A stretch of 64,000 nucleotides of DNA from a candidate division WWE3 bacterium (lineage in GTDB: Bacteria; Patescibacteriota; WWE3; UBA101185; UBA10185), in contig JBPOHV010000001.1 in the NCBI GenBank assembly GCA_052035175.1, positions 459,338 through 523,337 on the forward strand, written 5' to 3'. Both the position numbers and the translations under genes were made by a program. Shown here piece by piece: positions 1-64,000 of this stretch. The notes beneath the pieces were generated by a model. That model made no database searches, was not told the DNA's origin, and worked only from the letters and a program-made list of their open reading frames with translations. Positions within the stretch are counted from its first letter, which is position 1, and each line of letters opens with the position of its first letter.

Positions 1-1
1 C

Positions 2-298
2 TATAGAAAAAAGATGTCTTCGATTGCACGAGAAGCCAAAAACCATCCAATTCAAGGCACAAATGCTGATGCGATAAAATTTGCTTTGGTATTTTTGCAA
101 GAGCGTTTGACCAAAGATAACGTCGATGGTTTTGTAGTTTCTACGGTGCACGACGAAATTGTTTGTGAAGTTCGAGAAGATCAAGCTCAAGACTTTTCAA
201 AAGTGTTATCAGACGAGATGGTAAGGGCAGCGAATTTATTTTTGAAAAAAGTTAAAATAGTTTCAGAGCCTTTTGTCGGCGATGTTTGGGAACACTAA
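2..298 (+). CDS. polA: DNA polymerase I, C-terminal fragment (gene begins upstream of window)
   Basis: The translation ends ...HPIQGTNADAIKFALV...VHDEIVCEV... This matches the family A polymerase motif C region (VHDE) and the conserved C-terminal H. The ORF is open to the window edge. Confidence 0.75.
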   Translation, partial: YRKKMSSIAREAKNHPIQGTNADAIKFALVFLQERLTKDNVDGFVVSTVHDEIVCEVREDQAQDFSKVLSDEMVRAANLFLKKVKIVSEPFVGDVWEH

Positions 299-348
299 AG
301 ACTAGCACTCGTATTGACTAGTTGCTAGAAGGATTGTAAACTAAATTT

Positions 349-2436
349 ATGGTTTTATGTCACAGATGCGGGCAACGCCCAGCACAATATCCAGTCAATC
401 AAATAATAGACGGTAAGCAAGTGTATATGGCTTTTTGTGAAGAGTGTTACAACGAATACATGCAAAAAGCTAATAATGTTTCTTCGAAAGTAGAAAAGTT
501 TGGTCGCGATCTTACAAAGCTTGCAGAAGAAGGTAAGCTCGACCCTGTAGTTGGCCGCAAAGACGAAATTCAAAGAGTAATCCACATTTTATCTAGGCGC
601 ACAAAAAATAACCCTGTTTTAATAGGAGATCCAGGTGTAGGTAAAACTGCAATTGTTGAAGGGCTTGCTCAAAAAATTATAGACGGAGCTGTTCCTGAGC
701 CTTTGCGAGGTAAAAGAGTTTTCATGTTAGATTTAGCTTCGGTTGTAGCAGGCACTCATCACAGAGGTATGTTTGAGCAAAGGCTCAAAGATATTATAGA
801 CGAAGTCATCAAATCTCAAGGACAAATTATTTTATTTATAGACGAATTGCATACAGTTGTAGGTATGGGTGGTGCAGAAGGTGCTATGGATGCAGCAAAT
901 ATTTTAAAGCCGGCATTGTCTCGTGGTCAATTGCAAATGGTAGGTGCTACAACAATAGACGAGTATCGTAGGTATGTAGAAAAAGATGCAGCTTTGGAAA
1001 GAAGATTTCAACCAATAGTTGTAGAGGAGCCTAGCTTAGAAGAAACAATCGAAATATTGAGAGGTTTGCGTGAAAGATACGAAGAATATCACCACGTAAC
1101 GATAAAAGACGAAGCTTTGATTTCTGCAGCTAAGATGAGTGATAGATATATTAGTGATAGATTTTTGCCAGACAAAGCTTTGGATATGATAGATGAAGCT
1201 TGTGCCTTGGTTAGATTATCTTTAGTTCAAGAACCAGAAAATTTAAAAGGCGTGATACAAGAATTAACAACACTCAAGTCAAAGTCCCGAGATGATTTAC
1301 CAGAAGTAGAACTTAAAAAGCTAAAAGCTCAGATAGCAGATTTAGAAAAGATAAAAAAAGAATTGGTTGAAATTTGGACAAAAACCAAATTGGAAGAAAC
1401 AGCTTATGTCACAGAACACGATGTTCTCAAAGTAATCTCTCGTGCTACAAGTATACCGCTAGAAAGACTTAGTGAAGCAGAGAAAGAAAAGCTTTTGCAT
1501 ATGGAAGATAGGTTGAAAGATCGAATAGTAGGTCAAGAAGAAGCAATTCATTTGTTGGCAGAAGCTATTCGTCGCGCGCGCTCTGGTTTGAAAGATCCAA
1601 AGAGACCTATTGGTTCTTTCTTATTCTTAGGTCCAACAGGTGTAGGTAAAACTGAACTTGCAAAGACTTTGGCTGAGGTTTTGTACGGCGATGAAGATAT
1701 GCTTGTACGCCTGGATATGAGTGAATATATGGAAAAGCATGCAGTTAGTAAAATGATAGGTGCACCACCGGGATACGTTGGTTACGATAAAGGTGGTCAG
1801 CTGACTGAAATAGTTAGAAGAAAACCGTTTTCAGTTATCCTTTTTGACGAAATAGAAAAAGCACATCCAGATACATTTAATGCACTATTGCAGATAATGG
1901 AAGATGGGCGATTAACAGATGGGCAGGGGAGAACGGTTGATTTCAAGAATACTACTTTAATCATGACTTCAAATGTAGGGTCAGAATATCTTCGTAGGTC
2001 ACAAATAGGCTTTGATGCTGAGGAAAAGACCAAAGAGCATGCCAAGCGTTCATTTGAACAAAAGATTGATGTGGCGCTTAAAGATTCGTTTAAGCCTGAA
2101 TTTTTGAATAGAATAGATGAAATAATCGTCTTTTCTTCATTGACAATAGAAGATATCGAAGAGATTTCAAAGAGAATTGTAAATAAGACTATAAAACTGT
2201 TGTCAGAAAAGGGTATTCAGTTGGAAGTAGATCATAAAGTAATAAAGCATTTAGCCCAGGTCGGTTATAGCGATGAATACGGTGCCAGACCGCTCAGAAG
2301 GCTTATACAGCGCGAACTAGATAATGTTATATCTACTATGATCATCTCAGAAGAAGTTAAAGACGGAGCTCAAATAGAGGCAACTTTGTCAAAAGACGCT
2401 GTCAAACTCAAAGTAAAACAGCCCGTTAACGTATAA
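349..2436 (+). CDS. ClpC/ClpB-like two-domain AAA+ chaperone ATPase. A short N-terminal CxxC...CxxC zinc ribbon replaces the usual Clp_N repeat domain.
   Basis: D1 Walker A is [17 protein letters not shown] coiled-coil M-domain is present ([18 protein letters not shown]). D2 Walker A is [15 protein letters not shown], followed by [17 protein letters not shown] and a sensor-2 GARPLRR. The N-terminus is [11 protein letters not shown]...[10 protein letters not shown]. Confidence 0.85.
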
Positions 2437-2481
2437 CTTGTTGATATTTTAAGGTTAATTTGGTATTCTTTCTGGCAGTCT

Positions 2482-2943
2482 ATGGCCGATGAATCAGTAA
2501 AACAAGTCAATAAACAAGCTGCTGTAAAGCCAAACTTTAAGTCTGGGGATACAGTAAATGTCTACTATAAGATTATAGAAGGCGAAAAGACTAGAATACA
2601 GCCTTATCAAGGTATTGTTATTTCTAGAAAAGGCCACGATATGTCCAAAAGCTTTACAGTCAGACGCCTTGGTGCTGATGGTGTAGGCGTAGAAAGAATA
2701 TTCCAACTGCATTCTCCAAACATAGAAAAGATAGAATTAGTCAAATCTGGCCGTGTTCGTAGAGCAAAACTTTATTATTTAAGAGATAAAAAAGGAAGCG
2801 CCGCTTATAGAATCAAAGAAAGCCCATCCTCTAAAAAACAAGCTATTAAAAATAGCGATGAGATAATAGCCCCAGAACCAGAGGTTATACAAGAATCTGA
2901 GGTTTTAACTCAAACAACTGAAGAGTCTCCAATAACAGAATAA
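2482..2943 (+). CDS. rplS: 50S ribosomal protein L19 with a ~40-aa low-complexity C-terminal extension
   Basis: The L19 core is [30 protein letters not shown]...[25 protein letters not shown]. The acidic/Ser-Pro-rich tail is not part of canonical L19. Confidence 0.88.
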
Positions 2944-2984
2944 TTGCAAATTTTAATTGCACAGCATAATATCTATTTACAACT

Positions 2985-4289
2985 TTGGCAAGATATTTCT
3001 TTTATTTAATAGATAGCGTAGTATCGTCAAATATGTCACATAAAAGTATTGATTTAGACAACTTAATAGACCAGGGTAATAAAGTTTTCGCAGAATTTTT
3101 GCAATACGATAGACATCGTACCCAGTTAAACTCAATTACCGATTTGTCGAGGGTAGAAGGCTTAATAAATAAATTTGATGAGCTTTATAAAGCAATACCA
3201 GATATCAATATTAGTGATGAAAAAAGCCTGTATGTTAGGGAGCTTAAACGCATGTGTAAATTTCATGTTAGTTTATTAGCCGAAGAGTTTACAAGTGAAA
3301 TTACAACACCAGAAGCAATTATTGAAAGGTACCACGTTAAAGACGAAGATATTACTGCGCTAAAAGACTGGTTGTTGTCAAATAAACAAGAAATATTAGC
3401 AGCTAACAACCGTCAATACGAGTATTATTCTAGTGTAGAGCGCAGCAGCATACGTATGGGGTCATTAGAACTAGTTACTACTGCGGAGAATTTGTTAAGA
3501 GACTATGTAGAAGCTATTAAAACTACCCTCCTTAAGAACGTTTCGCATCTGTCGATTGGTGAAGTTTTAAAAGACTATATAATAACCTTTGATCGTGTCA
3601 ATGGTAGGTCTGCAGCAAACAGGATTGCCAAATACGCTATTTTGGGTATTGATCCATGTGTATACATGAATAAAGGTACAATTTATTTACTCGAAGAAGA
3701 AGTTATTAGTAAGTTTGGACACGAAGTTTTAGGTCACACCGCAAATTTTTATGCTACTGCTGTTTCTGATATGCCTTTATTTATAAAAGAAAATTATTTT
3801 CAGAATTCAACGTCATCAAGAGAATCTGTTACTAATTACTTTGAAAGTAGAATATTTGATTTTCTTACAGGCTTAGATGAATTTAGAAGTAAATCAAACT
3901 TTGAAGGTCTATTAACAGACGTAGTATCTCGTTATCATGATACACGTATTTTAGAAGATTATAATTGGAAGCTTAGGATGGTTGGTTATTGGGTTCTTTG
4001 TAAGACTAAAATGGAGGACTTTGATAAACAAGTGAAAGAGCTTAATATTTATTCTATAGAACCACAGTGGCCACCATATTTTTTGGCTGGTTATAGAAAT
4101 GATTGGAATAAAGCGACTGGTCTAATTATGCCTAGAATTGCGGCCGAGCTCAGATATAGTGTAGATGCAGTAGGTAAGCTACTAGCAGAGAAAAAGCCCA
4201 CAGACCTAGCAAAATTTGAGCAAGCTATCTTGGTTGGCGCGTGGTCACCTCAAGGGTTCGAAGAATGGGTCAAAATGACGGGTTACTGA
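2985..4289 (+). CDS. Hypothetical protein (alternative start at 3033, MSHKS)
   Basis: Long intact ORF with no TM segment and no recognisable motif. The start is ambiguous between 2985 and 3033. Confidence 0.5.
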   Translation: MARYFFYLIDSVVSSNMSHKSIDLDNLIDQGNKVFAEFLQYDRHRTQLNSITDLSRVEGLINKFDELYKAIPDINISDEKSLYVRELKRMCKFHVSLLAEEFTSEITTPEAIIERYHVKDEDITALKDWLLSNKQEILAANNRQYEYYSSVERSSIRMGSLELVTTAENLLRDYVEAIKTTLLKNVSHLSIGEVLKDYIITFDRVNGRSAANRIAKYAILGIDPCVYMNKGTIYLLEEEVISKFGHEVLGHTANFYATAVSDMPLFIKENYFQNSTSSRESVTNYFESRIFDFLTGLDEFRSKSNFEGLLTDVVSRYHDTRILEDYNWKLRMVGYWVLCKTKMEDFDKQVKELNIYSIEPQWPPYFLAGYRNDWNKATGLIMPRIAAELRYSVDAVGKLLAEKKPTDLAKFEQAILVGAWSPQGFEEWVKMTGY

Positions 4290-4299
4290 TCATAACTCA

Positions 4300-4322
4300 A
4301 AATACTACAAAATGTGTTATAA
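4300..4322 (+). promoter_or_regulatory. Candidate sigma70 extended -10 promoter (TGtTATAAT) driving a ~150-nt leader ahead of the RRM gene
   Basis: aatgtgTTATAATgtc lies in the intergenic region upstream of 4476. No clear -35. Confidence 0.3.
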
Positions 4323-4475
4323 TGTCTGTGTTTCTAGGATGCAAGAAGATAGAGGCACTTTTGTCCGTCATAGCCTTGGCGTAGCCGGATCACCCTTAAT
4401 GCTTTCCCAAGTTTTAGAATCATCGTAATTGAGATTAAAAAAAAGAAGGCGGTGACGTAATTTTAAAACGCTAAT

Positions 4476-4793
4476 ATGAAAAAACTATACGTAGGTAATT
4501 TACCTTATTCTTATGACGAGAATTCATTAAGAGATCTTTTCGCTGATTATGGTGAAGTTTTCTCAGCAGCAATCATCATGGATAGAGCTACAAACAGAAG
4601 CAAAGGTTTCGGTTTCGTAGAACTTAATGATGCAGAAGCTGATAGAGCTATCGCAGAACTTCATGGAAAAGAACAAGATGGCAGAGCTTTGGTAGTTTCC
4701 GAAGCAAGACCAATGGCAGAAAGACCACAAAGATCTAGCCGAGATTTCGGTAATAGAAATGGTGGTGGACACGACAGAAGAAGTAGATATTAA
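4476..4793 (+). CDS. RRM-type RNA-binding protein (RNP-2 LYVGNL, RNP-1 KGFGFVEL) with a Gly/Arg-rich tail
   Basis: Canonical RNP motifs. The C-terminal RDFGNRNGGGHDRRSRY resembles RGG tails of bacterial Rbp proteins. Confidence 0.85.
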   Translation: MKKLYVGNLPYSYDENSLRDLFADYGEVFSAAIIMDRATNRSKGFGFVELNDAEADRAIAELHGKEQDGRALVVSEARPMAERPQRSSRDFGNRNGGGHDRRSRY

Positions 4794-4811
4794 TAACAAC
4801 TTAAATTAGCT

Positions 4812-4845
4812 ACAGCGACCCCCGCCTAGGCGGGGGTCGCTCTGC
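4812..4845. terminator. Bidirectional intrinsic terminator hairpin (gcgacccccgcc tagg cgggggtcgc) between convergent genes
   Basis: Perfect 12-bp GC-rich stem with a 4-nt loop, lying between the + gene ending at 4793 and the - gene ending at 4869. Confidence 0.7.
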
Positions 4846-4868
4846 TAAGTCAAATTTTCACTATTAAA

Positions 4869-5534
4869 TTACTCTTTAACTTCAATTGAAAGAATTTTTA
4901 CAGGGTTTACAGGTTTTGAATTTTCTCCTGACATTACATTTGCCGTTACGGGTGATGTAGCAATTTTATCGACTACATCAAGGCCTTGTGTAACTTTTCC
5001 AAAGATAACGTAATTTTTTGGCAAATTGTAATCGGCATGCATAATGAAGAATTGACTGCCATTTGTATTTGGTCCTGCATTCGCCATGGCAATGGTACCT
5101 TTTGTGTATTCACCCTCGAATACTTCGTCGTTGAATCTGTATCCTGGTCCACCAGTACCATCACCTTTTGGATCTCCGCCTTGAATCATAAAATCTTTAA
5201 TAGTTCTATGAAAAATTGTGTTGTCGTAAAATCCTTCTTTGGCGAGGTTGACAAAATTACCGACTGTAATAGGTGTCTTTGTTCCTGTCAAAAGTAGTGT
5301 GATATTTCCTTCTGATGTTTTCATTGTTACTGCTACATCTTTATTTAGTGGAGCGGGAGCGTTATTTGTCTCTGGTTGCATAACTTGTTCACTTTCTTGC
5401 TGTGTAGGTATAGTAGTTTCATCAATAATATTTGATTTTTGGGCTGAGTTCTTTTGTGAAAAGACTATTCCTGCAGCTAAAATTAATAATACTAAAGTAG
5501 TTACGAGTATAGTTGGTATATAATCTTTATTCAT
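4869..5534 (-). CDS. Cyclophilin-type peptidyl-prolyl cis-trans isomerase with an N-terminal membrane anchor (ORF-track start 5603; MNKDY start at 5534 is more likely)
   Basis: Cyclophilin core FHRTIKDFMIQGGDP...GTIAMANAGPNTNGSQFFI, preceded by a TM helix ILVTTLVLLILAAGIVF. Starting at 5534 avoids overlap with the upstream gene's stop at 5548. Confidence 0.85.
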   Translation of the reverse strand: MNKDYIPTILVTTLVLLILAAGIVFSQKNSAQKSNIIDETTIPTQQESEQVMQPETNNAPAPLNKDVAVTMKTSEGNITLLLTGTKTPITVGNFVNLAKEGFYDNTIFHRTIKDFMIQGGDPKGDGTGGPGYRFNDEVFEGEYTKGTIAMANAGPNTNGSQFFIMHADYNLPKNYVIFGKVTQGLDVVDKIATSPVTANVMSGENSKPVNPVKILSIEVKE

Positions 5535-5547
5535 GCCTAAGATAATA

Positions 5548-6267
5548 TCATATCTCTGGGTAACCTTCTCTTGACCAATGCCAAAGCGCTGAATGCATTT
5601 CATGTGGAGGAATGTTTACTTCTTTTAAAATAGGTTTCCAGGCAATTTCAACTTCATTTGGTTTTGCATTCTCATTTACAACTCCTAGCTTAGCAGATGC
5701 GTTTATAATGTGTGTGTCAGGTACTATTGATAAATTGTACATATCTTTAAACTTTATATCTGTGTATGCATTCAAAACCATCATTGTGTAATTTGAAAGT
5801 TTGATTCCACCAAGATATGGAAATATATCTTTTTTTTCTTTTTGTAACATTGGAATAATCTTAGCAATCTCATATGCGCATTCTTCCATAATCTTACGTG
5901 GATCATTTTCATAATATTTATTTAATGTTTCTGATATTTTTATCCAAATTGTTGGATGTTTATTTTTTTGTAATGCTAGTTTATGTTTTGTCATTGCCGC
6001 TTGTATCTCTTCAAAGCTTTTTGTTACTACTTGTTCAGGGAAAAATAAAAAATTAGTTTCACTGTCATGCCATGTAGCATAAGAAGCTTGCCATAAAGCA
6101 GGGGAGCTGCGTTGAAAATTGATAGTGCACGACATAAAAAAATACAAATATCTTTCACGTGAGCCTTTGGGAAGATCGGGATGCACTTCATGGTTTTCTA
6201 GTCGTTTTATTCTTCCGTCTTGAAATGCTTGGTGTATTGCTTTTATCTTACTAATGTAATTATTCAT
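5548..6267 (-). CDS. HhH-type DNA glycosylase-like protein (AGOG/8-oxoG-glycosylase-like); function tentative
   Basis: FPYLGGIKLSNYTMMVLNA...PDTHIINASAKLGVV resembles the helix-hairpin-helix followed by a catalytic Asp (L.G.G.K...vDtHv.R) of the HhH-GPD superfamily. A Lys in the hairpin would fit a bifunctional lyase. Confidence 0.4.
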   Translation of the reverse strand: MNNYISKIKAIHQAFQDGRIKRLENHEVHPDLPKGSRERYLYFFMSCTINFQRSSPALWQASYATWHDSETNFLFFPEQVVTKSFEEIQAAMTKHKLALQKNKHPTIWIKISETLNKYYENDPRKIMEECAYEIAKIIPMLQKEKKDIFPYLGGIKLSNYTMMVLNAYTDIKFKDMYNLSIVPDTHIINASAKLGVVNENAKPNEVEIAWKPILKEVNIPPHEMHSALWHWSREGYPEI

Positions 6268-6647
6268 ATCTTTGCAATCTCTAATTCTTCATTTGTTACG
6301 TATTTACTTGGCAATGTATCTAAATGCATGTTTATAGCTTTCTCAAGCCTATGTACACCATCTAAAGTCACAAGCTTTCCATTATCTTTAATAATAATTA
6401 TTGGTGTATTAACATCACAGTCATTCACACGCTGTGCATGCCAATTTGGTAGGCCATGCTTACAGCTAGTGCACTGCATATTTCCATTGCCGTCAACAGT
6501 TTGTGTATACTTCAGTATCCATTTCAAATCAGATACTTTGACTTGTGTTATTTCTTTATCATGTATAATTTCAAAAATCTTATTTAAGTTGTATTTTTGC
6601 CCATTATGTGTAAAAGTACCTTCACCTGATTCTTGGTATATACTCAT
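6264..6647 (-). CDS. Small ParB/sulfiredoxin-like nuclease-domain protein (tentative)
   Basis: PIIIIKDNGKLVTLDGVHRLEKA resembles the ParB N-terminal DGHHR box. Its stop overlaps the start of the downstream glycosylase-like gene by 4 nt. Confidence 0.4.
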   Translation of the reverse strand: MSIYQESGEGTFTHNGQKYNLNKIFEIIHDKEITQVKVSDLKWILKYTQTVDGNGNMQCTSCKHGLPNWHAQRVNDCDVNTPIIIIKDNGKLVTLDGVHRLEKAINMHLDTLPSKYVTNEELEIAKI

Positions 6648-6671
6648 GGATATACTATAACAAATAAAAAT

Positions 6672-7424
6672 ATGGAATTTTATAAACTAAAACAAAAACC
6701 GCGAATAGCACTAGAACTACTCAAAAAGTCTCCTGATTTTTTGAAATACTTTTTTGATTACTTTGGTATCTTTCATCAAGATTGGATTTTTCATGTAAAT
6801 AAGTTTCAGTTTTATGTAAGACCAAATAGCGTAGATAAATGGATAGTTACAGAAAACGTTGTGCTAGATTCGTATCATTTAAATGCATTAAAAACCGAAT
6901 CTTTTGATCAGATCATAGATATAGGAGGAAATATTGGGGCATTTACTATACCTCTTTCATACATGTTCCCATCTGCTAAAGTCGTGACGTTTGAACCAAG
7001 CAATGAAAATTATTTGATGCTCAAAAAGAACATAGAGCTAAATAAGTCAACGAATATAACTTTGTATAACAAAGCAGTTACAATGTCGAAAGAGGCGAAA
7101 ATAAAACTTTATTCTGGTGCAGACTTTGGTTCTAATTCGACGACCGAGACTTCTGAAGAGTTTCATGTCGTTGATAATTATTATTTTCGAGATTTATTAC
7201 CTATGATTACGCCAAATACGCTTTTGAAAATAGACATTGAGGGTGGTGAAATAAGTTTGTTTACTCAAGAAAACCTCGACATTCTAAAAGCTGCCAAATT
7301 GATAATTACTGAATATCATTTCTTTTTGGAAACTCACAGTAAACAAGAGTTTGAAGCTTTTTTAAAAAATAACGGGTTTACATTTGTCCAAGATGACTTG
7401 ATATATATAATCCGAAGTCAGTAG
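6672..7424 (+). CDS. FkbM-family SAM-dependent methyltransferase (ORF-track start 6633; MEFYKL start at 6672 is likely)
   Basis: IIDIGGNIGAFT ... VVTFEPSNENYLMLKKNIELN ... LLKIDIEGGE match the Methyltransf_21/FkbM pattern. Confidence 0.7.
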   Translation: MEFYKLKQKPRIALELLKKSPDFLKYFFDYFGIFHQDWIFHVNKFQFYVRPNSVDKWIVTENVVLDSYHLNALKTESFDQIIDIGGNIGAFTIPLSYMFPSAKVVTFEPSNENYLMLKKNIELNKSTNITLYNKAVTMSKEAKIKLYSGADFGSNSTTETSEEFHVVDNYYFRDLLPMITPNTLLKIDIEGGEISLFTQENLDILKAAKLIITEYHFFLETHSKQEFEAFLKNNGFTFVQDDLIYIIRSQ

Positions 7425-7455
7425 AGTGTTATACTCACTGTGATATCATAATTTT

Positions 7456-7797
7456 ATGAAGATTAATATTCGACTTTTATATCTTTATTTATTTTCTTTT
7501 GTAGGCCTCTTAATAATTGTTTTTGGAAGTGTGAATTTAGTGAATTTGGGTTTAAAGACTTTAGTATTTCCTGATATTGATAGCTATGAAGTTTATCCTG
7601 TAAAAATAACCGAAGTCGAAGGTCAGCCTATAGAGCCAAGTGTAGAAGAGCAGTTAGCTTCGCAAAAAAGAGAAATTTCACGCCAAAGACAACGCCAGCT
7701 AGTAGAAGCAGTTTCGATGATTACAGTAGGGTTACCTTTATATTTGTATCATTGGAAAACTATTCAAAAGGAAAATAAGAATGACACCATTGCGTGA
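7456..7797 (+). CDS. Hypothetical small membrane protein
   Basis: N-terminal TM helix and a charged SRQRQRQ segment. No homology recognised. Confidence 0.4.
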   Translation: MKINIRLLYLYLFSFVGLLIIVFGSVNLVNLGLKTLVFPDIDSYEVYPVKITEVEGQPIEPSVEEQLASQKREISRQRQRQLVEAVSMITVGLPLYLYHWKTIQKENKNDTIA

Positions 7798-8683
7798 TAC
7801 TAGTAAATTAGCTGCTTTATTTGAGTCTTCTGGTAATCACGAAACAATAACTGATTCTAACAGACATTTGCGCAAGTCGATTGCAAGATTTGAAAAGTGC
7901 AGTTCTCCAGACACTGTTCTTTCAGTATTAATGTTGAATGCAGTTAAACAAGTGCCTGATATGTTAAAAGAAATTGAAGCACAAATGCTTAATGATGCAC
8001 CTGATCTAGAAGCTATTGAATCGGGAGAAGGTCGTATAAGCCCAGAAGATTTTATGTATAGGCGTATTACAGGCGTTGCTACTGGTATCAACGGCCTAGG
8101 AGTGTTAATGCAAAATGGACCTTATAAACAACATAGGAAACAAATGCCTGGTGTTTTTCGATTTATTCCTCCAGCTGATATGGCACCTGCTCAACAAAGT
8201 TTATATGCAAATGCTCTTGAAATTATGTATAAGCCAGTAGATTTGCAAAGGTTATATCGCCTTGAACCTGATTGGTATGGTTTACCTCTTGACGAGATAG
8301 CTAACCGCTTGCAAAAGCGTGATAATCAAGATAGAGGCCATAAAGGCGCAGACAAGCAATTTGATTCTAATAAACAGGCTTTATCTGAATTAACAACTGT
8401 CGCAGATACATGGGAGAAGTCTTCACCAGCACGCTTGTCTGTCAGATGGGGATACATGGTCGATGATGCATTTATACCTGCAGATACTCAATTGCTTGTA
8501 AATGTGAAATATACACAAAAAAATGGATTTGTTTGTAGGCCAGATCTATATATTCAACCTTATGCTATTGAATCAAAAGAGCCAGTTTTGACAGCAAAAG
8601 GCAAGCCATTTAGTTTTCTAAAACTCAAGAATTCCTCAGATGAAGAACTTAATAACTCGATTACCGATAAGTTTAATATTTAG
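7781..8683 (+). CDS. Hypothetical protein
   Basis: Intact 300-aa ORF overlapping the previous gene by 17 nt. No motif recognised. Confidence 0.45.
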   Translation: MTPLRDTSKLAALFESSGNHETITDSNRHLRKSIARFEKCSSPDTVLSVLMLNAVKQVPDMLKEIEAQMLNDAPDLEAIESGEGRISPEDFMYRRITGVATGINGLGVLMQNGPYKQHRKQMPGVFRFIPPADMAPAQQSLYANALEIMYKPVDLQRLYRLEPDWYGLPLDEIANRLQKRDNQDRGHKGADKQFDSNKQALSELTTVADTWEKSSPARLSVRWGYMVDDAFIPADTQLLVNVKYTQKNGFVCRPDLYIQPYAIESKEPVLTAKGKPFSFLKLKNSSDEELNNSITDKFNI

Positions 8684-9417
8684 AGATTTGTGTCTAAGGT
8701 TACTAGAGTGCCAATTTTATTTGTATATTTAACTTTTCCATTCTCAAAATAGGCTGGGTCTCCTGGGATGCCGATTGGGCCAGCATCTGTAGCTAATACT
8801 TTGCACGAGGTTTCTGAACAATATATGACTGAAAATGGATCGCTACTTGTTAAATCATAAGGCGCAGCTTCTGGTCCAGCCGTAAATACAATGCCATCAC
8901 GTGTAGGTGACCAACTTAGTTTATCTACATACTCTACAAATAAAATTTTTGAAAATAGTTGCGTAGCTTTTCCAGTAGAAGTATTTATCATATACAGTGC
9001 ATTTTCTGCTGGTGCTCCGCCTGTTTTTATATAATCATCTGAGTAAGTTACGGCAAATATCAGATGGCCGTTTGGTGCAACCGCGTATTTAGTAATATGC
9101 GCCACTACAACACTGCTTTTAAATCGGATTTCTTGTTTATCAAAGCCAAATTTCTCAGGATAGTTGCAGACTTGTATATTGCTATTTACATTTTCAAGTG
9201 GTGCGCAAGGGTATGTAGCTGGTTTAGCAGGTTCTCCCATTTTTGTTATAGGTTCTGTGTCATTTGGTGTTACCTTAATGCTTGTTTTGTTAAGCATTTC
9301 GTTTGCTCTTTGCATTCGTTCATCAGCTAGTTTAAGACCTGAAATAAATGCTTTTCCGACAGTAAAAATGGCTACTACGCCTAATAACCATATTGAGATG
9401 ATTATATATTTTTTCAT
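8680..9417 (-). CDS. Hypothetical N-terminally anchored extracytoplasmic protein
   Basis: Signal anchor MKKYIIISIWLLGVVAIFTVG. No recognisable family. Confidence 0.5.
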   Translation of the reverse strand: MKKYIIISIWLLGVVAIFTVGKAFISGLKLADERMQRANEMLNKTSIKVTPNDTEPITKMGEPAKPATYPCAPLENVNSNIQVCNYPEKFGFDKQEIRFKSSVVVAHITKYAVAPNGHLIFAVTYSDDYIKTGGAPAENALYMINTSTGKATQLFSKILFVEYVDKLSWSPTRDGIVFTAGPEAAPYDLTSSDPFSVIYCSETSCKVLATDAGPIGIPGDPAYFENGKVKYTNKIGTLVTLDTNL

Positions 9418-9420
9418 TTA

Positions 9421-10158
9421 TTAAATCGTAACATATTTTAAACGTTCGTAGTTTTTGCCTGGTTCAAGATTTGTTTCTTGCAAAAACTCTTCTTCAATAG
9501 CCTCTGGAGTTAGGGCGCTTTCATGTTTCAAAAGTGCCTTTTTCTTTTTATCCATGTATTTAGTTATTTCAAAATACAAAACATCAGGATATGTATAAGA
9601 ATCTGAGAACATAAGTTCGTGCACTGTATGTGGCGTTAAGTTATTTTCAGTAAATTGCTCTGGGAAAAATCCACGGTCGCGTGAATATGGGTAAGCTGCA
9701 TCTAGTACATTTAGCGCTGTTGCTCTGTGATCTCTATGATTAACCCAACTTGTACCTTCTGAGAAAGAGTTTATTGGATCGAATGGGTTGTGCGTTATTA
9801 TAATATCGGGTTTGAATTGTCTTATATGAAAAACAAGCTTTTTTATGTTTTCCAAACTATTTTCGTTTTCTCCGTCAGGTATACCAAGATTGAAGTTTTC
9901 GGTTTCTGGTATCCCTAGTTCGAGTCCTGCTGCGATTTGCTCTTTAAATCTTATTTCTGCAAATTCTTCTTCTGTTACATCTGTACGATCTTGATAACCT
10001 TTACCACCAGTTGTCATAACTACTAATCTTACTTTTTTACCTTCGTCAATAAGCCTTGCCACAATGCCACCGCAAATGATTTCATTATCGTCAGGATGTG
10101 CTGTGACTACGAGAATATTACTTTTGTCTTTGAATATTTGATCAAATGCGTCTGTCAT
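9421..10158 (-). CDS. PIG-L/LmbE-family N-acetylglucosaminyl deacetylase
   Basis: VVTAHPDDNEIICGG is the AHPDDE signature. Supporting motifs are HNPFD and HRDHRAT. Confidence 0.8.
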   Translation of the reverse strand: MTDAFDQIFKDKSNILVVTAHPDDNEIICGGIVARLIDEGKKVRLVVMTTGGKGYQDRTDVTEEEFAEIRFKEQIAAGLELGIPETENFNLGIPDGENENSLENIKKLVFHIRQFKPDIIITHNPFDPINSFSEGTSWVNHRDHRATALNVLDAAYPYSRDRGFFPEQFTENNLTPHTVHELMFSDSYTYPDVLYFEITKYMDKKKKALLKHESALTPEAIEEEFLQETNLEPGKNYERLKYVTI

Positions 10159-10212
10159 AGAATTTATATTAATCCTTGAAATCTGCAGTGATTATAAATT
10201 ATTCGTGGTTTT

Positions 10213-10252
10213 TATTCCAGAGATTAAAAATACCCAACTGTATTTAATAGTT
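10213..10252 (-). terminator. Intrinsic terminator downstream of the 10258..10575 gene
   Basis: On the minus strand: atacccaact attaaatac agttgggtat followed by a T-run. Confidence 0.55.
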
Positions 10253-10257
10253 GGGTA

Positions 10258-10575
10258 TCATTTTGTGAGGTGATTGTTAATTGTTCTAAGTTCTGTTAAG
10301 AACTCTATTAACCAATCATCCCCTATGGCGGTTTTTTCCGGGTATACTGCTTGGAGTAGAAATTCCATTTTCTTGGTGAGTCGATTACCTACTGCCAAAG
10401 TTTTACCTCGATATGTGACGAGAATTACTTCTCGCCACTGTTTGCGCGGCGCTCTGTTATGCCCCCGCGACTTACTGACGAACTCTGTCAGCACAACCCC
10501 TTGCTTTACCAAGGGATTTTCTTTTTGGAGCTCGCGTTCTATCTCCTCAAGGATTTCTTGTTCCCAAGTTTCCAT
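10258..10575 (-). CDS. Hypothetical small protein
   Basis: Intact 105-aa ORF, followed by the terminator above. No motif recognised. Confidence 0.4.
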   Translation of the reverse strand: METWEQEILEEIERELQKENPLVKQGVVLTEFVSKSRGHNRAPRKQWREVILVTYRGKTLAVGNRLTKKMEFLLQAVYPEKTAIGDDWLIEFLTELRTINNHLTK

Positions 10576-10676
10576 GTGTCTCCTTTTTTAAATTTTAGTT
10601 TATAGGTTATCAGATTTGATGTAAATAGGTTACATCTTAACTTTTGTATGTGTAGCTTTTATCGTATAGTGGTGTT

Positions 10677-11204
10677 ATGAAAACTTGTGTTATAGGTCCT
10701 TCTGGCGGCGGAAAAACTTATTTAGCTACTAAATTATCCGAAAAATTGGGAATTTCACACATAAACTTGGACTATGTTTTTTATAAGCACGTTGTAGCTA
10801 AAAAGCGTGAAGCAATTCCAGAAGTTGAGTGGAAAGCAAATTTGGCTACTATTATTTCACAAAGTTCATGGATAATTGAAGGTGTAAACCCTATAAAAGA
10901 AGTTTTTGATGCTGCAGATAGTATTGTTTATTTAAGACCATCAGTTATTTTCGCTTTGTATAGACAGTGGAAAAGATATTTTACTGACCCAAAGCAAAGA
11001 AGAGAGCATGGTTTTAAGAATAATTTACTGCTGTCAAAGTATTTGATTATGCAATATATAGAAGAGCCTGATGCTACAAAAATGGATGATCCTAAATATT
11101 CACGCGTGAAGAAGTTGGATAAAGTATTACAAGGTTATGGTGATAAAGTGATTGTTTTAAAAACTAAATCCGACGTGGCTAGCTATCTGGCTAGTATGCA
11201 TTAG
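10677..11204 (+). CDS. P-loop NTPase (adenylate-kinase/FlaR-like AAA domain protein)
   Basis: Walker A GPSGGGKTYLATKL near the N-terminus, small size, and kinase-like fold cues. Confidence 0.65.
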   Translation: MKTCVIGPSGGGKTYLATKLSEKLGISHINLDYVFYKHVVAKKREAIPEVEWKANLATIISQSSWIIEGVNPIKEVFDAADSIVYLRPSVIFALYRQWKRYFTDPKQRREHGFKNNLLLSKYLIMQYIEEPDATKMDDPKYSRVKKLDKVLQGYGDKVIVLKTKSDVASYLASMH

Positions 11205-11307
11205 TATTTTGTGTGGATTCCTTATAATGGGTCAGGTATGGTTTCACACCAAGAACTATGGTGTAGTTATAACCTGGTTTTGGTGTGTGCGGATATAGAT
11301 AGGGATG

Positions 11308-12006
11308 TTAAGGGTTACTAGTATGTTGCGATTTGAAATAGCTAACTACTTCTTCCTGAAAAGCCCGCATTGATTTGTATCCTAAGTCCCACGAATCCTT
11401 TGCACTTCTAGCGTATATGTAGTCTTTACCATTTTTTGAATAATCTTTATATTTGTGAATTTTGAATTTTCCACCTGAGGGGTCAACAGTAATCCACCTA
11501 CCCTCATTTTCTAAATAAACATCAATAAATATATGTCCTTGCATTGGCGGTGTTTCTGGATTGCCTATTTCAAAAGAAGCCGCCTCGTGTTCGCACCATT
11601 CCTTCTGCAAGGTTTCCGTATATACGCAAGGTATGCCTTTGGCTAGTAATAATGCTCTGACAACATGACCAGTTTCAATACACCCGCTTATATTTCTAGT
11701 TCTCATTCTATCCGGCAATAGATTACTTTCATCTAACAGTTCATCGGCGGTTCTTAGTCTTTTATCAATTTTTAGATTCGGTTGTTGTTGGTATAGTTGT
11801 AGTAAGTCTTCTCTTGAAGGAATCATAGTCATAACAAAGTCGCATACTTCCAAAGTAAGTTTTTCTCCTTGGACTTCGTGTTTAGGATCTATTTCTTTTG
11901 CTACTGCTTTAACTTTTTCTGTTACTAATGTTTGTTCCCCTTGTTTTCTAGCAAGTTCTAGAAGCGTGTCTTCTGATTGTATATCGTTGTTTTTTAGGTA
12001 TGTCAT
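11308..12006 (-). CDS. Transglutaminase-like (Cys-His-Asp) superfamily protein
   Basis: GCIETGHVVRALLLAKGIP (catalytic Cys context), then GHIFIDVY and WITVDPSGG (His/Asp). Confidence 0.65.
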   Translation of the reverse strand: MTYLKNNDIQSEDTLLELARKQGEQTLVTEKVKAVAKEIDPKHEVQGEKLTLEVCDFVMTMIPSREDLLQLYQQQPNLKIDKRLRTADELLDESNLLPDRMRTRNISGCIETGHVVRALLLAKGIPCVYTETLQKEWCEHEAASFEIGNPETPPMQGHIFIDVYLENEGRWITVDPSGGKFKIHKYKDYSKNGKDYIYARSAKDSWDLGYKSMRAFQEEVVSYFKSQHTSNP

Positions 12007-12090
12007 AAATTAAATTATAGATATAAAAGTTGTTTTAAAAATAGTATGAGATGTTGGCTGACTATAATGTTGTTGTGACGGGAAAATATT

Positions 12091-12165
12091 TGGTGAGGGC
12101 GGTGGGGATCGGACCCACGACACGCGGCTTAAAAGGCCGCTGCTCTACCACTGAGCTACGCCCCC
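12091..12165 (-). tRNA. tRNA-Lys (anticodon UUU) with encoded CCA
   Basis: The minus strand reads GGGGGCG TA GCTC AGTGGTA GAGC A GCGGC CTTTTAA GCCGC ... GTGGG TCCGATC CCCAC CGCCCTC A CCA. The cloverleaf folds with one G-U pair in the acceptor stem. The T-loop reads UCC rather than UUC as transcribed here. Confidence 0.8.
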
Positions 12166-12194
12166 AAACTGAATATATTCAAATGTCAAAAGCA

Positions 12195-12226
12195 AAAGGC
12201 CGATGCTCTACCACTGAGCATTAGTC
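12195..12226 (-). other. Partial tRNA-like duplicate (D-arm plus 5' half of the anticodon stem) 30 nt upstream of tRNA-Lys on the same strand
   Basis: GCTCAGTGGTAGAGCAtCGGCCTTTT matches the tRNA-Lys 5' half at 25 of 27 positions. It lacks a T-arm and the 3' acceptor strand. Confidence 0.4.
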
Positions 12227-12311
12227 ACGCTTAGCGGGACGCTGGCGAGCATGATTTACATGCGAGACAGACACCCCCTCACTAATGGGGCGATGCCCCA
12301 AACTCCATGGA

Positions 12312-12340
12312 ATTATACATAATTTACCCGTGGTTTACAA
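12312..12340 (-). promoter_or_regulatory. Near-consensus sigma70 promoter (TTGTAA, 17-bp spacer, TATAAT) reading toward the tRNA-Lys region
   Basis: The minus strand reads ttgtaaaccacgggtaaattatgTATAATtcc. It would give a ~130-nt leader containing a GC hairpin (GGGGCATCGCCCC) before the partial tRNA copy and tRNA-Lys. Confidence 0.4.
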
Positions 12341-12370
12341 AGGTTTAGCACTGCCAGTACAATAGTACAT

Positions 12371-13537
12371 ATGTCACTAAGCATTTATCCAGAACATTAC
12401 TCAAACTTTGAAGATCAGCAAGAGACAGGCAAAAAGACTTACATACTACCAATTCCTAGTGGGGGATCTATAGAAATAACAGCAGCTCAAGAAAAAGGCA
12501 CGATGAAACAAGGTCTATACAGCGTTGTCTACCCATTGGACGATAACAGAGTAGCCAAATTGAGCCATTTGGGGGTTACAGATATGGCTGGTGGATCTAT
12601 AGAAATAGATGGTCCAGAATTGGGAGACCGTTTGCAAGAAGTTTCAGAGTCTTCTGATAAGTCTGCAGCTGATTTAGCAAGGCGCAAAGCTTGGGTGAAG
12701 ATGCTAGAGGTAGCCAATCACAAGCAAGATATTCATGAATATCTAGAGCATTACGTGCATGGGTTTTTACTAGACCGTGACCTTATGACGATTGTTGACT
12801 CTCCAAGGAAAGCTTTGGATAAAATCTTACAATCATTTCCTGAAGGCGCGTATATTGATAAGCGTGTGCCTGATCACGAAATAAGCGTTTTGGAGATAGT
12901 TGAGAAGATTAGATTTAGTTTTTCCGATTTACCATTTGAAGGGTTGCAAGTCGCTTACGAGCGCCCATCGATTAAGCCTCAACTTAAGCAATTTTCTACA
13001 GGCGCATTACATTCTATTTTACAAGGTGGTCAGATGCTAGATATATCAGATTCAAATGGTGTGAGGTTGGTTTTTAAAGATGGCAGTGACCCTGTAGATA
13101 CTACGAATATCGAAACACTCTTAGGAGTTTTGACTGGCGAAATAACAGATATTATGCCTGTACCCAAAAATGTCGGGGTTACAAAAGATAAGCAAAATCC
13201 TAGACTAGTTTTGTACGATGAAGACCCTCTTCACGAAATAATAAATACGCCTATGCACGGTTTTGCACACGAAATAGCAAATTTGATACGTAACCAAGAT
13301 TATCAAGGAATAAAAGATATGTTTGATGCAGATGAGATTGTAGAAAGACCAACAAAGTCCAATGAAACTGGTAGAGTAATAAGTAAAAAACCTGACGATC
13401 GCTTGTTGCAGGCTAAATTGGCCATAACTAATCATTTATTATTACTGAAATACCTAGGGGCTGATTTTGATGAAGATTACACTTTTGATGCTACGACAAC
13501 CCATCTTTTGAGGTCTAGAAAGCCTACACACGTATAA
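12371..13537 (+). CDS. Hypothetical protein
   Basis: Intact 388-aa ORF. Its 3' end overlaps the convergent sortase gene by ~60 nt. No motif recognised. Confidence 0.45.
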   Translation: MSLSIYPEHYSNFEDQQETGKKTYILPIPSGGSIEITAAQEKGTMKQGLYSVVYPLDDNRVAKLSHLGVTDMAGGSIEIDGPELGDRLQEVSESSDKSAADLARRKAWVKMLEVANHKQDIHEYLEHYVHGFLLDRDLMTIVDSPRKALDKILQSFPEGAYIDKRVPDHEISVLEIVEKIRFSFSDLPFEGLQVAYERPSIKPQLKQFSTGALHSILQGGQMLDISDSNGVRLVFKDGSDPVDTTNIETLLGVLTGEITDIMPVPKNVGVTKDKQNPRLVLYDEDPLHEIINTPMHGFAHEIANLIRNQDYQGIKDMFDADEIVERPTKSNETGRVISKKPDDRLLQAKLAITNHLLLLKYLGADFDEDYTFDATTTHLLRSRKPTHV

Positions 13538-13995
13538 AGAGTAATTCTTGAGTCATCGGTCTCGTTTAGTATGTGTGTTTGATCTGGGGACACCATAAAA
13601 GTGCTAGAAATTTCAAACTTTTGAGTTGATCCATCAGAATAATCGATTTCAATATAATCGCCTTTATTTACTTTGTTTAAGCTTCCCAAAAGGTTTGGTC
13701 GATTGTGACCATAGAACACACTATTTCCTTGTGCACCTGGGATAGGCGTATTCGACAAGTATGAAACGCCATCATCTGTATATTCCCACGTATGTCCTTT
13801 GTATGTACTTGGGAAAATGTTTAGGTCGATATTTACTGCAGGTATTTTTATTCTTTTTGGTAAAACATTTTTTTGTAAAGGTGTGTTTGCTGTTTCTGCG
13901 ATTATAGGTCTATTTCTCACATAGTAAATGTTGCCAATAGTATATATTGAATACGAACAAACCAGTAAAAGGGCTATAGTAATAGCTTTTTTCAT
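13477..13995 (-). CDS. Sortase (class E/A-like transpeptidase), membrane anchored
   Basis: N-terminal TM, a His-containing VFYGHN segment, and the catalytic TLxTC box ITLYTCVGF with a downstream Arg. Confidence 0.75.
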   Translation of the reverse strand: MKKAITIALLLVCSYSIYTIGNIYYVRNRPIIAETANTPLQKNVLPKRIKIPAVNIDLNIFPSTYKGHTWEYTDDGVSYLSNTPIPGAQGNSVFYGHNRPNLLGSLNKVNKGDYIEIDYSDGSTQKFEISSTFMVSPDQTHILNETDDSRITLYTCVGFLDLKRWVVVASKV

Positions 13996-13996
13996 T

Positions 13997-14647
13997 TTAG
14001 TCTTTCTTTTTATTTTTAGAAGGTCTGTTTATATAAACACTAGTACCGAATGTGGTAGCAGCTGTTATACCAAATCCAATAATTGCTGGAGTGTCACCAG
14101 TATTTGCGAGTCCTAGTACTTGGCCACCAATGCCCAAGCGCGTTGTTGAGTAACCTGTAGCCAGTATGTCCCCGCCAAGTCCACCGCGACCACCATCATT
14201 ATCGTCATCTTCATCTTCATCGTCGTCGTTGTTGTTATCGTGGCAATCGTAAGACAAGTTCTTTGCTAGGTAAGGCTCTTCCTCAAGTCCCCAAAGTGCT
14301 CCATTTGGGATATATGTCCAACCTTGCTTTTGAAGCTCTGCAACCTCTTCTAGAGACATTTCAGACACTTTCCACCAATTGGTTTGCGTTCCGTTACCTT
14401 CATTAGGACAAAAGCATTGTACCAAGGTGTCTTGTGTAAGCGTATAGACTGCATCGCTTCCAGTTTGTTCTGAATAAACTCCAACAATGCCGTGTATACC
14501 AGAAGCATATGAGACTTTAAGTTGTCCTTGTGGATTTTCGCAATCTGCAAAAGTAGGTTCTGATATCTCAGAAGCGTTGGTTATTTGAGTTACAGCAAGA
14601 GAAGCTATTAAAATAAATGTTGCTACAAAGAGCCTGCCTTTTTTCAT
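13997..14647 (-). CDS. Sortase-substrate surface protein with a C-terminal LANTG sorting signal (ORF-track start 14701; MKKGRLF signal-peptide start at 14647 is likely)
   Basis: The C-terminus reads LANTG, then a hydrophobic segment TPAIIGFGITAATTFGTSVYI, then a basic tail NRPSKNKKKD. There is an internal D/E-rich run DNNNDDDEDEDDDND. It lies immediately upstream of, and is co-oriented with, the sortase. Confidence 0.65.
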   Translation of the reverse strand: MKKGRLFVATFILIASLAVTQITNASEISEPTFADCENPQGQLKVSYASGIHGIVGVYSEQTGSDAVYTLTQDTLVQCFCPNEGNGTQTNWWKVSEMSLEEVAELQKQGWTYIPNGALWGLEEEPYLAKNLSYDCHDNNNDDDEDEDDDNDGGRGGLGGDILATGYSTTRLGIGGQVLGLANTGDTPAIIGFGITAATTFGTSVYINRPSKNKKKD

Positions 14648-14737
14648 ATAAAACATTGGCAGGTTGGGGCAGATAGTACCACAATGACCTATAAAGATCA
14701 ACTATAAGGAAGGCAGCACATACTTGGTTTGATATAG

Positions 14738-15982
14738 TTAGTTATTTGTGAAGTAATCGATAAGTGAGATTAACTTTTCGTGAAGTTTGTATAATAGGTT
14801 CTTTTTTTGCTTTATTAATTCGATTGTTATGTCTGCTTGTTCTGTTGTTGGAATATTTATACTTTTGTCGAAATAACCATCTGCCTTTATATCTACTTTT
14901 GTTGTGTTCTCTATGTATGTTATTTCAAACTTACCTGTATCGTTTGCAATAAATAATTTATTTCCAACATACAATTTGGCAAACGGTACACTTTTGCCCA
15001 AACTATTTATTATCTGACCTGTTAATACTTTTGGCGTGTAAAATTTTGTTAGCGTCGTCACAGCTTTTCGCGGTGTGCTATCTGGTTCCCATAATGCCGT
15101 AGAACTATCTATGTTTGACCAATAATTCATTCCAATAACGTTGTTGTTGTTCATCAATAAACTTAGTGCTTTTTCTAACCAGTCTTGTTGTTCCTGCTGT
15201 GTAAATTCTCCGTGTATGTCTGGAATTGGCGCGCCAAATTCTCCCAATATAATTTTTCCTCCACTTGATATCGCCAATTGTGTTAAATCGGCCGAAAGCT
15301 TTTCTGGAGTTTCAACGTAATGATCGACTGCTACTATTCCATCTAGTGCTTTTGTTGTTGGTTTATCCATTGTAGCTAAAGCAACATCGCCATTCATAGA
15401 TAAATAATTAGACGCGACATTTTTGTTTATTTTTTTGAACGCTGCTTTTGTAATCTTATATTCTTGTATCAAAAAATCTCGATGACCTTGTATATCACCT
15501 GTATGCCTTGGATCTCCAGGCCCGCCATTCTCACATTCTGGACATGCCGAAAAGACATCTCCATCTTCAAAAAGATCTTGATGTGACAAAATAAATTGTT
15601 CAGTCATTTCCAAATGCGTTTCGCGCGTTATACGTGGGTATTTGAACCATCCTTCCCAGCCGCTCCAGTTACCACGAAACCAAACATGCAAGTTATACTT
15701 TCTGGCTGTAGCAACCCATCTTTTTAAGAATGGTAGAAACTCTTCGTCATAAGGTGTCGCAATACCAATATGCGTAGCGCCAGTTTTTGCTATTTCATTT
15801 ACTTGTTGATCTATTATTGCGTCAAAAGTTGGATTGTCTAGTTTTTCGCGCGCTTTATCTCGAGAATATTTCATAGTATCAATTGATTGAAAGTCCCAAA
15901 GTGATTTTGCGGATATATGATGTGGTATCAAACTAATACACACAAATATTAATACAGAAAATAATTTTTTAGTGTTTTTCAT
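14738..15982 (-). CDS. Secreted TIM-barrel glycoside hydrolase (GH5/GH113-like)
   Basis: Signal peptide, then CPECENGG (acid/base-like) and ILGEFGAP (nucleophile-like GEFG) motifs. Confidence 0.5.
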   Translation of the reverse strand: MKNTKKLFSVLIFVCISLIPHHISAKSLWDFQSIDTMKYSRDKAREKLDNPTFDAIIDQQVNEIAKTGATHIGIATPYDEEFLPFLKRWVATARKYNLHVWFRGNWSGWEGWFKYPRITRETHLEMTEQFILSHQDLFEDGDVFSACPECENGGPGDPRHTGDIQGHRDFLIQEYKITKAAFKKINKNVASNYLSMNGDVALATMDKPTTKALDGIVAVDHYVETPEKLSADLTQLAISSGGKIILGEFGAPIPDIHGEFTQQEQQDWLEKALSLLMNNNNVIGMNYWSNIDSSTALWEPDSTPRKAVTTLTKFYTPKVLTGQIINSLGKSVPFAKLYVGNKLFIANDTGKFEITYIENTTKVDIKADGYFDKSINIPTTEQADITIELIKQKKNLLYKLHEKLISLIDYFTNN

Positions 15983-17673
15983 TTTTGATTGTTAAATGTA
16001 GCATCTGTATTTAGTTGACCAATATATTCTGGTTTTATTTCATAAATATCTGCAAAAGGGAATTTACCAACCAAATTATATTTTTCTAGACCTGTTGTTT
16101 CTTTTACTGCTTTCCATGTCAGGTCGTTATCGTCATATGTCCTCATGATAATCCAACGTGCCCACCTATCTGGTAAGGCTGTAGCGCTTTGCCAGTATAA
16201 GCCAGTACCTTCATGTATAAACCGTTTCATAGGCAAACCAGATGAAAATATAATTGCGTCGTGCGAAGCTGCTGATATTAAAACAAAGCCTTTTTCGTTT
16301 AATGCATGGTCATACAACCAACCACTTACTTCAGAGACATTTTTTTGGCTAGATCCAACTCGTGCATCGTCTATCGTTACCGCGTCAAAACTTACAAATT
16401 GAAAAAACGTAACTAAAAAGAGCAAGCCAGCTATTGCTATTCGCATGTTTACTGCTTTATCAAATAAGTATCCAATGAAAATAGCAATAGCTGGCATAAG
16501 CATTATTCCGTATCTTACATTAAACCAAGTATCACCAGATAAGCCTTGTATAAACAAAACAGAGTGCCCCATGTATAAAGCTAATATATTAAAAAAGAAT
16601 GGAGCTATAAGTGCTGTTGAAGCATACTTAACATACTTGGTTATTCTTTTATCAAACCATGAGTATACCAATCCTAATACTCCCAAGATTACGTGCATAG
16701 CCCCAGAGTTGTAGACTAACGCGTATATATAGAACTTTACAGATAACCATAAGTTATGCTTGGTTTGCAATACTCCTGCGTTTTGTAGTTGGTCTTGTTG
16801 TGCTTTGGCTGAAAATGGTCCAAAAGCAAAATATAGCGGGTCTTTAAATATCAAAGCGTTCCACAATAACCATAGCATTATGCCAAAAGAAGCGAGCGTA
16901 CCGAACAAAACCAAAGTTCCTTCAGTTTGGAAATAATTGTTTTTTAATTGGTGAAAAACCCTTTGTAATCTTTGTTTAAGTGGTGCATGTTCTATGTCGG
17001 CATATTTGAAAAGAGTATGTATTGCTACCAAAGCACAACCCCACGCAAGCAAAAACCAACCATCATATCTAGCTAATGTAGAAAACATTATCCACATAGC
17101 AGACTTAATTAAATGCAAGATCTTGTCATTTTTATGCCAAAGCATCAACTCGTATGCTGCTATTGTCATAGTCGCAATTAATAACAATTCGGTCATAGCG
17201 GTTGATTGCAGATAAAGTACATTTAAATTCGTCACCCATACGATTACGCCTGCAAGCTTTCCGACCATGCTTATATTCAAAGCATCTAGATATTTGTAGA
17301 TAATCATGCCTGTGACAACAAAAGAAATCATCGAGATGATTGCTCCTGCCAACCCAGAGTGCCACATAAAATCATTCCAGATTGTAGGTACCATTAGTAA
17401 ATGTGGTAACGGTAGCCAGACAGACCCCAACTGCGCAAGTCCTGGTTTCAAACCTTCTACTACGCGCCTACCAATATCCAAGTGTGAGCGAGCATCATTA
17501 TAAGCGAGACCTAAATGGTTGTTGTAATAATATATAAATTGAGAAATGGATATCGTAGAGAGTGCGATAAACAAAAATATAGAAATGTGTTTTTGCAAAA
17601 AATATACTAGCCGGTCAAACCAGTTTGTGGGGATATTGAGGCTAATAATGTATTTCTCGTGTTCATTTCTCAT
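15979..17673 (-). CDS. Polytopic membrane protein, GT-C-fold glycosyltransferase-like (ArnT/PMT-like), with a C-terminal soluble domain
   Basis: At least 10 predicted TM helices followed by a ~150-aa hydrophilic tail. Paralogous architecture to the next gene. Confidence 0.45.
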   Translation of the reverse strand: MRNEHEKYIISLNIPTNWFDRLVYFLQKHISIFLFIALSTISISQFIYYYNNHLGLAYNDARSHLDIGRRVVEGLKPGLAQLGSVWLPLPHLLMVPTIWNDFMWHSGLAGAIISMISFVVTGMIIYKYLDALNISMVGKLAGVIVWVTNLNVLYLQSTAMTELLLIATMTIAAYELMLWHKNDKILHLIKSAMWIMFSTLARYDGWFLLAWGCALVAIHTLFKYADIEHAPLKQRLQRVFHQLKNNYFQTEGTLVLFGTLASFGIMLWLLWNALIFKDPLYFAFGPFSAKAQQDQLQNAGVLQTKHNLWLSVKFYIYALVYNSGAMHVILGVLGLVYSWFDKRITKYVKYASTALIAPFFFNILALYMGHSVLFIQGLSGDTWFNVRYGIMLMPAIAIFIGYLFDKAVNMRIAIAGLLFLVTFFQFVSFDAVTIDDARVGSSQKNVSEVSGWLYDHALNEKGFVLISAASHDAIIFSSGLPMKRFIHEGTGLYWQSATALPDRWARWIIMRTYDDNDLTWKAVKETTGLEKYNLVGKFPFADIYEIKPEYIGQLNTDATFNNQK

Positions 17674-19390
17674 GATCAGGCTTTACAAATTTTAATAGTA
17701 TCAAAACAAAAGTGGATGATATCAAACCGTATATTATCCAGAAATATTGCCAAGCGGTTATATGTTTGTGTGCAAAGCTTACAAACCCAGCAGATTTTGA
17801 AATGTTACTACTAAGTGTATCCAAATTTCTTTGCACTGTATACCTTTGTACTTTATTTGTAGTCTTTTCTAAAGCGAGAATTTCCACTTTTGGAGGCATA
17901 GCATTAGATGTTAACGCTCCTGCAGTATTAATATATGCAGATACATCAAACAAAATCACAAAAGCAATTACAAATAAAAAGCTTTTTTTATAGTTTGAAA
18001 GCGCTATCGCTAAATAAATAGCCAATATACCAAATACAGGAACTAAGTACCTTGGGCCAAACGCCCATCCACCCCAAACATCACCCCACATGGCATAAAG
18101 ACATACCAAGAGGCCAGAAACTCCTAGGAGTAGCGTGTGCATAACTTTATTAGATTTTTGTAAGAAGGCCATTCCATAAAAAGCCAAGATCATTACAGGT
18201 GCAAAAAATATAAATCCGCGATCTGGACTCAAAAATAAGATATACAGCCCATTTAACATTTCTCGCGTTTCAAAGTAATGCAAAGTATTTCTACTTTCGG
18301 TCTCTTGTTCAACGTCAAGATTTTCTTTTATAACAGCCTTGTTTTCGTCTTTGAATACTATTGGGTTACCTTGTTTGTCAAATTCCTGTACTTGTACAAC
18401 CGTACCAGCCAACTGCAAAGGATTTCCGTAAGATGTTTTATTAAACCAAAAGAAGAACGCAATAGCAGGAATTGCAGTGACTACACACAGAGTATATAGA
18501 GGTCTAAAAACCATTTTTAATTTATTGGTCTCTTTAGATATTTTTAGTACTTGTGTAACTGCATATATAGCAAAAGGTAGTAAAATTATCGCATTTGGGT
18601 AGTCTACTGAAATTGCAAGAAAGTAGGTAAAAGAAATAACCAACAATGTTTTATAGTTATCCCACTTCACAATCGCGTACAGACTTATCAAAATTAATAG
18701 TAATGTAACGTGGTGTTGATAAAGGCTTACTCCATATGCAAAAGCATTGGTGCCGAATAAAAAAGCCAGTGCAGCCAATACAGCTGCATATTTATTTGCT
18801 CCTAATTTTTTTGAAATCTCTATAATCAGTAAAACATTTATAAAAGCAATAAAAGTAATTACAGCATAAGTTCCCAATTGTGCTGCACCCAAAGCTTTAC
18901 CTATAACATATCCTGGAATTATTAAAAAAGAAACGCCTGGTGCAAATAACGAAACAAAGTTCCCATTAAAAAATCCCAAGTCGGGTGCAGCCAAACGCGC
19001 GACATCTTTTGAAAAATACAGTGTGTGATCTTCGACGACCGAATACATAAGCGCATAGCGTCCTCTGTCTGGGGATAGCTCGAGCGGGCCATCTTCTTTC
19101 CAGTTACTAGTGTTGAGTTCGGTTATAGAAGGATTTCCCACCATGCCTTTTATGCTTAGTGCAAGTATTGCAATTACTAAGATAAAGGCTATATATAGTG
19201 TTTTTTCTTTTATGCTTATTACTTTTTGAACCAATTGCTTAAGTAAAGGTGCAGCTATTTTGGCATTTATATCGAGGTTAGATATTTTGTTGTATATATA
19301 CTTTACGTTAAGCATTTTAGATATTCTGATATTTATTTTTAATAACAAAATTTTCGAAATCGACTTCATCGTATCTAATAATGTCTCCAA
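17663..19390 (-). CDS. GT-C-fold membrane glycosyltransferase (ArnT/PMT family-like). An alternative start at 19315 would avoid overlap with the SDR gene.
   Basis: Many TM helices, a large extracytoplasmic loop, and a C-terminal WGDVWGGWAFGPRYLVPV segment typical of PMT_2/ArnT-like enzymes. Confidence 0.5.
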   Translation of the reverse strand: METLLDTMKSISKILLLKINIRISKMLNVKYIYNKISNLDINAKIAAPLLKQLVQKVISIKEKTLYIAFILVIAILALSIKGMVGNPSITELNTSNWKEDGPLELSPDRGRYALMYSVVEDHTLYFSKDVARLAAPDLGFFNGNFVSLFAPGVSFLIIPGYVIGKALGAAQLGTYAVITFIAFINVLLIIEISKKLGANKYAAVLAALAFLFGTNAFAYGVSLYQHHVTLLLILISLYAIVKWDNYKTLLVISFTYFLAISVDYPNAIILLPFAIYAVTQVLKISKETNKLKMVFRPLYTLCVVTAIPAIAFFFWFNKTSYGNPLQLAGTVVQVQEFDKQGNPIVFKDENKAVIKENLDVEQETESRNTLHYFETREMLNGLYILFLSPDRGFIFFAPVMILAFYGMAFLQKSNKVMHTLLLGVSGLLVCLYAMWGDVWGGWAFGPRYLVPVFGILAIYLAIALSNYKKSFLFVIAFVILFDVSAYINTAGALTSNAMPPKVEILALEKTTNKVQRYTVQRNLDTLSSNISKSAGFVSFAHKHITAWQYFWIIYGLISSTFVLILLKFVKPDHEK

Positions 19391-20063
19391 TTATTTCTGC
19401 AACCCGATATGGGGACAAGTGATTGCCTGCTTTACTAGATACAAAATTTGTCATAGCAGATGGTAAGACGGCAATTACTCTTATGCCAAAGGGTTTTAAC
19501 TCATTTTTAAGAACATTAGTCATGCCTTCGACTGCATATTTTGTACTAGCATACAAAGATTTGTAAGGTGAGATCATACTATTGCGGGAGATTTTAGAAC
19601 CAATGTTTATTATAGTTCCTTGTTTTTGCTCTTTCATGTATTCTGCTGCATACTTTGATGTCAAAAAGTTTGATTTGATATTAACCGCAAGATATTCGTC
19701 TATGATATCTGAGGTAATCTCGCTTAGTTGTTTGTCGTATGTTACCGCGGCATTATTTATCAAAACATCTATTTTGCCGTATTCTTTGTGTATTTGATCA
19801 AAAATTGCGGCCACTTCGCTTTCATTTGTTATATCGCAAACCAGTGTATGCAACTTGTCTTGATTAGTAGCCGCAGATCTTGATAATGCGATAACATTAG
19901 CACCAGAATTATGCATATACTCTACAAGACACTTACCCAACCCCGTACTTGTACCAGTAATCACGATGATTTTTTCTGACAATTTGTTACTCGTCGGAAC
20001 CTCTAGCAGTTTTTGTTTGACAAGCAGATGAATTGTACGTTTTATATCCTTTAAAATTGTCAT
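19317..20063 (-). CDS. Short-chain dehydrogenase/reductase (SDR) family oxidoreductase
   Basis: ITGTSTGLG is the TGxxxGxG motif. Also NNAAV and the catalytic Ser...YASTK. Confidence 0.8.
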   Translation of the reverse strand: MTILKDIKRTIHLLVKQKLLEVPTSNKLSEKIIVITGTSTGLGKCLVEYMHNSGANVIALSRSAATNQDKLHTLVCDITNESEVAAIFDQIHKEYGKIDVLINNAAVTYDKQLSEITSDIIDEYLAVNIKSNFLTSKYAAEYMKEQKQGTIINIGSKISRNSMISPYKSLYASTKYAVEGMTNVLKNELKPFGIRVIAVLPSAMTNFVSSKAGNHLSPYRVAEIIGDIIRYDEVDFENFVIKNKYQNI

Positions 20064-20064
20064 A

Positions 20065-21237
20065 TTAAATTTTACTCATATAAAAATCGTGCATTCTTTT
20101 TGCTACTTCTTCCCATGTGTTTCTTAAGCCAAATTCTCGACTATTATTTTCAATTTGCTTAATTTCATCAGAGTTAGAATGCTCTAATACATAGTTAATC
20201 TTTTTTGCTAATGCATCACTATCTTTTGTTTCTATAAGATAGCCAGTTTCATTATCTTTGATTAAATAGGGGAGTGCGGTATTGTTTGCTACGATGCAGA
20301 CTTTTCCTTGACTTAAACCTTCGTGAACCACATTACAAAAGCTTTCCCACAAAGCCATATGCACCATCATTTGAGAGTGTTTGATCAAATAGTATTTATC
20401 GATGCCTTTTGAGATACCATAAAATATGACTCTATCTTCTACGCCCAAGCTTTTTGCCAAGTTGATTAACATTGTTTTATAACTTTCTTCTCCTACCGGA
20501 CCTACCAATAAGTATTTTACGTCTTTTGGTAATTTTGTAAGAGCCTTTATAGTTGTTTCATTATTTTTAATTTTGTAGATACGGCCAATCTGAATAATGT
20601 ATCTTCCAAATTGGTTTACGTGAGTCTTTACCAATGCACTTGCTTTGGCATCTACATCTTCAAAAGCTTCGTTTTCGAGCCCATTGTCGATAACTACTAC
20701 TTTTTCTTTGTTTACTCCTTTTGCAACAATTTGTTCTTTTTCCCATTCTGATACAGCCCTCACGCCATCAACAACAAGGTTTATCATCAATGTACCTAAA
20801 GTATAATGATATGTGGATTTCACTAGTCGTGTTGGAAGATCATATATAGACCATTCAGGATTAAACCCACCGTGTGGTGTTAGAAAGAGCTTAAATTTCT
20901 TTTTACCAAATATTTTTAGTATCAATGCAAAAGCCATTATGGCGAAATGAGGTAATATGTTGAAATTGTGCAAACATACAAAGTCTGCCTTTTGCCAATC
21001 TATTTTAGGCCAATAACCCATAGGCCCATAATTATATCTATTAACATTAATACCACTTATGATTTCTTCAGACTTCAGCACGTTTTTTTCGGTCAACGTA
21101 TCTGTAGTCGTATGCATGATTATGTCCCAGCCGCCTTTTACAAGCACTTTGTAAGTTTCATGTGTATTTACCTCAATTCCAGCTGTTACAGGAATAAAGT
21201 ATTTTTCTATAACATGTACAATCTTTTTTTCTGACAT
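20065..21237 (-). CDS. GT4-family (GT-B) glycosyltransferase
   Basis: C-terminal EX7E-type motif HMALWESFCNVVHEGLSQGKVCIVANNTALPYLIKDNETGYLIE. Confidence 0.7.
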   Translation of the reverse strand: MSEKKIVHVIEKYFIPVTAGIEVNTHETYKVLVKGGWDIIMHTTTDTLTEKNVLKSEEIISGINVNRYNYGPMGYWPKIDWQKADFVCLHNFNILPHFAIMAFALILKIFGKKKFKLFLTPHGGFNPEWSIYDLPTRLVKSTYHYTLGTLMINLVVDGVRAVSEWEKEQIVAKGVNKEKVVVIDNGLENEAFEDVDAKASALVKTHVNQFGRYIIQIGRIYKIKNNETTIKALTKLPKDVKYLLVGPVGEESYKTMLINLAKSLGVEDRVIFYGISKGIDKYYLIKHSQMMVHMALWESFCNVVHEGLSQGKVCIVANNTALPYLIKDNETGYLIETKDSDALAKKINYVLEHSNSDEIKQIENNSREFGLRNTWEEVAKRMHDFYMSKI

Positions 21238-21977
21238 TATGCTTTCCTCGCTTTTATAGAAACTATAACTGGGAAGTATTGATCATTGTAATCAAGTTCT
21301 TTTTTATCCATTTCTTCTAACGCCATTCCAACCCAGAAACATTGGCCTGCCAATGCATTTCCATATGTTTTAACTTCGAGTTCATCATGTACGAAGTATT
21401 TGTTAAAAATATATTCACCAGAAGCACGTGTCCATCTCCAATGATGGTGGTCGATATTCCAGACTGGTCCCAAGCATGGCATTGTAACAAGTATATATCC
21501 ACCTTTCTTCAAGATTCTATGACATTCTTTAATAGCTGCAGGGTAGTCATCGATCATTACAAAAGTTTGAGTGATTATCAAACAATCATATGTTTCATCA
21601 GCAATGTCTTTTAAGTCTCTTAAGTCTCCATAAAGATTGGCAACTTTATTATTTGTGTTTATATCCAAAGCATCTGCCCTAGAAACTTTTTCTTTGCCGT
21701 ATTTTTGTATATAAGCTGTGTCTGTAATTTCCAAGCAAGCTCCCTTTACTACATCAGCATTTTTTTCCATAAATTGTTCTATATAATATCGATCTATTGG
21801 TGTGCCTCTATCGTATCCGTAGACAGTGCTTAGCGGTTCTACGTTTTTAGTGTCTTCTACTCTTTTTGGTAATGGTGCGATGTAATAATTACTCAATGGT
21901 CTTAGTGTTTTCACTACAACATTTTGCACTTTTCGTACTATTTTATAAACTATTGAATTAGGATCTTTTTTTATCAT
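21237..21977 (-). CDS. Class I SAM-dependent methyltransferase (tentative)
   Basis: ACLEITDT...DCLIITQ...ILKKGGYILVT has Rossmann MTase-like spacing. Confidence 0.5.
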   Translation of the reverse strand: MIKKDPNSIVYKIVRKVQNVVVKTLRPLSNYYIAPLPKRVEDTKNVEPLSTVYGYDRGTPIDRYYIEQFMEKNADVVKGACLEITDTAYIQKYGKEKVSRADALDINTNNKVANLYGDLRDLKDIADETYDCLIITQTFVMIDDYPAAIKECHRILKKGGYILVTMPCLGPVWNIDHHHWRWTRASGEYIFNKYFVHDELEVKTYGNALAGQCFWVGMALEEMDKKELDYNDQYFPVIVSIKARKA

Positions 21978-22795
21978 AATATTGATCTTTCTATTATTTG
22001 TTTTTTTACAAATTTCTTAATAAACTTTCTAAACTTTATTACAGATGGAGATATTGTCCATAAGACTTCATTTATCCCGTGCGAACTATCTATTCCCACT
22101 CTTGGAATAGTTAGTAAGTCAGTGTTGGATGTTAGCGCCGCGTCATCCATACTAAATGCCGCTGTATACCCAGCTGATCTAATATATTTCAACACGTCGC
22201 TTGTATAATTTCCCTTTGGATAAGCAAAATAGTCTATGTTTATACCTAGGTCCGCCTGAAGCTTTTCTTTTGCTGTGATTACCTCTTCTTTTATCTGTGC
22301 TTTTGAAATACCAGAAAAGTTGATATGAGTCAAACTATGAGCCCCTACAGACCAGCCATTTCTATATAGCATTTTAATGTCATCGATAGATAAAAAGTCT
22401 TTTTTTGTATTCAAAGCTAGTTCGCCAAAATTATAATTTTCAGTATCAGCTATTACAAATATGCATGGTTTTATTTTCAATTGTTCCAAAAATTGCTCCG
22501 TTCGCAATATGTTTTTATATCCGTCGTCAAACGTTAGAACTACAGATTTTGTCATCGGCTTATTTGTTTGGAGATTTTCTAGCAGTTCGTTTACAGTTAT
22601 GAAGTTATATCCGTGCATTAAAAGTTTATTTATGTGTAATATGAATAGTTCTGGTTTTGTACTAAATCTCCATGCATCATTTGAAATACTGTGGTAACAC
22701 AAAACAACTGCGCTATTCTTTGTCTGCAGTATGTTGTCGATACTAAATAACGTAAAATAAATTATTTTTCTAATTAGTATAAAGAAGTTTTTCAT
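21974..22795 (-). CDS. Polysaccharide deacetylase (NodB homology domain, CE4) with an N-terminal membrane anchor (ORF-track start 22831)
   Basis: VVLTFDDGYKN (the TFDDG motif) and WSVGAHSLTHINFS (the His motif). Confidence 0.75.
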   Translation of the reverse strand: MKNFFILIRKIIYFTLFSIDNILQTKNSAVVLCYHSISNDAWRFSTKPELFILHINKLLMHGYNFITVNELLENLQTNKPMTKSVVLTFDDGYKNILRTEQFLEQLKIKPCIFVIADTENYNFGELALNTKKDFLSIDDIKMLYRNGWSVGAHSLTHINFSGISKAQIKEEVITAKEKLQADLGINIDYFAYPKGNYTSDVLKYIRSAGYTAAFSMDDAALTSNTDLLTIPRVGIDSSHGINEVLWTISPSVIKFRKFIKKFVKKQIIERSIL

Positions 22796-23721
22796 ATGTT
22801 TACTGTCTTTGACGAATTTGCCAATGTCCATGTGTCTTTATTGATTTTTTCAGGTTTGATTGCACTATACAGATAACAATATAAGACTAAGAAAGGATAT
22901 ATAGTGCTGTAAATAGGACTTTTTAGAAATACCTTTATTCCAGATATTGCTAGTTTTACCCATGGCCATTTAGTAAGTCTATGTATCAATTGCTTAGGTA
23001 AATCGTCATAAAATATCTTGTTAGAATTATAAAAGCGTATTTCTTGTTTTAAATGATCGTATAACGTTGCAGGTAATGCATACCAGCATTCTGTATCTTT
23101 TACAAAACTAAACTTAAACCCATTAGCGTGACAAAAAATATACGAATACATATCTTCTGCAAAGCTCTTTTTGAATTCAAATTTAAGTACAAATGCTTTG
23201 GATAAGGCTCTAATAGTGCCGTGGCAATTGTACCAATTATCACCGTCATTTAGATCTTCAAACGTTTCTCTTTTTATTTCGTTCCCAATAGCGAGAACTT
23301 TTTCTATAAATGTGCGTGGCTTGCTTTCTAAAAGGCGACAAGATACTAGATCGGCATGATCTTCACTTATTGGCTTGATCATTTTTTGTAAGCATTTGTT
23401 ATCTGTAATTCTAATGTCACCATTTAACAACAATACTATGTCAGCATTTTTATAGTGCATCAATTCATTTGATCTTGCGGCTAAGCCTTTGTTTTCTTTA
23501 TTGTCTACAACGATGATTTTGTCATTACTGACACTTTGCGCTTGCGCTACCGTATTATCGGTAGAACCATCAGAAAGAACAACTATGTTTATTAATTCAA
23601 ATGTTGATATGTCTTGTGCAACTAGGTCTGTTAAAAGATTTTTTATATTTGATCCTTCGTTGTAAGCTGGTATTCCGATAAGTACTTTTGGTTTATCCAT
23701 ATTATTTGTTTGAGTTACCAA
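22792..23721 (-). CDS. GT2-family (GT-A) glycosyltransferase
   Basis: IGIPAYNEGSNI and VVLSDGSTDNT motifs. Confidence 0.75.
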   Translation of the reverse strand: MVTQTNNMDKPKVLIGIPAYNEGSNIKNLLTDLVAQDISTFELINIVVLSDGSTDNTVAQAQSVSNDKIIVVDNKENKGLAARSNELMHYKNADIVLLLNGDIRITDNKCLQKMIKPISEDHADLVSCRLLESKPRTFIEKVLAIGNEIKRETFEDLNDGDNWYNCHGTIRALSKAFVLKFEFKKSFAEDMYSYIFCHANGFKFSFVKDTECWYALPATLYDHLKQEIRFYNSNKIFYDDLPKQLIHRLTKWPWVKLAISGIKVFLKSPIYSTIYPFLVLYCYLYSAIKPEKINKDTWTLANSSKTVNI

Positions 23722-26221
23722 CTTTATCTGTCAAATTTAGTTTCCATACAGAATCTTCTATATTAGACGTTTGAATACTGAGTGTTTTTCGTATTTCGTG
23801 TAAAAATTTATTTGCTGTCATTTCCCAGCTAAAATTATTTGCCCACAATTTACCAGTCTTACCAAATGTAGTTCTTAATTCATGATCAGATATCAATTTA
23901 TCAAGGGCTTCTGCTGTTTGGTCTACATTTGCCCATTCGACCAGCAATCCAGTTTTTTCATGATTTACCGATTCTTTGAGTCCGGGAACATTTGTTGCAA
24001 CTACTGGAGTTTCACACATATTTGCTTCTATAACAGTAATTCCCCAACCTTCTACCATTGATAATTGTACTGCTATCCACGATTTGGTAAACAGTTGTGC
24101 CTTTGTTTTTTCAGTAACATTACCTTTGAAAACCACATGTTTTTGAAGTCCTAATTGGTTGACTTGTGCTTTTAGTGTTTTTTCGTGTTCTCCGCTTCCG
24201 GCTATTATCAGCTTGATATTAGTATATTTCTCTTTTAATTTATGAATAGCGTGAATTGCTGTATCTACGCCTTTATACTCGCGCAGACGTCCAAGATATA
24301 AAACGGTTGGCGTTGACGTCTTTTTCACTTTTGCTGGTTTGATTTCGACGCCAGGGTACATAATTTCTATGTTTTGATTTTTCCCAAGACCTATTTTGAG
24401 CATTTCTTCTCTTGTAGAATCTGATACAGCTAACATTTTGATTTTTCTGTATAAGAACGGCATCAATATACCTTCTAAAAACATAGAAAGTTGCTTGGTA
24501 GGGAATGGTAATTCTTTTTTAAACATTTCTTGATGTACTTGATGAACAAGACATATCTTTGGTTTTGTTACAAATAGAGGAGTAAAGAAAGGTACACCTT
24601 TGGGAATATCGATGACTACATCAAAGTTTTTTCTAAACTTGATTACGTAATATATAAATCCCCAGATTGCTACAGTATAAATCCCGCCGCGTCTAAAAAC
24701 TTTAACGCCATCTACTTCTTCATAATGCTCGCTTTGTTGATCATTTCCGCAAAAGAATGTTACATCATGCCCTTGTTTCACAAAATTTTTAGCAACTTGA
24801 TGTATATATATTTCTGCACCGCCACCCCATACGTGTTTTGTATCGTACCAGTTATATATTAATATACGGAGCTTATCAGGGTTTAGTTTACGTGGTTTGG
24901 GAAGAGGCGAGAACAACCCATAAAAAGCTACTAGGTTATTTAACGCTATTTCTATATGAGTATTAAACAAATGCAAAAGTAGTGCCGTACTCAAATTTAC
25001 AAATCCTAGTACAGCCATAAGTATGACGAAGCTTTCTAAATCGGTATTAAAATGTCCAAGCACATATATTTGTACTAAAGCTAGTAAAAAGCTAGTAATT
25101 GGGAACAAAGATTTGTCTTTAATTTGATAGTAACCAAAGATTGTAGAGGCCAACGAAAACAAAAGTACTGCAAAGCCATAAATAGGTAAAAGCTCAGTTA
25201 CATTTGAGATCTTATCTCCAAATAAAAACGCTGCAGTGTGATTGCCAAAGAGTCCTACTGCTATATATACACAAAAGCTACATAACGCAGAAATGAAGAA
25301 CAAAGTATAAAACTTGTTAGAACTATCTACCTTTGAGCCTTCATCTTTACTAACTAACGGTAAGATAAATTGACTAAAAAGGCCTCCTATCGAAAATATC
25401 ATTTTGCCGACCAAAGCTACTAATGCGTATTCACCTGCTTCAATTGGAGATAAATAGTGTTTTGCTAAAAGCACATCAAAGCTTAAAAAAGCTATAATCG
25501 AGAAATTATACACAAATGAAGACGTATAGAATTTTGTTGGGAATTTGATGTTGTCCGATTTAGCTTGTGCTGTTTGTTTTCTAACCATGAATTTTACAGA
25601 GAGATATGCTATCGACAAAGCTACAAACAGTGATGTAGGTATAGCCAAATAAGCAAATTCGCCATAGCCAGTTACGACTAAGATATATGCAACGAGAAGC
25701 TTACAAATAGCTTCTACAGTTATCAAAATTCCAACAGCAGTAAACTTCAAATTACCGTTTATAAAGCCAGTATCTATAGAAGCTAAGCTTGCTATGAAAA
25801 TACAAGGTGTAAACAAAAGTATAGGTAGTAGTGAGTCGGTTTTAAAATAGTTCATCAAGAAAGGGGAGGCAACGATCCATACAACACTGAACAATCCAGA
25901 AATCAAAAAGATATTTTTGCGAGTTTCATACCAAAACGTTGTAAATGGTTTTTTATATTTTCCAAAATAAAAAGCAGACTCGTGTATAACTGTACGGTTC
26001 AAAGCATTTAGCGGTATCGATAATAAAAATAAGAAGCTACCGATCAAACTAATCAATCCAAAATCTTCGATTGACACAGCTCGCGTTAAAAAAGCGTTAT
26101 AGGCGTAGTTGAGAAAATTTGCAACTACACCAGAGGCTACAAGAACCATTCCAGATGTTGCATAAGCTTTTACCGAGGAAAAAGCTTTGTTGATTAGTGC
26201 ATAAATTTTGTTTAGCACCAT
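23702..26221 (-). CDS. Fusion protein: N-terminal Wzx/MOP-type polysaccharide flippase-like polytopic domain plus C-terminal GT4 glycosyltransferase
   Basis: The first ~430 aa contain more than 12 TM helices of the polysaccharide-biosynthesis-protein type. The last ~380 aa are GT-B, with LAVSDSTREEM...EGWGITVIEANMCETPVVATNVPGLKESVNHEKTGLLV. Confidence 0.65.
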   Translation of the reverse strand: MVLNKIYALINKAFSSVKAYATSGMVLVASGVVANFLNYAYNAFLTRAVSIEDFGLISLIGSFLFLLSIPLNALNRTVIHESAFYFGKYKKPFTTFWYETRKNIFLISGLFSVVWIVASPFLMNYFKTDSLLPILLFTPCIFIASLASIDTGFINGNLKFTAVGILITVEAICKLLVAYILVVTGYGEFAYLAIPTSLFVALSIAYLSVKFMVRKQTAQAKSDNIKFPTKFYTSSFVYNFSIIAFLSFDVLLAKHYLSPIEAGEYALVALVGKMIFSIGGLFSQFILPLVSKDEGSKVDSSNKFYTLFFISALCSFCVYIAVGLFGNHTAAFLFGDKISNVTELLPIYGFAVLLFSLASTIFGYYQIKDKSLFPITSFLLALVQIYVLGHFNTDLESFVILMAVLGFVNLSTALLLHLFNTHIEIALNNLVAFYGLFSPLPKPRKLNPDKLRILIYNWYDTKHVWGGGAEIYIHQVAKNFVKQGHDVTFFCGNDQQSEHYEEVDGVKVFRRGGIYTVAIWGFIYYVIKFRKNFDVVIDIPKGVPFFTPLFVTKPKICLVHQVHQEMFKKELPFPTKQLSMFLEGILMPFLYRKIKMLAVSDSTREEMLKIGLGKNQNIEIMYPGVEIKPAKVKKTSTPTVLYLGRLREYKGVDTAIHAIHKLKEKYTNIKLIIAGSGEHEKTLKAQVNQLGLQKHVVFKGNVTEKTKAQLFTKSWIAVQLSMVEGWGITVIEANMCETPVVATNVPGLKESVNHEKTGLLVEWANVDQTAEALDKLISDHELRTTFGKTGKLWANNFSWEMTANKFLHEIRKTLSIQTSNIEDSVWKLNLTDKVGNSNK

Positions 26222-26222
26222 A

Positions 26223-28382
26223 TCAGCCGCCGATCTTGGCAGGAACTTGGTTAGCAGCCTTTTTAAGATGGAGACCGTGTTGTGTTTTTTCCCAGTGATG
26301 TGGTTTAAATAACAATTGATAAAATGCCATTACTGCAGCAATACTCATCAAAAACCAATAAAAGGGTACTAAAAAGACGTATTTCATGAGTTCCCAGTGG
26401 CCTCTTTTTGCAAGGCCTATCATATAGTTGTACAAGTATAAAAAGTTGCCGAATACCAGTGAAATAGCCCCCATATAAAACACAGTTGTTGGATAAAAAG
26501 ATTCAATAGTTGGTCCTACATATTTATATAAAACAAAATATGAAATAGTCATCGCCCACCAGATAGGATTAATCAAAATGAATATAATTCTCAAACCAAT
26601 TATCAACTGGAATAGTAATGCATGTGCGCCGTTTGTTCTAAAGAAGTTTATTGGGTCGCGCATGTGTACCTGATATGTTTGCATGTAGCCTTTGAGCCAG
26701 CGTGATCTTTGGCGGATCCAGTTCTTTGTATTGCTGTTTGCTTCTTCTAGTGTTACAGAATCAATAATTGCAGTTTTGTATCCTTCTTTAAATAGCCTTA
26801 CTCCCAAATCACAATCTTCTGTTACATTAAATGGATCCCAACCTTCAAGCTCTCGTAATTTCTGAGTTTTGAAATGATTGCTTGTGCCACCTAAAGGTAT
26901 ATAAGTGTCGATGCTTTGTAAACCTGGTAAAACTACATCAAACCACAAAGAATATTCCGCAGTAAATAAGCGTGTTAATAAATTGTGGTGTGGGTTGTAA
27001 TAATTGAGTTTTGCCTGGACGCAGACTGTTTTTTCACCAAGCTGTGTGAACGCAAGGTATGCTTTTTTTAACTGCATAGGCTCAGTTTTATCTTCAGCGT
27101 CATATATTACTATATATTCACCTTTTGCTTGTAACAACCCGTAGTTGCACGCTTTTGGTTTTGTTTTTGGTGCTGAATGAGGAGTAACTACTATTCTAAA
27201 GTAATCGGGTAAACTCATACTTTGTGCCACATGTATAGTTTTAGCATCGTCTTCTTCAAGTAACAAAATGACATCAAGTTTATTTTTTGGCCAATCAATA
27301 TTGTTGATAGCTTCGATGAAATGAGGCAAAACTTCGGATTCTTTATATAAAGGACACAAGATCGTATAAACCGGTAATGTTTTGTCGTTTATACTGGCTA
27401 ATTGTGCGTCTGAAAAAGCCAGTTCTGGCGGAAAATAGAGGCTTTTTGATATAACGAATACGCTGAAAATGACATCTGCAAAATAAATAGCAGTTAAAAA
27501 AGCAATAAGGCCAATAAGTGTGTACATGTAATTTGTATAGAGTCCATAACCTAATGCAAGTATTCCAGATACTATTATAATTTTTTGCCATCTTTGAAAT
27601 GTGTATATAGCCGATTTTGAATGATGTCTATTTGTGTGAGTTACATATTTCTTTTTCCTATAAATAACGCCAGATTCAATGTTATAGACTCTTCTATTCT
27701 TAAACCTAGTTTTAAAAGCGCACTTAGCTATATCAAAACCTGTTTTTAGGATACCAACCTTTGATGCGCCTTCTTCTCGAGCTTCAAACTCTATGTCAAC
27801 TTTGTCGATTTTGTATCCCAATTCTTGTGCCGCGAATAAAAGTGGGATATCAAATGTCCATGGTGTTACGAGAGACTTGTCTATTTCTATTCCTATACTT
27901 TTTCTAAAAATCTTGAGACCCGATTGAATGTCTGTATTTATACCAGCCAGCAATCTACCAAAAACAAATACCCCCAATCTAGACAATATTCTGCGTAGAA
28001 GAGGTGCTTTAAAGACTTTTCTGTTTGCTACAACTACTCCTATTGTTTCGTCTTGCATCTTGGCATACATCTCTGGTAGGTATTTGGGTGAGTACTGCAA
28101 ATCACCGTCTATAAAAGCTATCAATTTGGCATCAGATACAGATATACATTCAAGTAGCGTATACCCTTTGCCAGGTTTACCTTGCTTTTCGTGTAATAAT
28201 ATTTGATTCTGATCTTTAATTTTGTGTATTTCTTTGAGTGTGTTGTCGGTAGATTTATCGACGCCAAAAAGTATCTTATAGTCGATATTTAGTGGGTCAA
28301 GTGCACTTTTTATACCAGCCACCATTTTGGCAATATTCTTTTCTTCGTTTTTGACTGGTACTATTATGTCTAAGTCTCTCAT
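26223..28382 (-). CDS. Tandem GT2 fusion: polyprenyl-phosphate glycosyltransferase-like (DPM1/GtrB-like) domain, TM segment, then a processive synthase-type GT2 with a QxxRW motif and C-terminal TMs
   Basis: The N-terminal domain has IIVPVKNEEKNI...FIDGDLQY. The second domain has LCPLYKESE...YDAEDKTEP...NWIRQRSRWLKGY (the Q/RxxRW box). It is flanked by multiple TM helices. Confidence 0.65.
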   Translation of the reverse strand: MRDLDIIVPVKNEEKNIAKMVAGIKSALDPLNIDYKILFGVDKSTDNTLKEIHKIKDQNQILLHEKQGKPGKGYTLLECISVSDAKLIAFIDGDLQYSPKYLPEMYAKMQDETIGVVVANRKVFKAPLLRRILSRLGVFVFGRLLAGINTDIQSGLKIFRKSIGIEIDKSLVTPWTFDIPLLFAAQELGYKIDKVDIEFEAREEGASKVGILKTGFDIAKCAFKTRFKNRRVYNIESGVIYRKKKYVTHTNRHHSKSAIYTFQRWQKIIIVSGILALGYGLYTNYMYTLIGLIAFLTAIYFADVIFSVFVISKSLYFPPELAFSDAQLASINDKTLPVYTILCPLYKESEVLPHFIEAINNIDWPKNKLDVILLLEEDDAKTIHVAQSMSLPDYFRIVVTPHSAPKTKPKACNYGLLQAKGEYIVIYDAEDKTEPMQLKKAYLAFTQLGEKTVCVQAKLNYYNPHHNLLTRLFTAEYSLWFDVVLPGLQSIDTYIPLGGTSNHFKTQKLRELEGWDPFNVTEDCDLGVRLFKEGYKTAIIDSVTLEEANSNTKNWIRQRSRWLKGYMQTYQVHMRDPINFFRTNGAHALLFQLIIGLRIIFILINPIWWAMTISYFVLYKYVGPTIESFYPTTVFYMGAISLVFGNFLYLYNYMIGLAKRGHWELMKYVFLVPFYWFLMSIAAVMAFYQLLFKPHHWEKTQHGLHLKKAANQVPAKIGG

Positions 28383-28511
28383 ATTTCATATAAACCCAAC
28401 TGCAGTGCCCTGGCCGGATAGTAAAGATGATTATACCCGATTATCTGGCTATTTCAACTTTTATGGTATATGTTGCCAGTATATAGTAAAGTATTTAATT
28501 ATGGTGCTTAT

Positions 28512-29186
28512 ATGAGACTATTACTTGTAGAAGACGAAGTTAAATTGTCTAGCAACCTTAAAAAGCTATTAAAAGGGGAGTCCTATAGTATTGATGTCTC
28601 TGATACAGGGGCTTATGCACTTGAACTAGCTAATACGACAAATTATGACGTAATCATTCTAGACCTTGGTTTGCTAGATATGTCTGGCTTGGAGGTTTGT
28701 AAAAAGTTTAGAGAGCAGTTAATAACTTCGCCTATACTTATACTTACTGCGAGAGATGATGTTTTTTCTAAAGTAAAAGCATTGGATTCTGGGGCAGATG
28801 ACTATTTGGTGAAGCCTTTTGAATTTAATGAACTTACCGCACGCTTACGTGCTTTGCTTCGTAGAAATACGGCAGTACTAGATACTATATATAGTATTGA
28901 TTCTTTAGAGATATATCCAGATAAAAAATTGTGTGTTCGCGAAGGTCGTGACGTTGCGTTGAGTGCAAAAGAATACGCATTGCTAGAGTATTTGATACGA
29001 AATAAAGACAAAGTAATCTCAAAAAGCCAGTTGATCGATCATGTATGGGATGACGGTTTGGATCCATTTTCTAATGTTGTCGACGTATATATTGGTTATG
29101 TACGCAATAAAATAGATAAGGCATTTCCAGACGCCAACCCATTGGTACATACAATAAAGGGATTAGGTTATAAACTATCGTTATGA
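28512..29186 (+). CDS. OmpR-family response regulator (ORF-track start 28470)
   Basis: A receiver domain MRLLLVEDE...DVIILDLGLLDMSG...LTAR...LVKPF plus a winged-helix effector domain. It is divergent from the glycan locus. Confidence 0.85.
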   Translation: MRLLLVEDEVKLSSNLKKLLKGESYSIDVSDTGAYALELANTTNYDVIILDLGLLDMSGLEVCKKFREQLITSPILILTARDDVFSKVKALDSGADDYLVKPFEFNELTARLRALLRRNTAVLDTIYSIDSLEIYPDKKLCVREGRDVALSAKEYALLEYLIRNKDKVISKSQLIDHVWDDGLDPFSNVVDVYIGYVRNKIDKAFPDANPLVHTIKGLGYKLSL

Positions 29187-30160
29187 CAGAATTTGAAAAA
29201 GCTCGTGCAAAGCTAACCTTATATTATTTTTTACTTAGTTTCGTGTTGTTAACTTTTTTTAGCATTATGGCTATAGGAGCAGAGCGTACTGCCTTCAAGA
29301 AAATTACTGATGCACTGAGTAATCCTACCGAAAGACCAGTTTTGACAAAAGTTTTGTCTACAAGTTTGAATGAGTTTGATAGCGATTTTATAAAAACTTT
29401 ACTTATTTTTGATCTGGCGTCGTTAATAGTTGCTATGTGGTTTGGGTATTATATGAGCGGCCAGACATTGCGTCCAATAGCTGAAATGTTGACAAGGCAC
29501 GAAGAATTTTCTCAAGACGTTTCGCATGAACTTAGAACACCACTTACAAATATTTCTCTAGAGTTAGAAGTTTTGAACCGTCAAAGTTTGGATGTTGAAA
29601 CAAAAAAGTCTTTATCTAGTATTACGAGCGAAGTAACACGGATGCAAAGATTGATAAATGGGCTTTTGTCCTTGGTACATATGCAAAACCCTTATGACAA
29701 ATCGATTTTCAAACCTGTCGATCTTGTAGATATAAGCATAAAGGCATTTGATACATTCAAGCGTTTAGCAGAAGAAAAAAATATTACACTTCATTTTAAA
29801 TATTCAAAAAAACCTATTTTAGTTACAGGAATTTCAGATCAAGTATATCAATTGGTTGTGATTCTTTTGGAAAATGCAATTAAATACACAAGTTCACGCG
29901 GCAGCGTTGCGATCAACATATATGCAACCCCAGACAGTGGCATTATAGAAATAACTGATACTGGCGTGGGTATAAAAAAATCTGAGCAGCGTAATATATT
30001 CAAAAGATTTTATAAGGGCGATAAGTCTTTGGGTTTTGGTCTAGGCTTATCGATAGCCCAAAAAATTGTCAAAGATAATAAAGGTAAATTGATATTAGAT
30101 GATACTTATGTCAAAGGGTCAAAATTTGTTGTCAGTTTTGACCTCTTAAGTTCTTCTTAA
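29183..30160 (+). CDS. Sensor histidine kinase (two TMs, HisKA plus HATPase_c)
   Basis: H-box VSHELRTPL, N-box LLENAIKYT, G1 ITDTGVGI, G2 GLGLSIAQ. There is a 4-nt overlap with the regulator. Confidence 0.8.
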   Translation: MTEFEKARAKLTLYYFLLSFVLLTFFSIMAIGAERTAFKKITDALSNPTERPVLTKVLSTSLNEFDSDFIKTLLIFDLASLIVAMWFGYYMSGQTLRPIAEMLTRHEEFSQDVSHELRTPLTNISLELEVLNRQSLDVETKKSLSSITSEVTRMQRLINGLLSLVHMQNPYDKSIFKPVDLVDISIKAFDTFKRLAEEKNITLHFKYSKKPILVTGISDQVYQLVVILLENAIKYTSSRGSVAINIYATPDSGIIEITDTGVGIKKSEQRNIFKRFYKGDKSLGFGLGLSIAQKIVKDNKGKLILDDTYVKGSKFVVSFDLLSSS

Positions 30161-30182
30161 GTTAGTATGGTAATTTAATAAT

Positions 30183-30800
30183 ATGAAATATTCTTATTTA
30201 ACTAAATATATAGCTTTTCTTTTGGTAATTACTTTGGTTGTAGTGCCTACCGTGTATGCAAATCACACTGGGGTTGTTGATGACCATGACAAGAATGGTG
30301 TCGGTTTGCTACGTAAAGACGGCACTGAAAGACCTATGAAAGAAGCAGTTTCATGCGAAGTCCTAGTAAATCGAATTGAAAAACGCATAGAAGTAAATGA
30401 AAGAATTCTTGGTAATCGAAAAGAGGCTTATAATAGATTGTCTACAAGATTAACCAACCTTATCGAGCGTTTGAAAGAAAAAGATCTCGATACGTCAAAA
30501 TTGGAAGAACATTTACTTGTTTTAAATGAGAAGTTCGAAACCGCATTAAACAGCAATAGCTCATATGTTGCAAAATTAAATGATGCTAAAGGTCATGCTT
30601 GCGATGAAGATAGAACTGTTTTCAAAAGCCTCGTAGAAGATGCGCGTAAGTTGTTGGAGCAGACAAGAACAGATGCAAAAGCTGTGAGAGAGTATTTTAG
30701 AACTGTTATATTAGAAGATTTGAAAGCATTAAATGCTGAGTTTGCGATAAATAAGCACAATAATGAAACACGCGTAAGAGAAATTAATCCTTTGAATTAG
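30183..30800 (+). CDS. Hypothetical secreted coiled-coil protein
   Basis: Signal peptide ending ...VYA, then helical heptad-like sequence. Confidence 0.4.
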   Translation: MKYSYLTKYIAFLLVITLVVVPTVYANHTGVVDDHDKNGVGLLRKDGTERPMKEAVSCEVLVNRIEKRIEVNERILGNRKEAYNRLSTRLTNLIERLKEKDLDTSKLEEHLLVLNEKFETALNSNSSYVAKLNDAKGHACDEDRTVFKSLVEDARKLLEQTRTDAKAVREYFRTVILEDLKALNAEFAINKHNNETRVREINPLN

Positions 30801-32034
30801 CGTTAGTCGGTGCAATCTTTCTTGAATACCATCTGTTGGTTTTGATGCCTTGTTCTGGACCTAAACTTCTAGGAGTTAGTTCGTTGAAATCTTTCGGTTT
30901 TGGTAATCTTACGTTATCTTCTGACTCTCTTATAGCTGTTATTGGTAAAGTTGGTTGTACTGTAATCGGAGCTTTTTCAACGCCTAATCTTTCGAGTACT
31001 CGTCGGGTTTTTATTGCAGCTGCAGCCTCTGCTAGAGAAGAGAAAAGTAATTTGGTTTGTATCAATGCGGTTATCTCAATTTTCAATTTTTTTTGCTCTG
31101 CCTCAGTTAGTGAGGTTTCTATAGCGTAGAGTCGCAATTCATTTGCAAGTAAATCGGCCAGCTTAGCGATACTATTTGGTGTATCTAATTTTACAGTGTG
31201 CGGGTTTACTTCTGGGTCATGTAACGCTTTGATAATGCCTATTCGTTTTGCAGCTTTGTTTCTTTTTATATTTAAAGGGCGGTCAGCCTCATCGTCTGGG
31301 TTGGCAACAAATGCTTCAATTTCAGGTAGCTTAAAAGTCTCTACTGCCATAGCTTTATATCTATTATAGGTAGTTTTTAATTCTGCTTGTACTTGGTTAT
31401 ATGAAGATGTATTAGTAGCTGTAAGTTTGTTTGCGGAGTATTTATGTATAGTATTTATAGCTCTACCTATCCAAATGGCTGCGATATTAAGTCTTATTCT
31501 TTCATTTTCTCCTGATGTATCTTGAGATATGTCTACTGCGTATTTTTTCCAATATACCTTTAAATCTTCTTCTAATGCGCTGTAGTTTTGATCTTCTAAG
31601 TGATTGATGTATGTGTCAGCCATTGCTACTGCGTATGCTTCGCTGGCGGTGGTTGGGGGCATATTAGGGCTCATATCATACGTATTCGTACTATAGAGTG
31701 TACGCATTTTGTCAACATCGGGATCAGCTTGAAGCACAAACTTTGGTGCTGGGTTAACCTTGATCTGCTTGAAGAGTTCGAACGCAGTTCTTGCATCATC
31801 TAACTCTTGTTGTGTTATGTCGGTACTTTCTTTTGTACTTGCATAAGCTGGTAGTGCCTTGACGGTAAGACTTGGTGCATTACGCTTATTAGTATGCTGT
31901 GTTCTCTGCTTATCAACTTTAAATGGCGCCTTGCCGTTTAGTTTTGCTTCTTGACCAGCGATATCTAAAAAAAGAGGCAAGTAATCATCTGGCAGGTCAT
32001 TGGCTACTTTTTCAAAATTGGATCCTAGGGGCAT
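30784..32034 (-). CDS. Hypothetical protein
   Basis: Intact 416-aa ORF. No TM segment and no motif. Confidence 0.45.
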   Translation of the reverse strand: MPLGSNFEKVANDLPDDYLPLFLDIAGQEAKLNGKAPFKVDKQRTQHTNKRNAPSLTVKALPAYASTKESTDITQQELDDARTAFELFKQIKVNPAPKFVLQADPDVDKMRTLYSTNTYDMSPNMPPTTASEAYAVAMADTYINHLEDQNYSALEEDLKVYWKKYAVDISQDTSGENERIRLNIAAIWIGRAINTIHKYSANKLTATNTSSYNQVQAELKTTYNRYKAMAVETFKLPEIEAFVANPDDEADRPLNIKRNKAAKRIGIIKALHDPEVNPHTVKLDTPNSIAKLADLLANELRLYAIETSLTEAEQKKLKIEITALIQTKLLFSSLAEAAAAIKTRRVLERLGVEKAPITVQPTLPITAIRESEDNVRLPKPKDFNELTPRSLGPEQGIKTNRWYSRKIAPTNANSKD

Positions 32035-32066
32035 ATATAGATTATACTTTATTCAACTTAATTTTG

Positions 32067-32483
32067 TTAACTATTAATCAATTTTACAGAAAATACTGCG
32101 CGTTTTTTGTCTCCATTGTTATCTTCGATTTCCATTTCGCCAGATTCTCGGTAATACTCAACAATCTCTTGCGATAGTAATTCTTTGTTTTCTTTCATTG
32201 TTTGTCTGATATCTTTTAGTTTTTCTTCAATTTCTTTAAATTTTGGTGCCAAAAGTGTTTTTGCTTTTTTTTCATTGAGTTGACTTTTGACTTTATTAAC
32301 TTCTTCGAGCACATCTTGGTAAGAATTATCTTCTTCAAGGTACTCGTTAAAAATTTCTTTAACTTTATTCATTTCTGCTTGCAGGTCTGAAATTATTTTT
32401 AATCGTTTTTTTATAATATCTGTAGTCATAAGAAATATTGTATCAGGTTTGTGTATATATGTTGAGATATATCTTCTTGACAA
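32067..32483 (-). CDS. Hypothetical coiled-coil protein
   Basis: Lys/Glu-rich helical 138-aa ORF. Confidence 0.4.
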   Translation of the reverse strand: MSRRYISTYIHKPDTIFLMTTDIIKKRLKIISDLQAEMNKVKEIFNEYLEEDNSYQDVLEEVNKVKSQLNEKKAKTLLAPKFKEIEEKLKDIRQTMKENKELLSQEIVEYYRESGEMEIEDNNGDKKRAVFSVKLINS

Positions 32484-32513
32484 AACAGGTATATAGGATT
32501 TATCTTACATTGA

Positions 32514-35500
32514 ATGAGTATTTTTGTATTCGTTCACAATATTATTAATCGAAAATTATTTTTTTCCTCAACAATTTTTCTAACGCTTCTAACATCTTCA
32601 TTTTTAGTTTCAAATATATCTTACGCAGCGACAGATTGGTCTATGGCTGGAGGAAATCCTCAGCGTAATAGTTGGACACCCGATGAAGCTCCCGGTGGTA
32701 AAAAAATATCTTGTGTAGTTCCTATAGAACCATACGTTCAATTTGAAGCTCAACCTATTGTTGCGAATAATAAAGTTTTTGTATCTACTGCCAAAGGTTT
32801 GTATGCATTCAATATTGCTGATTGTACCCAAGCATGGGCAAACCCTTTTGCTACAGAGCTACCTTTAGGTAACTCGCCAACTTATTCAAACGGGAAATTG
32901 TATGTAAGTGGTACAGATCGCAAACTTTATGCACTAGATGCAACTAATGGTACAAAACTTTGGGAATTTATTGCTGATGGTCCTTTTGAAGTAAATCCTT
33001 TGGTAGTTGATGGAGTTGTTTATGCCGGAAACCATGATGGAAATATGTATGCTATTGATGCTACTACCGGACAAAAGCTATGGAATTACAACGTAGGTGC
33101 TCAAATATTCCAATCTGCGACATACAATAACAATAAAATCTTTTTTGGTGCAATGAATAGCAAAGCATATGCTTTAAATATTGACGGTACATTATCTTGG
33201 AGTACTCCATTGCCAGTCATGGGTTGGAGAACTTTTTGGCCAGTGGTTTATCAAGACAAAATAATATGGACACGTACAGATTTTGCACGAAACAGTAATT
33301 ATCCCAATGATTTTTCTGGTGAATCTTCTATGGTAAAAGAAAGAGATTATTTGTTTGGACCAAATCCAAATGACTCTGGAAGTATAGCTGGTCAAGTTTA
33401 TACACAAACACAACCAAATAGTTGGTTACCAGTCAATTCAAAATATGCAGACTTAAGCGTAAATCCAATAATACCTGGAAACAGTGTTGTGAATTATTTG
33501 GAAGCAAATATACAAAGCAGAAATCTTTTTATCCTCAATCAAAGTGATGGCGTCGAAAACTTTTTTCAACTTGACGACGATAACAATGATGGCTTAATAA
33601 ATTCAAGTGATACTCCAGATGCAGCTCCATTTCTTACATATTCTGGAGATAATAATACTGGGTATCCACCAGTAGTTAGTGGTTATAATGGTCTTATCTA
33701 TACAAGAAACCCAATCTATCAAAGCGGAGTTCTTTCTGGATCTATGGCGCAAGGTTGGAATTATGGTACACCTTTGGTAAGTATAGCTTTATCGAGCCAA
33801 AGTGGTACTAGTCCAGATTGGCCAATGGATGAATATGTAGGATTATCAGCAGGCGGCAAATATTTACATTGGAGCGTGATTTTGGGAAGAAATATTGGTG
33901 GTGTAGATTTGTCCAAACCAAATGCCGCATTTCCTGGATTTGATAAGACTCGCCAATTTAGATATATAAATCGAAGTCAGCCAGGTACAAATAGTGGTTT
34001 ATTTCCTGTTGGATTCAATACACAAACACACAAATTCTTTTGGTATCCATCACAAGTTCAACCAGATAGCCAGTTATACTTCGGCCACAATTATCAGACT
34101 GGACCTGTTGTATACGGCACCAATGTTGTTTCTACTGTCAGTAATTCTTTGGTAGTTTTTGCTCCTACTGGAAGTGCTTCATTAAAACCTGTAGCTTTAA
34201 GCCCGACCAATACGCCTTCTGCTGCTACCACTGTTTCAAATACAATTTTACGAGAAAGATTAATTAATGAAATCACCAAAATTGTTACACCAGATTCAAA
34301 TGGTAATTTTGTGACCTTTAAACCTGGTTATACAAATGTAGGTAATTTTGATTCTCATGCGTATGCTTCGCTTGGAGATAATATTTTGGATTATTGGAGT
34401 AATCCTGCAGAAACTATAACTGCTCTTATTTCGACACTTCCTTATTTAGATGAACCTTTAAAAACACAAACCCGTTCTTATATACAACATATATATGCAA
34501 CTTATCCTCCATATCAGTACACGCATGTTGGTTGGGTAGAAGGTTCATTTAGACAAAATTTTGTTTGGCCAGAAGCAATGATCAACAATACTTTGCAAAA
34601 AGTTGGTGTTTCAAGTTTTTACAGTGGGATAACTCCGTTCAATGTATATAGTATGTATAAATATGCCGAAGTTGGTCTTGGTGATCCTGTTGCTGTTTAT
34701 CAAAACGCTAAAAATATTTTACCGCCTCAAGTTCCTTCTTTTGCAACAGACACTTATTTAAAAACATATACACATGTCTTAAATAGTTATATTGCTGGGT
34801 ATATTGGTTATGTAAAATTGGCTCAATTAGCTCAAACTACTGATAATTATAATGCTTATATTACTGAAAGAGATCGTTTGTTGACTCTTCGTAAAAATAA
34901 TTGGGCTACTACACCTCCTACTGCAGGTATAAATAATGCAGCACCCAAACTTTATTTTCATACTTTAATTACTGGTTGGAATTTTATGTATATGGTACCT
35001 GAGTTGGCAGATTATTTGAGTGCAAATATTCTTTCTGCTGTGAATACTACTATTAATATGTATACAGATAAAGTTCCTTATCCTGTACCAGGAACTAATA
35101 ACGGACCACGAGCCCCTTATTGGTTTATTCCTGAGAATAAAGAAGTACAAGGTGAAAATGGTATTACACCTTACTATCAAACTTTTGGTATTTTCCAAGC
35201 AAAAGCTTTAATTTCAAAAAGCACTCAAACTGAACTAAGTAAATATATTAGTATGCCAGTTACTCCTGTTGGAGATTTATTCTACATACAAAATTTAGTT
35301 GCAGTTCTAAATGCACCCGATGATACTGCTCCAGTAGTAACAATCACTTCACCAAGTAATAATTCTATATTGACTAATGTAGTATCTGTTACAGCTGCCG
35401 CACAAGATAATGGGTGGTTGAGTAATGTTTCTTTTTACAAAGACGCAGACTTGTTATTCACTGATACATCAGCACCTTACGAGTATGATCTTGACACTAC

Positions 35501-36158
35501 GCAGTTTACAAACGGTGACTACACACTCACTGCAATTGCTACTGATGCGTCGAACAATACAGCGTTCTATTCTATTAATATAACTGTTGATAATGTTTTA
35601 CCTGATACTACAAACCCAACAGTTGATATAACGCAGCCAGCAGATAATACTGTAGTTGCTGGTAATGTAACTTTAACTGCTAACGCATCAGACGATGTAG
35701 CATTGTCGGGCGTCCAGTTTAAGCTTGATGATATAGACTTAGGCGTATTAGATACTGAAGCACCCTATACTGTAGATTTAGATACTACTTTATATAGTAA
35801 TAGCACTCATACAATAAGTGCAGTGGCATACGATACATCGGGAAACACAAGTACAGATCAAATTTCTTTGACTTTTGATAATGAACTGCCGGAGGCACAG
35901 ATTACAAGTCCGCTACCAGATGAAACTCTATTTGGTTTAGTTACAATTTCTGCAAATGCCATAGATAATATTGGAATCTCCACGGTACAGTTTAAACTCG
36001 ACGATTCAGAGTTAGGAGCTCTTTTGATTGAATCTCCTTATACAGTTGACTTTGACTCAACTCAGGTTACAAATGGAGCTCATACGTTATCTGTTGTTGC
36101 ACTCGATACTGTTGGTAATGTCACTAATCATACAATAAACATTATTGTTCAAAATTAG
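32514..36158 (+). CDS. Large secreted protein: N-terminal PQQ/BamB-like beta-propeller repeats, a central domain of unknown function, and four C-terminal bacterial Ig-like domains
   Basis: Signal peptide, then repeats KLYALDATNGTKLWEF and MYAIDATTGQKLWNY. The C-terminus has four ~95-aa repeats of the form P..V.IT.P.......V.....A.D..G...V.F..D......D...PY....D.T....G.HT....A.D..GN. Confidence 0.6.
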   Translation: MSIFVFVHNIINRKLFFSSTIFLTLLTSSFLVSNISYAATDWSMAGGNPQRNSWTPDEAPGGKKISCVVPIEPYVQFEAQPIVANNKVFVSTAKGLYAFNIADCTQAWANPFATELPLGNSPTYSNGKLYVSGTDRKLYALDATNGTKLWEFIADGPFEVNPLVVDGVVYAGNHDGNMYAIDATTGQKLWNYNVGAQIFQSATYNNNKIFFGAMNSKAYALNIDGTLSWSTPLPVMGWRTFWPVVYQDKIIWTRTDFARNSNYPNDFSGESSMVKERDYLFGPNPNDSGSIAGQVYTQTQPNSWLPVNSKYADLSVNPIIPGNSVVNYLEANIQSRNLFILNQSDGVENFFQLDDDNNDGLINSSDTPDAAPFLTYSGDNNTGYPPVVSGYNGLIYTRNPIYQSGVLSGSMAQGWNYGTPLVSIALSSQSGTSPDWPMDEYVGLSAGGKYLHWSVILGRNIGGVDLSKPNAAFPGFDKTRQFRYINRSQPGTNSGLFPVGFNTQTHKFFWYPSQVQPDSQLYFGHNYQTGPVVYGTNVVSTVSNSLVVFAPTGSASLKPVALSPTNTPSAATTVSNTILRERLINEITKIVTPDSNGNFVTFKPGYTNVGNFDSHAYASLGDNILDYWSNPAETITALISTLPYLDEPLKTQTRSYIQHIYATYPPYQYTHVGWVEGSFRQNFVWPEAMINNTLQKVGVSSFYSGITPFNVYSMYKYAEVGLGDPVAVYQNAKNILPPQVPSFATDTYLKTYTHVLNSYIAGYIGYVKLAQLAQTTDNYNAYITERDRLLTLRKNNWATTPPTAGINNAAPKLYFHTLITGWNFMYMVPELADYLSANILSAVNTTINMYTDKVPYPVPGTNNGPRAPYWFIPENKEVQGENGITPYYQTFGIFQAKALISKSTQTELSKYISMPVTPVGDLFYIQNLVAVLNAPDDTAPVVTITSPSNNSILTNVVSVTAAAQDNGWLSNVSFYKDADLLFTDTSAPYEYDLDTTQFTNGDYTLTAIATDASNNTAFYSINITVDNVLPDTTNPTVDITQPADNTVVAGNVTLTANASDDVALSGVQFKLDDIDLGVLDTEAPYTVDLDTTLYSNSTHTISAVAYDTSGNTSTDQISLTFDNELPEAQITSPLPDETLFGLVTISANAIDNIGISTVQFKLDDSELGALLIESPYTVDFDSTQVTNGAHTLSVVALDTVGNVTNHTINIIVQN
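35320..36150 (+). repeat. Four tandem ~285-nt Ig-like-domain coding repeats (diverged)
   Basis: Seen as a periodic protein motif (TSP.....V...V.A.A.D...S.VQFKLDD..LG). Confidence 0.5.
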
Positions 36159-36195
36159 TATTGACATACCACTTAATTTTCTTCACCATATACAC

Positions 36196-37752
36196 ATGAA
36201 TAATAAAAATTTGCCCGGAATTATACATGCAGGCCTAGCGGTATTGTCTATAGCGCTGTTAGTGCTTGCTTTTTCTTTTAGTTTTAAAATTGTAGACAGA
36301 ATGAGAGGCGAAGTAGCTGCAGCAAAATCAGCGTTACCGACTATTGGCAGAAAACCAAGTGCGGTCTCAATGGTTTTTTGGCCTAATAATTTCTCTCCTA
36401 TAAATTATCCAGTTGCCGATCATGAGCAACTTCCAGTAGAAAATAACAACATAGTAGTTTTACAAAACATGAATCACACAGGAAGTGTTGGTTATTATTG
36501 GTCTAGGTTTACAGATACTCCATTTATTTGGAAAAACCAACAAGACTCTGGTGATCAAGATACAAAAGCTAGAATGTATGGTTATACTACTGCACCTTGT
36601 GGTGTGTATCAGGATATGCGTATGGAAATTTGGCCTGTGAGAGATAATATTCAGTATTATAACCATGGCGTTGTTTTCCCAAATACTGATCAATGGGTTT
36701 GCGGACCAAATGGAGACGGTACGAACTGGTTTAAGACTGTATCCGGCTTGCCAAATGGTGGCTTTAATAATGAACCGATATATGAATTGTTTTTTAGAGC
36801 TGCACCGATAAAGCTCGGTACTAATTATTTTTGGAATATCTCAAAACTTGATGTCTGTAATCCAGATGTAGGCGGTACAGGGTGTGAACTTGCAACCTGG
36901 CCACCTGTACAAGTTTTGGGTACAGTAGTAACACCAAAACAAATGTGTTCTGATGCCACAACAAATGCTAAGAATGCTATTTCTTGGGAACCTATTGTAA
37001 ATGCAACTGATTATCAAGTTGATGCATGTGCTGGCGCTTCTTGTACAAATTTTGCAAATGTTGCTACAGTTCCTGCCACACAACCTACTAGATTTATACA
37101 TCAAGGATTAGTTGATGATACTTATTACAGATATAGAGTACGTGGACATAACTCTAATGAGAACGTGTATGGTATCTGGTCAAATCCAGTTTCTGTAAAA
37201 GTTGACCCTACTTGTACAACATTTGTTTCATCTAAAAAGTACACAGGTGCCATTACAAATGGTAATAACACAGGTCTTGTTGCTGCTGATCTTGAATGCC
37301 AAGCCATGGCTGATACAGCTACTTTAGATGGTACATTTAAAGCTTGGTTGTCAACTGATGCTGCTGGTGGTGATGCAGTTACTCGTATAAGTAACTCTAA
37401 GTATAGACTTGTCACTGGCGTTCAAGTAGCTGATAGCAAGTCAGATTTGATTGATAGTGATCCACTTACTTCAGTTATAAATAAAACTGAGCTTGGCGCT
37501 ACTTCATCAGAAAGATTTGTGTACACAGGTACACTTGCCAATGGGCAAAATGCTTCTAATACTTGCTACAATTGGACATCAAGTAACCAAGCGCACAACG
37601 CAAACGTTGGAGATACTCAAAGTACTACAGGTGCATGGACAAATTATTCTAGTACCTTGCCATGTAGTTACAACAACACGCCTCCAAATAACCCAACAAT
37701 GTATCCCATCTACTGTTTCCAGACAGATGGTTTGATTGGCAACGGTTACTAA
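36196..37752 (+). CDS. Membrane-anchored extracytoplasmic protein with a fibronectin type III-like domain and a Cys-containing C-terminal domain (ORF-track start 36145)
   Basis: An N-terminal TM helix, then an FN3-like segment ATDYQVDACAGASCTNFANVATV...YYRYRVRGHNSNENVYGIWSNPVSV. Confidence 0.5.
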   Translation: MNNKNLPGIIHAGLAVLSIALLVLAFSFSFKIVDRMRGEVAAAKSALPTIGRKPSAVSMVFWPNNFSPINYPVADHEQLPVENNNIVVLQNMNHTGSVGYYWSRFTDTPFIWKNQQDSGDQDTKARMYGYTTAPCGVYQDMRMEIWPVRDNIQYYNHGVVFPNTDQWVCGPNGDGTNWFKTVSGLPNGGFNNEPIYELFFRAAPIKLGTNYFWNISKLDVCNPDVGGTGCELATWPPVQVLGTVVTPKQMCSDATTNAKNAISWEPIVNATDYQVDACAGASCTNFANVATVPATQPTRFIHQGLVDDTYYRYRVRGHNSNENVYGIWSNPVSVKVDPTCTTFVSSKKYTGAITNGNNTGLVAADLECQAMADTATLDGTFKAWLSTDAAGGDAVTRISNSKYRLVTGVQVADSKSDLIDSDPLTSVINKTELGATSSERFVYTGTLANGQNASNTCYNWTSSNQAHNANVGDTQSTTGAWTNYSSTLPCSYNNTPPNNPTMYPIYCFQTDGLIGNGY

Positions 37753-37784
37753 AAACTAAATAGAAATTCAATGATATGCCCCGG

Positions 37785-37830
37785 TACTACAAAGTACCGG
37801 GGCATATTTTATTTGTATGAAATTCTACTT
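37785..37830 (+). terminator. Strong intrinsic terminator
   Basis: atgccccggtact acaa agtaccggggcat followed by attttatttg. Confidence 0.7.
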
Positions 37831-37863
37831 GCAAGTAATTTATATTTGGAGTAGCTTTAAAGT

Positions 37864-39351
37864 ATGAAGCTTATAAATAATACAAAACTAATAACCTTAT
37901 TATTTATTTCATCTTTTTTTATATCCATATTTATAATCAACCCTGTATTCGCAAATAGTGATTTTGCAACATCTCCTGTTAATTATCGTTTGCTAGAAAC
38001 AAGCTATGATCACTTACCCGAACAGTTAGATGAGCAGATGCTTTGGGTTTATGTAGCAGTTCCCTGGCATATTGCAGAACCTTGTGATTCTGCTAAGCGT
38101 AATTGCCCATACAACTGGAATGACCCTGCTATGGTAGAGGTTGAGGATGCAATTGACCAATACATAGCCGCAGGGAAGAAAGTCTTTATTACAATAAAAA
38201 CCACTCCTGAGTGGGCAAGAGACCCACTATGTATTACAGCTGGTGCACCTACTTGTAGGCCCAAACAGTCAGCTTGGGATAATTTTGAACGATTTGCTAT
38301 AGCGTTATACGAACGACATCCATTAATTTTTGGACTTGAAGTTTGGAATGAGCCTGATGCTCCAGCATTTGAGACTTACTATGGTGGATGGGCAAATCCA
38401 GGAGATCCCACTTATGGAGGAGTTTGGTATGGAGAGTTTTTAGCTGACATTTATCCCACTATCAAAGCTGCGTTCGGTCCAAATAGATTTATATATATAG
38501 GTGGTTTAGCTCAAACTAATGTAGTCACTCACCCAAGTATGCAGTTTTTTTCTGGTGTCATGCAAACTATAAAAAATAGATCTGCGTGTATAAATGTAAT
38601 TGGCAGTAATTATGATTTGTGCGCAGACGGAATGCTGATGCATATGTATCCTTATTGGAAGTGTCTTGACGCTACTTGTACTGGTCTAGACTGGGATGTT
38701 GCGCGCGGTCAGTTAATGCAACTTGGCAATGAAGGCATGATAAAAGGAAAAATCATGTTTAATAAACAAATAATTTCTGATAACTGCAGTACAGAGGATT
38801 GTGTTAATAAATTTCCAATTAAAATTAATGAAACTGCTTTAATAAAAAATGACGCGAGTTGTGATCAGCCACATTATGCAGAGTATAAGCTAGCTAAAAT
38901 TAAATTTTTACCAAAGTTGTATTTTAGAGCGTTAGTCAACTTGGTAGGAAATACTCCATCGATAGCATATTTTGATTATGAAGATAGCTGGCAATGCGTA
39001 GGACTCAAGTATAATAATGAAACTGAACCGTTTGAAGTTTATGACTTCTTGTCTGAAAAACTTTATAATTACTCATGGAAGTTAGACTCTTACGTTTTTG
39101 GTGCAGGCAATAATACAGAGGTTGTTAAATTAAGAGATGAATATCAGCCAAACATTCAATTTTGGGCAGTTTATAATAATTCAAGTACAGTAATGTCGTG
39201 TTTCGATATACCGGTTGCAAATAGTGTTACAGTTTATGATGTGTTTGGTATTATAATGACTCCTCGGGTAGACTTCTGTAACCCAGTTCCGGGTGTATGG
39301 AACAGAGTTACACTTTACGATAGCCCAGTATATTTTAGTATTACCAATTGA
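37864..39351 (+). CDS. Secreted TIM-barrel glycoside hydrolase-like protein (clan GH-A style NEP motif)
   Basis: Signal peptide, then FGLEVWNEPDAP, the acid/base motif typical of GH5/GH39/GH42-type enzymes. Confidence 0.5.
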   Translation: MKLINNTKLITLLFISSFFISIFIINPVFANSDFATSPVNYRLLETSYDHLPEQLDEQMLWVYVAVPWHIAEPCDSAKRNCPYNWNDPAMVEVEDAIDQYIAAGKKVFITIKTTPEWARDPLCITAGAPTCRPKQSAWDNFERFAIALYERHPLIFGLEVWNEPDAPAFETYYGGWANPGDPTYGGVWYGEFLADIYPTIKAAFGPNRFIYIGGLAQTNVVTHPSMQFFSGVMQTIKNRSACINVIGSNYDLCADGMLMHMYPYWKCLDATCTGLDWDVARGQLMQLGNEGMIKGKIMFNKQIISDNCSTEDCVNKFPIKINETALIKNDASCDQPHYAEYKLAKIKFLPKLYFRALVNLVGNTPSIAYFDYEDSWQCVGLKYNNETEPFEVYDFLSEKLYNYSWKLDSYVFGAGNNTEVVKLRDEYQPNIQFWAVYNNSSTVMSCFDIPVANSVTVYDVFGIIMTPRVDFCNPVPGVWNRVTLYDSPVYFSITN

Positions 39352-39354
39352 GTA

Positions 39355-40455
39355 TTATTCAGTCAAATACACATTTCCAGTTTTTATTGAATATTCTAAG
39401 TTGTACTCAGACTTATTGTATCTATCTTTACCAGATGAAGTTGGGTAAAGCTTGAATTTGAGTGTTTCACTATCTATTATCATTATCTCTGGTTGTAAGC
39501 CTTTTGAATAATCTGAGAAATATAAATCTTTTATGATTGCCTGTACTTGTTTATTCTCCGACTTGTGTATAAGCCATTTTATAGTCATAGCATCAAGAAA
39601 AGCGAAATCATTGAGAATATAGTTATCATTCACTTTATACGAAGCTGTAAGTGTACTGTATATTTTATCTTGTGTTTTTATGCTTAGCTGGTTTAGATCT
39701 GTAACATACTGTTGGCTGTATGAACGTAATAAATGTCCCAATGCCTCATTGTCTACCAGATAAGACGTATCCTCATTAAAATGTTGTGAAAGATTGAAAT
39801 TACCTTCTTCGTTTTGTTGAAGCTCAAATGTTTTTGTACTTGGCAGGTATTTCCAACTTATGACGCTATACCAAATACCTATATCACCTGATTGCTTCTG
39901 ATTTACAAGATAATAGTTGGTGTACGCATCTGAGTTATAGACTATTATTTCTTTATCTGTAGTAACTAATATTTTATCTGGTGATAGATTATCTTTAGCA
40001 ACTTCTGTCGTGTTAGTACGATTTTTCCAGCCAAGTGTTTCGGTGTTTACTGAAGGAAGCTCTACTTTTTCTAATGAGTTATTGTCTTGTATATATAATC
40101 CATCTGCCAATATGACATAATAAGTGTTTTCTACTTTTCTAACATGCTTATTTAAGGCACTAGTTATGTCTGTTATCTCTTTGTATATTCCTTCATATTG
40201 TCTTAGGCTGGATAAAACTTGTTGATATATGATTGTGTCTGGCTTTCCATAAGTTGAAGCGCTGAGTTTAAATGTATCTACCCTTAAAATAGGTGTTCCT
40301 ATGTTACCTATTGGCATTTTCTTTTGTATGGCTGGCTGACCGTTATTAGTTTGCTTATAGTTACGTGCAGTTTGAAGAAGTGCCATACTGCTTCCAAAAA
40401 GTACCAATAAAATTATTGTTATACCAGATGCTATTAGTTGTTTATTTTTATGCAT
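39355..40455 (-). CDS. Hypothetical N-terminally anchored extracytoplasmic protein
   Basis: TM helix ASGITIILLVLFGSSMALL. No motif. Confidence 0.45.
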   Translation of the reverse strand: MHKNKQLIASGITIILLVLFGSSMALLQTARNYKQTNNGQPAIQKKMPIGNIGTPILRVDTFKLSASTYGKPDTIIYQQVLSSLRQYEGIYKEITDITSALNKHVRKVENTYYVILADGLYIQDNNSLEKVELPSVNTETLGWKNRTNTTEVAKDNLSPDKILVTTDKEIIVYNSDAYTNYYLVNQKQSGDIGIWYSVISWKYLPSTKTFELQQNEEGNFNLSQHFNEDTSYLVDNEALGHLLRSYSQQYVTDLNQLSIKTQDKIYSTLTASYKVNDNYILNDFAFLDAMTIKWLIHKSENKQVQAIIKDLYFSDYSKGLQPEIMIIDSETLKFKLYPTSSGKDRYNKSEYNLEYSIKTGNVYLTE

Positions 40456-40526
40456 ATCAAAATTGTACGCCGTTTGGGGTTAATTGTAGATACTTGTGTT
40501 GATTTATATAGAAAATCGCTATAGAT

Positions 40527-40724
40527 CTATGTTGTTCTTGGTTTAAAGTTGGTTTCAAAAAGCAATTTTAAGTAATGTTTGTCTTGTGGGATCATGTTCA
40601 AAGCATCTAAATCTTTCGCATCTACCCATAGCATGCTTTGCCCTTCATTCAAGTTTAATTTTTGATCAGGATTATATTTTGCCACCAAATAAGCTATAGA
40701 GAGACGGGTAAATAGGAGCATCAT
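40527..40724 (-). pseudogene. Possible remnant of a NUDIX-like hydrolase C-terminus (gene fragment)
   Basis: A 65-aa ORF bounded by a stop codon six codons upstream of its Met. It sits inside an unusually long 525-bp non-coding stretch. The NUDIX assignment is weak. Confidence 0.2.
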
Positions 40725-40980
40725 CTGTCCGTTGTTGTATTAAGGCTTGGTTACTTTCGTTATAAAGTACTATATTAGCTACTCTTCGAATTGATTCCAT
40801 ATTTATCTTTGGTGACCCAACTGAGATTAAACTGGAACCCCCTACTTTCATCTATTATTGATTTGGTAGGTGTGCTTAAGAGTCCAAGTCCGTCTATAAC
40901 TTTAGCTTTCAACTAAGCACTTATAGCTCATCTATTACTACCCAATATGTACTAGAAACCCTCAGTACTACTTTCAAGTC

Positions 40981-41886
40981 CTATTTCTTCTTTGACTTTC
41001 GCTCCTTTGCAATATCCTCGACAAAAAACTTGTTATACGTTTTAAAACTGCAGTTCAATATCTTGTATTGCTTAAGTCTGGTGGCAAAGTACAGATAAAA
41101 TGTAAACGCGGTAGCTAGAACTAAATCGATCCTATCAGGGTTTTTATCAAGCAATAATGACTCTTCCCCAGCGGTATCCTTTACCCAAAAATGCTGCAAA
41201 CCAGTAATGGGCAAATGGGTATATTCTGACAAATATCTATATACAAGTGTGTACATATGCTCCACACCACCGTTTTTAGTTTTCTGGCGTTTTTTTAATC
41301 TCTTGTCTACGCGTGATGCGCGATCGTATAGACTACCCCAAACCTTTCTAAACTCATCTTTGTTTTCATATGAAATATTTAGGGAGTCTTTGTACTTTTC
41401 AAGCTCTTTTAATGGGAGTTCTCTCATTTTATCCAGGATACTATCAGGAAACGTAGAAGGTCTTAGGTGGGGATATTTACTGTAGACACTTTGTAGCTCG
41501 TTCACTACGGTTACCTTATAGTAACTGCCCTCAATTACATAATGATATAGTGGATTATTGTTAGGTGACCCTAAAATGTAATGTGAGTTGATCCATGTTT
41601 CTGATATGCTCCTTAGTATTACGATGGCAGCATCCGGTCTACTCTGTTTACAAAGTTCAAATATAGCCTCTGTATAGGAGTTAATTGCGGCGAACGCCGA
41701 CAGTACATAATATTGTTTTGGCGATAGTTCGCTTTTAACAATTGTTTTTTTGACAAGTTCTTCTTTTGTGTAATTTATAAGCTCTGCTAGCGTATTTAAG
41801 ATTTTTTGATTTTCTTCACTTAATTTTGGCAACTCATTCATACAAGGATTATAGCTTTTATTACTATTGTTATATAATCGAAGCAT
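40981..41886 (-). CDS. Hypothetical protein (element cargo)
   Basis: Intact 301-aa ORF. Lys-rich C-terminus. Confidence 0.5.
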   Translation of the reverse strand: MLRLYNNSNKSYNPCMNELPKLSEENQKILNTLAELINYTKEELVKKTIVKSELSPKQYYVLSAFAAINSYTEAIFELCKQSRPDAAIVILRSISETWINSHYILGSPNNNPLYHYVIEGSYYKVTVVNELQSVYSKYPHLRPSTFPDSILDKMRELPLKELEKYKDSLNISYENKDEFRKVWGSLYDRASRVDKRLKKRQKTKNGGVEHMYTLVYRYLSEYTHLPITGLQHFWVKDTAGEESLLLDKNPDRIDLVLATAFTFYLYFATRLKQYKILNCSFKTYNKFFVEDIAKERKSKKK

Positions 41887-41888
41887 AA

Positions 41889-41981
41889 CTTAGCCGGTCA
41901 CTATGTTTTGAACGACACTAAATGTGTCTTGAACCCAAGAAGGGGCTACCTTTTTATTGGGTTCAAGGCTGACCGGCTAAG
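41889..41981 (+). repeat. Nested inverted-repeat element: a 12-bp perfect IR (cttagccggtca / tgaccggctaag) enclosing a 5-bp hairpin and an 11-bp perfect IR (cttgaacccaa / ttgggttcaag)
   Basis: Read directly from the sequence. It folds as a three-way junction if transcribed. Confidence 0.45.
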
Positions 41982-42008
41982 GACTACGAAAGGTAGTCCC
42001 TTTTTTAT
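41981..42008 (+). terminator. Intrinsic terminator-like hairpin plus T-tract immediately after the nested IR element
   Basis: ggactac gaaag gtagtcc cttttttatgg. Confidence 0.5.
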
Positions 42009-42034
42009 GGTATTAATTATGGGTAATTTCTAAT

Positions 42035-42373
42035 ATGTATATACTTTTGATTATATTTACAGTCTACTTAGCCAAGAAGTATTTTGAACTAAGGGAAGGC
42101 TATGCAGATCTATTTAAGGCAGATGGATTTATGACTGCGCGGCTCACAGAAGAGGTTGGTATCCGGCGTGTGGTTGAAATGTCCTGTGACTATATATGCA
42201 CCTTATCCGGTGCAGAAAAAGAACGAGCTGTACGGAACTTGAACCAGAGATTTGGTATTGCGATTAAGCTTAACTCAGATGGGAGCGTTACACGGGAGAC
42301 TGTAAACAAAATAGCGGAAATTTTTAGTGCAAGAAATCCAAGATTACCTATAGACAATGCTACTGAAAATTAA
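42035..42373 (+). CDS. Hypothetical small protein (element cargo)
   Basis: Intact 112-aa ORF with an N-terminal hydrophobic segment. Confidence 0.4.
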   Translation: MYILLIIFTVYLAKKYFELREGYADLFKADGFMTARLTEEVGIRRVVEMSCDYICTLSGAEKERAVRNLNQRFGIAIKLNSDGSVTRETVNKIAEIFSARNPRLPIDNATEN

Positions 42374-42465
42374 GATAGGAGGGGGGTACCTTTGCAGTTG
42401 TCCTGTTTGTAAATAGTTATGGCAAACAGACCTTGTACAATTTTGTATCAAATTTTTTGATATTA

Positions 42466-42804
42466 CTACTCCCGGCTGTATTTATACAGATCAATTATTT
42501 CCTGAGGTACCTCTTCATATTTTGAGTAAAGAGCCTCAATTTTAGTTTGTATAACTGCCTGTTCTTTGAACAAGTTAGCTACGGCAGCATAGTCTTTTTC
42601 TAACAAAGCTTTGTTTTCTTCGCGGCATAAGTTGTACATTTGGTTGAAGTCAGAGCCCATAGTACCCATATCAGTACCTATTTCGTAAAGTTTATCGTTT
42701 TGCGTTTGTAGCTCTCTTATAAGTTTTTCTTTTTGAAACGCATTTATACCAAGACCAACAACTAACATTGTGAAAAGTATTGTGACCGCTTTACTCTTAC
42801 TCAT
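42466..42804 (-). CDS. Hypothetical membrane-anchored coiled-coil protein (ORF-track start 42948; MSKSK start at 42804 is likely)
   Basis: TM helix AVTILFTMLVVGLGINAF followed by a helical region. Confidence 0.4.
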   Translation of the reverse strand: MSKSKAVTILFTMLVVGLGINAFQKEKLIRELQTQNDKLYEIGTDMGTMGSDFNQMYNLCREENKALLEKDYAAVANLFKEQAVIQTKIEALYSKYEEVPQEIIDLYKYSRE

Positions 42805-42889
42805 GTTTCTGATCGTAGCACTTCCCCCACCCGGAAACAATAAATTAGCTATACCTCGTCTATAAAACAAATAGTGGTAAAATGACCTC

Positions 42890-43927
42890 ATGAACATATT
42901 TTTGGCGCCTCGTTCAAACGAAACATCATATAAAAACTTTTTGAGCACTATTGAAAGTGGTGTTGACTACTCAATAATTGAACCTCATCTAGACGAACAA
43001 GGAAAACAACTATTGGCCTCCGAAGATAAAATCTTTGCATGGGGTACTAAAGACTCTAAAAAAAGTTCATGGGAGAAGCTATTACCAGGTGATGTAGTGT
43101 TATTTTACAAGGGGAGAGAAGGCGAAGAACGCGAAGGCAAGCTTGTTTATGCAGGCAGATTACTATACAAACAAAACAGTAAGGCGTTGGGCACCTCTTT
43201 ATGGCCACCTAAAACCGGAGAAGAGCCTTGGACATGTATTTTCTTTTTAAACGATCTTAAACCAGTTTATATACCAATAACCGACATAGCGGATTTTGCA
43301 GGTTACAGTAGAAATCTTATTGTTCAAGGTTTTATGCCTATTAATGAGGATGGTGTAAATGCTATTTTGGCAAAGTTTGGAGATGTTGATAAATTTATTA
43401 AACATTACTCAGCGGATGCCCCAGTAAGTGCGAACGATTTGGAAGAAGAAGAAAACCACATTAGTGCTCATTCTGAAGCACAACTTCTATTACTGAAAAT
43501 AGGTACATTACTTGGGTTTGATACTTTTTGTCCTGATAAAGGTGCGGAGGCATACGGGGAAAAGTTAATCGACTATATTTCTTTACGAGAAGTCCCTAAG
43601 AGGTTTCTTGGTGAGGATATTTTAAAACTAGTCACTCAAATAGATGTAATTTGGTTTAAAGACGAGGTTCCAGTCGCAGCATTTGAAGTAGAACACAGCA
43701 CAAAGATTTTAAGTGGCATGCAGCGGCTGTGCCAGCTTAGTCCACTATCGACTAGGCTATACATAGTAGCCTCGACTAAGGATTATCATTTGTACGAAAA
43801 ATTTATTAATACAGACCCATATTATAAAAATAAAGGCTCTTTTAGATTTAGAAGCTACAAACAACTAGAAAGCTATTTTAAGTCAGTATCTGAGTTCACG
43901 GCCATACGTGACGTATTTATGGAGTAA
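42890..43927 (+). CDS. PUA/EVE-like domain fused to a PD-(D/E)xK-like nuclease domain; a candidate modification-dependent (Type IV-like) restriction endonuclease
   Basis: The N-terminal KIFAWGTKDSKKSSWEKLLPGDVVLFYKG...KLVYAGRLLYK fits the PUA-like EVE pattern (W...GD.v.FY). The C-terminal HSEAQLLLLKIG...IDVIWFKDEVPVAAFEVEHSTKI has E, then D, then the E.E..K spacing of restriction-endonuclease-fold proteins. Confidence 0.45.
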   Translation: MNIFLAPRSNETSYKNFLSTIESGVDYSIIEPHLDEQGKQLLASEDKIFAWGTKDSKKSSWEKLLPGDVVLFYKGREGEEREGKLVYAGRLLYKQNSKALGTSLWPPKTGEEPWTCIFFLNDLKPVYIPITDIADFAGYSRNLIVQGFMPINEDGVNAILAKFGDVDKFIKHYSADAPVSANDLEEEENHISAHSEAQLLLLKIGTLLGFDTFCPDKGAEAYGEKLIDYISLREVPKRFLGEDILKLVTQIDVIWFKDEVPVAAFEVEHSTKILSGMQRLCQLSPLSTRLYIVASTKDYHLYEKFINTDPYYKNKGSFRFRSYKQLESYFKSVSEFTAIRDVFME

Positions 43928-43947
43928 ATTACATTGGATATGAACAT

Positions 43948-45408
43948 ATGTCTAAAGTAGGTAGAAATGACAAATGTCGATGTGGTTCTGGGAAGAAATA
44001 TAAATACTGTTGCGGCATTGATGGTGCACCAAAACTCCCAACAAATGTTAATAGACCCATAAGAGATAGAAATTTGATGATGATGCATGCAGTTGATGAT
44101 ATTTTCAAGTTTGATAAAAAAACTACATGGGATGATTTTCGAAAAAATATCAATGATGAACAAGTAAGAGAGTTTTATAGTTTTATGGATTGGCTGTGGC
44201 CGCTTGAAACTAATGTGGAAGCACTCTTACCTAAACCGTCAGATAAGCTTCGCGGCTTATACATTGGTGATATTAAGCCAGACAAAATTAGTACAAATAT
44301 ACTGCGCTACAGTTTATACACTGATGAAATTGTTGTTGTTAATCCATTTCCACATCCAAGAGCAATGTCCCCAGATTACAATCCGATTTTAAACCCCGGT
44401 CAATATAAACAAGATACATTGCAGATGATTTTTTTTGTAATGTCCTTATACAATTGGGTAGGTAAAGGTATTGTTCATTTAGTCCCTAACCCTATGGATT
44501 TCAATTATAAATTGCGTGATTCGTTCTTTTCTTCTGCTGAAGCACGGTGGAAAGATATCACTCCCGAAGATATGGAAAGCATATTAAGTGAAGAGGAAAA
44601 AAAGGAACTTGAAGAAGAAGGTAAGGATATGATTTTGAACACAATATCTCGTATGCCAGTAGATGCCCAAAAGGAGTTTATAAAACGACATCTACCTTCG
44701 ATTTCAGATACTGAAATGAACGCTCAAATCGACTTTATAAAGAGACAACGTAAAGCTAATGTATTATGGTTAGATCAAGATATGCCGGCAAACACGCCAG
44801 AACTTAAGGCTATGAGGTTAGGTGGCAATTTAGAACTAGGTTTGTATCTTAGTCAGTTAACAGGGTCCTATATGTATACAAATCGTAAATCCCAATGGAA
44901 CGAAATCTTATCGGTGCAGGTCAATAGCAATGATGAACAAGATATTTGGTCACCACTTACCAATGCGTTTCAATCGCTAGATTTCCAGTTTTTAGACAAT
45001 GTAAATTATGCTTTTATAGATAGATTGCAGGAAGAACAACGGCTTGAAAGTTTTAGAAACTACTTGCGTCGTGTGTGGGAAAGCATTAATAGTCCCACTC
45101 AAGCGTCAGAGGGTACTGTGCGCGAGTTTAAGGATGAACTTAAAGAGCAATACGCTATTGCAAAAGAGGATTGGAAGAAAATAGACATTACATTGAGAGA
45201 TTGGTTACTGAAAAAAAGCATACTCAACTCTGGCGCTGTTGCAGGAGCAAGTCAAATTCTTACAGGAAACATTAATTTGATAGCTCCAATGCTTGGGTTC
45301 TGCCTAGATGGTGTTAACCAGCTGCTTCAAGCAAATGATAAAAGAAAAGAGTTTAAGACAAAAGTACCCTTATCTGTATTTATTGATTTGGAAAATCATA
45401 GGCCATAA
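43948..45408 (+). CDS. SEC-C-motif (CxCGSGKKYKxCC zinc-binding) protein; the ~450-aa remainder has unknown function
   Basis: N-terminal KCRCGSGKKYKYCCG. It starts 20 nt after the nuclease-like gene. Confidence 0.5.
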   Translation: MSKVGRNDKCRCGSGKKYKYCCGIDGAPKLPTNVNRPIRDRNLMMMHAVDDIFKFDKKTTWDDFRKNINDEQVREFYSFMDWLWPLETNVEALLPKPSDKLRGLYIGDIKPDKISTNILRYSLYTDEIVVVNPFPHPRAMSPDYNPILNPGQYKQDTLQMIFFVMSLYNWVGKGIVHLVPNPMDFNYKLRDSFFSSAEARWKDITPEDMESILSEEEKKELEEEGKDMILNTISRMPVDAQKEFIKRHLPSISDTEMNAQIDFIKRQRKANVLWLDQDMPANTPELKAMRLGGNLELGLYLSQLTGSYMYTNRKSQWNEILSVQVNSNDEQDIWSPLTNAFQSLDFQFLDNVNYAFIDRLQEEQRLESFRNYLRRVWESINSPTQASEGTVREFKDELKEQYAIAKEDWKKIDITLRDWLLKKSILNSGAVAGASQILTGNINLIAPMLGFCLDGVNQLLQANDKRKEFKTKVPLSVFIDLENHRP

Positions 45409-45418
45409 ACACTTGATT

Positions 45419-45802
45419 ATGCCCAAGATACTTCGCACACCCAAAAACAAGTATGGCTTAAGTATAAAGCAGCGTATGGTGATAGAGGATATAGTATCTG
45501 ATATCAAACATAACAGACCGTTTAACCCCGTAACATCACATAAAAAATACTACAATGCCAAAAATAAGTTGAGTTTATCAGTTATAACTCATGAAAACTT
45601 AAATAGACCTAACTTTAAAGCAGCTCTTTTTGAGGCTTTGGAGTATGAAGGTGTATTAGGAGTATCGGGAAATGCACCACATGTTCTCATTTCGGGTTTA
45701 AACGCTTATCAAATTATAAATGGCGAAAAAGTACCGGACTATAAAACACGGCTAAAATATATCCAAGAAATAAATAAAATAACCGGTGTTTATCCAAAAT
45801 AA
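45419..45802 (+). CDS. Hypothetical small basic protein immediately upstream of the recombinase (ORF-track start 45308 overlaps the previous gene)
   Basis: 127 aa from MPKILRTPKNK. No motif. Confidence 0.4.
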   Translation: MPKILRTPKNKYGLSIKQRMVIEDIVSDIKHNRPFNPVTSHKKYYNAKNKLSLSVITHENLNRPNFKAALFEALEYEGVLGVSGNAPHVLISGLNAYQIINGEKVPDYKTRLKYIQEINKITGVYPK

Positions 45803-45816
45803 GCTATAATTACCTT

Positions 45817-45885
45817 GTGCTCATCTATATGTTTGTAAGCAGAAATGACCGTCTTAGTCATCTATAAAAATATGGATGAGCACAC
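45817..45885. promoter_or_regulatory. Imperfect 14-bp inverted repeat (gtgctcatctatat / atatggatgagcac) with a central small hairpin, 20 bp upstream of the recombinase start
   Basis: Read from the sequence. A candidate operator or recombination site. Confidence 0.3.
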
Positions 45886-45903
45886 TAGGGCGGTCTTTTT
45901 TGT

Positions 45904-47616
45904 ATGAAAAACACACTTGAAGGTAAAAACGCAGTAATAATAGCTAGAGCATCAACCACAAAACAATTTGATGCTGGAGATACTCTGGATCACCAAATAA
46001 ATCAATGTGAAATATATATTAAGAAAATGGGTATGCACCTAATTAAAGCGTTTACGTTAGTTGAGTCAGGTAGAAATGAGGAAAGGGAGTTTTTCACGGG
46101 TATATTAAACTACTGTTTAAATCCTAAAAACAGGGTTCAAGCAGTTGTTTTTAAAGACATATCCAGATTTACCAGGCAAGGAAGCAATACCTATACAAAT
46201 CTGAAGCAACAGTTATCTCGTGCCAATATACGGTTAGTAGATACTATGGGGATAATACAAGAAGAAGAAAACATTCTCGCTCACTTAAATGTTGTTTTTG
46301 ATTGGAGTCTTCGTTCACCGTCCGAAAGAACGGAGATAATGGAAGCTGAGGAAGCTCGTAATGAAGTAAAAAATATATTAAGCAGGACTATTGGCGCGGA
46401 AATCCAATATGTACAAGATCCCGCTAGCTACTCTGTTCGTCAACCTGAGTTTGGCTATAAGAACATTAAAACAGACGTTGATGGGAAAAAACGAACTATT
46501 AGAGCACCTGATGAAGCAGAAGCTCATTGGGTAAGGGAAATGTTTAGATTACGAGCAGAAGGTATATTAAGTGATGAAGAAATTGCACAAGACCTAAATA
46601 ATAGGGGTTTTGTTACGAGGACATTTAATAGAAGGGATAAGGAAACTAAAAAGATTGTAGGTAAGTCCGGTGGCAAGAAGTTAACTGCGAAAACCTTGAA
46701 AAAGTACATTCACAAAACAGTTTATGCCGGAGTTGTACAGGAAACTTGGGGAGGAACAACACTTTTAACTGTAAAATCAAATTTGTGGGAGGGACTAGTT
46801 ACAATCGAGACATTTAATAAAGCTAACAAAGGAAAGGTTTACATTGAAGTTCGGGATGATAGAACAGCGCATATCATGTACAACGTTAAAGATAAAAGGC
46901 GCACTCGTAGTAAAAATAACGCTTTGTTTCCATATAAAAACTATGTTTTATGTCCTATATGTAAGCGCACTCTCATGGGTAGTGCTTCTACGGGGAAGCT
47001 AGGTGGGAAGTATCCCTACTATCATTGTGAACGCAACCACAAAAGATTTAGTGTTAAAACAAGCGATATGGACAAAACAATTGAAAACTTTGTCGCTAGC
47101 CTAAAGTTTAAGGAAAGCTTTGCCAACGATTTTAGACTTGTGGTCAGGGATTTGTATCAACAGGAAAAGAAAAGGCTTCTAGAAAACACCGTAGAGGCAT
47201 CAAACCTTTTAGTTGAGCTAAAATCGCAGCAGGATCTTCTAATGGATAACCTTGTCGTGACCAAGTCCGCTTTAGTACGAGCTGAGTTGGAGAAGAAGTA
47301 CGAAGAGCTTGAACTAGATATTGCGCTAGCCATAGATTCCAGAAATAAATCTGAAGCAAAAGAGCTAGATCTTTACTATTTCGAAAATCAACTTATAAAG
47401 CTAATGGAAAACCCGAGGAAATTGTTGTCACAAGGCGCTGAAACAGTTGGTATAGGTAATATGTTTAGTAGGTTCTTTAGTGAGCCTCCCACATACGAAG
47501 ATTTAGTTAAGGGAACCCCAAAATTAACGCCTATTTTCGAGTTATCTAGAAATCAAGAAGTATCAAAGGATTTAATGGTGACCCTACGGGGAATCGAACC
47601 CCGGTTATCAGGATGA
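45904..47616 (+). CDS. Large serine recombinase (resolvase/invertase-type catalytic domain, recombinase domain, zinc ribbon, coiled coil)
   Basis: The catalytic N-terminus AVIIARASTTKQ is the Y.RVST..Q family signature. The zinc ribbon is CPICKRT...YYHCERNH, followed by a long helical C-terminus. The final 13 codons read through the tRNA-Glu T-arm and acceptor-stem sequence, giving GIEPRLSG. Confidence 0.85.
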   Translation: MKNTLEGKNAVIIARASTTKQFDAGDTLDHQINQCEIYIKKMGMHLIKAFTLVESGRNEEREFFTGILNYCLNPKNRVQAVVFKDISRFTRQGSNTYTNLKQQLSRANIRLVDTMGIIQEEENILAHLNVVFDWSLRSPSERTEIMEAEEARNEVKNILSRTIGAEIQYVQDPASYSVRQPEFGYKNIKTDVDGKKRTIRAPDEAEAHWVREMFRLRAEGILSDEEIAQDLNNRGFVTRTFNRRDKETKKIVGKSGGKKLTAKTLKKYIHKTVYAGVVQETWGGTTLLTVKSNLWEGLVTIETFNKANKGKVYIEVRDDRTAHIMYNVKDKRRTRSKNNALFPYKNYVLCPICKRTLMGSASTGKLGGKYPYYHCERNHKRFSVKTSDMDKTIENFVASLKFKESFANDFRLVVRDLYQQEKKRLLENTVEASNLLVELKSQQDLLMDNLVVTKSALVRAELEKKYEELELDIALAIDSRNKSEAKELDLYYFENQLIKLMENPRKLLSQGAETVGIGNMFSRFFSEPPTYEDLVKGTPKLTPIFELSRNQEVSKDLMVTLRGIEPRLSG

Positions 47617-47650
47617 AAACCTGATGTCCTGACCATTAGACGATAGGGCC
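47576..47650 (-). tRNA. tRNA-Glu (anticodon UUC) with encoded CCA
   Basis: The minus strand reads GGCCCTA TC GTCT AATGGTCA GGAC A TCAGG TTTTCAT CCTGA TAAC CGGGG TTCGATT CCCCG TAGGGTC A CCA. The cloverleaf folds cleanly. Confidence 0.85.
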
Positions 47651-47729
47651 TTATACTAGATATATATCAGAAACGTCACTATTTTAGCAAAGAATACCCC
47701 TAAGTATCAATGATTAAGTAATCTAGTGC

Positions 47730-49844
47730 TTATTCGTATCTAAGAGCATCTAGCGCAGAGATCTTTTTTGACCTTTTTGCAGGGTAAATACCAGTAAATA
47801 CACCTACAAAAAGTGAAAGTAAAAGAATGACGAATATAAATGATCCCGGGATTTTTGATACATCGATGTATCCTTGACCTTTGAACATTGAGAATGATGA
47901 AAGCAGTAAGCCTACGCCTTTGCCACCCAACCAGCCTAATAGTAGTCCACTAAGGCCTGCACAAAAACCCATAATCATAGACTCAGTTAAGAAAAGTTCT
48001 TGTACTTCAGAAGTTTTCATTCCCATTGCTTTCATCAGGCCTACTTCACGCGATCTTTCCAAAAGCGATACGGTCAATGTATTAAACATTCCCAACGAAG
48101 CAACCGCCAAAGCGATCATACCCATAACTCCTAATACCAATCTTATAGTTCCAAACAAGCTGTTTATTTGTGTGACAGTATCAACTACCGAAGTTGTATT
48201 ATAACCAATAGACTCAATCTTTTTACGAATGTCTGCCAAAGATTCTGGTGTTTGTGACATTACTTTGAATTGCGAAAAATTAACTATGCCGAGAGACCTC
48301 AAATCTATGAAAGGTACATAAAAAACAGGTGAAGTGTCGTCTGGAGTTACTCCTACGATAGTGTACTCGCTTGGTTCAGATTCGACTCTTTTAGAAGAGC
48401 CTTCTATCAAATAGCTTGGTAATACAAATGAAGCCATAAAAGTTTTGCCTACAGCATTTTTTTCATCAAGTCCCAAGATTTTTATCATGGCTCGGTTTAC
48501 TACTGCTTGGCGAATCGCTTTGTCTGACAGCATAACTTTGGTAAGTTCATTTGCCTCGGTTTCAGTTTCATCAGATAACGCAACCCATTCAGAGTTGGGG
48601 TCAATTTCTAATGCACTCAATGGATCTACTTCGGCGTCAGGTTGTAAAGTTGTTGTTGTAGCTTCTGTTGTCGAAGTTTCAGTATCACGTGTATCTGTTT
48701 CAGCTAATACGTCTGTATCAATTGCATAATTTGCAGTGTTTACAATTATATTTAACATCGAAAAATACCCACTTCTTTTAGATTGTTCATTTGTTACTTC
48801 GTCAATAATTGGCTCATATCCATTCTCAGTTTCTTGCCACAACAAAACGTCCGATCTTATCCATTCACCAAGATTTTCTCCGCTAGACGTTGTTTGAGAG
48901 CTACCTTTGTCACTCCCTTCATACTCAGTTCCCAAGTATATATCTCCAGTTTGTTTATATTCTGTATGCTTTGTATAACCTAAGATTTCATTTTCGGCAC
49001 CAGGCCCACCTCGAACTCTTATCCACGTGTCGGGTAAAATATCGTACTCGAGTGTACCAACTTTATCACCTTTATCTACAGTGTTTGATACAGATATACC
49101 AGCTACACTTCCGTAATCTTTGGTAGTGTAAGATAAAGGTTTTTCTTCAGACAAAAATGAAGTTTCATTGCTATCAAATATTTTACCTTCGGTTGGTTTG
49201 ATTGCAGATCTTTCCAAATAACCAGAAGTCACTCCGTACACAGCCATATCAGTTATAGAATTTTGAAAATTTACTCTACCTACTACTGCGATTAATGGAT
49301 AAACTTCAAAAACATTTGGAAATTGTTTGACGTCAGACAATGTTTTGTCGTCTATACGTACTTTAGAGCCTGGTTGCGTTGCAACATCTGCTTGCTTAAG
49401 CTCGTCAAGCCTAGCTACACGCGATATTACCAATTCTTGCAAACCGTATCCGAGCGAGACCAAAAAAACAATTGCTCCTATACCTATCGCAACACCACCG
49501 ATAGTAATAAGTGTTCTTGTTTTTTTTACTTGCATATTTCGAATAGCAAGTTTGATAAGATCAATTTTTGGAATCGTCGCATCATCAGATGCGTCTAGTT
49601 TTTTTTCTAATTTACCGAATAGTCTATAAAATTGCGCCAACACTGTAGACGTAACAGAGTAGGGGAGTATTTTTGTAAGTCTTTTGATTAATAAAGTATC
49701 TATTACATAAAATAAAACCAAGACATTAAAAGATATAAAATCTTTGAAGATGTAATTTAAAAAGCCTGGTAACTGCTTGAGACTTTGGGCCAAGGATTTA
49801 ATTTTTTCTTTGATTTTTGGTAATGCTGCTTTTATTTTATCCAT
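47730..49844 (-). CDS. MacB/FtsX-like ABC transporter permease with a large extracytoplasmic domain
   Basis: An N-terminal TM, a ~450-aa extracytoplasmic region containing a Thr/Asp/Glu-rich insertion, and a C-terminal FtsX 3-TM domain (GLMKAMGMKTSEV...). Its start overlaps the ATPase stop by 8 nt. Confidence 0.75.
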   Translation of the reverse strand: MDKIKAALPKIKEKIKSLAQSLKQLPGFLNYIFKDFISFNVLVLFYVIDTLLIKRLTKILPYSVTSTVLAQFYRLFGKLEKKLDASDDATIPKIDLIKLAIRNMQVKKTRTLITIGGVAIGIGAIVFLVSLGYGLQELVISRVARLDELKQADVATQPGSKVRIDDKTLSDVKQFPNVFEVYPLIAVVGRVNFQNSITDMAVYGVTSGYLERSAIKPTEGKIFDSNETSFLSEEKPLSYTTKDYGSVAGISVSNTVDKGDKVGTLEYDILPDTWIRVRGGPGAENEILGYTKHTEYKQTGDIYLGTEYEGSDKGSSQTTSSGENLGEWIRSDVLLWQETENGYEPIIDEVTNEQSKRSGYFSMLNIIVNTANYAIDTDVLAETDTRDTETSTTEATTTTLQPDAEVDPLSALEIDPNSEWVALSDETETEANELTKVMLSDKAIRQAVVNRAMIKILGLDEKNAVGKTFMASFVLPSYLIEGSSKRVESEPSEYTIVGVTPDDTSPVFYVPFIDLRSLGIVNFSQFKVMSQTPESLADIRKKIESIGYNTTSVVDTVTQINSLFGTIRLVLGVMGMIALAVASLGMFNTLTVSLLERSREVGLMKAMGMKTSEVQELFLTESMIMGFCAGLSGLLLGWLGGKGVGLLLSSFSMFKGQGYIDVSKIPGSFIFVILLLSLFVGVFTGIYPAKRSKKISALDALRYE

Positions 49845-50631
49845 TTATATCTACCCCGCGTTTTAATTTGACGCCTTTTTGAATTTCTTCTTTCTCTTTA
49901 CCTCTTGTTATGTCCAAAACTTTTCCGTCTTGTATTCTGACTGCTGATTTTCCATATCTAAGATATTCTAGGTCGTGCGTAACCATTAATATTGTACGTC
50001 CTGTATTATTTAAATCTACTAGTATTTGTAATAAGTTTTGACCAGACTCGTAATCAAGGTTTCCTGTAGGTTCATCGGCGATAATTAATTCTGGGTCGGT
50101 AACCAAAGCTCGTGCGAGTGCAACCTTTTGCTGTTGACCTCCGGATAGCTCTGTAGGACGGTAGCTCGCCCAGTTTTGCATACCCATACTTTCTAGGGAT
50201 TTCCAAGCTTTTTGCAAAGCAGTTACGCGGTCTACTCCTAATAAAGATAAAGGAAATGCAATATTCTCAATTACTGAAAGCGATTTGACCCAGTTGGCTT
50301 GTTGATAAACCATACCTATATGTTTTTTTCTAAATCCAGATCTATCATCGTCAGTTGCTAATGCGTACAAATCTGTATCCAAACAAAAAACCTTCCCAGA
50401 TGTTGGTATTTCCAAACCTAGTAAGACGTGTAATAAAGTTGATTTACCAGATCCAGATGGACCAAGAATAATTGCAAAATCACCGCGAGGCACTTCAAAC
50501 GAAATGCCTTTTAGTACTTCGATAGTTTGTGTACCTACGATAAAAGACTTGGTTATCTCTGTTGCTTTTAAAACAATTGCGGGTGCCGCTGGTGCTGCTG
50601 CCTCAGCAGTTTGTGCTGGAATATCACTCAT
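49837..50631 (-). CDS. ABC transporter ATP-binding protein (MacB/LolD/FtsE-like)
   Basis: Walker A GPSGSGKST, signature LSGGQQQKVALARAL, Walker B IIADEPTGNLD, H-loop VTHD. Confidence 0.9.
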   Translation of the reverse strand: MSDIPAQTAEAAAPAAPAIVLKATEITKSFIVGTQTIEVLKGISFEVPRGDFAIILGPSGSGKSTLLHVLLGLEIPTSGKVFCLDTDLYALATDDDRSGFRKKHIGMVYQQANWVKSLSVIENIAFPLSLLGVDRVTALQKAWKSLESMGMQNWASYRPTELSGGQQQKVALARALVTDPELIIADEPTGNLDYESGQNLLQILVDLNNTGRTILMVTHDLEYLRYGKSAVRIQDGKVLDITRGKEKEEIQKGVKLKRGVDING

Positions 50632-53600
50632 TTTTTAAGACCTCCCAAGAATCCAAACACTTCACCCAAATTTGTAATTACCAAGTTCAATGCGCTGTCA
50701 GAAGATTTTGGCGTAATGCTTACAGTGTCTATAGATTTTGCTTCATTGGTTGCTTTGTCTTTAGAAAGAGCTCGTAAATGATAAACTTTTGAAGTATTTA
50801 AACCTGAAATTACCACGACGTGGTTGTAAGTTAGGTTTGAGTCTTCTTGCGTCTTTTGAGAATAGGTTGTTCCTGTACCTTCGCCAAATTCCACTTGAGA
50901 TGTTCCGGGTTCGTCTGTATCCCAACTTACTACCAATTGCGCTGTAGCTACTTGTTCACTTGTATTAACGATATTTCCTTCGACTCGTAAGTTTGAAATC
51001 AAAGGAGGTCTCGTATCTGTTGCAGTTGTTAATTGTTGTGGATCGCTCGAGGCCTGATTCCCTGCTTTGTCTATACCTTTTACTACCATTGTATAAGGTG
51101 TTTCTGGGAATAATCCTTTTATTAATAACCTATGTACACCTTTAACGAGCTTAACATTAACTTCGTCTCTTGCTTGTGATGCATCGCTGCTTGGGTAATA
51201 CGTAATTATTGATGAAACTTCTGTATTAGTTGACCATGATACTAAAACTGCTGGTTGTGCACTACCTTTGACTTGTTGGATTTTGACATTATCTATTTTT
51301 GGTCGTGGTAAAGTTTCAAACGACAAAATACTTCCTTCATACTCTTCGCCTTCTGTATCAAAAGTGTTTATTTTATAATAGTATTTTGTACCATCTTCCA
51401 AGCTATCTATTGTTGTATTATAAGTTGTTTCGCTTGTAGAAGTTGAAAGTTCAACAGAACCTCCAAATGCAGAAGTTTTGCCATAATAAATTTTAACTTT
51501 TGAAGAACTATTTACGGTATATTGCAGAATTACACTGTTAATGCCAACTGTTTTGGCTGTTGGATCAGTTACAGTCGGCGCTGGTGCAGTCTCAAAAGTA
51601 AATTCATCTGTTAGTCCAGTATTTCCATCTTCATCAGTCCACTTTGCTACTGCATAATAATTTGTTCCTGGTGAAAGATTTGTAAGCGTTATTTCGTGTG
51701 CAGTTACTTGAGTTGAGTTTGAAGGCTCTTCGTCAAAATAATCACCCTCACTCGTACCAAATTGTATTTTTGAATCGCTGGCTCGATCTGTGGACCATGT
51801 TATTGTAGCTTGCTTTGTTGTTATGCCAGTTACTTCTGGTTCACTTTCTAGCGCTGCAGCTTCTGTAAATTTACCTGTAGGCAATAAGGAAACAGCTGCA
51901 GTAGATGCGCCGCAGTTGCTTACGCTATCGCAAGCTTTCACTTTATAATAGTATGTTTCTTGTTCTAGTGATGTATCGATATACGCTGATCCTGTTGTAG
52001 ATGCTAATAATGTATATGTACTATCGTCAGAAGATCTATATATTTCATATTCTTCTACGCCAGAACCTACATCAGTAGGAGCTGTCCATGATAATGCCAA
52101 CCTCCATGCTGATGTACTTTTGATAGAAACGTCTGAAATTTCTAGATTTAACGGAATGCCTGGTGCAGATGTATTGGCTGTGAAACTTACACTAGTGTAA
52201 GATCCATAATTTATAGTTCCTCCTACATCATCTCCGTTTTTTGCAACTAAATAAAAAGTATTCAAACCTACTTGTGTAGCAAATGAGCTCGCCGAAACAG
52301 ATGTAGCTCCAGCGCTTGTATAAGTACATGTATCTACAGAAGGTAGTGTATTTACTGTATAACAATATGTCAGGTCAGATGAGTCACCGCTATACGTTGC
52401 AGGAATTTGCCAAGAAAACGCAAAAGAGTTAGTTGTATTTGTGCTAGGTGTAGCAGTCAAAAATTGTGGTGCCGATGGTCCATCTCCTCCATAATAGTAT
52501 GTAGCTTGTAATGGTGTTGCCGATACATTACCCGCTGTATCAATTACTCTTAAATAAAATGTATTTGCGCCTGTTTGATATGCAGCAGAAGGGATATCAA
52601 TACTAGTAGAAGCAGTAGTCGACGACCAATCGCTTAGATCTCCACTTGGTGCACCAGTTTTATATTGATATCCTGCTAAACCTGATCCGGTATCTGATGC
52701 AATTCCATCCCCAGACGAGGGCCATGAAAATGTAAACGAATTTGTAGATGCATAACCAGAAGGTGTAACAGTAACTGTACTTGGGTTGCTTGGATTTGTA
52801 TTATCAAACTTATATATAAAAGGTGCGTACACTGTGCTTAAGTTTTGTGCATTATCTTTGGCTTGAATTCGCAAATAATACGTCGATCCGCTCGACAACC
52901 CTGAAGCTGAGTATGATGTACCCACTTGAAATACTCCTGCTGTAGATGGTGTTGCAGTATTATCTGTTCCAAAATAAACATAATAACCAGCAACTCCAGC
53001 TTCTGTGTCTGATGCGCCGCTCCAAGAGAAATACGGTGTTGTATACGTATACCAAGTGTTTGTTGTCAAAGATGTTCCTCCGCCAGAAACATTTAGAGCT
53101 GTCAAACTACTTGGTGGGTTAGGATTTGTTGTATCTGCTTCAGCTTCAACTGTTATAGAATTTAGTGTTACAGCTTGTGTACCATCTCCATCCAAGATAG
53201 CTTGCCATTTAATACCGCTAGAGCTTATAGAAAAAGTGTCTATATTGGTATCAATCGTTGAACTAGCGTTGGCTTGTGCGGTAGACGCAGATGTAGCCCA
53301 AGCTCCGCCATCCCAATATTTCCAAGTAGTGCCGCCATCGTTAGACAACCGATAAGTTATTGCTCCGCCATTTGCAGTTTCTGAAACTACAAATCCGGTA
53401 TATGTATATATATCTTCAGTAAACACGGCTGTCGCATTTTGTATAGTTTGTGCCGATGTAGAATAAGCTGTTGTATTAAATGATGGTAGTGCAGTATTGC
53501 TTATTCTCACTTCGTCTATATTGCCATTAAAAAATCCTTGAGGACTACCCTGACTAGTGCTTCCATAAGTTGTTCCTAGTAAAACTGCTTTTGCGGTATT

Positions 53601-56477
53601 TGGTATTGATAACGAGGCACTTCCAGAGTTATCCAAAGTTCCGTCAATATAAATTTTCATAGTAGAACCATCGTATGTAGCAGCTATATGATGCCAGCTA
53701 GTATTTTGTGACGTAGTTGCCGATTGCAAATACCCATTGTTTCCATAAGACCAAATAGCAGCATCTACATTTGCACTTTCACCTAATCCAGCATAAAGTT
53801 TGCCTTTGTAAACACTTAAAGAGTGTACGCTTTCAGATGCATTAATATCCCAGCTAGAATTTAAGGCATCGCCTCCGACTTGTGCCCATGTTGAACCATC
53901 GTATTTCCATACTTCTGATTCTCCTGCTGTAGTACCAAGGCCAGCATAAATGTCCCCATTATAAGAAGCTAGTGCTCTGAGTCTTTCATAAGTTCCTGCT
54001 GTCCAACTTCCTCCAATATCGTCGCCACCTATTTGTGTCCAAGCAGCGCCATCCCATTTCCATAAATCAGCATCACCTGCTGTTGTACCTAATCCTGCAT
54101 ATATTTCACTGTTATGTACAATCAGTGTTTCTACTATTTCATGTAAAGATGCCCATCCAGAATTTGTGCTGTCGCCTCCTATTTTAGTCCATGCAGTGCC
54201 ATTAAAACTCCAAACCTCAGCATCCCCAGCAGTGTTACCAATGCCTGCGTAAACAACCCCATTATAAGAGGTCATACTATACACAGCTTCAAAATTTGTT
54301 GTCCAACCAGAGTTAAGACTGTCTCCTCCAACTTTTTCCCACACTGTCCCATTCCATCGCCACACTTCTGCATCATTTGCAGACAACCCCAAACCTGCGT
54401 ATAAATATCCTCCTGAAACTGTCATGCTTTGCACTGTTTCAAAACCGGTATTCCAACCCGAGTTTAAATTGTCACCTCCAACTTGTGTCCAAGTTGTACC
54501 GTTGTAGCTCCAAACTTCCGCGTCGTTGGCGGTTGATCCAATACCCACATATAAATCTCCATTATAGCTTCGCATAGAGAATACGCCTTCATATGTAGCA
54601 GCTGACCAGCTACTATTTACTCCTTGCCCACCAACAATTGCCCAAGAACTACCGTCGTATTCCCATACTAATGCATTGCCTGCAACGGTATACCCGGTAC
54701 CAGCATACAGTTTACCGTTGTGAGTTTTCATAACTTCTACACTTTGCAAATTATAAAAGCCCCAACTTTTGTTAATATAATTTCCGCCTATTCTGGTCCA
54801 AGCAGATCCATTCCAAGTCCAGAATTCTCCTGAAGCTGATGCTGCTGTAGTTCCTGTATATAAAGTCCCGCCAGTATAAAGAAGCGTATTTATTATTGTA
54901 TGTGTATTTGTAAATCCAGAATTTATAGCATCTCCACCAATTTTGGTCCAAGCAGAACCATTCCAACGCCATACTTCATTGTCACCTGCTGTTGTACCAA
55001 GCCCTGCGTAAATATTAGTACCATCACTCTCTAATGCGTAAACACCTTCATAATTTGTAGTCCACCCAGAATTTGTGCTGTCGCCTCCTATTTTGGTCCA
55101 GCTGCCACCTGTATACTGCCAAACTTCTGCATCATTTGCCGAATTTCCTAGGCCTGCATACAAACTAGTACCAGCATATTCCATTGTAAGGACTTGTTCA
55201 TAATCAGTATTCCAGCTAGAGTTTGTCCCATCTCCGCCAATTTTGGTCCAAGCAGATCCATTCCAGCTCCAAATCTCTGCGTCTGTCGTACTGCTTCCTA
55301 AGGCTGCATATACTGTAGATCCGTCATTAACCAGTTTCATTACTGTCTCAAAATTTGTAGTCCATCCTGAGTTTATACTATCTCCACCTATTTTGGTCCA
55401 AGCAGATCCATTCCAGCTCCAAACCTCCGCATCATTAGCACTACTACCAGTACCAGCGTACAAAGTTGAACCCATATATGTAAGAGTAGCAATATATTCA
55501 TAAGTTCCTACTGCCCAGCTTGAATTGATGGCATCGCCACCAATTTTAGTCCAACTGTTACAACCAGTACTTGTATTGCAATACCAAACTTCAGCATCTC
55601 CTGCGGTTATACCAATACCTATATATAAGTTTGTACCATCTGTTGCCATAGCAGAAACAGTCTCAAACGTTTGAGCTGCCCAGCTTGAATTAATGGCATC
55701 GCCACCCACTTGTTCCCAAATAGTCCCATCCCATTTCCAGACTTCTGCATCACCTGCAGCATTTCCTAAGCCAACATAAATGTTGCTCCCAACAACAATA
55801 GATGAATTTACATCCAGTTTTCCGTTTAAATCCCAACTTTCGTTTATATCAAGGCCAGCTCTTTGAGTCCAATCTGTTTCTGTGGTATTAACTAACTCAT
55901 ACGTCACTTTACCTGTTTCATTGTCGTAATAAAGTTTGTAATCACCTTTATCGATAATACCTTGTTCATATTCGGTACTTCCTGCAGAAAATGCTGTTCC
56001 AAACTTTGTCCAAGCTTCCAAAGTATTTGATTGGCTAAGTGATAAAGATGAGCTATCTGGTATAGATATTTTTTTTGTAAGTCCATCCAATGAAAATGCG
56101 TTGTTTAGATTACCTGTAGTCCAAGAAGCAATTGATGCAGTACCGTCGTTATTATTTGCAGATGCATCGTCTACAGTTGTTCCGCTAGACTCATCTAAGT
56201 GCCACAGACCCATTGTATTAGCGTCAGTTGTATAATTTTGTACTTTAAGTCTCGCAGTATTGCTACTTACTTCTATTGCTGCAGAGTCAGATAATGTGTA
56301 ATCACCAGAGCTAGCAAATGTCCAAGCTTGGCTTACATATCCAGCAGCTAATGCTTTTAAATAGGTTTGAGTTAATACAACAGTAAAACATATTAAAACC
56401 AAAGATATTACAACGTAAGTAATTTTTTTCTTTGTATTGAAAAACTTATAAAAGATTAATGGCAGCTTTTGTATCAT
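50628..56477 (-). CDS. Giant (1949-aa) cell-surface protein: N-terminal anchor, LamG/ConA-like domain, ~13 Kelch-like beta-propeller repeats, a second LamG-like domain, multiple FN3-like domains
   Basis: N-terminal TM. Repeats have the form DAEVW.WNGSAWTKIGGD..NSGW...YE.V.....G..LYAG.G. FN3-like segments include YYLRIQAKDNAQN. Its stop overlaps the ABC ATPase start by 4 nt. Confidence 0.7.
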   Translation of the reverse strand: MIQKLPLIFYKFFNTKKKITYVVISLVLICFTVVLTQTYLKALAAGYVSQAWTFASSGDYTLSDSAAIEVSSNTARLKVQNYTTDANTMGLWHLDESSGTTVDDASANNNDGTASIASWTTGNLNNAFSLDGLTKKISIPDSSSLSLSQSNTLEAWTKFGTAFSAGSTEYEQGIIDKGDYKLYYDNETGKVTYELVNTTETDWTQRAGLDINESWDLNGKLDVNSSIVVGSNIYVGLGNAAGDAEVWKWDGTIWEQVGGDAINSSWAAQTFETVSAMATDGTNLYIGIGITAGDAEVWYCNTSTGCNSWTKIGGDAINSSWAVGTYEYIATLTYMGSTLYAGTGSSANDAEVWSWNGSAWTKIGGDSINSGWTTNFETVMKLVNDGSTVYAALGSSTTDAEIWSWNGSAWTKIGGDGTNSSWNTDYEQVLTMEYAGTSLYAGLGNSANDAEVWQYTGGSWTKIGGDSTNSGWTTNYEGVYALESDGTNIYAGLGTTAGDNEVWRWNGSAWTKIGGDAINSGFTNTHTIINTLLYTGGTLYTGTTAASASGEFWTWNGSAWTRIGGNYINKSWGFYNLQSVEVMKTHNGKLYAGTGYTVAGNALVWEYDGSSWAIVGGQGVNSSWSAATYEGVFSMRSYNGDLYVGIGSTANDAEVWSYNGTTWTQVGGDNLNSGWNTGFETVQSMTVSGGYLYAGLGLSANDAEVWRWNGTVWEKVGGDSLNSGWTTNFEAVYSMTSYNGVVYAGIGNTAGDAEVWSFNGTAWTKIGGDSTNSGWASLHEIVETLIVHNSEIYAGLGTTAGDADLWKWDGAAWTQIGGDDIGGSWTAGTYERLRALASYNGDIYAGLGTTAGESEVWKYDGSTWAQVGGDALNSSWDINASESVHSLSVYKGKLYAGLGESANVDAAIWSYGNNGYLQSATTSQNTSWHHIAATYDGSTMKIYIDGTLDNSGSASLSIPNTAKAVLLGTTYGSTSQGSPQGFFNGNIDEVRISNTALPSFNTTAYSTSAQTIQNATAVFTEDIYTYTGFVVSETANGGAITYRLSNDGGTTWKYWDGGAWATSASTAQANASSTIDTNIDTFSISSSGIKWQAILDGDGTQAVTLNSITVEAEADTTNPNPPSSLTALNVSGGGTSLTTNTWYTYTTPYFSWSGASDTEAGVAGYYVYFGTDNTATPSTAGVFQVGTSYSASGLSSGSTYYLRIQAKDNAQNLSTVYAPFIYKFDNTNPSNPSTVTVTPSGYASTNSFTFSWPSSGDGIASDTGSGLAGYQYKTGAPSGDLSDWSSTTASTSIDIPSAAYQTGANTFYLRVIDTAGNVSATPLQATYYYGGDGPSAPQFLTATPSTNTTNSFAFSWQIPATYSGDSSDLTYCYTVNTLPSVDTCTYTSAGATSVSASSFATQVGLNTFYLVAKNGDDVGGTINYGSYTSVSFTANTSAPGIPLNLEISDVSIKSTSAWRLALSWTAPTDVGSGVEEYEIYRSSDDSTYTLLASTTGSAYIDTSLEQETYYYKVKACDSVSNCGASTAAVSLLPTGKFTEAAALESEPEVTGITTKQATITWSTDRASDSKIQFGTSEGDYFDEEPSNSTQVTAHEITLTNLSPGTNYYAVAKWTDEDGNTGLTDEFTFETAPAPTVTDPTAKTVGINSVILQYTVNSSSKVKIYYGKTSAFGGSVELSTSTSETTYNTTIDSLEDGTKYYYKINTFDTEGEEYEGSILSFETLPRPKIDNVKIQQVKGSAQPAVLVSWSTNTEVSSIITYYPSSDASQARDEVNVKLVKGVHRLLIKGLFPETPYTMVVKGIDKAGNQASSDPQQLTTATDTRPPLISNLRVEGNIVNTSEQVATAQLVVSWDTDEPGTSQVEFGEGTGTTYSQKTQEDSNLTYNHVVVISGLNTSKVYHLRALSKDKATNEAKSIDTVSITPKSSDSALNLVITNLGEVFGFLGGLKK
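53700..55800 (-). repeat. Tandem ~141-150-bp nucleotide repeats inside the giant gene; some copies are near-identical
   Basis: For example 55231-55277 versus 55381-55427 (tctcc.cc.attttggtccaagcagatccattccagctccaaa.ctc), with similar units near 54781, 54931 and 55078. Confidence 0.6.
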
Positions 56478-56691
56478 AATTCATCGTTTACATCTTAATG
56501 TATATATTCAAGCCTTTACATAAATTATATCTTTAAAATACAACCAAGCACAAGACGCAAAACATGTATTTTTATTGTAATAAAAGCAATTTTCATAGAT
56601 CGTCATCTATATCACTTGTGTGATTGATTGATATCTTATATATCATAGGTTAAGACTATATAAATATTTACGTGTTAAAATAAAATGGCAT

Positions 56692-58107
56692 ATGTTTACA
56701 TTGCAACAATTATTTCTTTTTATTACCTCTACATTAGTAGCATTTTCTCCAGCAGCGACATACACCGAAGGTGTTGTCGGTCAACCTATATCATTTAACC
56801 CTGTAAAAGCAAAAACTCAGCACGAAATTGCTGTATCAAGATTGATTTACAGAGGTTTATTTAAATACGATATTTATGGTTCGTTAATACCAGATTTAGC
56901 TGATACCTGGGCAGTCTCCGAAGATGGATTGACTTATACAATTAAACTTAAGTCTAATCAAACATGGAATGATGGTAAACCAATATCTGCAGATGATTTA
57001 ATTTATACAGCTTTTAATTCTCCAAATCTTACAGGAGTTGCTACTGATAGAGTTGATCCGCTTACTGTTAGATACACGTTACCAAATAAATATGCCCCTT
57101 TTGTAAGTTTATTGACAATAGGAGTTATCCCAAATGGATCTTTAGAAAAAGATAACCCGATAAAGCCAACTTCGAGTGGAGATTTTAGCGTGGTGCGTAT
57201 AGATAAAACTGGTTCACTTATAAATGAAGTTGTTTTATACAATCCAAATACTCATATAAAAAGATTAAACTTTAAATATTATAGTAACGATGATGAAATA
57301 CTAGCTGCTGCCAAATTGGGCGAGATTGATGGCTTTCTTTTCAAAGACAACATAAATCTCGATAGATTTAACGAATACAAGTATCCAATGCAAGGTATTT
57401 TTTATGGCTTGTTCTTCAATATGTCTAATGACAACGTCAAAGAAGAGCTTTTTAGAAAGCAATTACGAAATACGCTAAATGTTGAAAGAATGATAGAAAC
57501 TCGAGGCATCTTGGTACAAGGGCCAATAAGTAGAAGTACTTTTACAGATCGCGCGCTAAATTTTAATCATTACGATCCGTTATTATCGGCCGATTTACTC
57601 GGCAAACAGCTGGTTTTGACGGTACCAGATATAGAAGGTCACATAAATTTGGCGGAAGAAATTAAAAATATTTGGGAAGACAAACTGAATATAGATGTGA
57701 CTATTCGCAAAATATCTCCTAGTGAAATCGACGAACGCGTCTTAAAACCCAGAAATTTTGAAGTACTGCTATACGGGCAAGAAGTAGGACGTGATCCTGA
57801 CAGATACAATACATTTCATTCGGCTCAAGCTCCTTACCCGGGTGCTAATATTAGTCAATTTAATCATGTAAGATCTGATCGTGCATTGGAGGAAGGAAGA
57901 AACGAACTCGACGATTCAAAACGTGTTACGCATTATAATGAGCTTCAAAAAGTCATAGATGAGCAAGTGCCAGTTATCTTTTTGTACCACCCTTATGATA
58001 GATACTATGTTTCAAAATATATAAGTGGAATAGGGGATAAGTATACTTTTGCTCCTGGTGATAGATTCTTAGACTTTTATAACTGGCAAAGAAAAAAGAT
58101 TAATTAA
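56692..58107 (+). CDS. ABC transporter substrate-binding protein, family 5 (peptide/nickel type) with a signal peptide
   Basis: LADTWAVSEDGLTYTIKLKSNQTWNDGKPISADDLIYT matches the SBP_bac_5 N-lobe signature. Confidence 0.6.
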   Translation: MFTLQQLFLFITSTLVAFSPAATYTEGVVGQPISFNPVKAKTQHEIAVSRLIYRGLFKYDIYGSLIPDLADTWAVSEDGLTYTIKLKSNQTWNDGKPISADDLIYTAFNSPNLTGVATDRVDPLTVRYTLPNKYAPFVSLLTIGVIPNGSLEKDNPIKPTSSGDFSVVRIDKTGSLINEVVLYNPNTHIKRLNFKYYSNDDEILAAAKLGEIDGFLFKDNINLDRFNEYKYPMQGIFYGLFFNMSNDNVKEELFRKQLRNTLNVERMIETRGILVQGPISRSTFTDRALNFNHYDPLLSADLLGKQLVLTVPDIEGHINLAEEIKNIWEDKLNIDVTIRKISPSEIDERVLKPRNFEVLLYGQEVGRDPDRYNTFHSAQAPYPGANISQFNHVRSDRALEEGRNELDDSKRVTHYNELQKVIDEQVPVIFLYHPYDRYYVSKYISGIGDKYTFAPGDRFLDFYNWQRKKIN

Positions 58108-58172
58108 TTGGTATACAAGCAAAATCCTTAGTATAATGCATTGGGGTGAGTGAGGGCTTACCCCTCTTTTAT

Positions 58173-58250
<78 letters not shown>

Positions 58251-58276
58251 TAATAAAGTTATGCTACTATATCTTT

Positions 58277-58618
58277 ATGATTACATTTGAAGTAGGAAAT
58301 AGCGAAAAACATAGTATTAACTTTGATTACGACATAATGTGGGGAGGGTTAACTATCTCAGTCGATGGCAAAGAACTTACGAAAACCAGAAAAATGGTAG
58401 TTGGAGAAACACCCTTTCAGTTTCAAATCGGAAACGAAGAAAAGCATGATGTTAGAATTTTACTAAATAACCCACTTGGTTTCGCATTTAGAGGTTCTAG
58501 TATGAAGGCATTTGTTGACGGAAAACTTATACATGAAGAACATATAGGCGCGTCCAGATTATTTATTATTATACTCGCTGTACTTCTTGCATTAACTGTA
58601 TATATGTCGTCTAGATAG
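58277..58618 (+). CDS. Hypothetical small protein with a C-terminal TM (ORF-track start 58208 lies inside the tRNA)
   Basis: MITFEV... ORF of 113 aa. Weak support. Confidence 0.35.
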   Translation: MITFEVGNSEKHSINFDYDIMWGGLTISVDGKELTKTRKMVVGETPFQFQIGNEEKHDVRILLNNPLGFAFRGSSMKAFVDGKLIHEEHIGASRLFIIILAVLLALTVYMSSR

Positions 58619-58751
58619 CGTTGATAAACGCACATTTCTTATTTTTTATCAAAGTTGTATCTAAAAGTTGAAATAAGTAACTTACCCATTTCATTTCATC
58701 AAAATCATTAATTTAGTTATAATTGGGACTTCAGTTAATAATTATACTTTT

Positions 58752-59216
58752 ATGTCAAAAACAAAAAGCACAAAGATTACATATATTAAAATAAAAGAAT
58801 GGCTTAGACGCTACTTTCCTGCAGAAATTACAGCAATTATCGGTGCTATGGCAGGTGGATTAATTACACACTATATTTTTGATAATCCAATTTTAACTGC
58901 TCTCGGAGGAACGTGGGGAGAAAATATAGGTTATTACGGCAAAATGTTGCATGTAGACATTAGAGCTAGAATAAAAGTAGATGAAACAATTACACTTACA
59001 GGCTTAGTCAAAGTTCTGCGAAATAGCTTTATCGAATTTGGCTTAGCCGAATATTTTGATAGCTTTTTGATAAGGCCATTAACAATGTACTTTTTTACTC
59101 AATGGGCAGGAAACATTAGTTTAGGTTTGTTCCTTGGCAAAATTAGTGCAGATATTACTTTTTATGCACCTACAATCTTTTTTTACGAATTTCGAAGAGA
59201 ATATTTAAAAGACTAA
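58752..59216 (+). CDS. Hypothetical protein
   Basis: Intact 154-aa ORF with hydrophobic segments. Confidence 0.4.
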   Translation: MSKTKSTKITYIKIKEWLRRYFPAEITAIIGAMAGGLITHYIFDNPILTALGGTWGENIGYYGKMLHVDIRARIKVDETITLTGLVKVLRNSFIEFGLAEYFDSFLIRPLTMYFFTQWAGNISLGLFLGKISADITFYAPTIFFYEFRREYLKD

Positions 59217-59249
59217 GTATAGATTTTTCACTGGTGTTATGTATGTACT

Positions 59250-60806
59250 TTATACTTTGTGCTTAGGTATTTTAAATAATGTAGCAGATTTAGTTTTTAT
59301 ATACCCTCTAATACTAGGCAACGCTCCTTTTTTTCTAGCGATATATACTACAAAGACTAACGTGAGTACTATTAGTAATAATACAATCAGGCTTATCAAT
59401 AAAATCATCAACGAATCGTAAAAACTAAAATTGGTAAAGTCTTTGCCAAGGATTTGACCTAATGGGACTGTTATTGCTTGAAGTGCATTTGGTGTAGTTT
59501 CTTGTATACTTTTAGGCAAGCTTGGCACAGCATCCTTTTTGCTGATTTGTGTTGTCTGGTCTTTGTCATTGTCGTCATCGTTGCTTTTTGATGGTTCAGG
59601 TTTATTTTCTGTAGTAAGCGCAGCCTCTTTTGACAACGTAAAAGTTGTATTTTTTGATGACTTAACAAAATAGCTTAATCCTGACTCTAATGAAAAGTTA
59701 TCGTTGTTATCACCACATTCATAATTAGTATAGTTTGCTTCAGTATTCTTTTCATAATAGCGAGTGTATTGAATTTCTGTAACTCCATCATATTCGCAAA
59801 GGTCACTGGCATTAGTAAACTGTGAGTTGCCTTCTATTAATGTTTTTGGAAAAGATATCAAATTCCATGAGGCTTTTAATTCGTATGTCATTGAGTTTAT
59901 GTCTGTCCATGAATCTAGTATGTCGTGTATATTTGCTTGCGGATTATCGACAGAAATAATATAACCTTCTCCAGCATTTATCTCAAAATCATTAAAAGGA
60001 AAACCTTTAACATGACCGTCCCACCCGCTATTCTTCCATCTATCAATCTCAGTTGCAAAGACACCTTCTGCATTTAATTTATCCAAAAGTTCTTTTGCTT
60101 TATTCCAACTATCTCCAGGTATACCTTTTGGTCCCCAAAATACAAAGTATGCTTTTTGTTTTTTTTCTGGTTTCCATGTACTGTAATCTGTTCCTTTTAA
60201 AAAATAAGAATGCGCTTCTTTTATCTCAAAGTTATTATCAGATGATCCACATTGATGTGACTTGTAGCCAGGTGATTCATCGATAGGTTTCAGTTGTTCT
60301 TCCATAGGTTCTGTATATGCAACTTCACTTAGTGTACTGCCTATATTTTTGCAAATGTCTTCTGCCTGAAAAATTTCATATTCTTCTTTAAATCCTTTTG
60401 GAAAGTTGATTAGGTTCCAACCAATACTTAATTCATATTCACTAGGTATATAGGTCTCATAATCATTTAGAATATTTTCGATATCAAGTTCGTTAGTAGT
60501 TATTTTCAGGAAATAACCTTCCTCAGCTTTAATATCAAAGTTATTAAATGGAAAATCTTTTATATGGCCATCCCATCCGCTATTTTTCCATCTATTTAAT
60601 TCTGTTGCTTGTATACCGTTGTTACTGAGTTTTTCCAATAATTCTTCTGCTGTATCCCAGTCGCTTGAGGGTTTTCCTGGTGTACCAAATTGTATCCAGT
60701 AATTGGTAGCAGCATTAATAGGTGCATTACCAAATAGTGTGAAAATAAACAAAAAAATAAAAAAAGCATTCAATTTATAAATAAAATGTTTAAATTGCAT
60801 GTTCAA
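59250..60806 (-). CDS. Secreted, C-terminally membrane-anchored protein with two tandem ~190-aa paralogous domains
   Basis: Signal peptide, then a duplicated block (RWKNSGWDGH.K.FPFN.F.I.A.EGY ... SWNLI.FPK). A Thr/Asp-rich linker is followed by a C-terminal TM and a KK tail. Confidence 0.5.
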   Translation of the reverse strand: MNMQFKHFIYKLNAFFIFLFIFTLFGNAPINAATNYWIQFGTPGKPSSDWDTAEELLEKLSNNGIQATELNRWKNSGWDGHIKDFPFNNFDIKAEEGYFLKITTNELDIENILNDYETYIPSEYELSIGWNLINFPKGFKEEYEIFQAEDICKNIGSTLSEVAYTEPMEEQLKPIDESPGYKSHQCGSSDNNFEIKEAHSYFLKGTDYSTWKPEKKQKAYFVFWGPKGIPGDSWNKAKELLDKLNAEGVFATEIDRWKNSGWDGHVKGFPFNDFEINAGEGYIISVDNPQANIHDILDSWTDINSMTYELKASWNLISFPKTLIEGNSQFTNASDLCEYDGVTEIQYTRYYEKNTEANYTNYECGDNNDNFSLESGLSYFVKSSKNTTFTLSKEAALTTENKPEPSKSNDDDNDKDQTTQISKKDAVPSLPKSIQETTPNALQAITVPLGQILGKDFTNFSFYDSLMILLISLIVLLLIVLTLVFVVYIARKKGALPSIRGYIKTKSATLFKIPKHKV

Positions 60807-60840
60807 ATTATAGTCTCGGAATTTTGTTTTGTAAATTTTA

Positions 60841-61464
60841 CTAAATAAGACTGTGCCAAAGGGCTATGCTTGCGTAAGTTTTGTAGGGGGACCAACCTTT
60901 TATAATATCTTCTATTTGATCTGGTGTAGGATCTGTTAAGTTATATACTTTTTCAATCCCGCGTTTTAACCCAAGATCACCAAATGAGAATATATTTTCT
61001 CTGTGCAAATTAAACATTAAAAACATTTCTGCAGTCCATTTTCCAATGCCTTTTACAGTTATTAACTCGGAAATTACATCTTCGTCGCTAAGGTTTTCTA
61101 GATTTGATAAATCTATTTGTTTATCAAAAACCTTTTGAGCTAAATCTTTTATATATTTTACTTTTGACCAAGATAAACCGATTTCACGCAATTTAATATC
61201 TTCAGTGTCCAAGATTGCTTTGGCCGTAGCAATACTGGGCTTATATAAATCAGTAAATCTGTTATATATCGAACTAGCCGCTTTCACAGATAATTGCTGT
61301 CCTATTATTGCTCTACACAAAGCGGTAAAGTAATCATTACCCCTAAACTCTTGCCAAGGTTTAAACCATTCATTCAAGTCTATATTTTGCAAAATAGCAT
61401 AAATCTTGGGATCGTTTGTTTTGTAGTGTTCTAATATGTCACTGAAATCAGTGCGCTTAAACAT
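60841..61464 (-). CDS. HhH-GPD superfamily DNA glycosylase (AlkA / 3-methyladenine glycosylase II-like)
   Basis: HhH VKGIGKWTAEMFLMF followed by the catalytic-Asp loop FSFGDLGLKRG. Confidence 0.75.
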   Translation of the reverse strand: MFKRTDFSDILEHYKTNDPKIYAILQNIDLNEWFKPWQEFRGNDYFTALCRAIIGQQLSVKAASSIYNRFTDLYKPSIATAKAILDTEDIKLREIGLSWSKVKYIKDLAQKVFDKQIDLSNLENLSDEDVISELITVKGIGKWTAEMFLMFNLHRENIFSFGDLGLKRGIEKVYNLTDPTPDQIEDIIKGWSPYKTYASIALWHSLI

Positions 61465-61488
61465 AAACTGAGTTTAGCATAATAGTCA

Positions 61489-62124
61489 TTGTCATTTTTT
61501 CTAGTAATAATCCATTATATAATTAACAATATGAATATAGATTCTTACCCATCAGATGAATTAGGAAGTTATCTCGAACACCGTTACCGCACTGCTGAGT
61601 ATTGGCTAGGTAAGCATCTGAAACTTTTAAAAAAGTTCGGACACGAAGATAAAGCAGCAGGTTGTGCGATTGCAGCAGTAGCTTTTACACATCAAGGTAA
61701 AAATAGAATAGATATACTTGATACATCTTTAGCATCGACATTACTTGGTAAGTGGCCGATATCTCCGGCTGATATTAGAAACGTGCAATTTAATACAGCC
61801 AACAAATTTGCACAATCCCCAGATTACAAGGCTACACTCTACGAAAGTTTATATTTAACTAATTTTCAAGCAATTGTTCAACCAACTGAAAGTATGTGGG
61901 TAGCATACACATCCAGAAATTCACAAGACTCAACAACCGGGCATGTTTTAGGTGCAATACATATTGGCCAAGATAAATGGGCTGTCGCGGACACAAGATA
62001 TATTCGCAATAAATTAGAACTAATCCCAAGTGTTGTCACTACAGAAGGTTTATACGATGAAGTAATGAGTTCAGCAAAAATCAATACAGACATTCATACT
62101 TATACATTTAGACCGTTTAAGTAG
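61489..62124 (+). CDS. Hypothetical protein (alternative start 61531)
   Basis: Intact ORF. No motif. Confidence 0.4.
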   Translation: MSFFLVIIHYIINNMNIDSYPSDELGSYLEHRYRTAEYWLGKHLKLLKKFGHEDKAAGCAIAAVAFTHQGKNRIDILDTSLASTLLGKWPISPADIRNVQFNTANKFAQSPDYKATLYESLYLTNFQAIVQPTESMWVAYTSRNSQDSTTGHVLGAIHIGQDKWAVADTRYIRNKLELIPSVVTTEGLYDEVMSSAKINTDIHTYTFRPFK

Positions 62125-62135
62125 ATATAAATACA

Positions 62136-63464
62136 ATGAAAACAAAATATTATGTAAAAGGCATGCATTGCGCAAGCTGCGAAATACTTATAGAAAAAGG
62201 CTTGATGAAGTTGGATGAGGTTTCTGATGCTCAAGTTTCATTAAAAAATAATACTGTAGAAATAACAGCTGCAAAACAATATGATGCACAGTTTTTAACC
62301 GATAAATTTTCTGATGCGGGTTATTCGTTTTACAATGATAAGCCGCTTATAAACACAACGCAGAAAGACGTGAAACAAGTGATGTTAATCTTTGGACTTT
62401 TTGTTTTTGTGTTTTTAACATTTGAAAAAACAAGTATGTTTTCGACATTTTCTGTAAATGCCAACTCGTCAGTTTTTAATTACTTTGTCTTTGGATTATT
62501 AGCAGGCGTTTCTAGCTGTGCAGCCTTGGTAGGGGGGTTGCTCTTATCAATGTCTAAACAATGGAACACCTTATACAACGGGAATACAAAAGAAAGTAAA
62601 AAACCTTTTATATATTTCAATGTGTCTAGAATTGTAGCTTTTGGTGTTTTGGGAGGTGTGTTAGGGCTAGTAGGTACAGCATTCAAAACTACAATCTTAT
62701 TTTCCACAGCTCTTACAATAATTACGACATTAATAATGCTGAGTATAGGTTTACAAATGCTCAATATCATTTTTTTCAAAAAATTCAAATTAGCTTTGCC
62801 AAAGAAAGTAAGTAAATACATTAATACAGAATCCAACTTTACAGGAAAGTACATGCCTATGATGATAGGTGCATTAACATTCTTTTTGCCATGTGGGTTC
62901 ACATTAATTGCTCAAACAAACGCTCTTGCATCTGGGTCATTTACTCAAGGAGGGCTAATCCTTTTTGCATTTTCGTTGGGAACACTTCCAATGCTTGCTT
63001 TAATTAGTTTTTCGAGTTTCAAGTTTTATACAAATCCAAAGTTTGCAAAAAATTTTAACCTATTTGCAGGTCTACTTATAACTTTTTTTGCACTGTATAC
63101 ACTTAATGCACAATTAAATGTTTTGGGTTATCCAAGTCTTAGTGACATTAAATTTTCAGCTCAAACAACAGAGTCAACTGCTCTTACCTCTGATAATGTA
63201 CAAATTATGCAAATGGAAGCTACAACTTTTGAGTACTCTCCTTCTGTAATAAATATAAAAGCAGGTATTCCTACTAGATGGGAGATTTATAACAGTGGTG
63301 CTGCAGGATGTGCCAATGCTGTGTACGCGCGCGGGCTATATCCTGATGTTATACCATTAAAACCTGGGATGAATATTGTCGAATTTACACCTATAGAAAA
63401 AGGTAGTTATAAGGTTTCATGCTCTATGGGTATGGTTCCTCCTATAACTGTAAATGTAAATTGA
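62136..63464 (+). CDS. Fusion membrane protein: N-terminal heavy-metal-associated (HMA, GMxCxxC) domain, a ~7-TM permease-like core, and a C-terminal cupredoxin-like beta-sandwich with Cys/Met residues
   Basis: The N-terminus KGMHCASCEILIEKG is the HMA motif. The central region has multiple TM helices. The C-terminus is EIYNSGAAGCANAVYARG...SCSMGMVPP. Confidence 0.55.
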   Translation: MKTKYYVKGMHCASCEILIEKGLMKLDEVSDAQVSLKNNTVEITAAKQYDAQFLTDKFSDAGYSFYNDKPLINTTQKDVKQVMLIFGLFVFVFLTFEKTSMFSTFSVNANSSVFNYFVFGLLAGVSSCAALVGGLLLSMSKQWNTLYNGNTKESKKPFIYFNVSRIVAFGVLGGVLGLVGTAFKTTILFSTALTIITTLIMLSIGLQMLNIIFFKKFKLALPKKVSKYINTESNFTGKYMPMMIGALTFFLPCGFTLIAQTNALASGSFTQGGLILFAFSLGTLPMLALISFSSFKFYTNPKFAKNFNLFAGLLITFFALYTLNAQLNVLGYPSLSDIKFSAQTTESTALTSDNVQIMQMEATTFEYSPSVINIKAGIPTRWEIYNSGAAGCANAVYARGLYPDVIPLKPGMNIVEFTPIEKGSYKVSCSMGMVPPITVNVN

Positions 63465-63466
63465 AT

Positions 63467-63982
63467 TTAGTCTTGTTCAATTACTTTATAAGCAACGATC
63501 GATGCAGCGACGTGGACATTGAGGGAATAATTTTTGCCATACATAGGTATATAAACAACTTCATCAGAATGGGCTAAAACCGAATCATAAACGCCTTGTA
63601 CTTCGTTACCCAAGACTAAACAAACTTTTTTGCCATAATCAGCAGTACCATATTCAATAGATTTATCAGTTACTTCCAAAGACACAATTTTATAGCCATC
63701 AGCTTTTAGCTCTTTCAAAGCTTCTTCTGCAGTACCATAATGTTTCCAGTCTACGCGTGCTTCTTGACCCATAGAAGTTACTGCAATATCTGAATTTGGT
63801 GGAGTAGGGGTTCTGCCGGTTAAAATGACTTTTTTAGCCCCAGTAGCATCGGCCAGTCTAAAGATATGGCCTACGTTAAAAGGGCTTTCAAAGCTTAGTA
63901 GTACAAATACAAGATCTACATCGTGCATTTGTACATTTTTATTAAAGAATTTCTTAATCTTTGGACGATTTAAAGGTTTCAT
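63467..63982 (-). CDS. SpoU/TrmH-family (SPOUT) RNA 2'-O-methyltransferase
   Basis: SPOUT motifs VCLVLGNEVQGV and IPMYGKNYSLNVHVAASIVAY. Confidence 0.8.
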   Translation of the reverse strand: MKPLNRPKIKKFFNKNVQMHDVDLVFVLLSFESPFNVGHIFRLADATGAKKVILTGRTPTPPNSDIAVTSMGQEARVDWKHYGTAEEALKELKADGYKIVSLEVTDKSIEYGTADYGKKVCLVLGNEVQGVYDSVLAHSDEVVYIPMYGKNYSLNVHVAASIVAYKVIEQD

Positions 63983-64000
63983 AATGAAATAATGATGTTT

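Follow-up and report, generated by a model that had tools for sequence, protein, structure and literature searches.

SCCmec elements are islands driven by large serine recombinases (LSRs; Ccr) that sit at the extreme 3' end of rlmH (orfX) without inactivating this gene, and they can accumulate in tandem. Islander-type islands are small and sit at a tRNA gene that stays functional, with a tyrosine integrase gene at the tRNA-proximal end and variable, partly defence-like cargo. Their crossover is in the anticodon or T loop, and a displaced tRNA fragment results. The attB site of myxophage Mx8, which has a tyrosine recombinase (IntP), overlaps tRNA-Asp genes. The titles of two papers on Mx8 IntP/IntX place attP inside intP (Tojo et al. 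1996; Tojo & Komano 2003), and the Mx8 and SSV integrases are said to "extend across attP" (PMC4383910). SSV1-type archaeal integrases also have attP inside the integrase gene (PMC4383910; PMC8371274). In textbooks and databases, only tyrosine integrases are assumed to target tRNA genes (PMC4383910). A large survey of LSRs grouped their targets by protein-coding gene and did not mention tRNA (PMC10083194). In LSR att sites, the ZD motif occupies half-site bp 11-19 versus 16-24, a 5-bp shift that places it closer in attB than in attP (PMC3783163).

We analyzed 64,000 nucleotides of the genome of a candidate division WWE3 bacterium (referred to here as the window; sample SRR34217543), in which an LSR gene overlaps a tRNA-Glu gene (Table 1). 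It is very probable that the host tRNA-Glu(UUC) gene received an island at its 3' end here, inserted by the LSR of the island itself. This LSR has the same domain order as the PhiC31, Bxb1, A118/LI, SPbeta, and TP901-1 integrases. As with known phage and ICE LSRs, its att sites are short and have a very short common core, and in the right half-sites the attP motif is 5 bp further out. However, the phage and ICE enzymes target sites in protein-coding genes, whereas the family in the window uses tRNA 3' ends. It also differs in having attP in the integrase ORF and left half-sites that are almost unconserved, and its elements are 5- to 10-kb islands without phage genes. SCCmec provides a parallel for the tandem junctions found in two members of this family (L001 and L016), but SCCmec has a protein-coding target, internal ccr genes, and an attP outside the recombinase ORF. 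The window island resembles Islander-type islands in its position at a functional tRNA gene, tRNA-proximal integrase, small size, and variable, partly defence-like cargo. However, it has a serine recombinase, a 9-nt repeat instead of a displaced tRNA fragment, and its crossover maps to the discriminator end. Searches of the Islander type would miss islands like this one because there is no usefully long displaced tRNA fragment (9 nt). With Mx8 IntP, the window integrase shares a C-terminal sequence that is predicted to be altered by integration, but IntP is a tyrosine recombinase with other chemistry and site architecture, and Mx8 is a 50-kb phage rather than a small island. The SSV1-type integrases share attP within the gene, but they are tyrosine recombinases whose gene is split in two, whereas the window integrase would lose only its terminal helix.

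The recombinase is an LSR with a catalytic NTD, a recombinase domain, and a zinc ribbon with an embedded coiled coil. This conclusion is based on domain matches, on the conservation of catalytic and zinc residues, and on a fold that matches those of full-length serine integrases. The Resolvase (PF00239; E = 6.6e-10) and Recombinase (PF07508; E = 1.1e-07; 32.4 bits versus a cut-off of 21.1) domains scored above cut-off, and the Pfam Zn_ribbon_recom match was below its curated cut-off (19.4 versus 25.3 bits). When 39 homologues were aligned, catalytic residues R15, S17, and K20 and zinc residues C350, C353, H374, and C375 were invariant. In PHROGs, the LSR matched an integrase family (phrog_95; E = 6e-38), and the LSR profile matched the TP901-1 integrase NTD (E = 5e-15). 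An AF2 model of a homologue (P0040) has long paired helices at 402-476. With Foldseek, the homologue model could be aligned along its whole length with the PhiC31, Bxb1, and SPbeta-type integrases, at E values of 1e-12 to 1e-16, the matched full-length serine integrase structures being 9y66, 9dxd, 9rah, and 9iu2; in sequence, similarity to solved LSRs is confined to the NTD. This serine recombinase is the only recombinase within 40.8-47.6 kb, and no tyrosine integrase was found there.

Table 1. Features of the island, its integrase gene, and the target tRNA gene (window coordinates)
Feature	Position	Strand	Basis or remarks
attL common core TGGTGACCC	40810..40818	+	9 nt equal to the tRNA-Glu 3' end (reverse complement of GGGTCACCA)
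Minimal family-wide core GTGA in attL	40812-40815	+	attL/attR identity blocks
P-right arm of former attP, relic of integrase C-terminal tail	40819..40916	+	PWM, reading frame, similarity to L001
DUF5677 protein, cargo, 301 aa	40981..41886	-	Pfam PF18928, E = 1e-16
Cargo ORF, 112 aa	42035..42373	+	No informative family match
Cargo ORF, 100 aa (as called on contig L003)	42466..42768	-	No family
Type II restriction endonuclease-like cargo, 345 aa	42890..43927	+	PADLOC REase_II, E = 2.3e-07; phrog_14240, E = 3e-19
Cargo, 486 aa, N-terminal SEC-C metal-binding motif	43948..45408	+	Pfam PF02810, E = 5.7e-06
Small ORF, 108 aa, directly upstream of integrase gene	45476..45802	+	No family
Large serine recombinase (LSR, integrase)	45904..47616	+	570 aa; integrated form, altered C-terminus
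attR common core TGGTGACCC	47576..47584	+	Paired with attL, core length 9
attR anchor codon GTG; minimal core GTGA	47578-47580; 47578-47581	+	tRNA positions 74-71
B-right arm of attB	47585..47600	+	Acceptor 3' strand and T arm of tRNA-Glu; GAATCGAACC at 47591-47600
tRNA-Glu(UUC), intact, integration target (attB)	47576..47650	-	ARAGORN (anticodon ttc); Rfam RF00005, 66 bits at 47579..47650
Promoter-like site, TTGATA-18-TAAAAT, TG-extended	47681..47710	-	~30 nt upstream of tRNA-Glu

The LSR ORF and the tRNA-Glu gene are convergent and share 41 nt (47576..47616). The shared segment takes in the encoded CCA and discriminator, the 3' strand of the acceptor, the T arm and variable region, and some of the anticodon stem. 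In the frame of the ORF it reads (M)VTLRGIEPRLSG*: the Met codon contributes two bases and is followed by 12 full sense codons and the stop. The LSR residues beyond ...SKDLMV(T) are encoded by host tRNA DNA. A first-pass annotation of this DNA had described the recombinase ORF as running through the 3' half of tRNA-Glu, which is confirmed, and had assigned its last 13 codons to the tRNA, which is essentially right. No terminator-like site was found 3' of tRNA-Glu on the - strand. Because of this, tRNA-Glu transcription might perhaps continue antisense into the 3' end of the integrase gene.

We retrieved related loci with a 10-sequence alignment of homologues and counted 80 of them. Homologues that stop upstream of the tRNA, which the first-pass annotation had named as a sign of an incidental overlap, were not what we found. 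Instead, the ORF ended within a convergent tRNA in the same register in 61 of the 80 loci, and the ancestral ORF was longer, with a conserved tail (L.WNTIE..I..W). The overlapped tRNAs were Glu (32 loci), Lys (9), Trp (8), Arg (5), Val (3), Gln (3), and Gly (1). With an anchor placed 22 codons past the G of a GTPKL motif, the tRNA 3' end was no more than 3 nt away in 47 of 57 loci. Because so many homologous loci have a convergent tRNA overlap at a set distance from a conserved protein motif, the overlap can be taken as far beyond chance and not incidental. The protein sequence is conserved as far as the tRNA end. Beyond it, the tRNA-encoded residues show no conservation as protein, and they come from various tRNAs and even various reading frames. 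A second LSR clade (20% identity) has tRNA-encoded ends too, with confirmation at the DNA level for L091 (tRNA-Glu, 41-nt overlap) and L092 (tRNA-Lys). Judging from these sequences, LSRs from two or more distant clades, mostly in Patescibacteria (CPR) genomes, insert small islands at tRNA 3' ends, with seven or more tRNA isoacceptor types as targets.

At the far edge of the island, the 9 nt of the tRNA 3' end recur at 40810-40818, followed by an in-frame relic of the integrase tail. Therefore, the 6766 bp from attL (40812) to attR (47578) are very probably an integrative island. The first-pass annotation had treated element edges unrelated to tRNA-Glu as a further sign of an incidental overlap, and this repeat relates them. 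Together with the family-wide overlap, the paired att cores bear out its suggestion that the recombinase and its att site are neighbors at the 3' end of a tRNA. Read in frame from the anchor codon at 40812, the relic is VTQLRLNWNPLLSSIIDLVGVLKSPSPSITLAFN*. Its frame is open for 34 codons, and all 22 relics examined were open (29-40 codons). A ZD-type motif, AACTGGAACCC, at 40830-40840 is the counterpart of the family consensus GAATGGAACAC. We scanned the whole window, on both strands, with a P-right PWM that covered positions +3..+32 and was trained on other loci only. Its top match was at 40812 (17.9 bits, about 5.4 sd over the mean). The relic is also ~75% identical in DNA over ~70 nt to the tail in L001, which is fused to the integrase ORF and belongs to an intact one. 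It differs from the consensus at several of the less-conserved positions and keeps all of the most conserved positions of the P-right motif. Both junctions are identical in an independent Logan assembly (L003). About 22 other loci have the same attL-cargo-int-attR arrangement, in elements that range from 4.8 to 10.1 kb, and all 32 strong P-right PWM matches were on the integrase strand. Two other matches in the window were rejected. A candidate attL at ~39250-39310 (peptide ...MTPRVDF...GVWNRV, the end of ORF 37864-39351) matches the tRNA end at only 12 of 23 bases, is inside a long ORF, and has no PWM match. A 10-nt match, GGTGACCCTA at 41564, is within the DUF5677 gene with no P-right motif after it, and we attribute it to chance.

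Pairs of attL and attR sites are identical over 4-9 nt at the discriminator end, and these blocks always span anchor positions 0..+3. In at least four pairs the block is exactly these 4 nt. At position +4, most attL sites have G whereas the tRNA has C. This limits the crossover to +3 or before. The att site is at the tRNA 3' end as had been proposed, but the crossover maps to tRNA positions 74-71 and not to the T arm. With the crossover at the extreme 3' end, nearly all of the overlapped tRNA is host DNA rather than part of the element. The attB logo has GA.TCGAACC at +13..+22, and the attP logo has GAATGGAACAC at +18..+28. In the right half-sites, the T-loop motif of attB is thus 5 bp nearer the core than its P-right mimic, GAATGGAAC (W-N codons). 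The left half-sites are poorly conserved: B-left has only TT at -2/-1, and the logos revealed no mirror image of the right-arm motif in P-left. Such left half-sites are unusual for an LSR, so the site model is incomplete. The reconstructed attP junction is ...AAAGGATTTAATGGTGACCCAACTGAGATTAAACTGGAACC..., and the reconstructed empty attB junction is ...CCATATTTATCTTTGGTGACCCTACGGGGAATCGAACC.... The integrated integrase gene ends ...DLMVTLRGIEPRLSG, whereas the reconstructed excised ORF would end ...DLMVTQLRLNWNPLLSSIIDLVGVLKSPSPSITLAFN (592 aa). A similar C-terminal change between the two forms is predicted in about 22 loci.

We considered other explanations for the overlap. The ORF might simply have no stop before a neighboring tRNA gene, with the true protein ending upstream and the tRNA unrelated to recombination. 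Compact genomes often have short gene overlaps, and the unconserved tRNA-encoded residues, with different tRNAs and frames across loci, would fit this. However, the fixed register, the conserved protein sequence that reaches the tRNA end, and the tRNA core with a displaced tail at the other edge leave it with next to no probability. It is extremely unlikely that the element carries the tRNA-Glu gene, as many phages do, and integrated elsewhere, which would make the overlap uninformative about the att site. tRNA genes are common on mobile elements, and no empty site was observed. However, the overlapped tRNA is the first of host-type clusters in other loci (Lys-Glu, Arg-Lys, Val-Leu, Arg-Gly-Pro, and Glu-His), and a promoter-like site belonging to the window tRNA-Glu lies on its host side. 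In addition, the tail relic and its tRNA core are upstream, on the integrase side, and bound an island that stops at the tRNA and excludes the tRNA body. The classical geometry of tRNA islands, with a crossover in the T or anticodon loop and a replacement tRNA 3' half brought by the element, was the picture in the first-pass annotation. The T arm is a natural inverted repeat, and the tails in L006 and L013 track a tRNA for ~18-25 nt before they diverge. Even so, this geometry is very unlikely here. A displaced tRNA-Glu 3' half was absent from the 45.9 kb upstream in the window (52-mer and 20-mer, up to 3 mismatches), and from up to 10 kb upstream in 55 loci; an ungapped local search in 57 loci and short-word BLAST gave nothing longer than ~10 nt. 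These searches rule out a crossover deep within the tRNA, and the short attL/attR identity at the discriminator end and the G at +4 argue against it too.

The island might also be a fossil that originated as described but is now immobile and fixed in the chromosome, with an inactive, tail-less integrase. We regard this as unlikely. In its favor, neither an excised attP circle nor an empty attB site was found. A search for the empty site via the flanking FtsX permease gene reached nearest relatives that are 55-59% identical, and in none of the three neighborhoods examined did tRNA-Glu adjoin the gene. No relatives were found in IMG/VR viral contigs, and a metagenome scan with the family-level attP pattern gave a single match, of the attL type, on a contig without integrase or tRNA. 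We found no contrast in GC or skew between the island and its flanks, and the tail relic is off consensus in places. However, the 570-codon ORF is intact and its catalytic and zinc residues are present. The best-conserved P-right positions have been kept, and the relic is open like the others examined. Furthermore, contigs break exactly at the integrase/tRNA junction in a further 11 of the 80 loci, as could be expected where cells with and without the element coexist. The island may still be active.

The cargo of the element is variable and partly restriction- or defence-like. For the restriction endonuclease-like protein, a precomputed annotation of an identical contig gives Pfam NmeDI_C. In the 486-aa protein, NCBIfam SWIM/SEC-C matches cover residues 2-23 only. 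The 108-aa ORF has the position of a small conserved ORF in five other elements, and it is a candidate accessory or directionality factor. No virion structural, packaging, or lysis genes were found in the element. In PHROGs, its only matches besides the integrase were two marginal ones and one to a family of unknown function.

Insertion of the island at the tRNA-Glu 3' end by its LSR could work as follows. In the free circle, attP would lie within the final codons of the integrase gene. Its left arm would encode ...FELSRNQEVSKDLMV, its core, TGGTGACCC, would mimic the tRNA 3' end, and its right arm would encode the C-terminal tail ...LNWNPLLSSIIDLV.... The attB site would be the tRNA 3' end, and its right arm would be formed by the T arm together with the 3' strand of the acceptor. 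Exchange between the two would occur inside the 4-nt core GTGA, and by analogy with LI-integrase geometry the crossover dinucleotide would be at +2/+3. Afterward the tRNA would be intact and the integrase ORF would be fused to the tRNA complement, so that a predicted C-terminal helix would be exchanged for 12 host-encoded residues. The arm that encodes the tail would stay behind as attL, at a distance of 6.8 kb. In attB, the zinc-ribbon domain probably recognizes the T-loop/T-stem motif GAATCGAAC, and in attP it probably recognizes the mimic, which is 5 bp further from the core, as it is for known serine integrases. GAATCGAAC and AACTGGAAC would be the putative pair of ZD motifs.

We also raise, tentatively, the possibility that the C-terminal swap is a built-in directionality or regulatory switch, and that attR is still a target, which would make tRNA genes platforms for tandem accretion. 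Full-length integrase, with its conserved amphipathic C-terminal helix, would be made from the free element only and would be the sole integration-competent form. The integrated gene would yield a helix-less enzyme with a different activity, either silent or excision-prone. If so, a gene rearrangement would do all or part of the job of the directionality factor in other serine integrases. As for accretion, attR could remain a target because specificity would be in the right half-sites only, and small defence islands might stack in tandem at tRNA genes of Patescibacteria, as in L001 and L016.

Serine integrases have been thought not to use tRNA genes, and the first-pass annotation had called such targeting unusual for LSRs. 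That holds for the literature available as open-access full text. Nevertheless, the sequences indicate that serine integrases do use tRNA genes, here and in dozens of relatives. This class would be overlooked by island finders that rely on displaced tRNA fragments and by LSR surveys that group targets by protein-coding gene. The tail relic and short core provide a simple sequence handle for delimiting islands in these poorly understood genomes. The family is also a natural panel of serine integrases with an attB predictable from tRNA acceptor and T-arm sequence, and, with T-arm sequences being nearly universal, it is relevant to genome engineering. Finally, these islands offer a clean natural experiment on whether the C-terminal extension of an LSR controls directionality.

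By the defining domains tested, the window integrase belongs to the large serine recombinase (LSR) family. Its ORF ends ...gat tta aTG GTG ACC CTA CGG GGA ATC GAA CCC CGG TTA TCA GGA TGA, and the stretch that begins at TGG reverse-complements tRNA-Glu from the encoded CCA through the discriminator, the acceptor 3' strand, and the T arm and further into the gene. The first-pass annotation had read the C-terminal codons of the recombinase as the complement of this tRNA, and the sequence bears that out, with an overlap of 41 nt.

Coordinates of features in the window
Feature	Coordinates	Strand	Remarks
tRNA-Lys	12091-12165	minus	intact
tRNA-Lys partial copy	12194-12219		26 nt, 96% identical
64-aa ORF	40527-40721	minus	host side of attL
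Element	40812-47578		6766 bp, attL to attR
108-aa ORF	45476-45802		
Integrase ORF, 570 aa	45904-47616	plus	Resolvase and Recombinase domains; Zn_ribbon_recom match sub-threshold
tRNA-Glu, anticodon ttc	47576-47650	minus	ARAGORN; Rfam agrees, 66 bits
Anchor codon GTG	47578-47580		
1949-aa ORF	50628-56477	minus	repeats at 53852-55790
SBP_bac_5 gene	56692-58107		
tRNA-His	58174-58250		

A search for similar proteins gave 57 homologues, the majority of them from Patescibacteria metagenomes. Nearly all of the 57 end not upstream of the tRNA but in a translated tRNA complement (e.g., ...LVTPRGIEPRLPG, ...GFEPP..., ...GIEPPPKVLETFVLPLN, and ...RRVELRLPA), which argues against an incidental overlap. 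When 80 loci were scanned, with one genome per species, the ORF ended inside an opposite-strand tRNA gene in 61, the contig stopped no more than 60 nt from the ORF end in 11 more, and only 8 had no tRNA. The overlapped tRNAs were Glu (32 loci), Lys (9), Trp (8), Arg (5), Val (3), Gln (3), and Gly (1). The 3' end of the tRNA falls at a constant codon, the anchor (GTG, GCG, or GCT), 22 codons past the G of GTPKL, a conserved motif, and small offsets from it track whether CCA is encoded. The frame across the tRNA differs in some loci (...CDPEGNRTP...). Therefore, DNA geometry is conserved, not the tRNA-encoded peptide. The overlap of integrase ORF and tRNA is not due to chance.

Contigs break at the integrase-tRNA junction (≤60 nt) in L006, L023, L024, L025, L032, L034, L035, L060, L063, L076, and L082, as expected of an assembly graph where the population is mixed for an insertion. 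The integrase ORFs of L006 (~11626-11713; end ...LVTPRGI|PSEILRV...) and L013 (~11716-11743; end ...SHTGLEP|FDPITTVF) track a tRNA 3' end for ~18 to 25 nt and then leave any tRNA. Truncation or rearrangement of the target may explain them.

A minority of the homologues have a conserved C-terminal tail, G(L/F)(S/G)WN.I..TI..W..., which a search of translated upstream DNA recovered in many loci. The window has TGGTGACCC AACTGAGATTAAACTGGAACC... at 40810, translated in the integrase frame as (L)VTQLRLNWNPLLSSIIDLVGVLKSPSPSITLAFN*, and over its first nine bases this sequence matches the tRNA-Glu 3' end (47576-47584) exactly. A weight matrix for the att arm, trained on other loci only and with the core left out, was run over both strands of the whole window and gave its single top score at this position, attL (17.9 bits; mean, -31.6; standard deviation, 9.2). 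Strong matches to the matrix were all on the integrase strand (32/32). The suggestion that the recombinase lies at a tRNA 3' end beside its own att site is thus supported, because the other edge carries a tRNA-end copy and a tail relic. About 22 loci share this layout, with a short tRNA-end copy plus tail relic, 3 to 9 kb of cargo, and an integrase that reads into the tRNA; the elements measure 4.8 to 10.1 kb across loci. Both junctions in L003, from a separate Logan assembly, are identical to those of the window. No excised circle or empty site was found in IMG/VR, in flanking-gene relatives, or in a metagenome scan for the attP pattern. The 64-aa ORF beside attL weakly matches PADLOC candidate defense family PDC-S07 (E 2.6e-4).

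Members from Rhodobacteraceae, Rhizobiaceae, and a Niastella MAG (L027, L028, L044, L046, and L080) all have the tail form (LAG....WNTFE...) and no nearby tRNA. L027 and L044 have additional tail-type sites 0.5 to 3.3 kb downstream. L046 comes from a cultured isolate, Pseudorhodobacter sp. E13, which could serve for experimental work.

In every paired locus, the identity block shared by attL and attR includes the anchor codon and the following base (Glu, GTGA; Trp, GCGGGC; Arg, GTGCGCC; Gly, GTGCG), and at least four pairs have a block of just those four bases. Counting from the anchor, logos show G at +4 in most attL sites versus C in the tRNA. These limits place the exchange within tRNA positions 74 to 71, at the discriminator end. 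If the geometry of LI integrase applies, the crossover dinucleotide would be +2/+3, inside the minimal core. The overlapped tRNA sequence is nearly all host DNA, and since the element brings the same few bases, the tRNA stays intact.

The tRNA arm logo has GA.TCGAACC at +13 to +22, corresponding to the T loop and stem, and the element right arm has GAATGGAACAC at +18 to +28, the E/W/N codons of the tail. The zinc-ribbon motif of LI integrase occupies half-site bp 16 to 24 in attP versus 11 to 19 in attB (PMC3783163), and the inferred motif here has the same 5-bp outward shift. However, the left arms are unlike those of usual LSR sites, with only TT at -2/-1 on the host side and nothing beyond what coding sequence accounts for on the element side, so the site model is incomplete there.

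The AlphaFold model of P0040, a full-length, tail-bearing homologue, is a canonical LSR, and Foldseek matched it to full-length SPbeta-type, PhiC31, and Bxb1 integrases. In this model, the att core encodes a disordered linker (547-559), followed by a C-terminal helix (563-589), a layout from which integration is predicted to remove one C-terminal helix from the integrase. The tail relics keep an open frame of 29 to 40 codons in 22/22 examined. T's at second codon positions are conserved beyond the att site, which points to selection on the tail peptide itself and not the DNA site alone.

The window island carries a DUF5677 protein, a type II restriction endonuclease-like protein, a SEC-C-motif protein, and small ORFs. 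A PHROGs search found no phage structural genes in it, and IMG/VR held no relatives. The cargo of other elements includes a type III-like methylase/helicase pair or an AAA ATPase (by sequence reading, not a family scan). Immediately upstream of the integrase start, five elements (L024, L037, L042, L055, and L062) share a 60- to 74-aa ORF with the motif F..FK..LG......SDE.I..L....D.LA...FD.W, a candidate accessory or directionality factor; the 108-aa ORF at the equivalent window position is unrelated.

Elsewhere in the window, the partial copy of tRNA-Lys covers the part from the D arm to the anticodon loop and sits 63 nt upstream of the intact tRNA-Lys, where Rfam finds a single tRNA only. The copy could be a decayed duplicate or the scar left by another integration. 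The 1949-aa ORF has at least 10 diverged tandem repeats of ~150 nt (50 aa) and lies upstream of ABC ATPase and FtsX permease genes, an order kept in distant relatives (L084 to L086).

Locus L001 holds P0002, which is closest to the window integrase (60% identity) and is preceded by a different LSR, int_A (only 20% identity). The int_A ORF ends ...SSMV|TQLSLEWKPLISSIIDLVEIL, and its tail DNA is ~75% identical to the window attL relic. Therefore, the tail fused to int_A belongs to the downstream P0002-type element. Tail-bearing junctions in the chromosome are best read, from such sequence matches, as tandem arrays in which one element's left arm is joined to the next one's right arm, which would make attR reusable as a target. 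Both L001 genes (6589-8265 and 10001-11734) are fused to a tail-type right arm, with type IV secretion genes following, and we read the pair as tandem accretion at a tRNA site. L016 has four tail relics in a row (3797, 4501, 5472, and 6477), in direct orientation at intervals of 0.7 to 1.0 kb, all upstream of a single integrase at tRNA-Arg; GTGCGCC precedes three and GTGCACC one. Integrase genes would not fit into these intervals, which suggests integrase-less cassettes or heavily deleted tandem elements.

Elements of the int_A clade carry primases, and its members likewise end in tRNA-encoded peptides, as DNA confirmed in L091 (tRNA-Glu, 41-nt overlap) and L092 (tRNA-Lys). In L091, a second LSR converges on tRNA-His, so that one genome has LSR islands on both tRNAs (11496-11570 and 13122-14661) separated by an SBP_bac_5 gene. 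SBP_bac_5 followed by tRNA-His occurs in the window too, but no recombinase was seen beside that tRNA.

Islander-type islands combine a tyrosine recombinase with a displaced tRNA fragment. The window island is not of this type, because its recombinase is not a tyrosine recombinase and no displaced fragment was found upstream of the integrase in the window or homologous loci. As judged from the cited titles, Mx8 IntP has attP inside its gene and integration alters its C terminus, as here, but IntP is a tyrosine recombinase. A review of mobilizable elements describes serine-recombinase elements as integrating within genes and disrupting them, and a large LSR survey (PMC10083194) never mentions tRNA. 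We found no description of the LSR/tRNA-end arrangement in open-access full text, although one may exist elsewhere. The overlap of integrase and tRNA-Glu is real, and the case extends to a widespread class.

Follow-up and report, generated by a model that had tools for sequence, protein, structure and literature searches.

A three-gene module pairing a giant FN3 surface protein with a MacB/LolC-type ABC complex in Patescibacteria

A three-gene operon in a WWE3 genome

The window analysed here is a stretch of 64,000 nt from a candidate division WWE3 bacterium (GenBank assembly GCA_052035175.1, contig JBPOHV010000001.1, forward-strand positions 459,338 to 523,337). Between positions 47,730 and 56,477 of this stretch, three genes follow one another on the minus strand, encoding a giant surface protein, an ABC ATPase and a permease of the MacB/LolC type (Table 1). 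The stop codon of the giant gene and the start codon of the ATPase gene share four nucleotides (ATGA, 50628-50631), and the ATPase stop and the permease start overlap by 8 nt (49837-49844). An earlier, sequence-only reading of the window had taken the three overlapping genes for a single operon; both overlaps were confirmed and the unit proved to be conserved in relatives. In most related loci, too, the giant and ATPase genes, and likewise the ATPase and permease genes, either overlap or are parted by a short gap. The junctions are thus equally tight there, and the arrangement is no chance feature. A scan of the operon for promoters and terminators returned fewer promoter-like sites than shuffled sequence. 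A GC-skew anomaly at 54001-56000 falls within the repeat region of the giant gene. A search for att sites at the recombinase island beside tRNA-Glu detected no repeat.

Table 1. Genes and protein features of the operon (positions in the window; residues of the encoded protein)
Feature	Position	Strand	Residues	Basis and remarks
Giant surface protein gene	50628..56477	minus	1949 aa ORF	Pfam fn3, Pur_ac_phosph_N (FN3-like), Laminin_G
Candidate Sec-type signal or signal anchor	56346..56477	minus	1-44	hydropathy; hydrophobic core 19-37; KALA/AG site
LamG N-terminal half (split Laminin_G_3)	55833..56267	minus	~71-215	joined-profile match
~14 tandem 50-aa Trp-rich repeats	53718..55832	minus	~216-920	repeat register
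LamG C-terminal half	53463..53717	minus	~921-1005	Laminin_G_3 positions 57-145 of 151, E 3.1e-18
Conserved core, 8-9 tandem FN3-like domains	50703..53330	minus	1050-1925	BLAST, AF2, Foldseek
C-terminal tail SDSALNLVITNLGEVFGFLGGLKK, amphipathic helix	50631..50702	minus	1926-1949	conserved in 66 homologues
ABC ATPase gene	49837..50631	minus	264 aa ORF	ABC_tran 115 bits
MacB/LolC-type permease gene	47730..49844	minus	704 aa ORF	Pfam MacB_PCD + FtsX
Permease N-terminal extension	49575..49844	minus	1-90	helical hairpin; hydrophobic helix 35-53, basic both sides
Conserved all-beta domain in extracytoplasmic domain	48726..49085	minus	254-373	pLDDT 86-91; W.RVR...GYTKR motif
Thr/Asp/Glu-rich linker	48552..48719	minus	376-431	pLDDT <50; length and sequence vary (32 homologues)
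TM2-TM4 of FtsX-type transmembrane domain	47769..48188	minus	553-692	Pfam FtsX, AF2 helices

The giant protein carries an export signal and a split LamG head

The N-termini of homologues of the giant protein run from basic residues through a hydrophobic stretch to an AxA motif, as Sec-type signals do, and we infer cleavage of the signal peptide. With about 19-22 residues, the h-region of the window protein is long, and its signal could be an uncleaved anchor. The variable head, and not the conserved base, would then lie beside the membrane, which counts against the explanation favoured below. No lipobox was noticed when the N-terminus was read by eye.

The sequence-only reading had suggested a dedicated export or processing system. 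Taken literally, its first half would make the MacB-type pump a T1SS-like exporter that takes the 1949-residue protein through the cytoplasmic membrane, and the translational coupling and conserved synteny of the genes speak in its favour. We consider this highly improbable. The giant protein bears its own Sec-type signal with an AxA site, and Pfam searches found no RTX or other C-terminal T1SS signal in it. The permease has a four-helix FtsX-type transmembrane domain, for which the solved relatives that it matched have no transmembrane channel; in MacB, LolCDE and FtsEX alike this domain forms none. Both the signal and the MacB/LolC fold of the permease thus make it unlikely that the pump moves the giant protein across the membrane, whereas processing or remodelling of a surface partner, the second half of the proposal, is still a fair description.

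A single Laminin_G_3 domain follows the signal, split by ~715 residues of 50-aa repeats. Its C-terminal part by itself scores 67 bits; when residues 71-190 and 906-1005 were joined, the match extended over positions 4-145 of the 151 in the model (86 bits, E 3.2e-24). The 50-aa repeats probably form two beta-propellers nested inside the LamG domain. LamG, Kelch-propeller and FN3 elements had been read from the window protein before. The LamG and FN3 assignments were upheld, the former as one split domain, but the Kelch propeller is plausible and unconfirmed, because the repeats matched neither Pfam (Kelch and other propeller models) nor PDB sequences, and homology to Kelch or other propellers was accordingly set aside. 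No hydrolase or LytM domain was found with Pfam, the protein consisting of LamG, the repeats and FN3 domains only.

The FN3 core and C-terminal tail are the conserved part

The BLAST matches covered query residues ~1050-1949 in all loci, and this is the only part common to all family members, with core homologues 44-68% identical. An AF2 model of the core (pLDDT 86, pTM 0.36) resembles beads on a string without a channel or long helices, and its Foldseek matches are FN3 arrays. Over 46 loci, identity to the window averaged 51% in the ATPase, 44% in the core and 41% in the permease; the core is thus conserved as strongly as the transporter, which is unusual for spacer domains. The correlation between permease and core identity across loci is modest (r = 0.43) and confounded by shared descent.

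The earlier proposal to look for a terminal secretion element in the giant protein led to a conserved C-terminal one, since the last FN3 domain and the helix that follows it are conserved in 66 homologues. In the AF2 model the tail helix occupies residues 1931-1939 with low confidence and is unpacked in the monomer. It is amphipathic (hydrophobic moment 0.41), with conserved Asn, Thr and Glu/Gln, and the tail has a mean Kyte-Doolittle hydropathy of about 1.4 by hand calculation. In many homologues the layout of the tail (ITPK..ALNLVITNL..FGFLGGLKK) is similar to that of a sorting signal (short motif, hydrophobic helix, basic end), but the helix here is amphipathic and members of the Saccharibacteria type lack the basic end. 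When the last 110 residues were used as the query, 2820 clusters were found at E up to 1e-10, a count inflated by generic FN3 proteins, with about a third of the top 150 ending in a match at the extreme C-terminus.

A rival reading is an extraction or release system like LolCDE. The giant protein, already through Sec, would stay in the outer leaflet by its semi-hydrophobic C-terminal helix or by an uncleaved signal anchor; the ABC complex would capture that helix in the lateral TM1/TM2 cleft and, at the cost of ATP, expel it, passing the protein to the wall or S-layer or out of the cell in a single dedicated step of maturation or secretion. The helix is unpacked in the model, and in many homologues Lys/Arg residues come after it, much as at C-terminal sorting signals. 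In structure the permease resembles lipoprotein-bound LolC/LolE no less than MacB (see below), and it is common for a substrate gene to lie beside its dedicated machinery. However, the tail is amphipathic with conserved polar positions and does not look membrane-spanning, homologues of the Saccharibacteria type end directly after the helix without a basic tail, and 900 residues conserved as strongly as the pump exceed what a passive cargo would need. At the five loci with gene tables, moreover, the module contains no gene for a LolA-like acceptor or a protease, nor a sortase-like gene. We regard extraction as possible, though doubtful.

The ABC pair is of the MacB/LolC type

The Walker A, Q-loop, LSGGQ, LIIADE and H-loop motifs of the ATPase are intact. 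Its best NCBIfam models are LolD, DarD, FtsE and MacB, and its scores are below the equivalog cut-offs for LolD (202 vs 308), FtsE (181 vs 265) and the MacB class. Judged by sequence, it belongs to the LolD/FtsE/MacB class, as the cognate, cytoplasmic nucleotide-binding subunit.

The permease matched the Pfam models MacB_PCD (52.7 bits, residues 111-227) and FtsX (68 bits, residues 573-696), and its AF2 model (pLDDT 78) places helices at residues 108-143, 553-606, 611-655 and 667-692. The top Foldseek matches were MacB, LolCDE, Spr0695 and YtrEF (E 1e-17 to 1e-14), the isolated periplasmic domains of MacB, LolE and YknZ were matched as well, and FtsX structures aligned only over the transmembrane region, about 180 columns. 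Scores against the equivalog models, with their cut-offs, were 35.5 vs 225 for FtsX_Gpos, 25.3 vs 255 for FtsX_Gneg and 60 vs 362 for lolCE; the MacB equivalog model reached no more than 71 bits vs 966 in this operon. The permease is therefore a member of the MacB superfamily (type VII), with TM1, a large extracytoplasmic domain and TM2-4. The curated HMM cut-offs and the fold rule out orthology to FtsEX or LolCDE, and the MacB-type assignment made from the sequence alone was correct.

The extracytoplasmic domain of ~430 residues is of the MacB_PCD type, which comprises Porter and Sabre subdomains, and is interrupted by a family-wide insertion of ~230 residues, which holds a conserved all-beta domain and a Thr/Asp/Glu-rich linker. 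The all-beta domain matched nothing in Pfam or among PDB sequences. The linker is presumably disordered, to go by its model confidence, and is not conserved; the sequence-only reading had rightly seen a Thr/Asp/Glu-rich insertion in the permease, but what it took for an unusual specific feature is this variable linker. Near the N-terminus of the permease, the stretch from residue ~38 on, hydrophobic helix included, is kept downstream of a fused cytoplasmic ATPase in one relative (L010), and the N-terminal extension is for this reason probably cytoplasmic or peripheral. A pairing of its hydrophobic helix with the tail of the giant protein was considered and is unlikely, as the helix is flanked by basic residues on both sides and is kept after the fused ATPase.

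The module is conserved across Patescibacteria

A homologue of the giant gene lies directly upstream of the ABC genes and on the same strand in 62 of the 71 informative loci, is adjacent in another arrangement in 3 more, and is absent at 6, five of which are non-CPR. Each locus has one permease gene. In 10 loci, ATPase and permease are one fused protein; in L001 the ATPase has been relocated, and in L006 inserted GIY-YIG and DUF3800 genes separate it from its partners. The flanks were different each time at the five loci whose gene tables were inspected. The unit thus persists among differing flanks. The sequence-only reading would have been refuted by an FtsEX or LolCDE orthologue occupying this position in relatives irrespective of the giant gene, and this is not what the loci show. 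The three genes are one conserved module across Patescibacteria (CPR).

The pairing is not absolute, because a MacB-type pair occurs without a giant homologue at locus L072 and a short, possibly orthologous MacB-type pair without a giant neighbour (SEML1_0053/0054) in the cultured saccharibacterium Southlakia. Such pairs, together with those of non-CPR loci, are what one would expect if the ABC pair were a CPR housekeeping envelope system of the FtsEX or Lol kind, serving the homeostasis of wall or lipids, with which the giant gene merely shares a promoter, with no physical coupling of the products; the Southlakia pair gave only a growth defect in Tn-seq. Yet adjacency has been kept in many CPR lineages despite flank turnover, fusions, strand switches and insertions, the FtsX and LolC/E equivalog models all fail by wide margins, and conservation in the giant protein is confined to the part next to its C-terminus. 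A purely positional association is, in our estimation, quite improbable. The essential Southlakia genes SEML1_0890/0891 are small and unrelated to the module.

The N-terminal heads are exchanged and, in some relatives, diversified by DGRs

The N-terminal head is exchanged between relatives, with LamG, DUF2341, Kelch, FGE-sulfatase/C-type lectin and VCBS domains at this place, the Kelch heads of some homologues having Pfam support. In five relatives (L005, L006, L010, L028 and L064), DGR template and variable repeats form pairs that differ by adenine-specific changes and put the variable region within the head; this region ends in NIGFRCASD and is mutated at template adenines. Because the DGR mutates the head in these five relatives, the variable head of the giant protein is probably a ligand-binding module. 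The window itself contains no reverse transcriptase, and its giant protein does not qualify as a DGR target, unlike the homologues at these five loci, which have a reverse transcriptase nearby.

DGR-diversified C-type-lectin surface proteins have reportedly been described in CPR bacteria. The five relatives with an adenine-mutated variable region resemble these proteins, whereas the window protein differs in its LamG/repeat head and in the lack of a reverse transcriptase in the window. In the literature searched, we found no description of a link between DGR lectin targets and a MacB-type ABC pair.

The diversified lectin heads weigh on another reading, namely that the ABC pair is an efflux or delivery pump that takes a small molecule, lipid or peptide from the outer leaflet, as MacAB, BceAB and HrtBA do, with the giant FN3 protein as a conduit or scaffold that replaces the adaptor and possibly reaches to a bound host. 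The order of partner, ATPase and permease genes also occurs in Spr0693-0694-0695 and macA-macB, the closest solved relatives of the permease are such pumps, and JGI names homologues antimicrobial-peptide transport permeases. Heads of this kind, though, point to binding and not to conduction. The giant protein also lacks MFP-like hairpin, lipoyl and beta-barrel domains, and the tandem FN3 model (pTM 0.36) has no channel. No membrane-fusion or outer-membrane partner was found in the giant protein, beside the window operon or, among the five loci with gene tables, at four; the fifth (L007) has a partial RND-MFP/YknX-type gene at its outermost end, which is encoded on the other strand some 3 kb upstream of the giant gene. 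We judge the pump reading improbable.

A proposed mechanism

The explanation that we favour, with a rough probability of 0.45, assigns to the ABC pair the task of holding or actuating, from outside the membrane, the base of a Sec-exported, envelope-spanning adhesin. The giant protein would be exported by Sec and not moved across the membrane by the ABC complex, and would consist of an exchangeable N-terminal ligand-binding head, an FN3 stalk and, at the C-terminus, an amphipathic helix. Permease and ATPase together would form a type VII complex of the MacB/LolC-like, 'mechanotransmission' kind that acts at the outer face of the membrane; permeases of the MacB superfamily are said to work on substrates already outside it. 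The base of the stalk, comprising the last FN3 domain and the terminal helix, may dock on the extracytoplasmic domain of the permease or in the lateral membrane cleft, so that the stalk, roughly 30 nm long by our estimate for 8-9 FN3 domains, would extend through wall and S-layer and bear the head at its tip. Binding and hydrolysis of ATP could then be relayed along the long TM1/TM2 helices and switch the adhesin between states (deployment, tension or release), much as FtsEX holds and actuates PcsB or EnvC. It counts against this explanation that the giant protein has no enzymatic domain for an FtsEX-like switch to regulate. The persistence of the unit across the ultrasmall Patescibacteria suggests that it is a surface device driven by ATP that appears not to have been described, and neither an ordinary drug pump nor the cell-division system FtsEX.

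Comparison with known systems

FtsEX, which works with PcsB in S. pneumoniae, EnvC in E. coli and Vibrio and CwlO in B. subtilis, is a type VII ABC system that transports nothing across the membrane. The proposed likeness lies in a Sec-exported partner without an anchor of its own that would be held on the extracytoplasmic domain via the partner's helices and switched by ATP. The window permease nevertheless fails the FtsX models and has a ~430-residue MacB_PCD domain with an extra beta domain, whereas FtsX has a small extracellular domain of about 100 residues without the Sabre subdomain. The FtsEX partner is a coiled-coil hydrolase or activator; the partner here is a giant FN3 adhesin that ends in a short helix. 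As a further difference, its gene adjoins those of the ABC pair.

MacAB-TolC, Spr0693-0695, YknXYZ and YtrEF match the permease best in both structure and sequence, and have in common with the module an ATPase of this class and a permease built from MacB_PCD and FtsX; the fusion of ATPase and permease, seen in 10 relatives of the window module, is another likeness to MacB. In contrast to these systems, the module has no membrane-fusion protein or outer-membrane factor, carries the ~230-residue insertion in its extracytoplasmic domain, has as its conserved partner a giant FN3 protein whose length is 1000-3000 aa or more, and is essentially confined to Patescibacteria.

LolCDE belongs to the same fold class, and LolCDE-lipoprotein complexes were among the top Foldseek matches. 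Its work is to pull proteins that have already been exported out of the outer leaflet by their hydrophobic anchor. The module differs in having one permease gene where LolCDE has the LolC and LolE pair and in missing the lolCE and LolD cut-offs, and CPR organisms are monoderm-like, which sets them apart from the LolCDE setting.

RTX adhesins with a T1SS (LapA, SiiE and MpIBP) likewise combine a giant repetitive adhesin with a neighbouring ABC system. Giant RTX adhesins reportedly have a split-domain architecture, and the nesting of a ligand-binding module in a 'split' companion domain is a second likeness. The module has a type VII ABC pair, a Sec signal and FN3 repeats in place of a T1SS exporter, a C-terminal RTX signal and BIg/RTX repeats; it includes no MFP/OMP, and there were no RTX or HlyD-type matches.

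Implications for Patescibacteria

A description of the module was not found in the literature searched on FtsX, MacB, ABC, FN3 and DGR in Patescibacteria/CPR; the new CPR Pam pilus operon is unrelated to it. A large part of the diversity of bacteria belongs to Patescibacteria, and the cultivated members of the group live attached to host cells. To our knowledge, very little has been established beyond type IV pili about how they recognise and hold their hosts. The wide spread of the module, its conservation at the level of the pump, the swapped heads and the DGR hypermutation together nominate it as an ATP-coupled device for recognising hosts or particles, and would extend the 'mechanotransmission' idea developed for MacB, FtsEX and Lol to the control of adhesins. 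We tentatively put forward, as a speculative possibility, a CPR-specific surface machine in which a type VII motor at the base mechanically drives the conserved FN3 stalk of an envelope-spanning adhesin, whose exchangeable head is sometimes diversified by a retroelement, and ATP controls host attachment, tension or release. The module offers a defined three-gene target for experiments in the few genetically tractable CPR strains that bear it. If the idea is true, ATP hydrolysis in the cytoplasm would govern the attachment of an episymbiont to the host on which it depends, its tension on that host or its release from it.

Gene organization and conservation of the module

The sequence-only reading had placed three overlapping genes, encoding a giant repeat-rich surface protein, an ABC ATPase and a MacB-type permease, at positions 47730-56477 of the window. 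This arrangement was confirmed, as the ORF calls, the overlaps of 4 nt (giant stop and ATPase start) and 8 nt (ATPase stop and permease start), and the Pfam and NCBIfam domain content all agree. The ATPase matches ABC_tran, belongs to the LolD/FtsE/MacB class and retains every motif; the permease matches the Pfam families MacB_PCD and FtsX, and the giant protein contains FN3-type domains and a Laminin-G (LamG) domain. A 214-nt AT-rich spacer separates the upstream side of the operon from a divergent SBP_bac_5 gene.

Features of the three-gene module and its downstream neighbor (window positions) and anatomy of the permease (residues)
Feature	Position	Strand	Remark
Giant-protein ORF	50628..56477	minus	1949 aa
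Split LamG domain with nested repeats	53463-56267	minus	~715 residues of 50-aa repeats inside
ATPase ORF	49837..50631	minus	264 aa
Permease ORF	47730..49844	minus	704 aa
tRNA-Glu	47576..47650	minus	downstream neighbor of the operon
Permease N-terminus			helical hairpin with one hydrophobic helix; precedes TM1
Permease TM1	108-143		AF2 and alignment
MacB-type extracytoplasmic domain, first half	between TM1 and loop 231-253
Disordered loop	231-253
Conserved all-beta domain	254-373
Thr/Asp/Glu-rich segment	376-431		disordered; length and sequence vary
Extracytoplasmic domain, second half, then TM2-4	after segment 376-431		C-terminal part of permease

More than 700 permease homologues were found; the best 120 share 46–59% identity with the window permease, and the source-named members among these 120 are Patescibacteria (CPR), including Daviesbacteria and Shapirobacteria. 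In each of five homologues on long contigs, a giant FN3 protein (1546–1969 aa) is encoded directly upstream, and the flanking genes of the five loci are wholly unlike one another. With each GTDB species represented by one genome, a scan yielded at least 598 matching stretches, from which 80 loci (designated by L numbers, with coordinates within the locus) were kept. ORFs were called in all loci and compared by BLAST with the three window proteins, and 71 loci had enough DNA to be informative. A giant homologue is encoded upstream and on the same strand in 62 of the 71, is adjacent but otherwise oriented in three, and is absent from six, five of which are non-CPR (Anaerolineae and relatives, Microbacterium). 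The gene junctions are mostly overlaps or gaps of <20 nt. The ATPase and permease are fused, as in MacB, in ten loci (L010, L030, L043, L053, L055, L056, L058, L059, L065, and L068), the ATPase gene is relocated to the opposite strand 5' of the giant gene in L001 (2228-3046), and inserted GIY-YIG and DUF3800 genes separate the module genes in L006 (7955-9915); the module persists through all three types of change. Because a giant homologue accompanies the pair in most loci despite these rearrangements, the outcome that would have spoken against a dedicated pairing, an ABC pair present irrespective of the giant gene, was not observed. Simple co-transcription of the giant gene with the ABC pair is a less likely account of their association.

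Two Saccharibacteria-labelled loci, L077 (2-9061) and L081 (1-9083), encode two tandem giant paralogues before one ATPase-permease pair. Locus L005 starts with a relaxase-like gene, and its permease gene is followed by genes for TrbC, TrbL, a VirB4/TraG-like ATPase, and an M23 peptidase (12205-17971; conjugative or type IV secretion-like). Metagenome-assembled genomes carrying the CPR-type module are often titled 'uncultured Gammaproteobacteria', 'Bdellovibrionales' or 'Pseudomonadales' (L011, L016-L019, L024-L026, L029, L033, and others); these titles look unreliable, as the permeases are 41–49% identical to that of the window and the module is shared. As given in the supplement of PMC10633639, SEML1_0053/0054 of the cultured saccharibacterium Southlakia epibionticum is a short MacB-type permease/ATPase pair with a tRNA-Ser upstream and no giant gene at that place, and its Tn-seq score there indicates a growth defect.

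On the other side of the window operon, DUF5677 and SEC-C-motif genes are followed by a gene for a large serine recombinase (45904..47616, plus strand), which enters and overlaps the 3' end of the tRNA-Glu gene. The region 40981-47650 is probably an integrated element adjoining the operon; a search for an att-like repeat of the tRNA-Glu end gave no match. Elsewhere, the window contains a GT2 and GT4 glycosyltransferase gene cluster and a second large surface protein (19317-28382 and 32514-36158), the latter of 1214 aa with a PQQ-type propeller and Big_7 Ig domains.

Architecture of the permease

Permease anatomy was derived from an alignment of 32 homologues and an AF2 model (pLDDT 78), which contains the MacB-type extracytoplasmic domain. 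The N-terminal hairpin is probably cytoplasmic or peripheral, and the all-beta domain has no sequence match in Pfam or the PDB. The Thr/Asp/Glu-rich insertion, previously singled out as unusual, is present, yet its disorder and variability in the alignment do not mark it as a special feature. Saccharibacteria-type permeases are short (~405–447 aa), with neither N-terminal extension nor insertion, and these relatives still have the giant partner and its tail. Structural neighbors include MacB, LolCDE with bound lipoprotein, Spr0695, YtrEF, and HrtB; FtsX structures align over the membrane part only. FtsX, LolC/E, and MacB equivalog models all scored far below their cut-offs.

A variable head, targeted by retroelements in some relatives

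The N-terminal head of the window protein consists of one Laminin_G_3 domain that ~14 Trp-rich 50-aa repeats divide in two, and rejoining the halves gives a full-length match. Of the LamG, Kelch-propeller, and FN3 composition initially assigned, LamG and FN3 stand, and a Kelch propeller is no more than plausible for this protein, its repeats having no match among known propeller models. The Gly/Trp/Ser-rich repeat region on the minus strand coincides with a compositional anomaly at 54001-56000 (G+C up to 0.42 in a window of ~36%; GC skew down to -0.31). Relatives carry LamG, DUF2341, Kelch, FG-GAP/VCBS, DUF1080, or FGE-sulfatase/C-type lectin heads, and their source annotations read 'hypothetical', 'fibronectin type III domain-containing', 'DUF2341' or 'exoglucanase B precursor'.

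A diversity-generating retroelement (DGR) reverse transcriptase adjoins the giant gene in ten loci; none was found in the 64-kb window. In five loci, a DGR cassette (bAvd and/or reverse transcriptase) lies directly 5' of the giant homologue (L005:2215-5698, L006:514-4411, L010:1191-5669, L028:1946-5613, and L064:684-3382), with the template repeat in the cassette and its variable partner within the head. The differences fall at template adenines in 16/16, 10/10, 4/4, 17/18, and 13/15 cases, respectively. The variable region ends in NIGFRCASD (L005 and L006) or NVGFRCASD (L010), and we interpret this ending as the signature of C-type lectins targeted by DGRs. In L053 (2027-2590), L058 (3741-4271), and L065 (3192-3718), all with fused ATPase-permease genes and a reverse transcriptase ORF on the opposite strand, the variable region instead occupies a separate small ORF (215–339 aa) just 5' of a core-only giant gene (~1000 aa), suggesting that the diversified head can also exist as a polypeptide of its own. 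The location of the variable regions and their adenine-specific changes amount to strong, if indirect, evidence for a head that serves as a ligand-binding surface and is under diversifying selection.

A conserved stalk and its possible coupling to the ABC pair

Homology among relatives always spans residues ~1050-1949 of the window protein (the core); only about a dozen loci, the closest ones, are homologous along the entire protein. The smallest homologues (~1000–1070 aa) consist of hardly more than signal and core. The core is conserved to the same degree as the pump (mean identity of 44% versus 41% for the permease). Its AF2 model (pLDDT 86, pTM 0.36) consists of 8–9 tandem FN3-like sandwiches, whose orientation to one another is not fixed, and of a short terminal helix of low confidence; Foldseek retrieved FN3 arrays only (e.g. 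thick-filament proteins, ROS1, cytokine receptors). In 66 homologues from many lineages, conservation includes the last FN3 domain together with the tail ITPK..ALNLVITNL..FGFL. At the N-terminus, family members begin with a Sec-type signal, in many cases with an AxA site; that of the window protein has KKK, a ~19-residue hydrophobic stretch, and KALA|AG. With a Sec signal of its own, the giant protein is unlikely to be translocated by the ABC pair, and true export, one of the two roles originally suggested for the pair, is a less likely reading.

In the MacB superfamily, the four-helix transmembrane domain forms no pore, and the long TM1/TM2 helices, moved by ATP, perform work outside the membrane: LolCDE extracts lipoproteins, MacAB expels periplasmic substrates, and FtsEX activates the partner bound to it (EnvC or PcsB). 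By every membership test, the module falls outside FtsEX, LolCDE, MacAB-TolC, and T1SS and belongs only to the broad MacB/type VII superfamily; it would work most like FtsEX with PcsB or EnvC. The most economical model is that the giant stalk is docked on the permease and that the ATP cycle acts on the adhesin. We infer an interface at which the conserved stalk base would dock onto the permease; the stalk, which we estimate at roughly 30 nm for 8–9 FN3 domains, would span the envelope, and the ATP cycle would alter the state of the adhesin. The tail helix is amphipathic (hydrophobic moment 0.4–0.6), and a close rival is its one-shot, LolCDE-like extraction from the outer leaflet. A pump for which the giant protein acts as adaptor is less likely than the docked stalk. 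Full-text literature searches found no description of a giant protein paired with a MacB-type ABC system, and the module deserves attention in the study of CPR bacteria.
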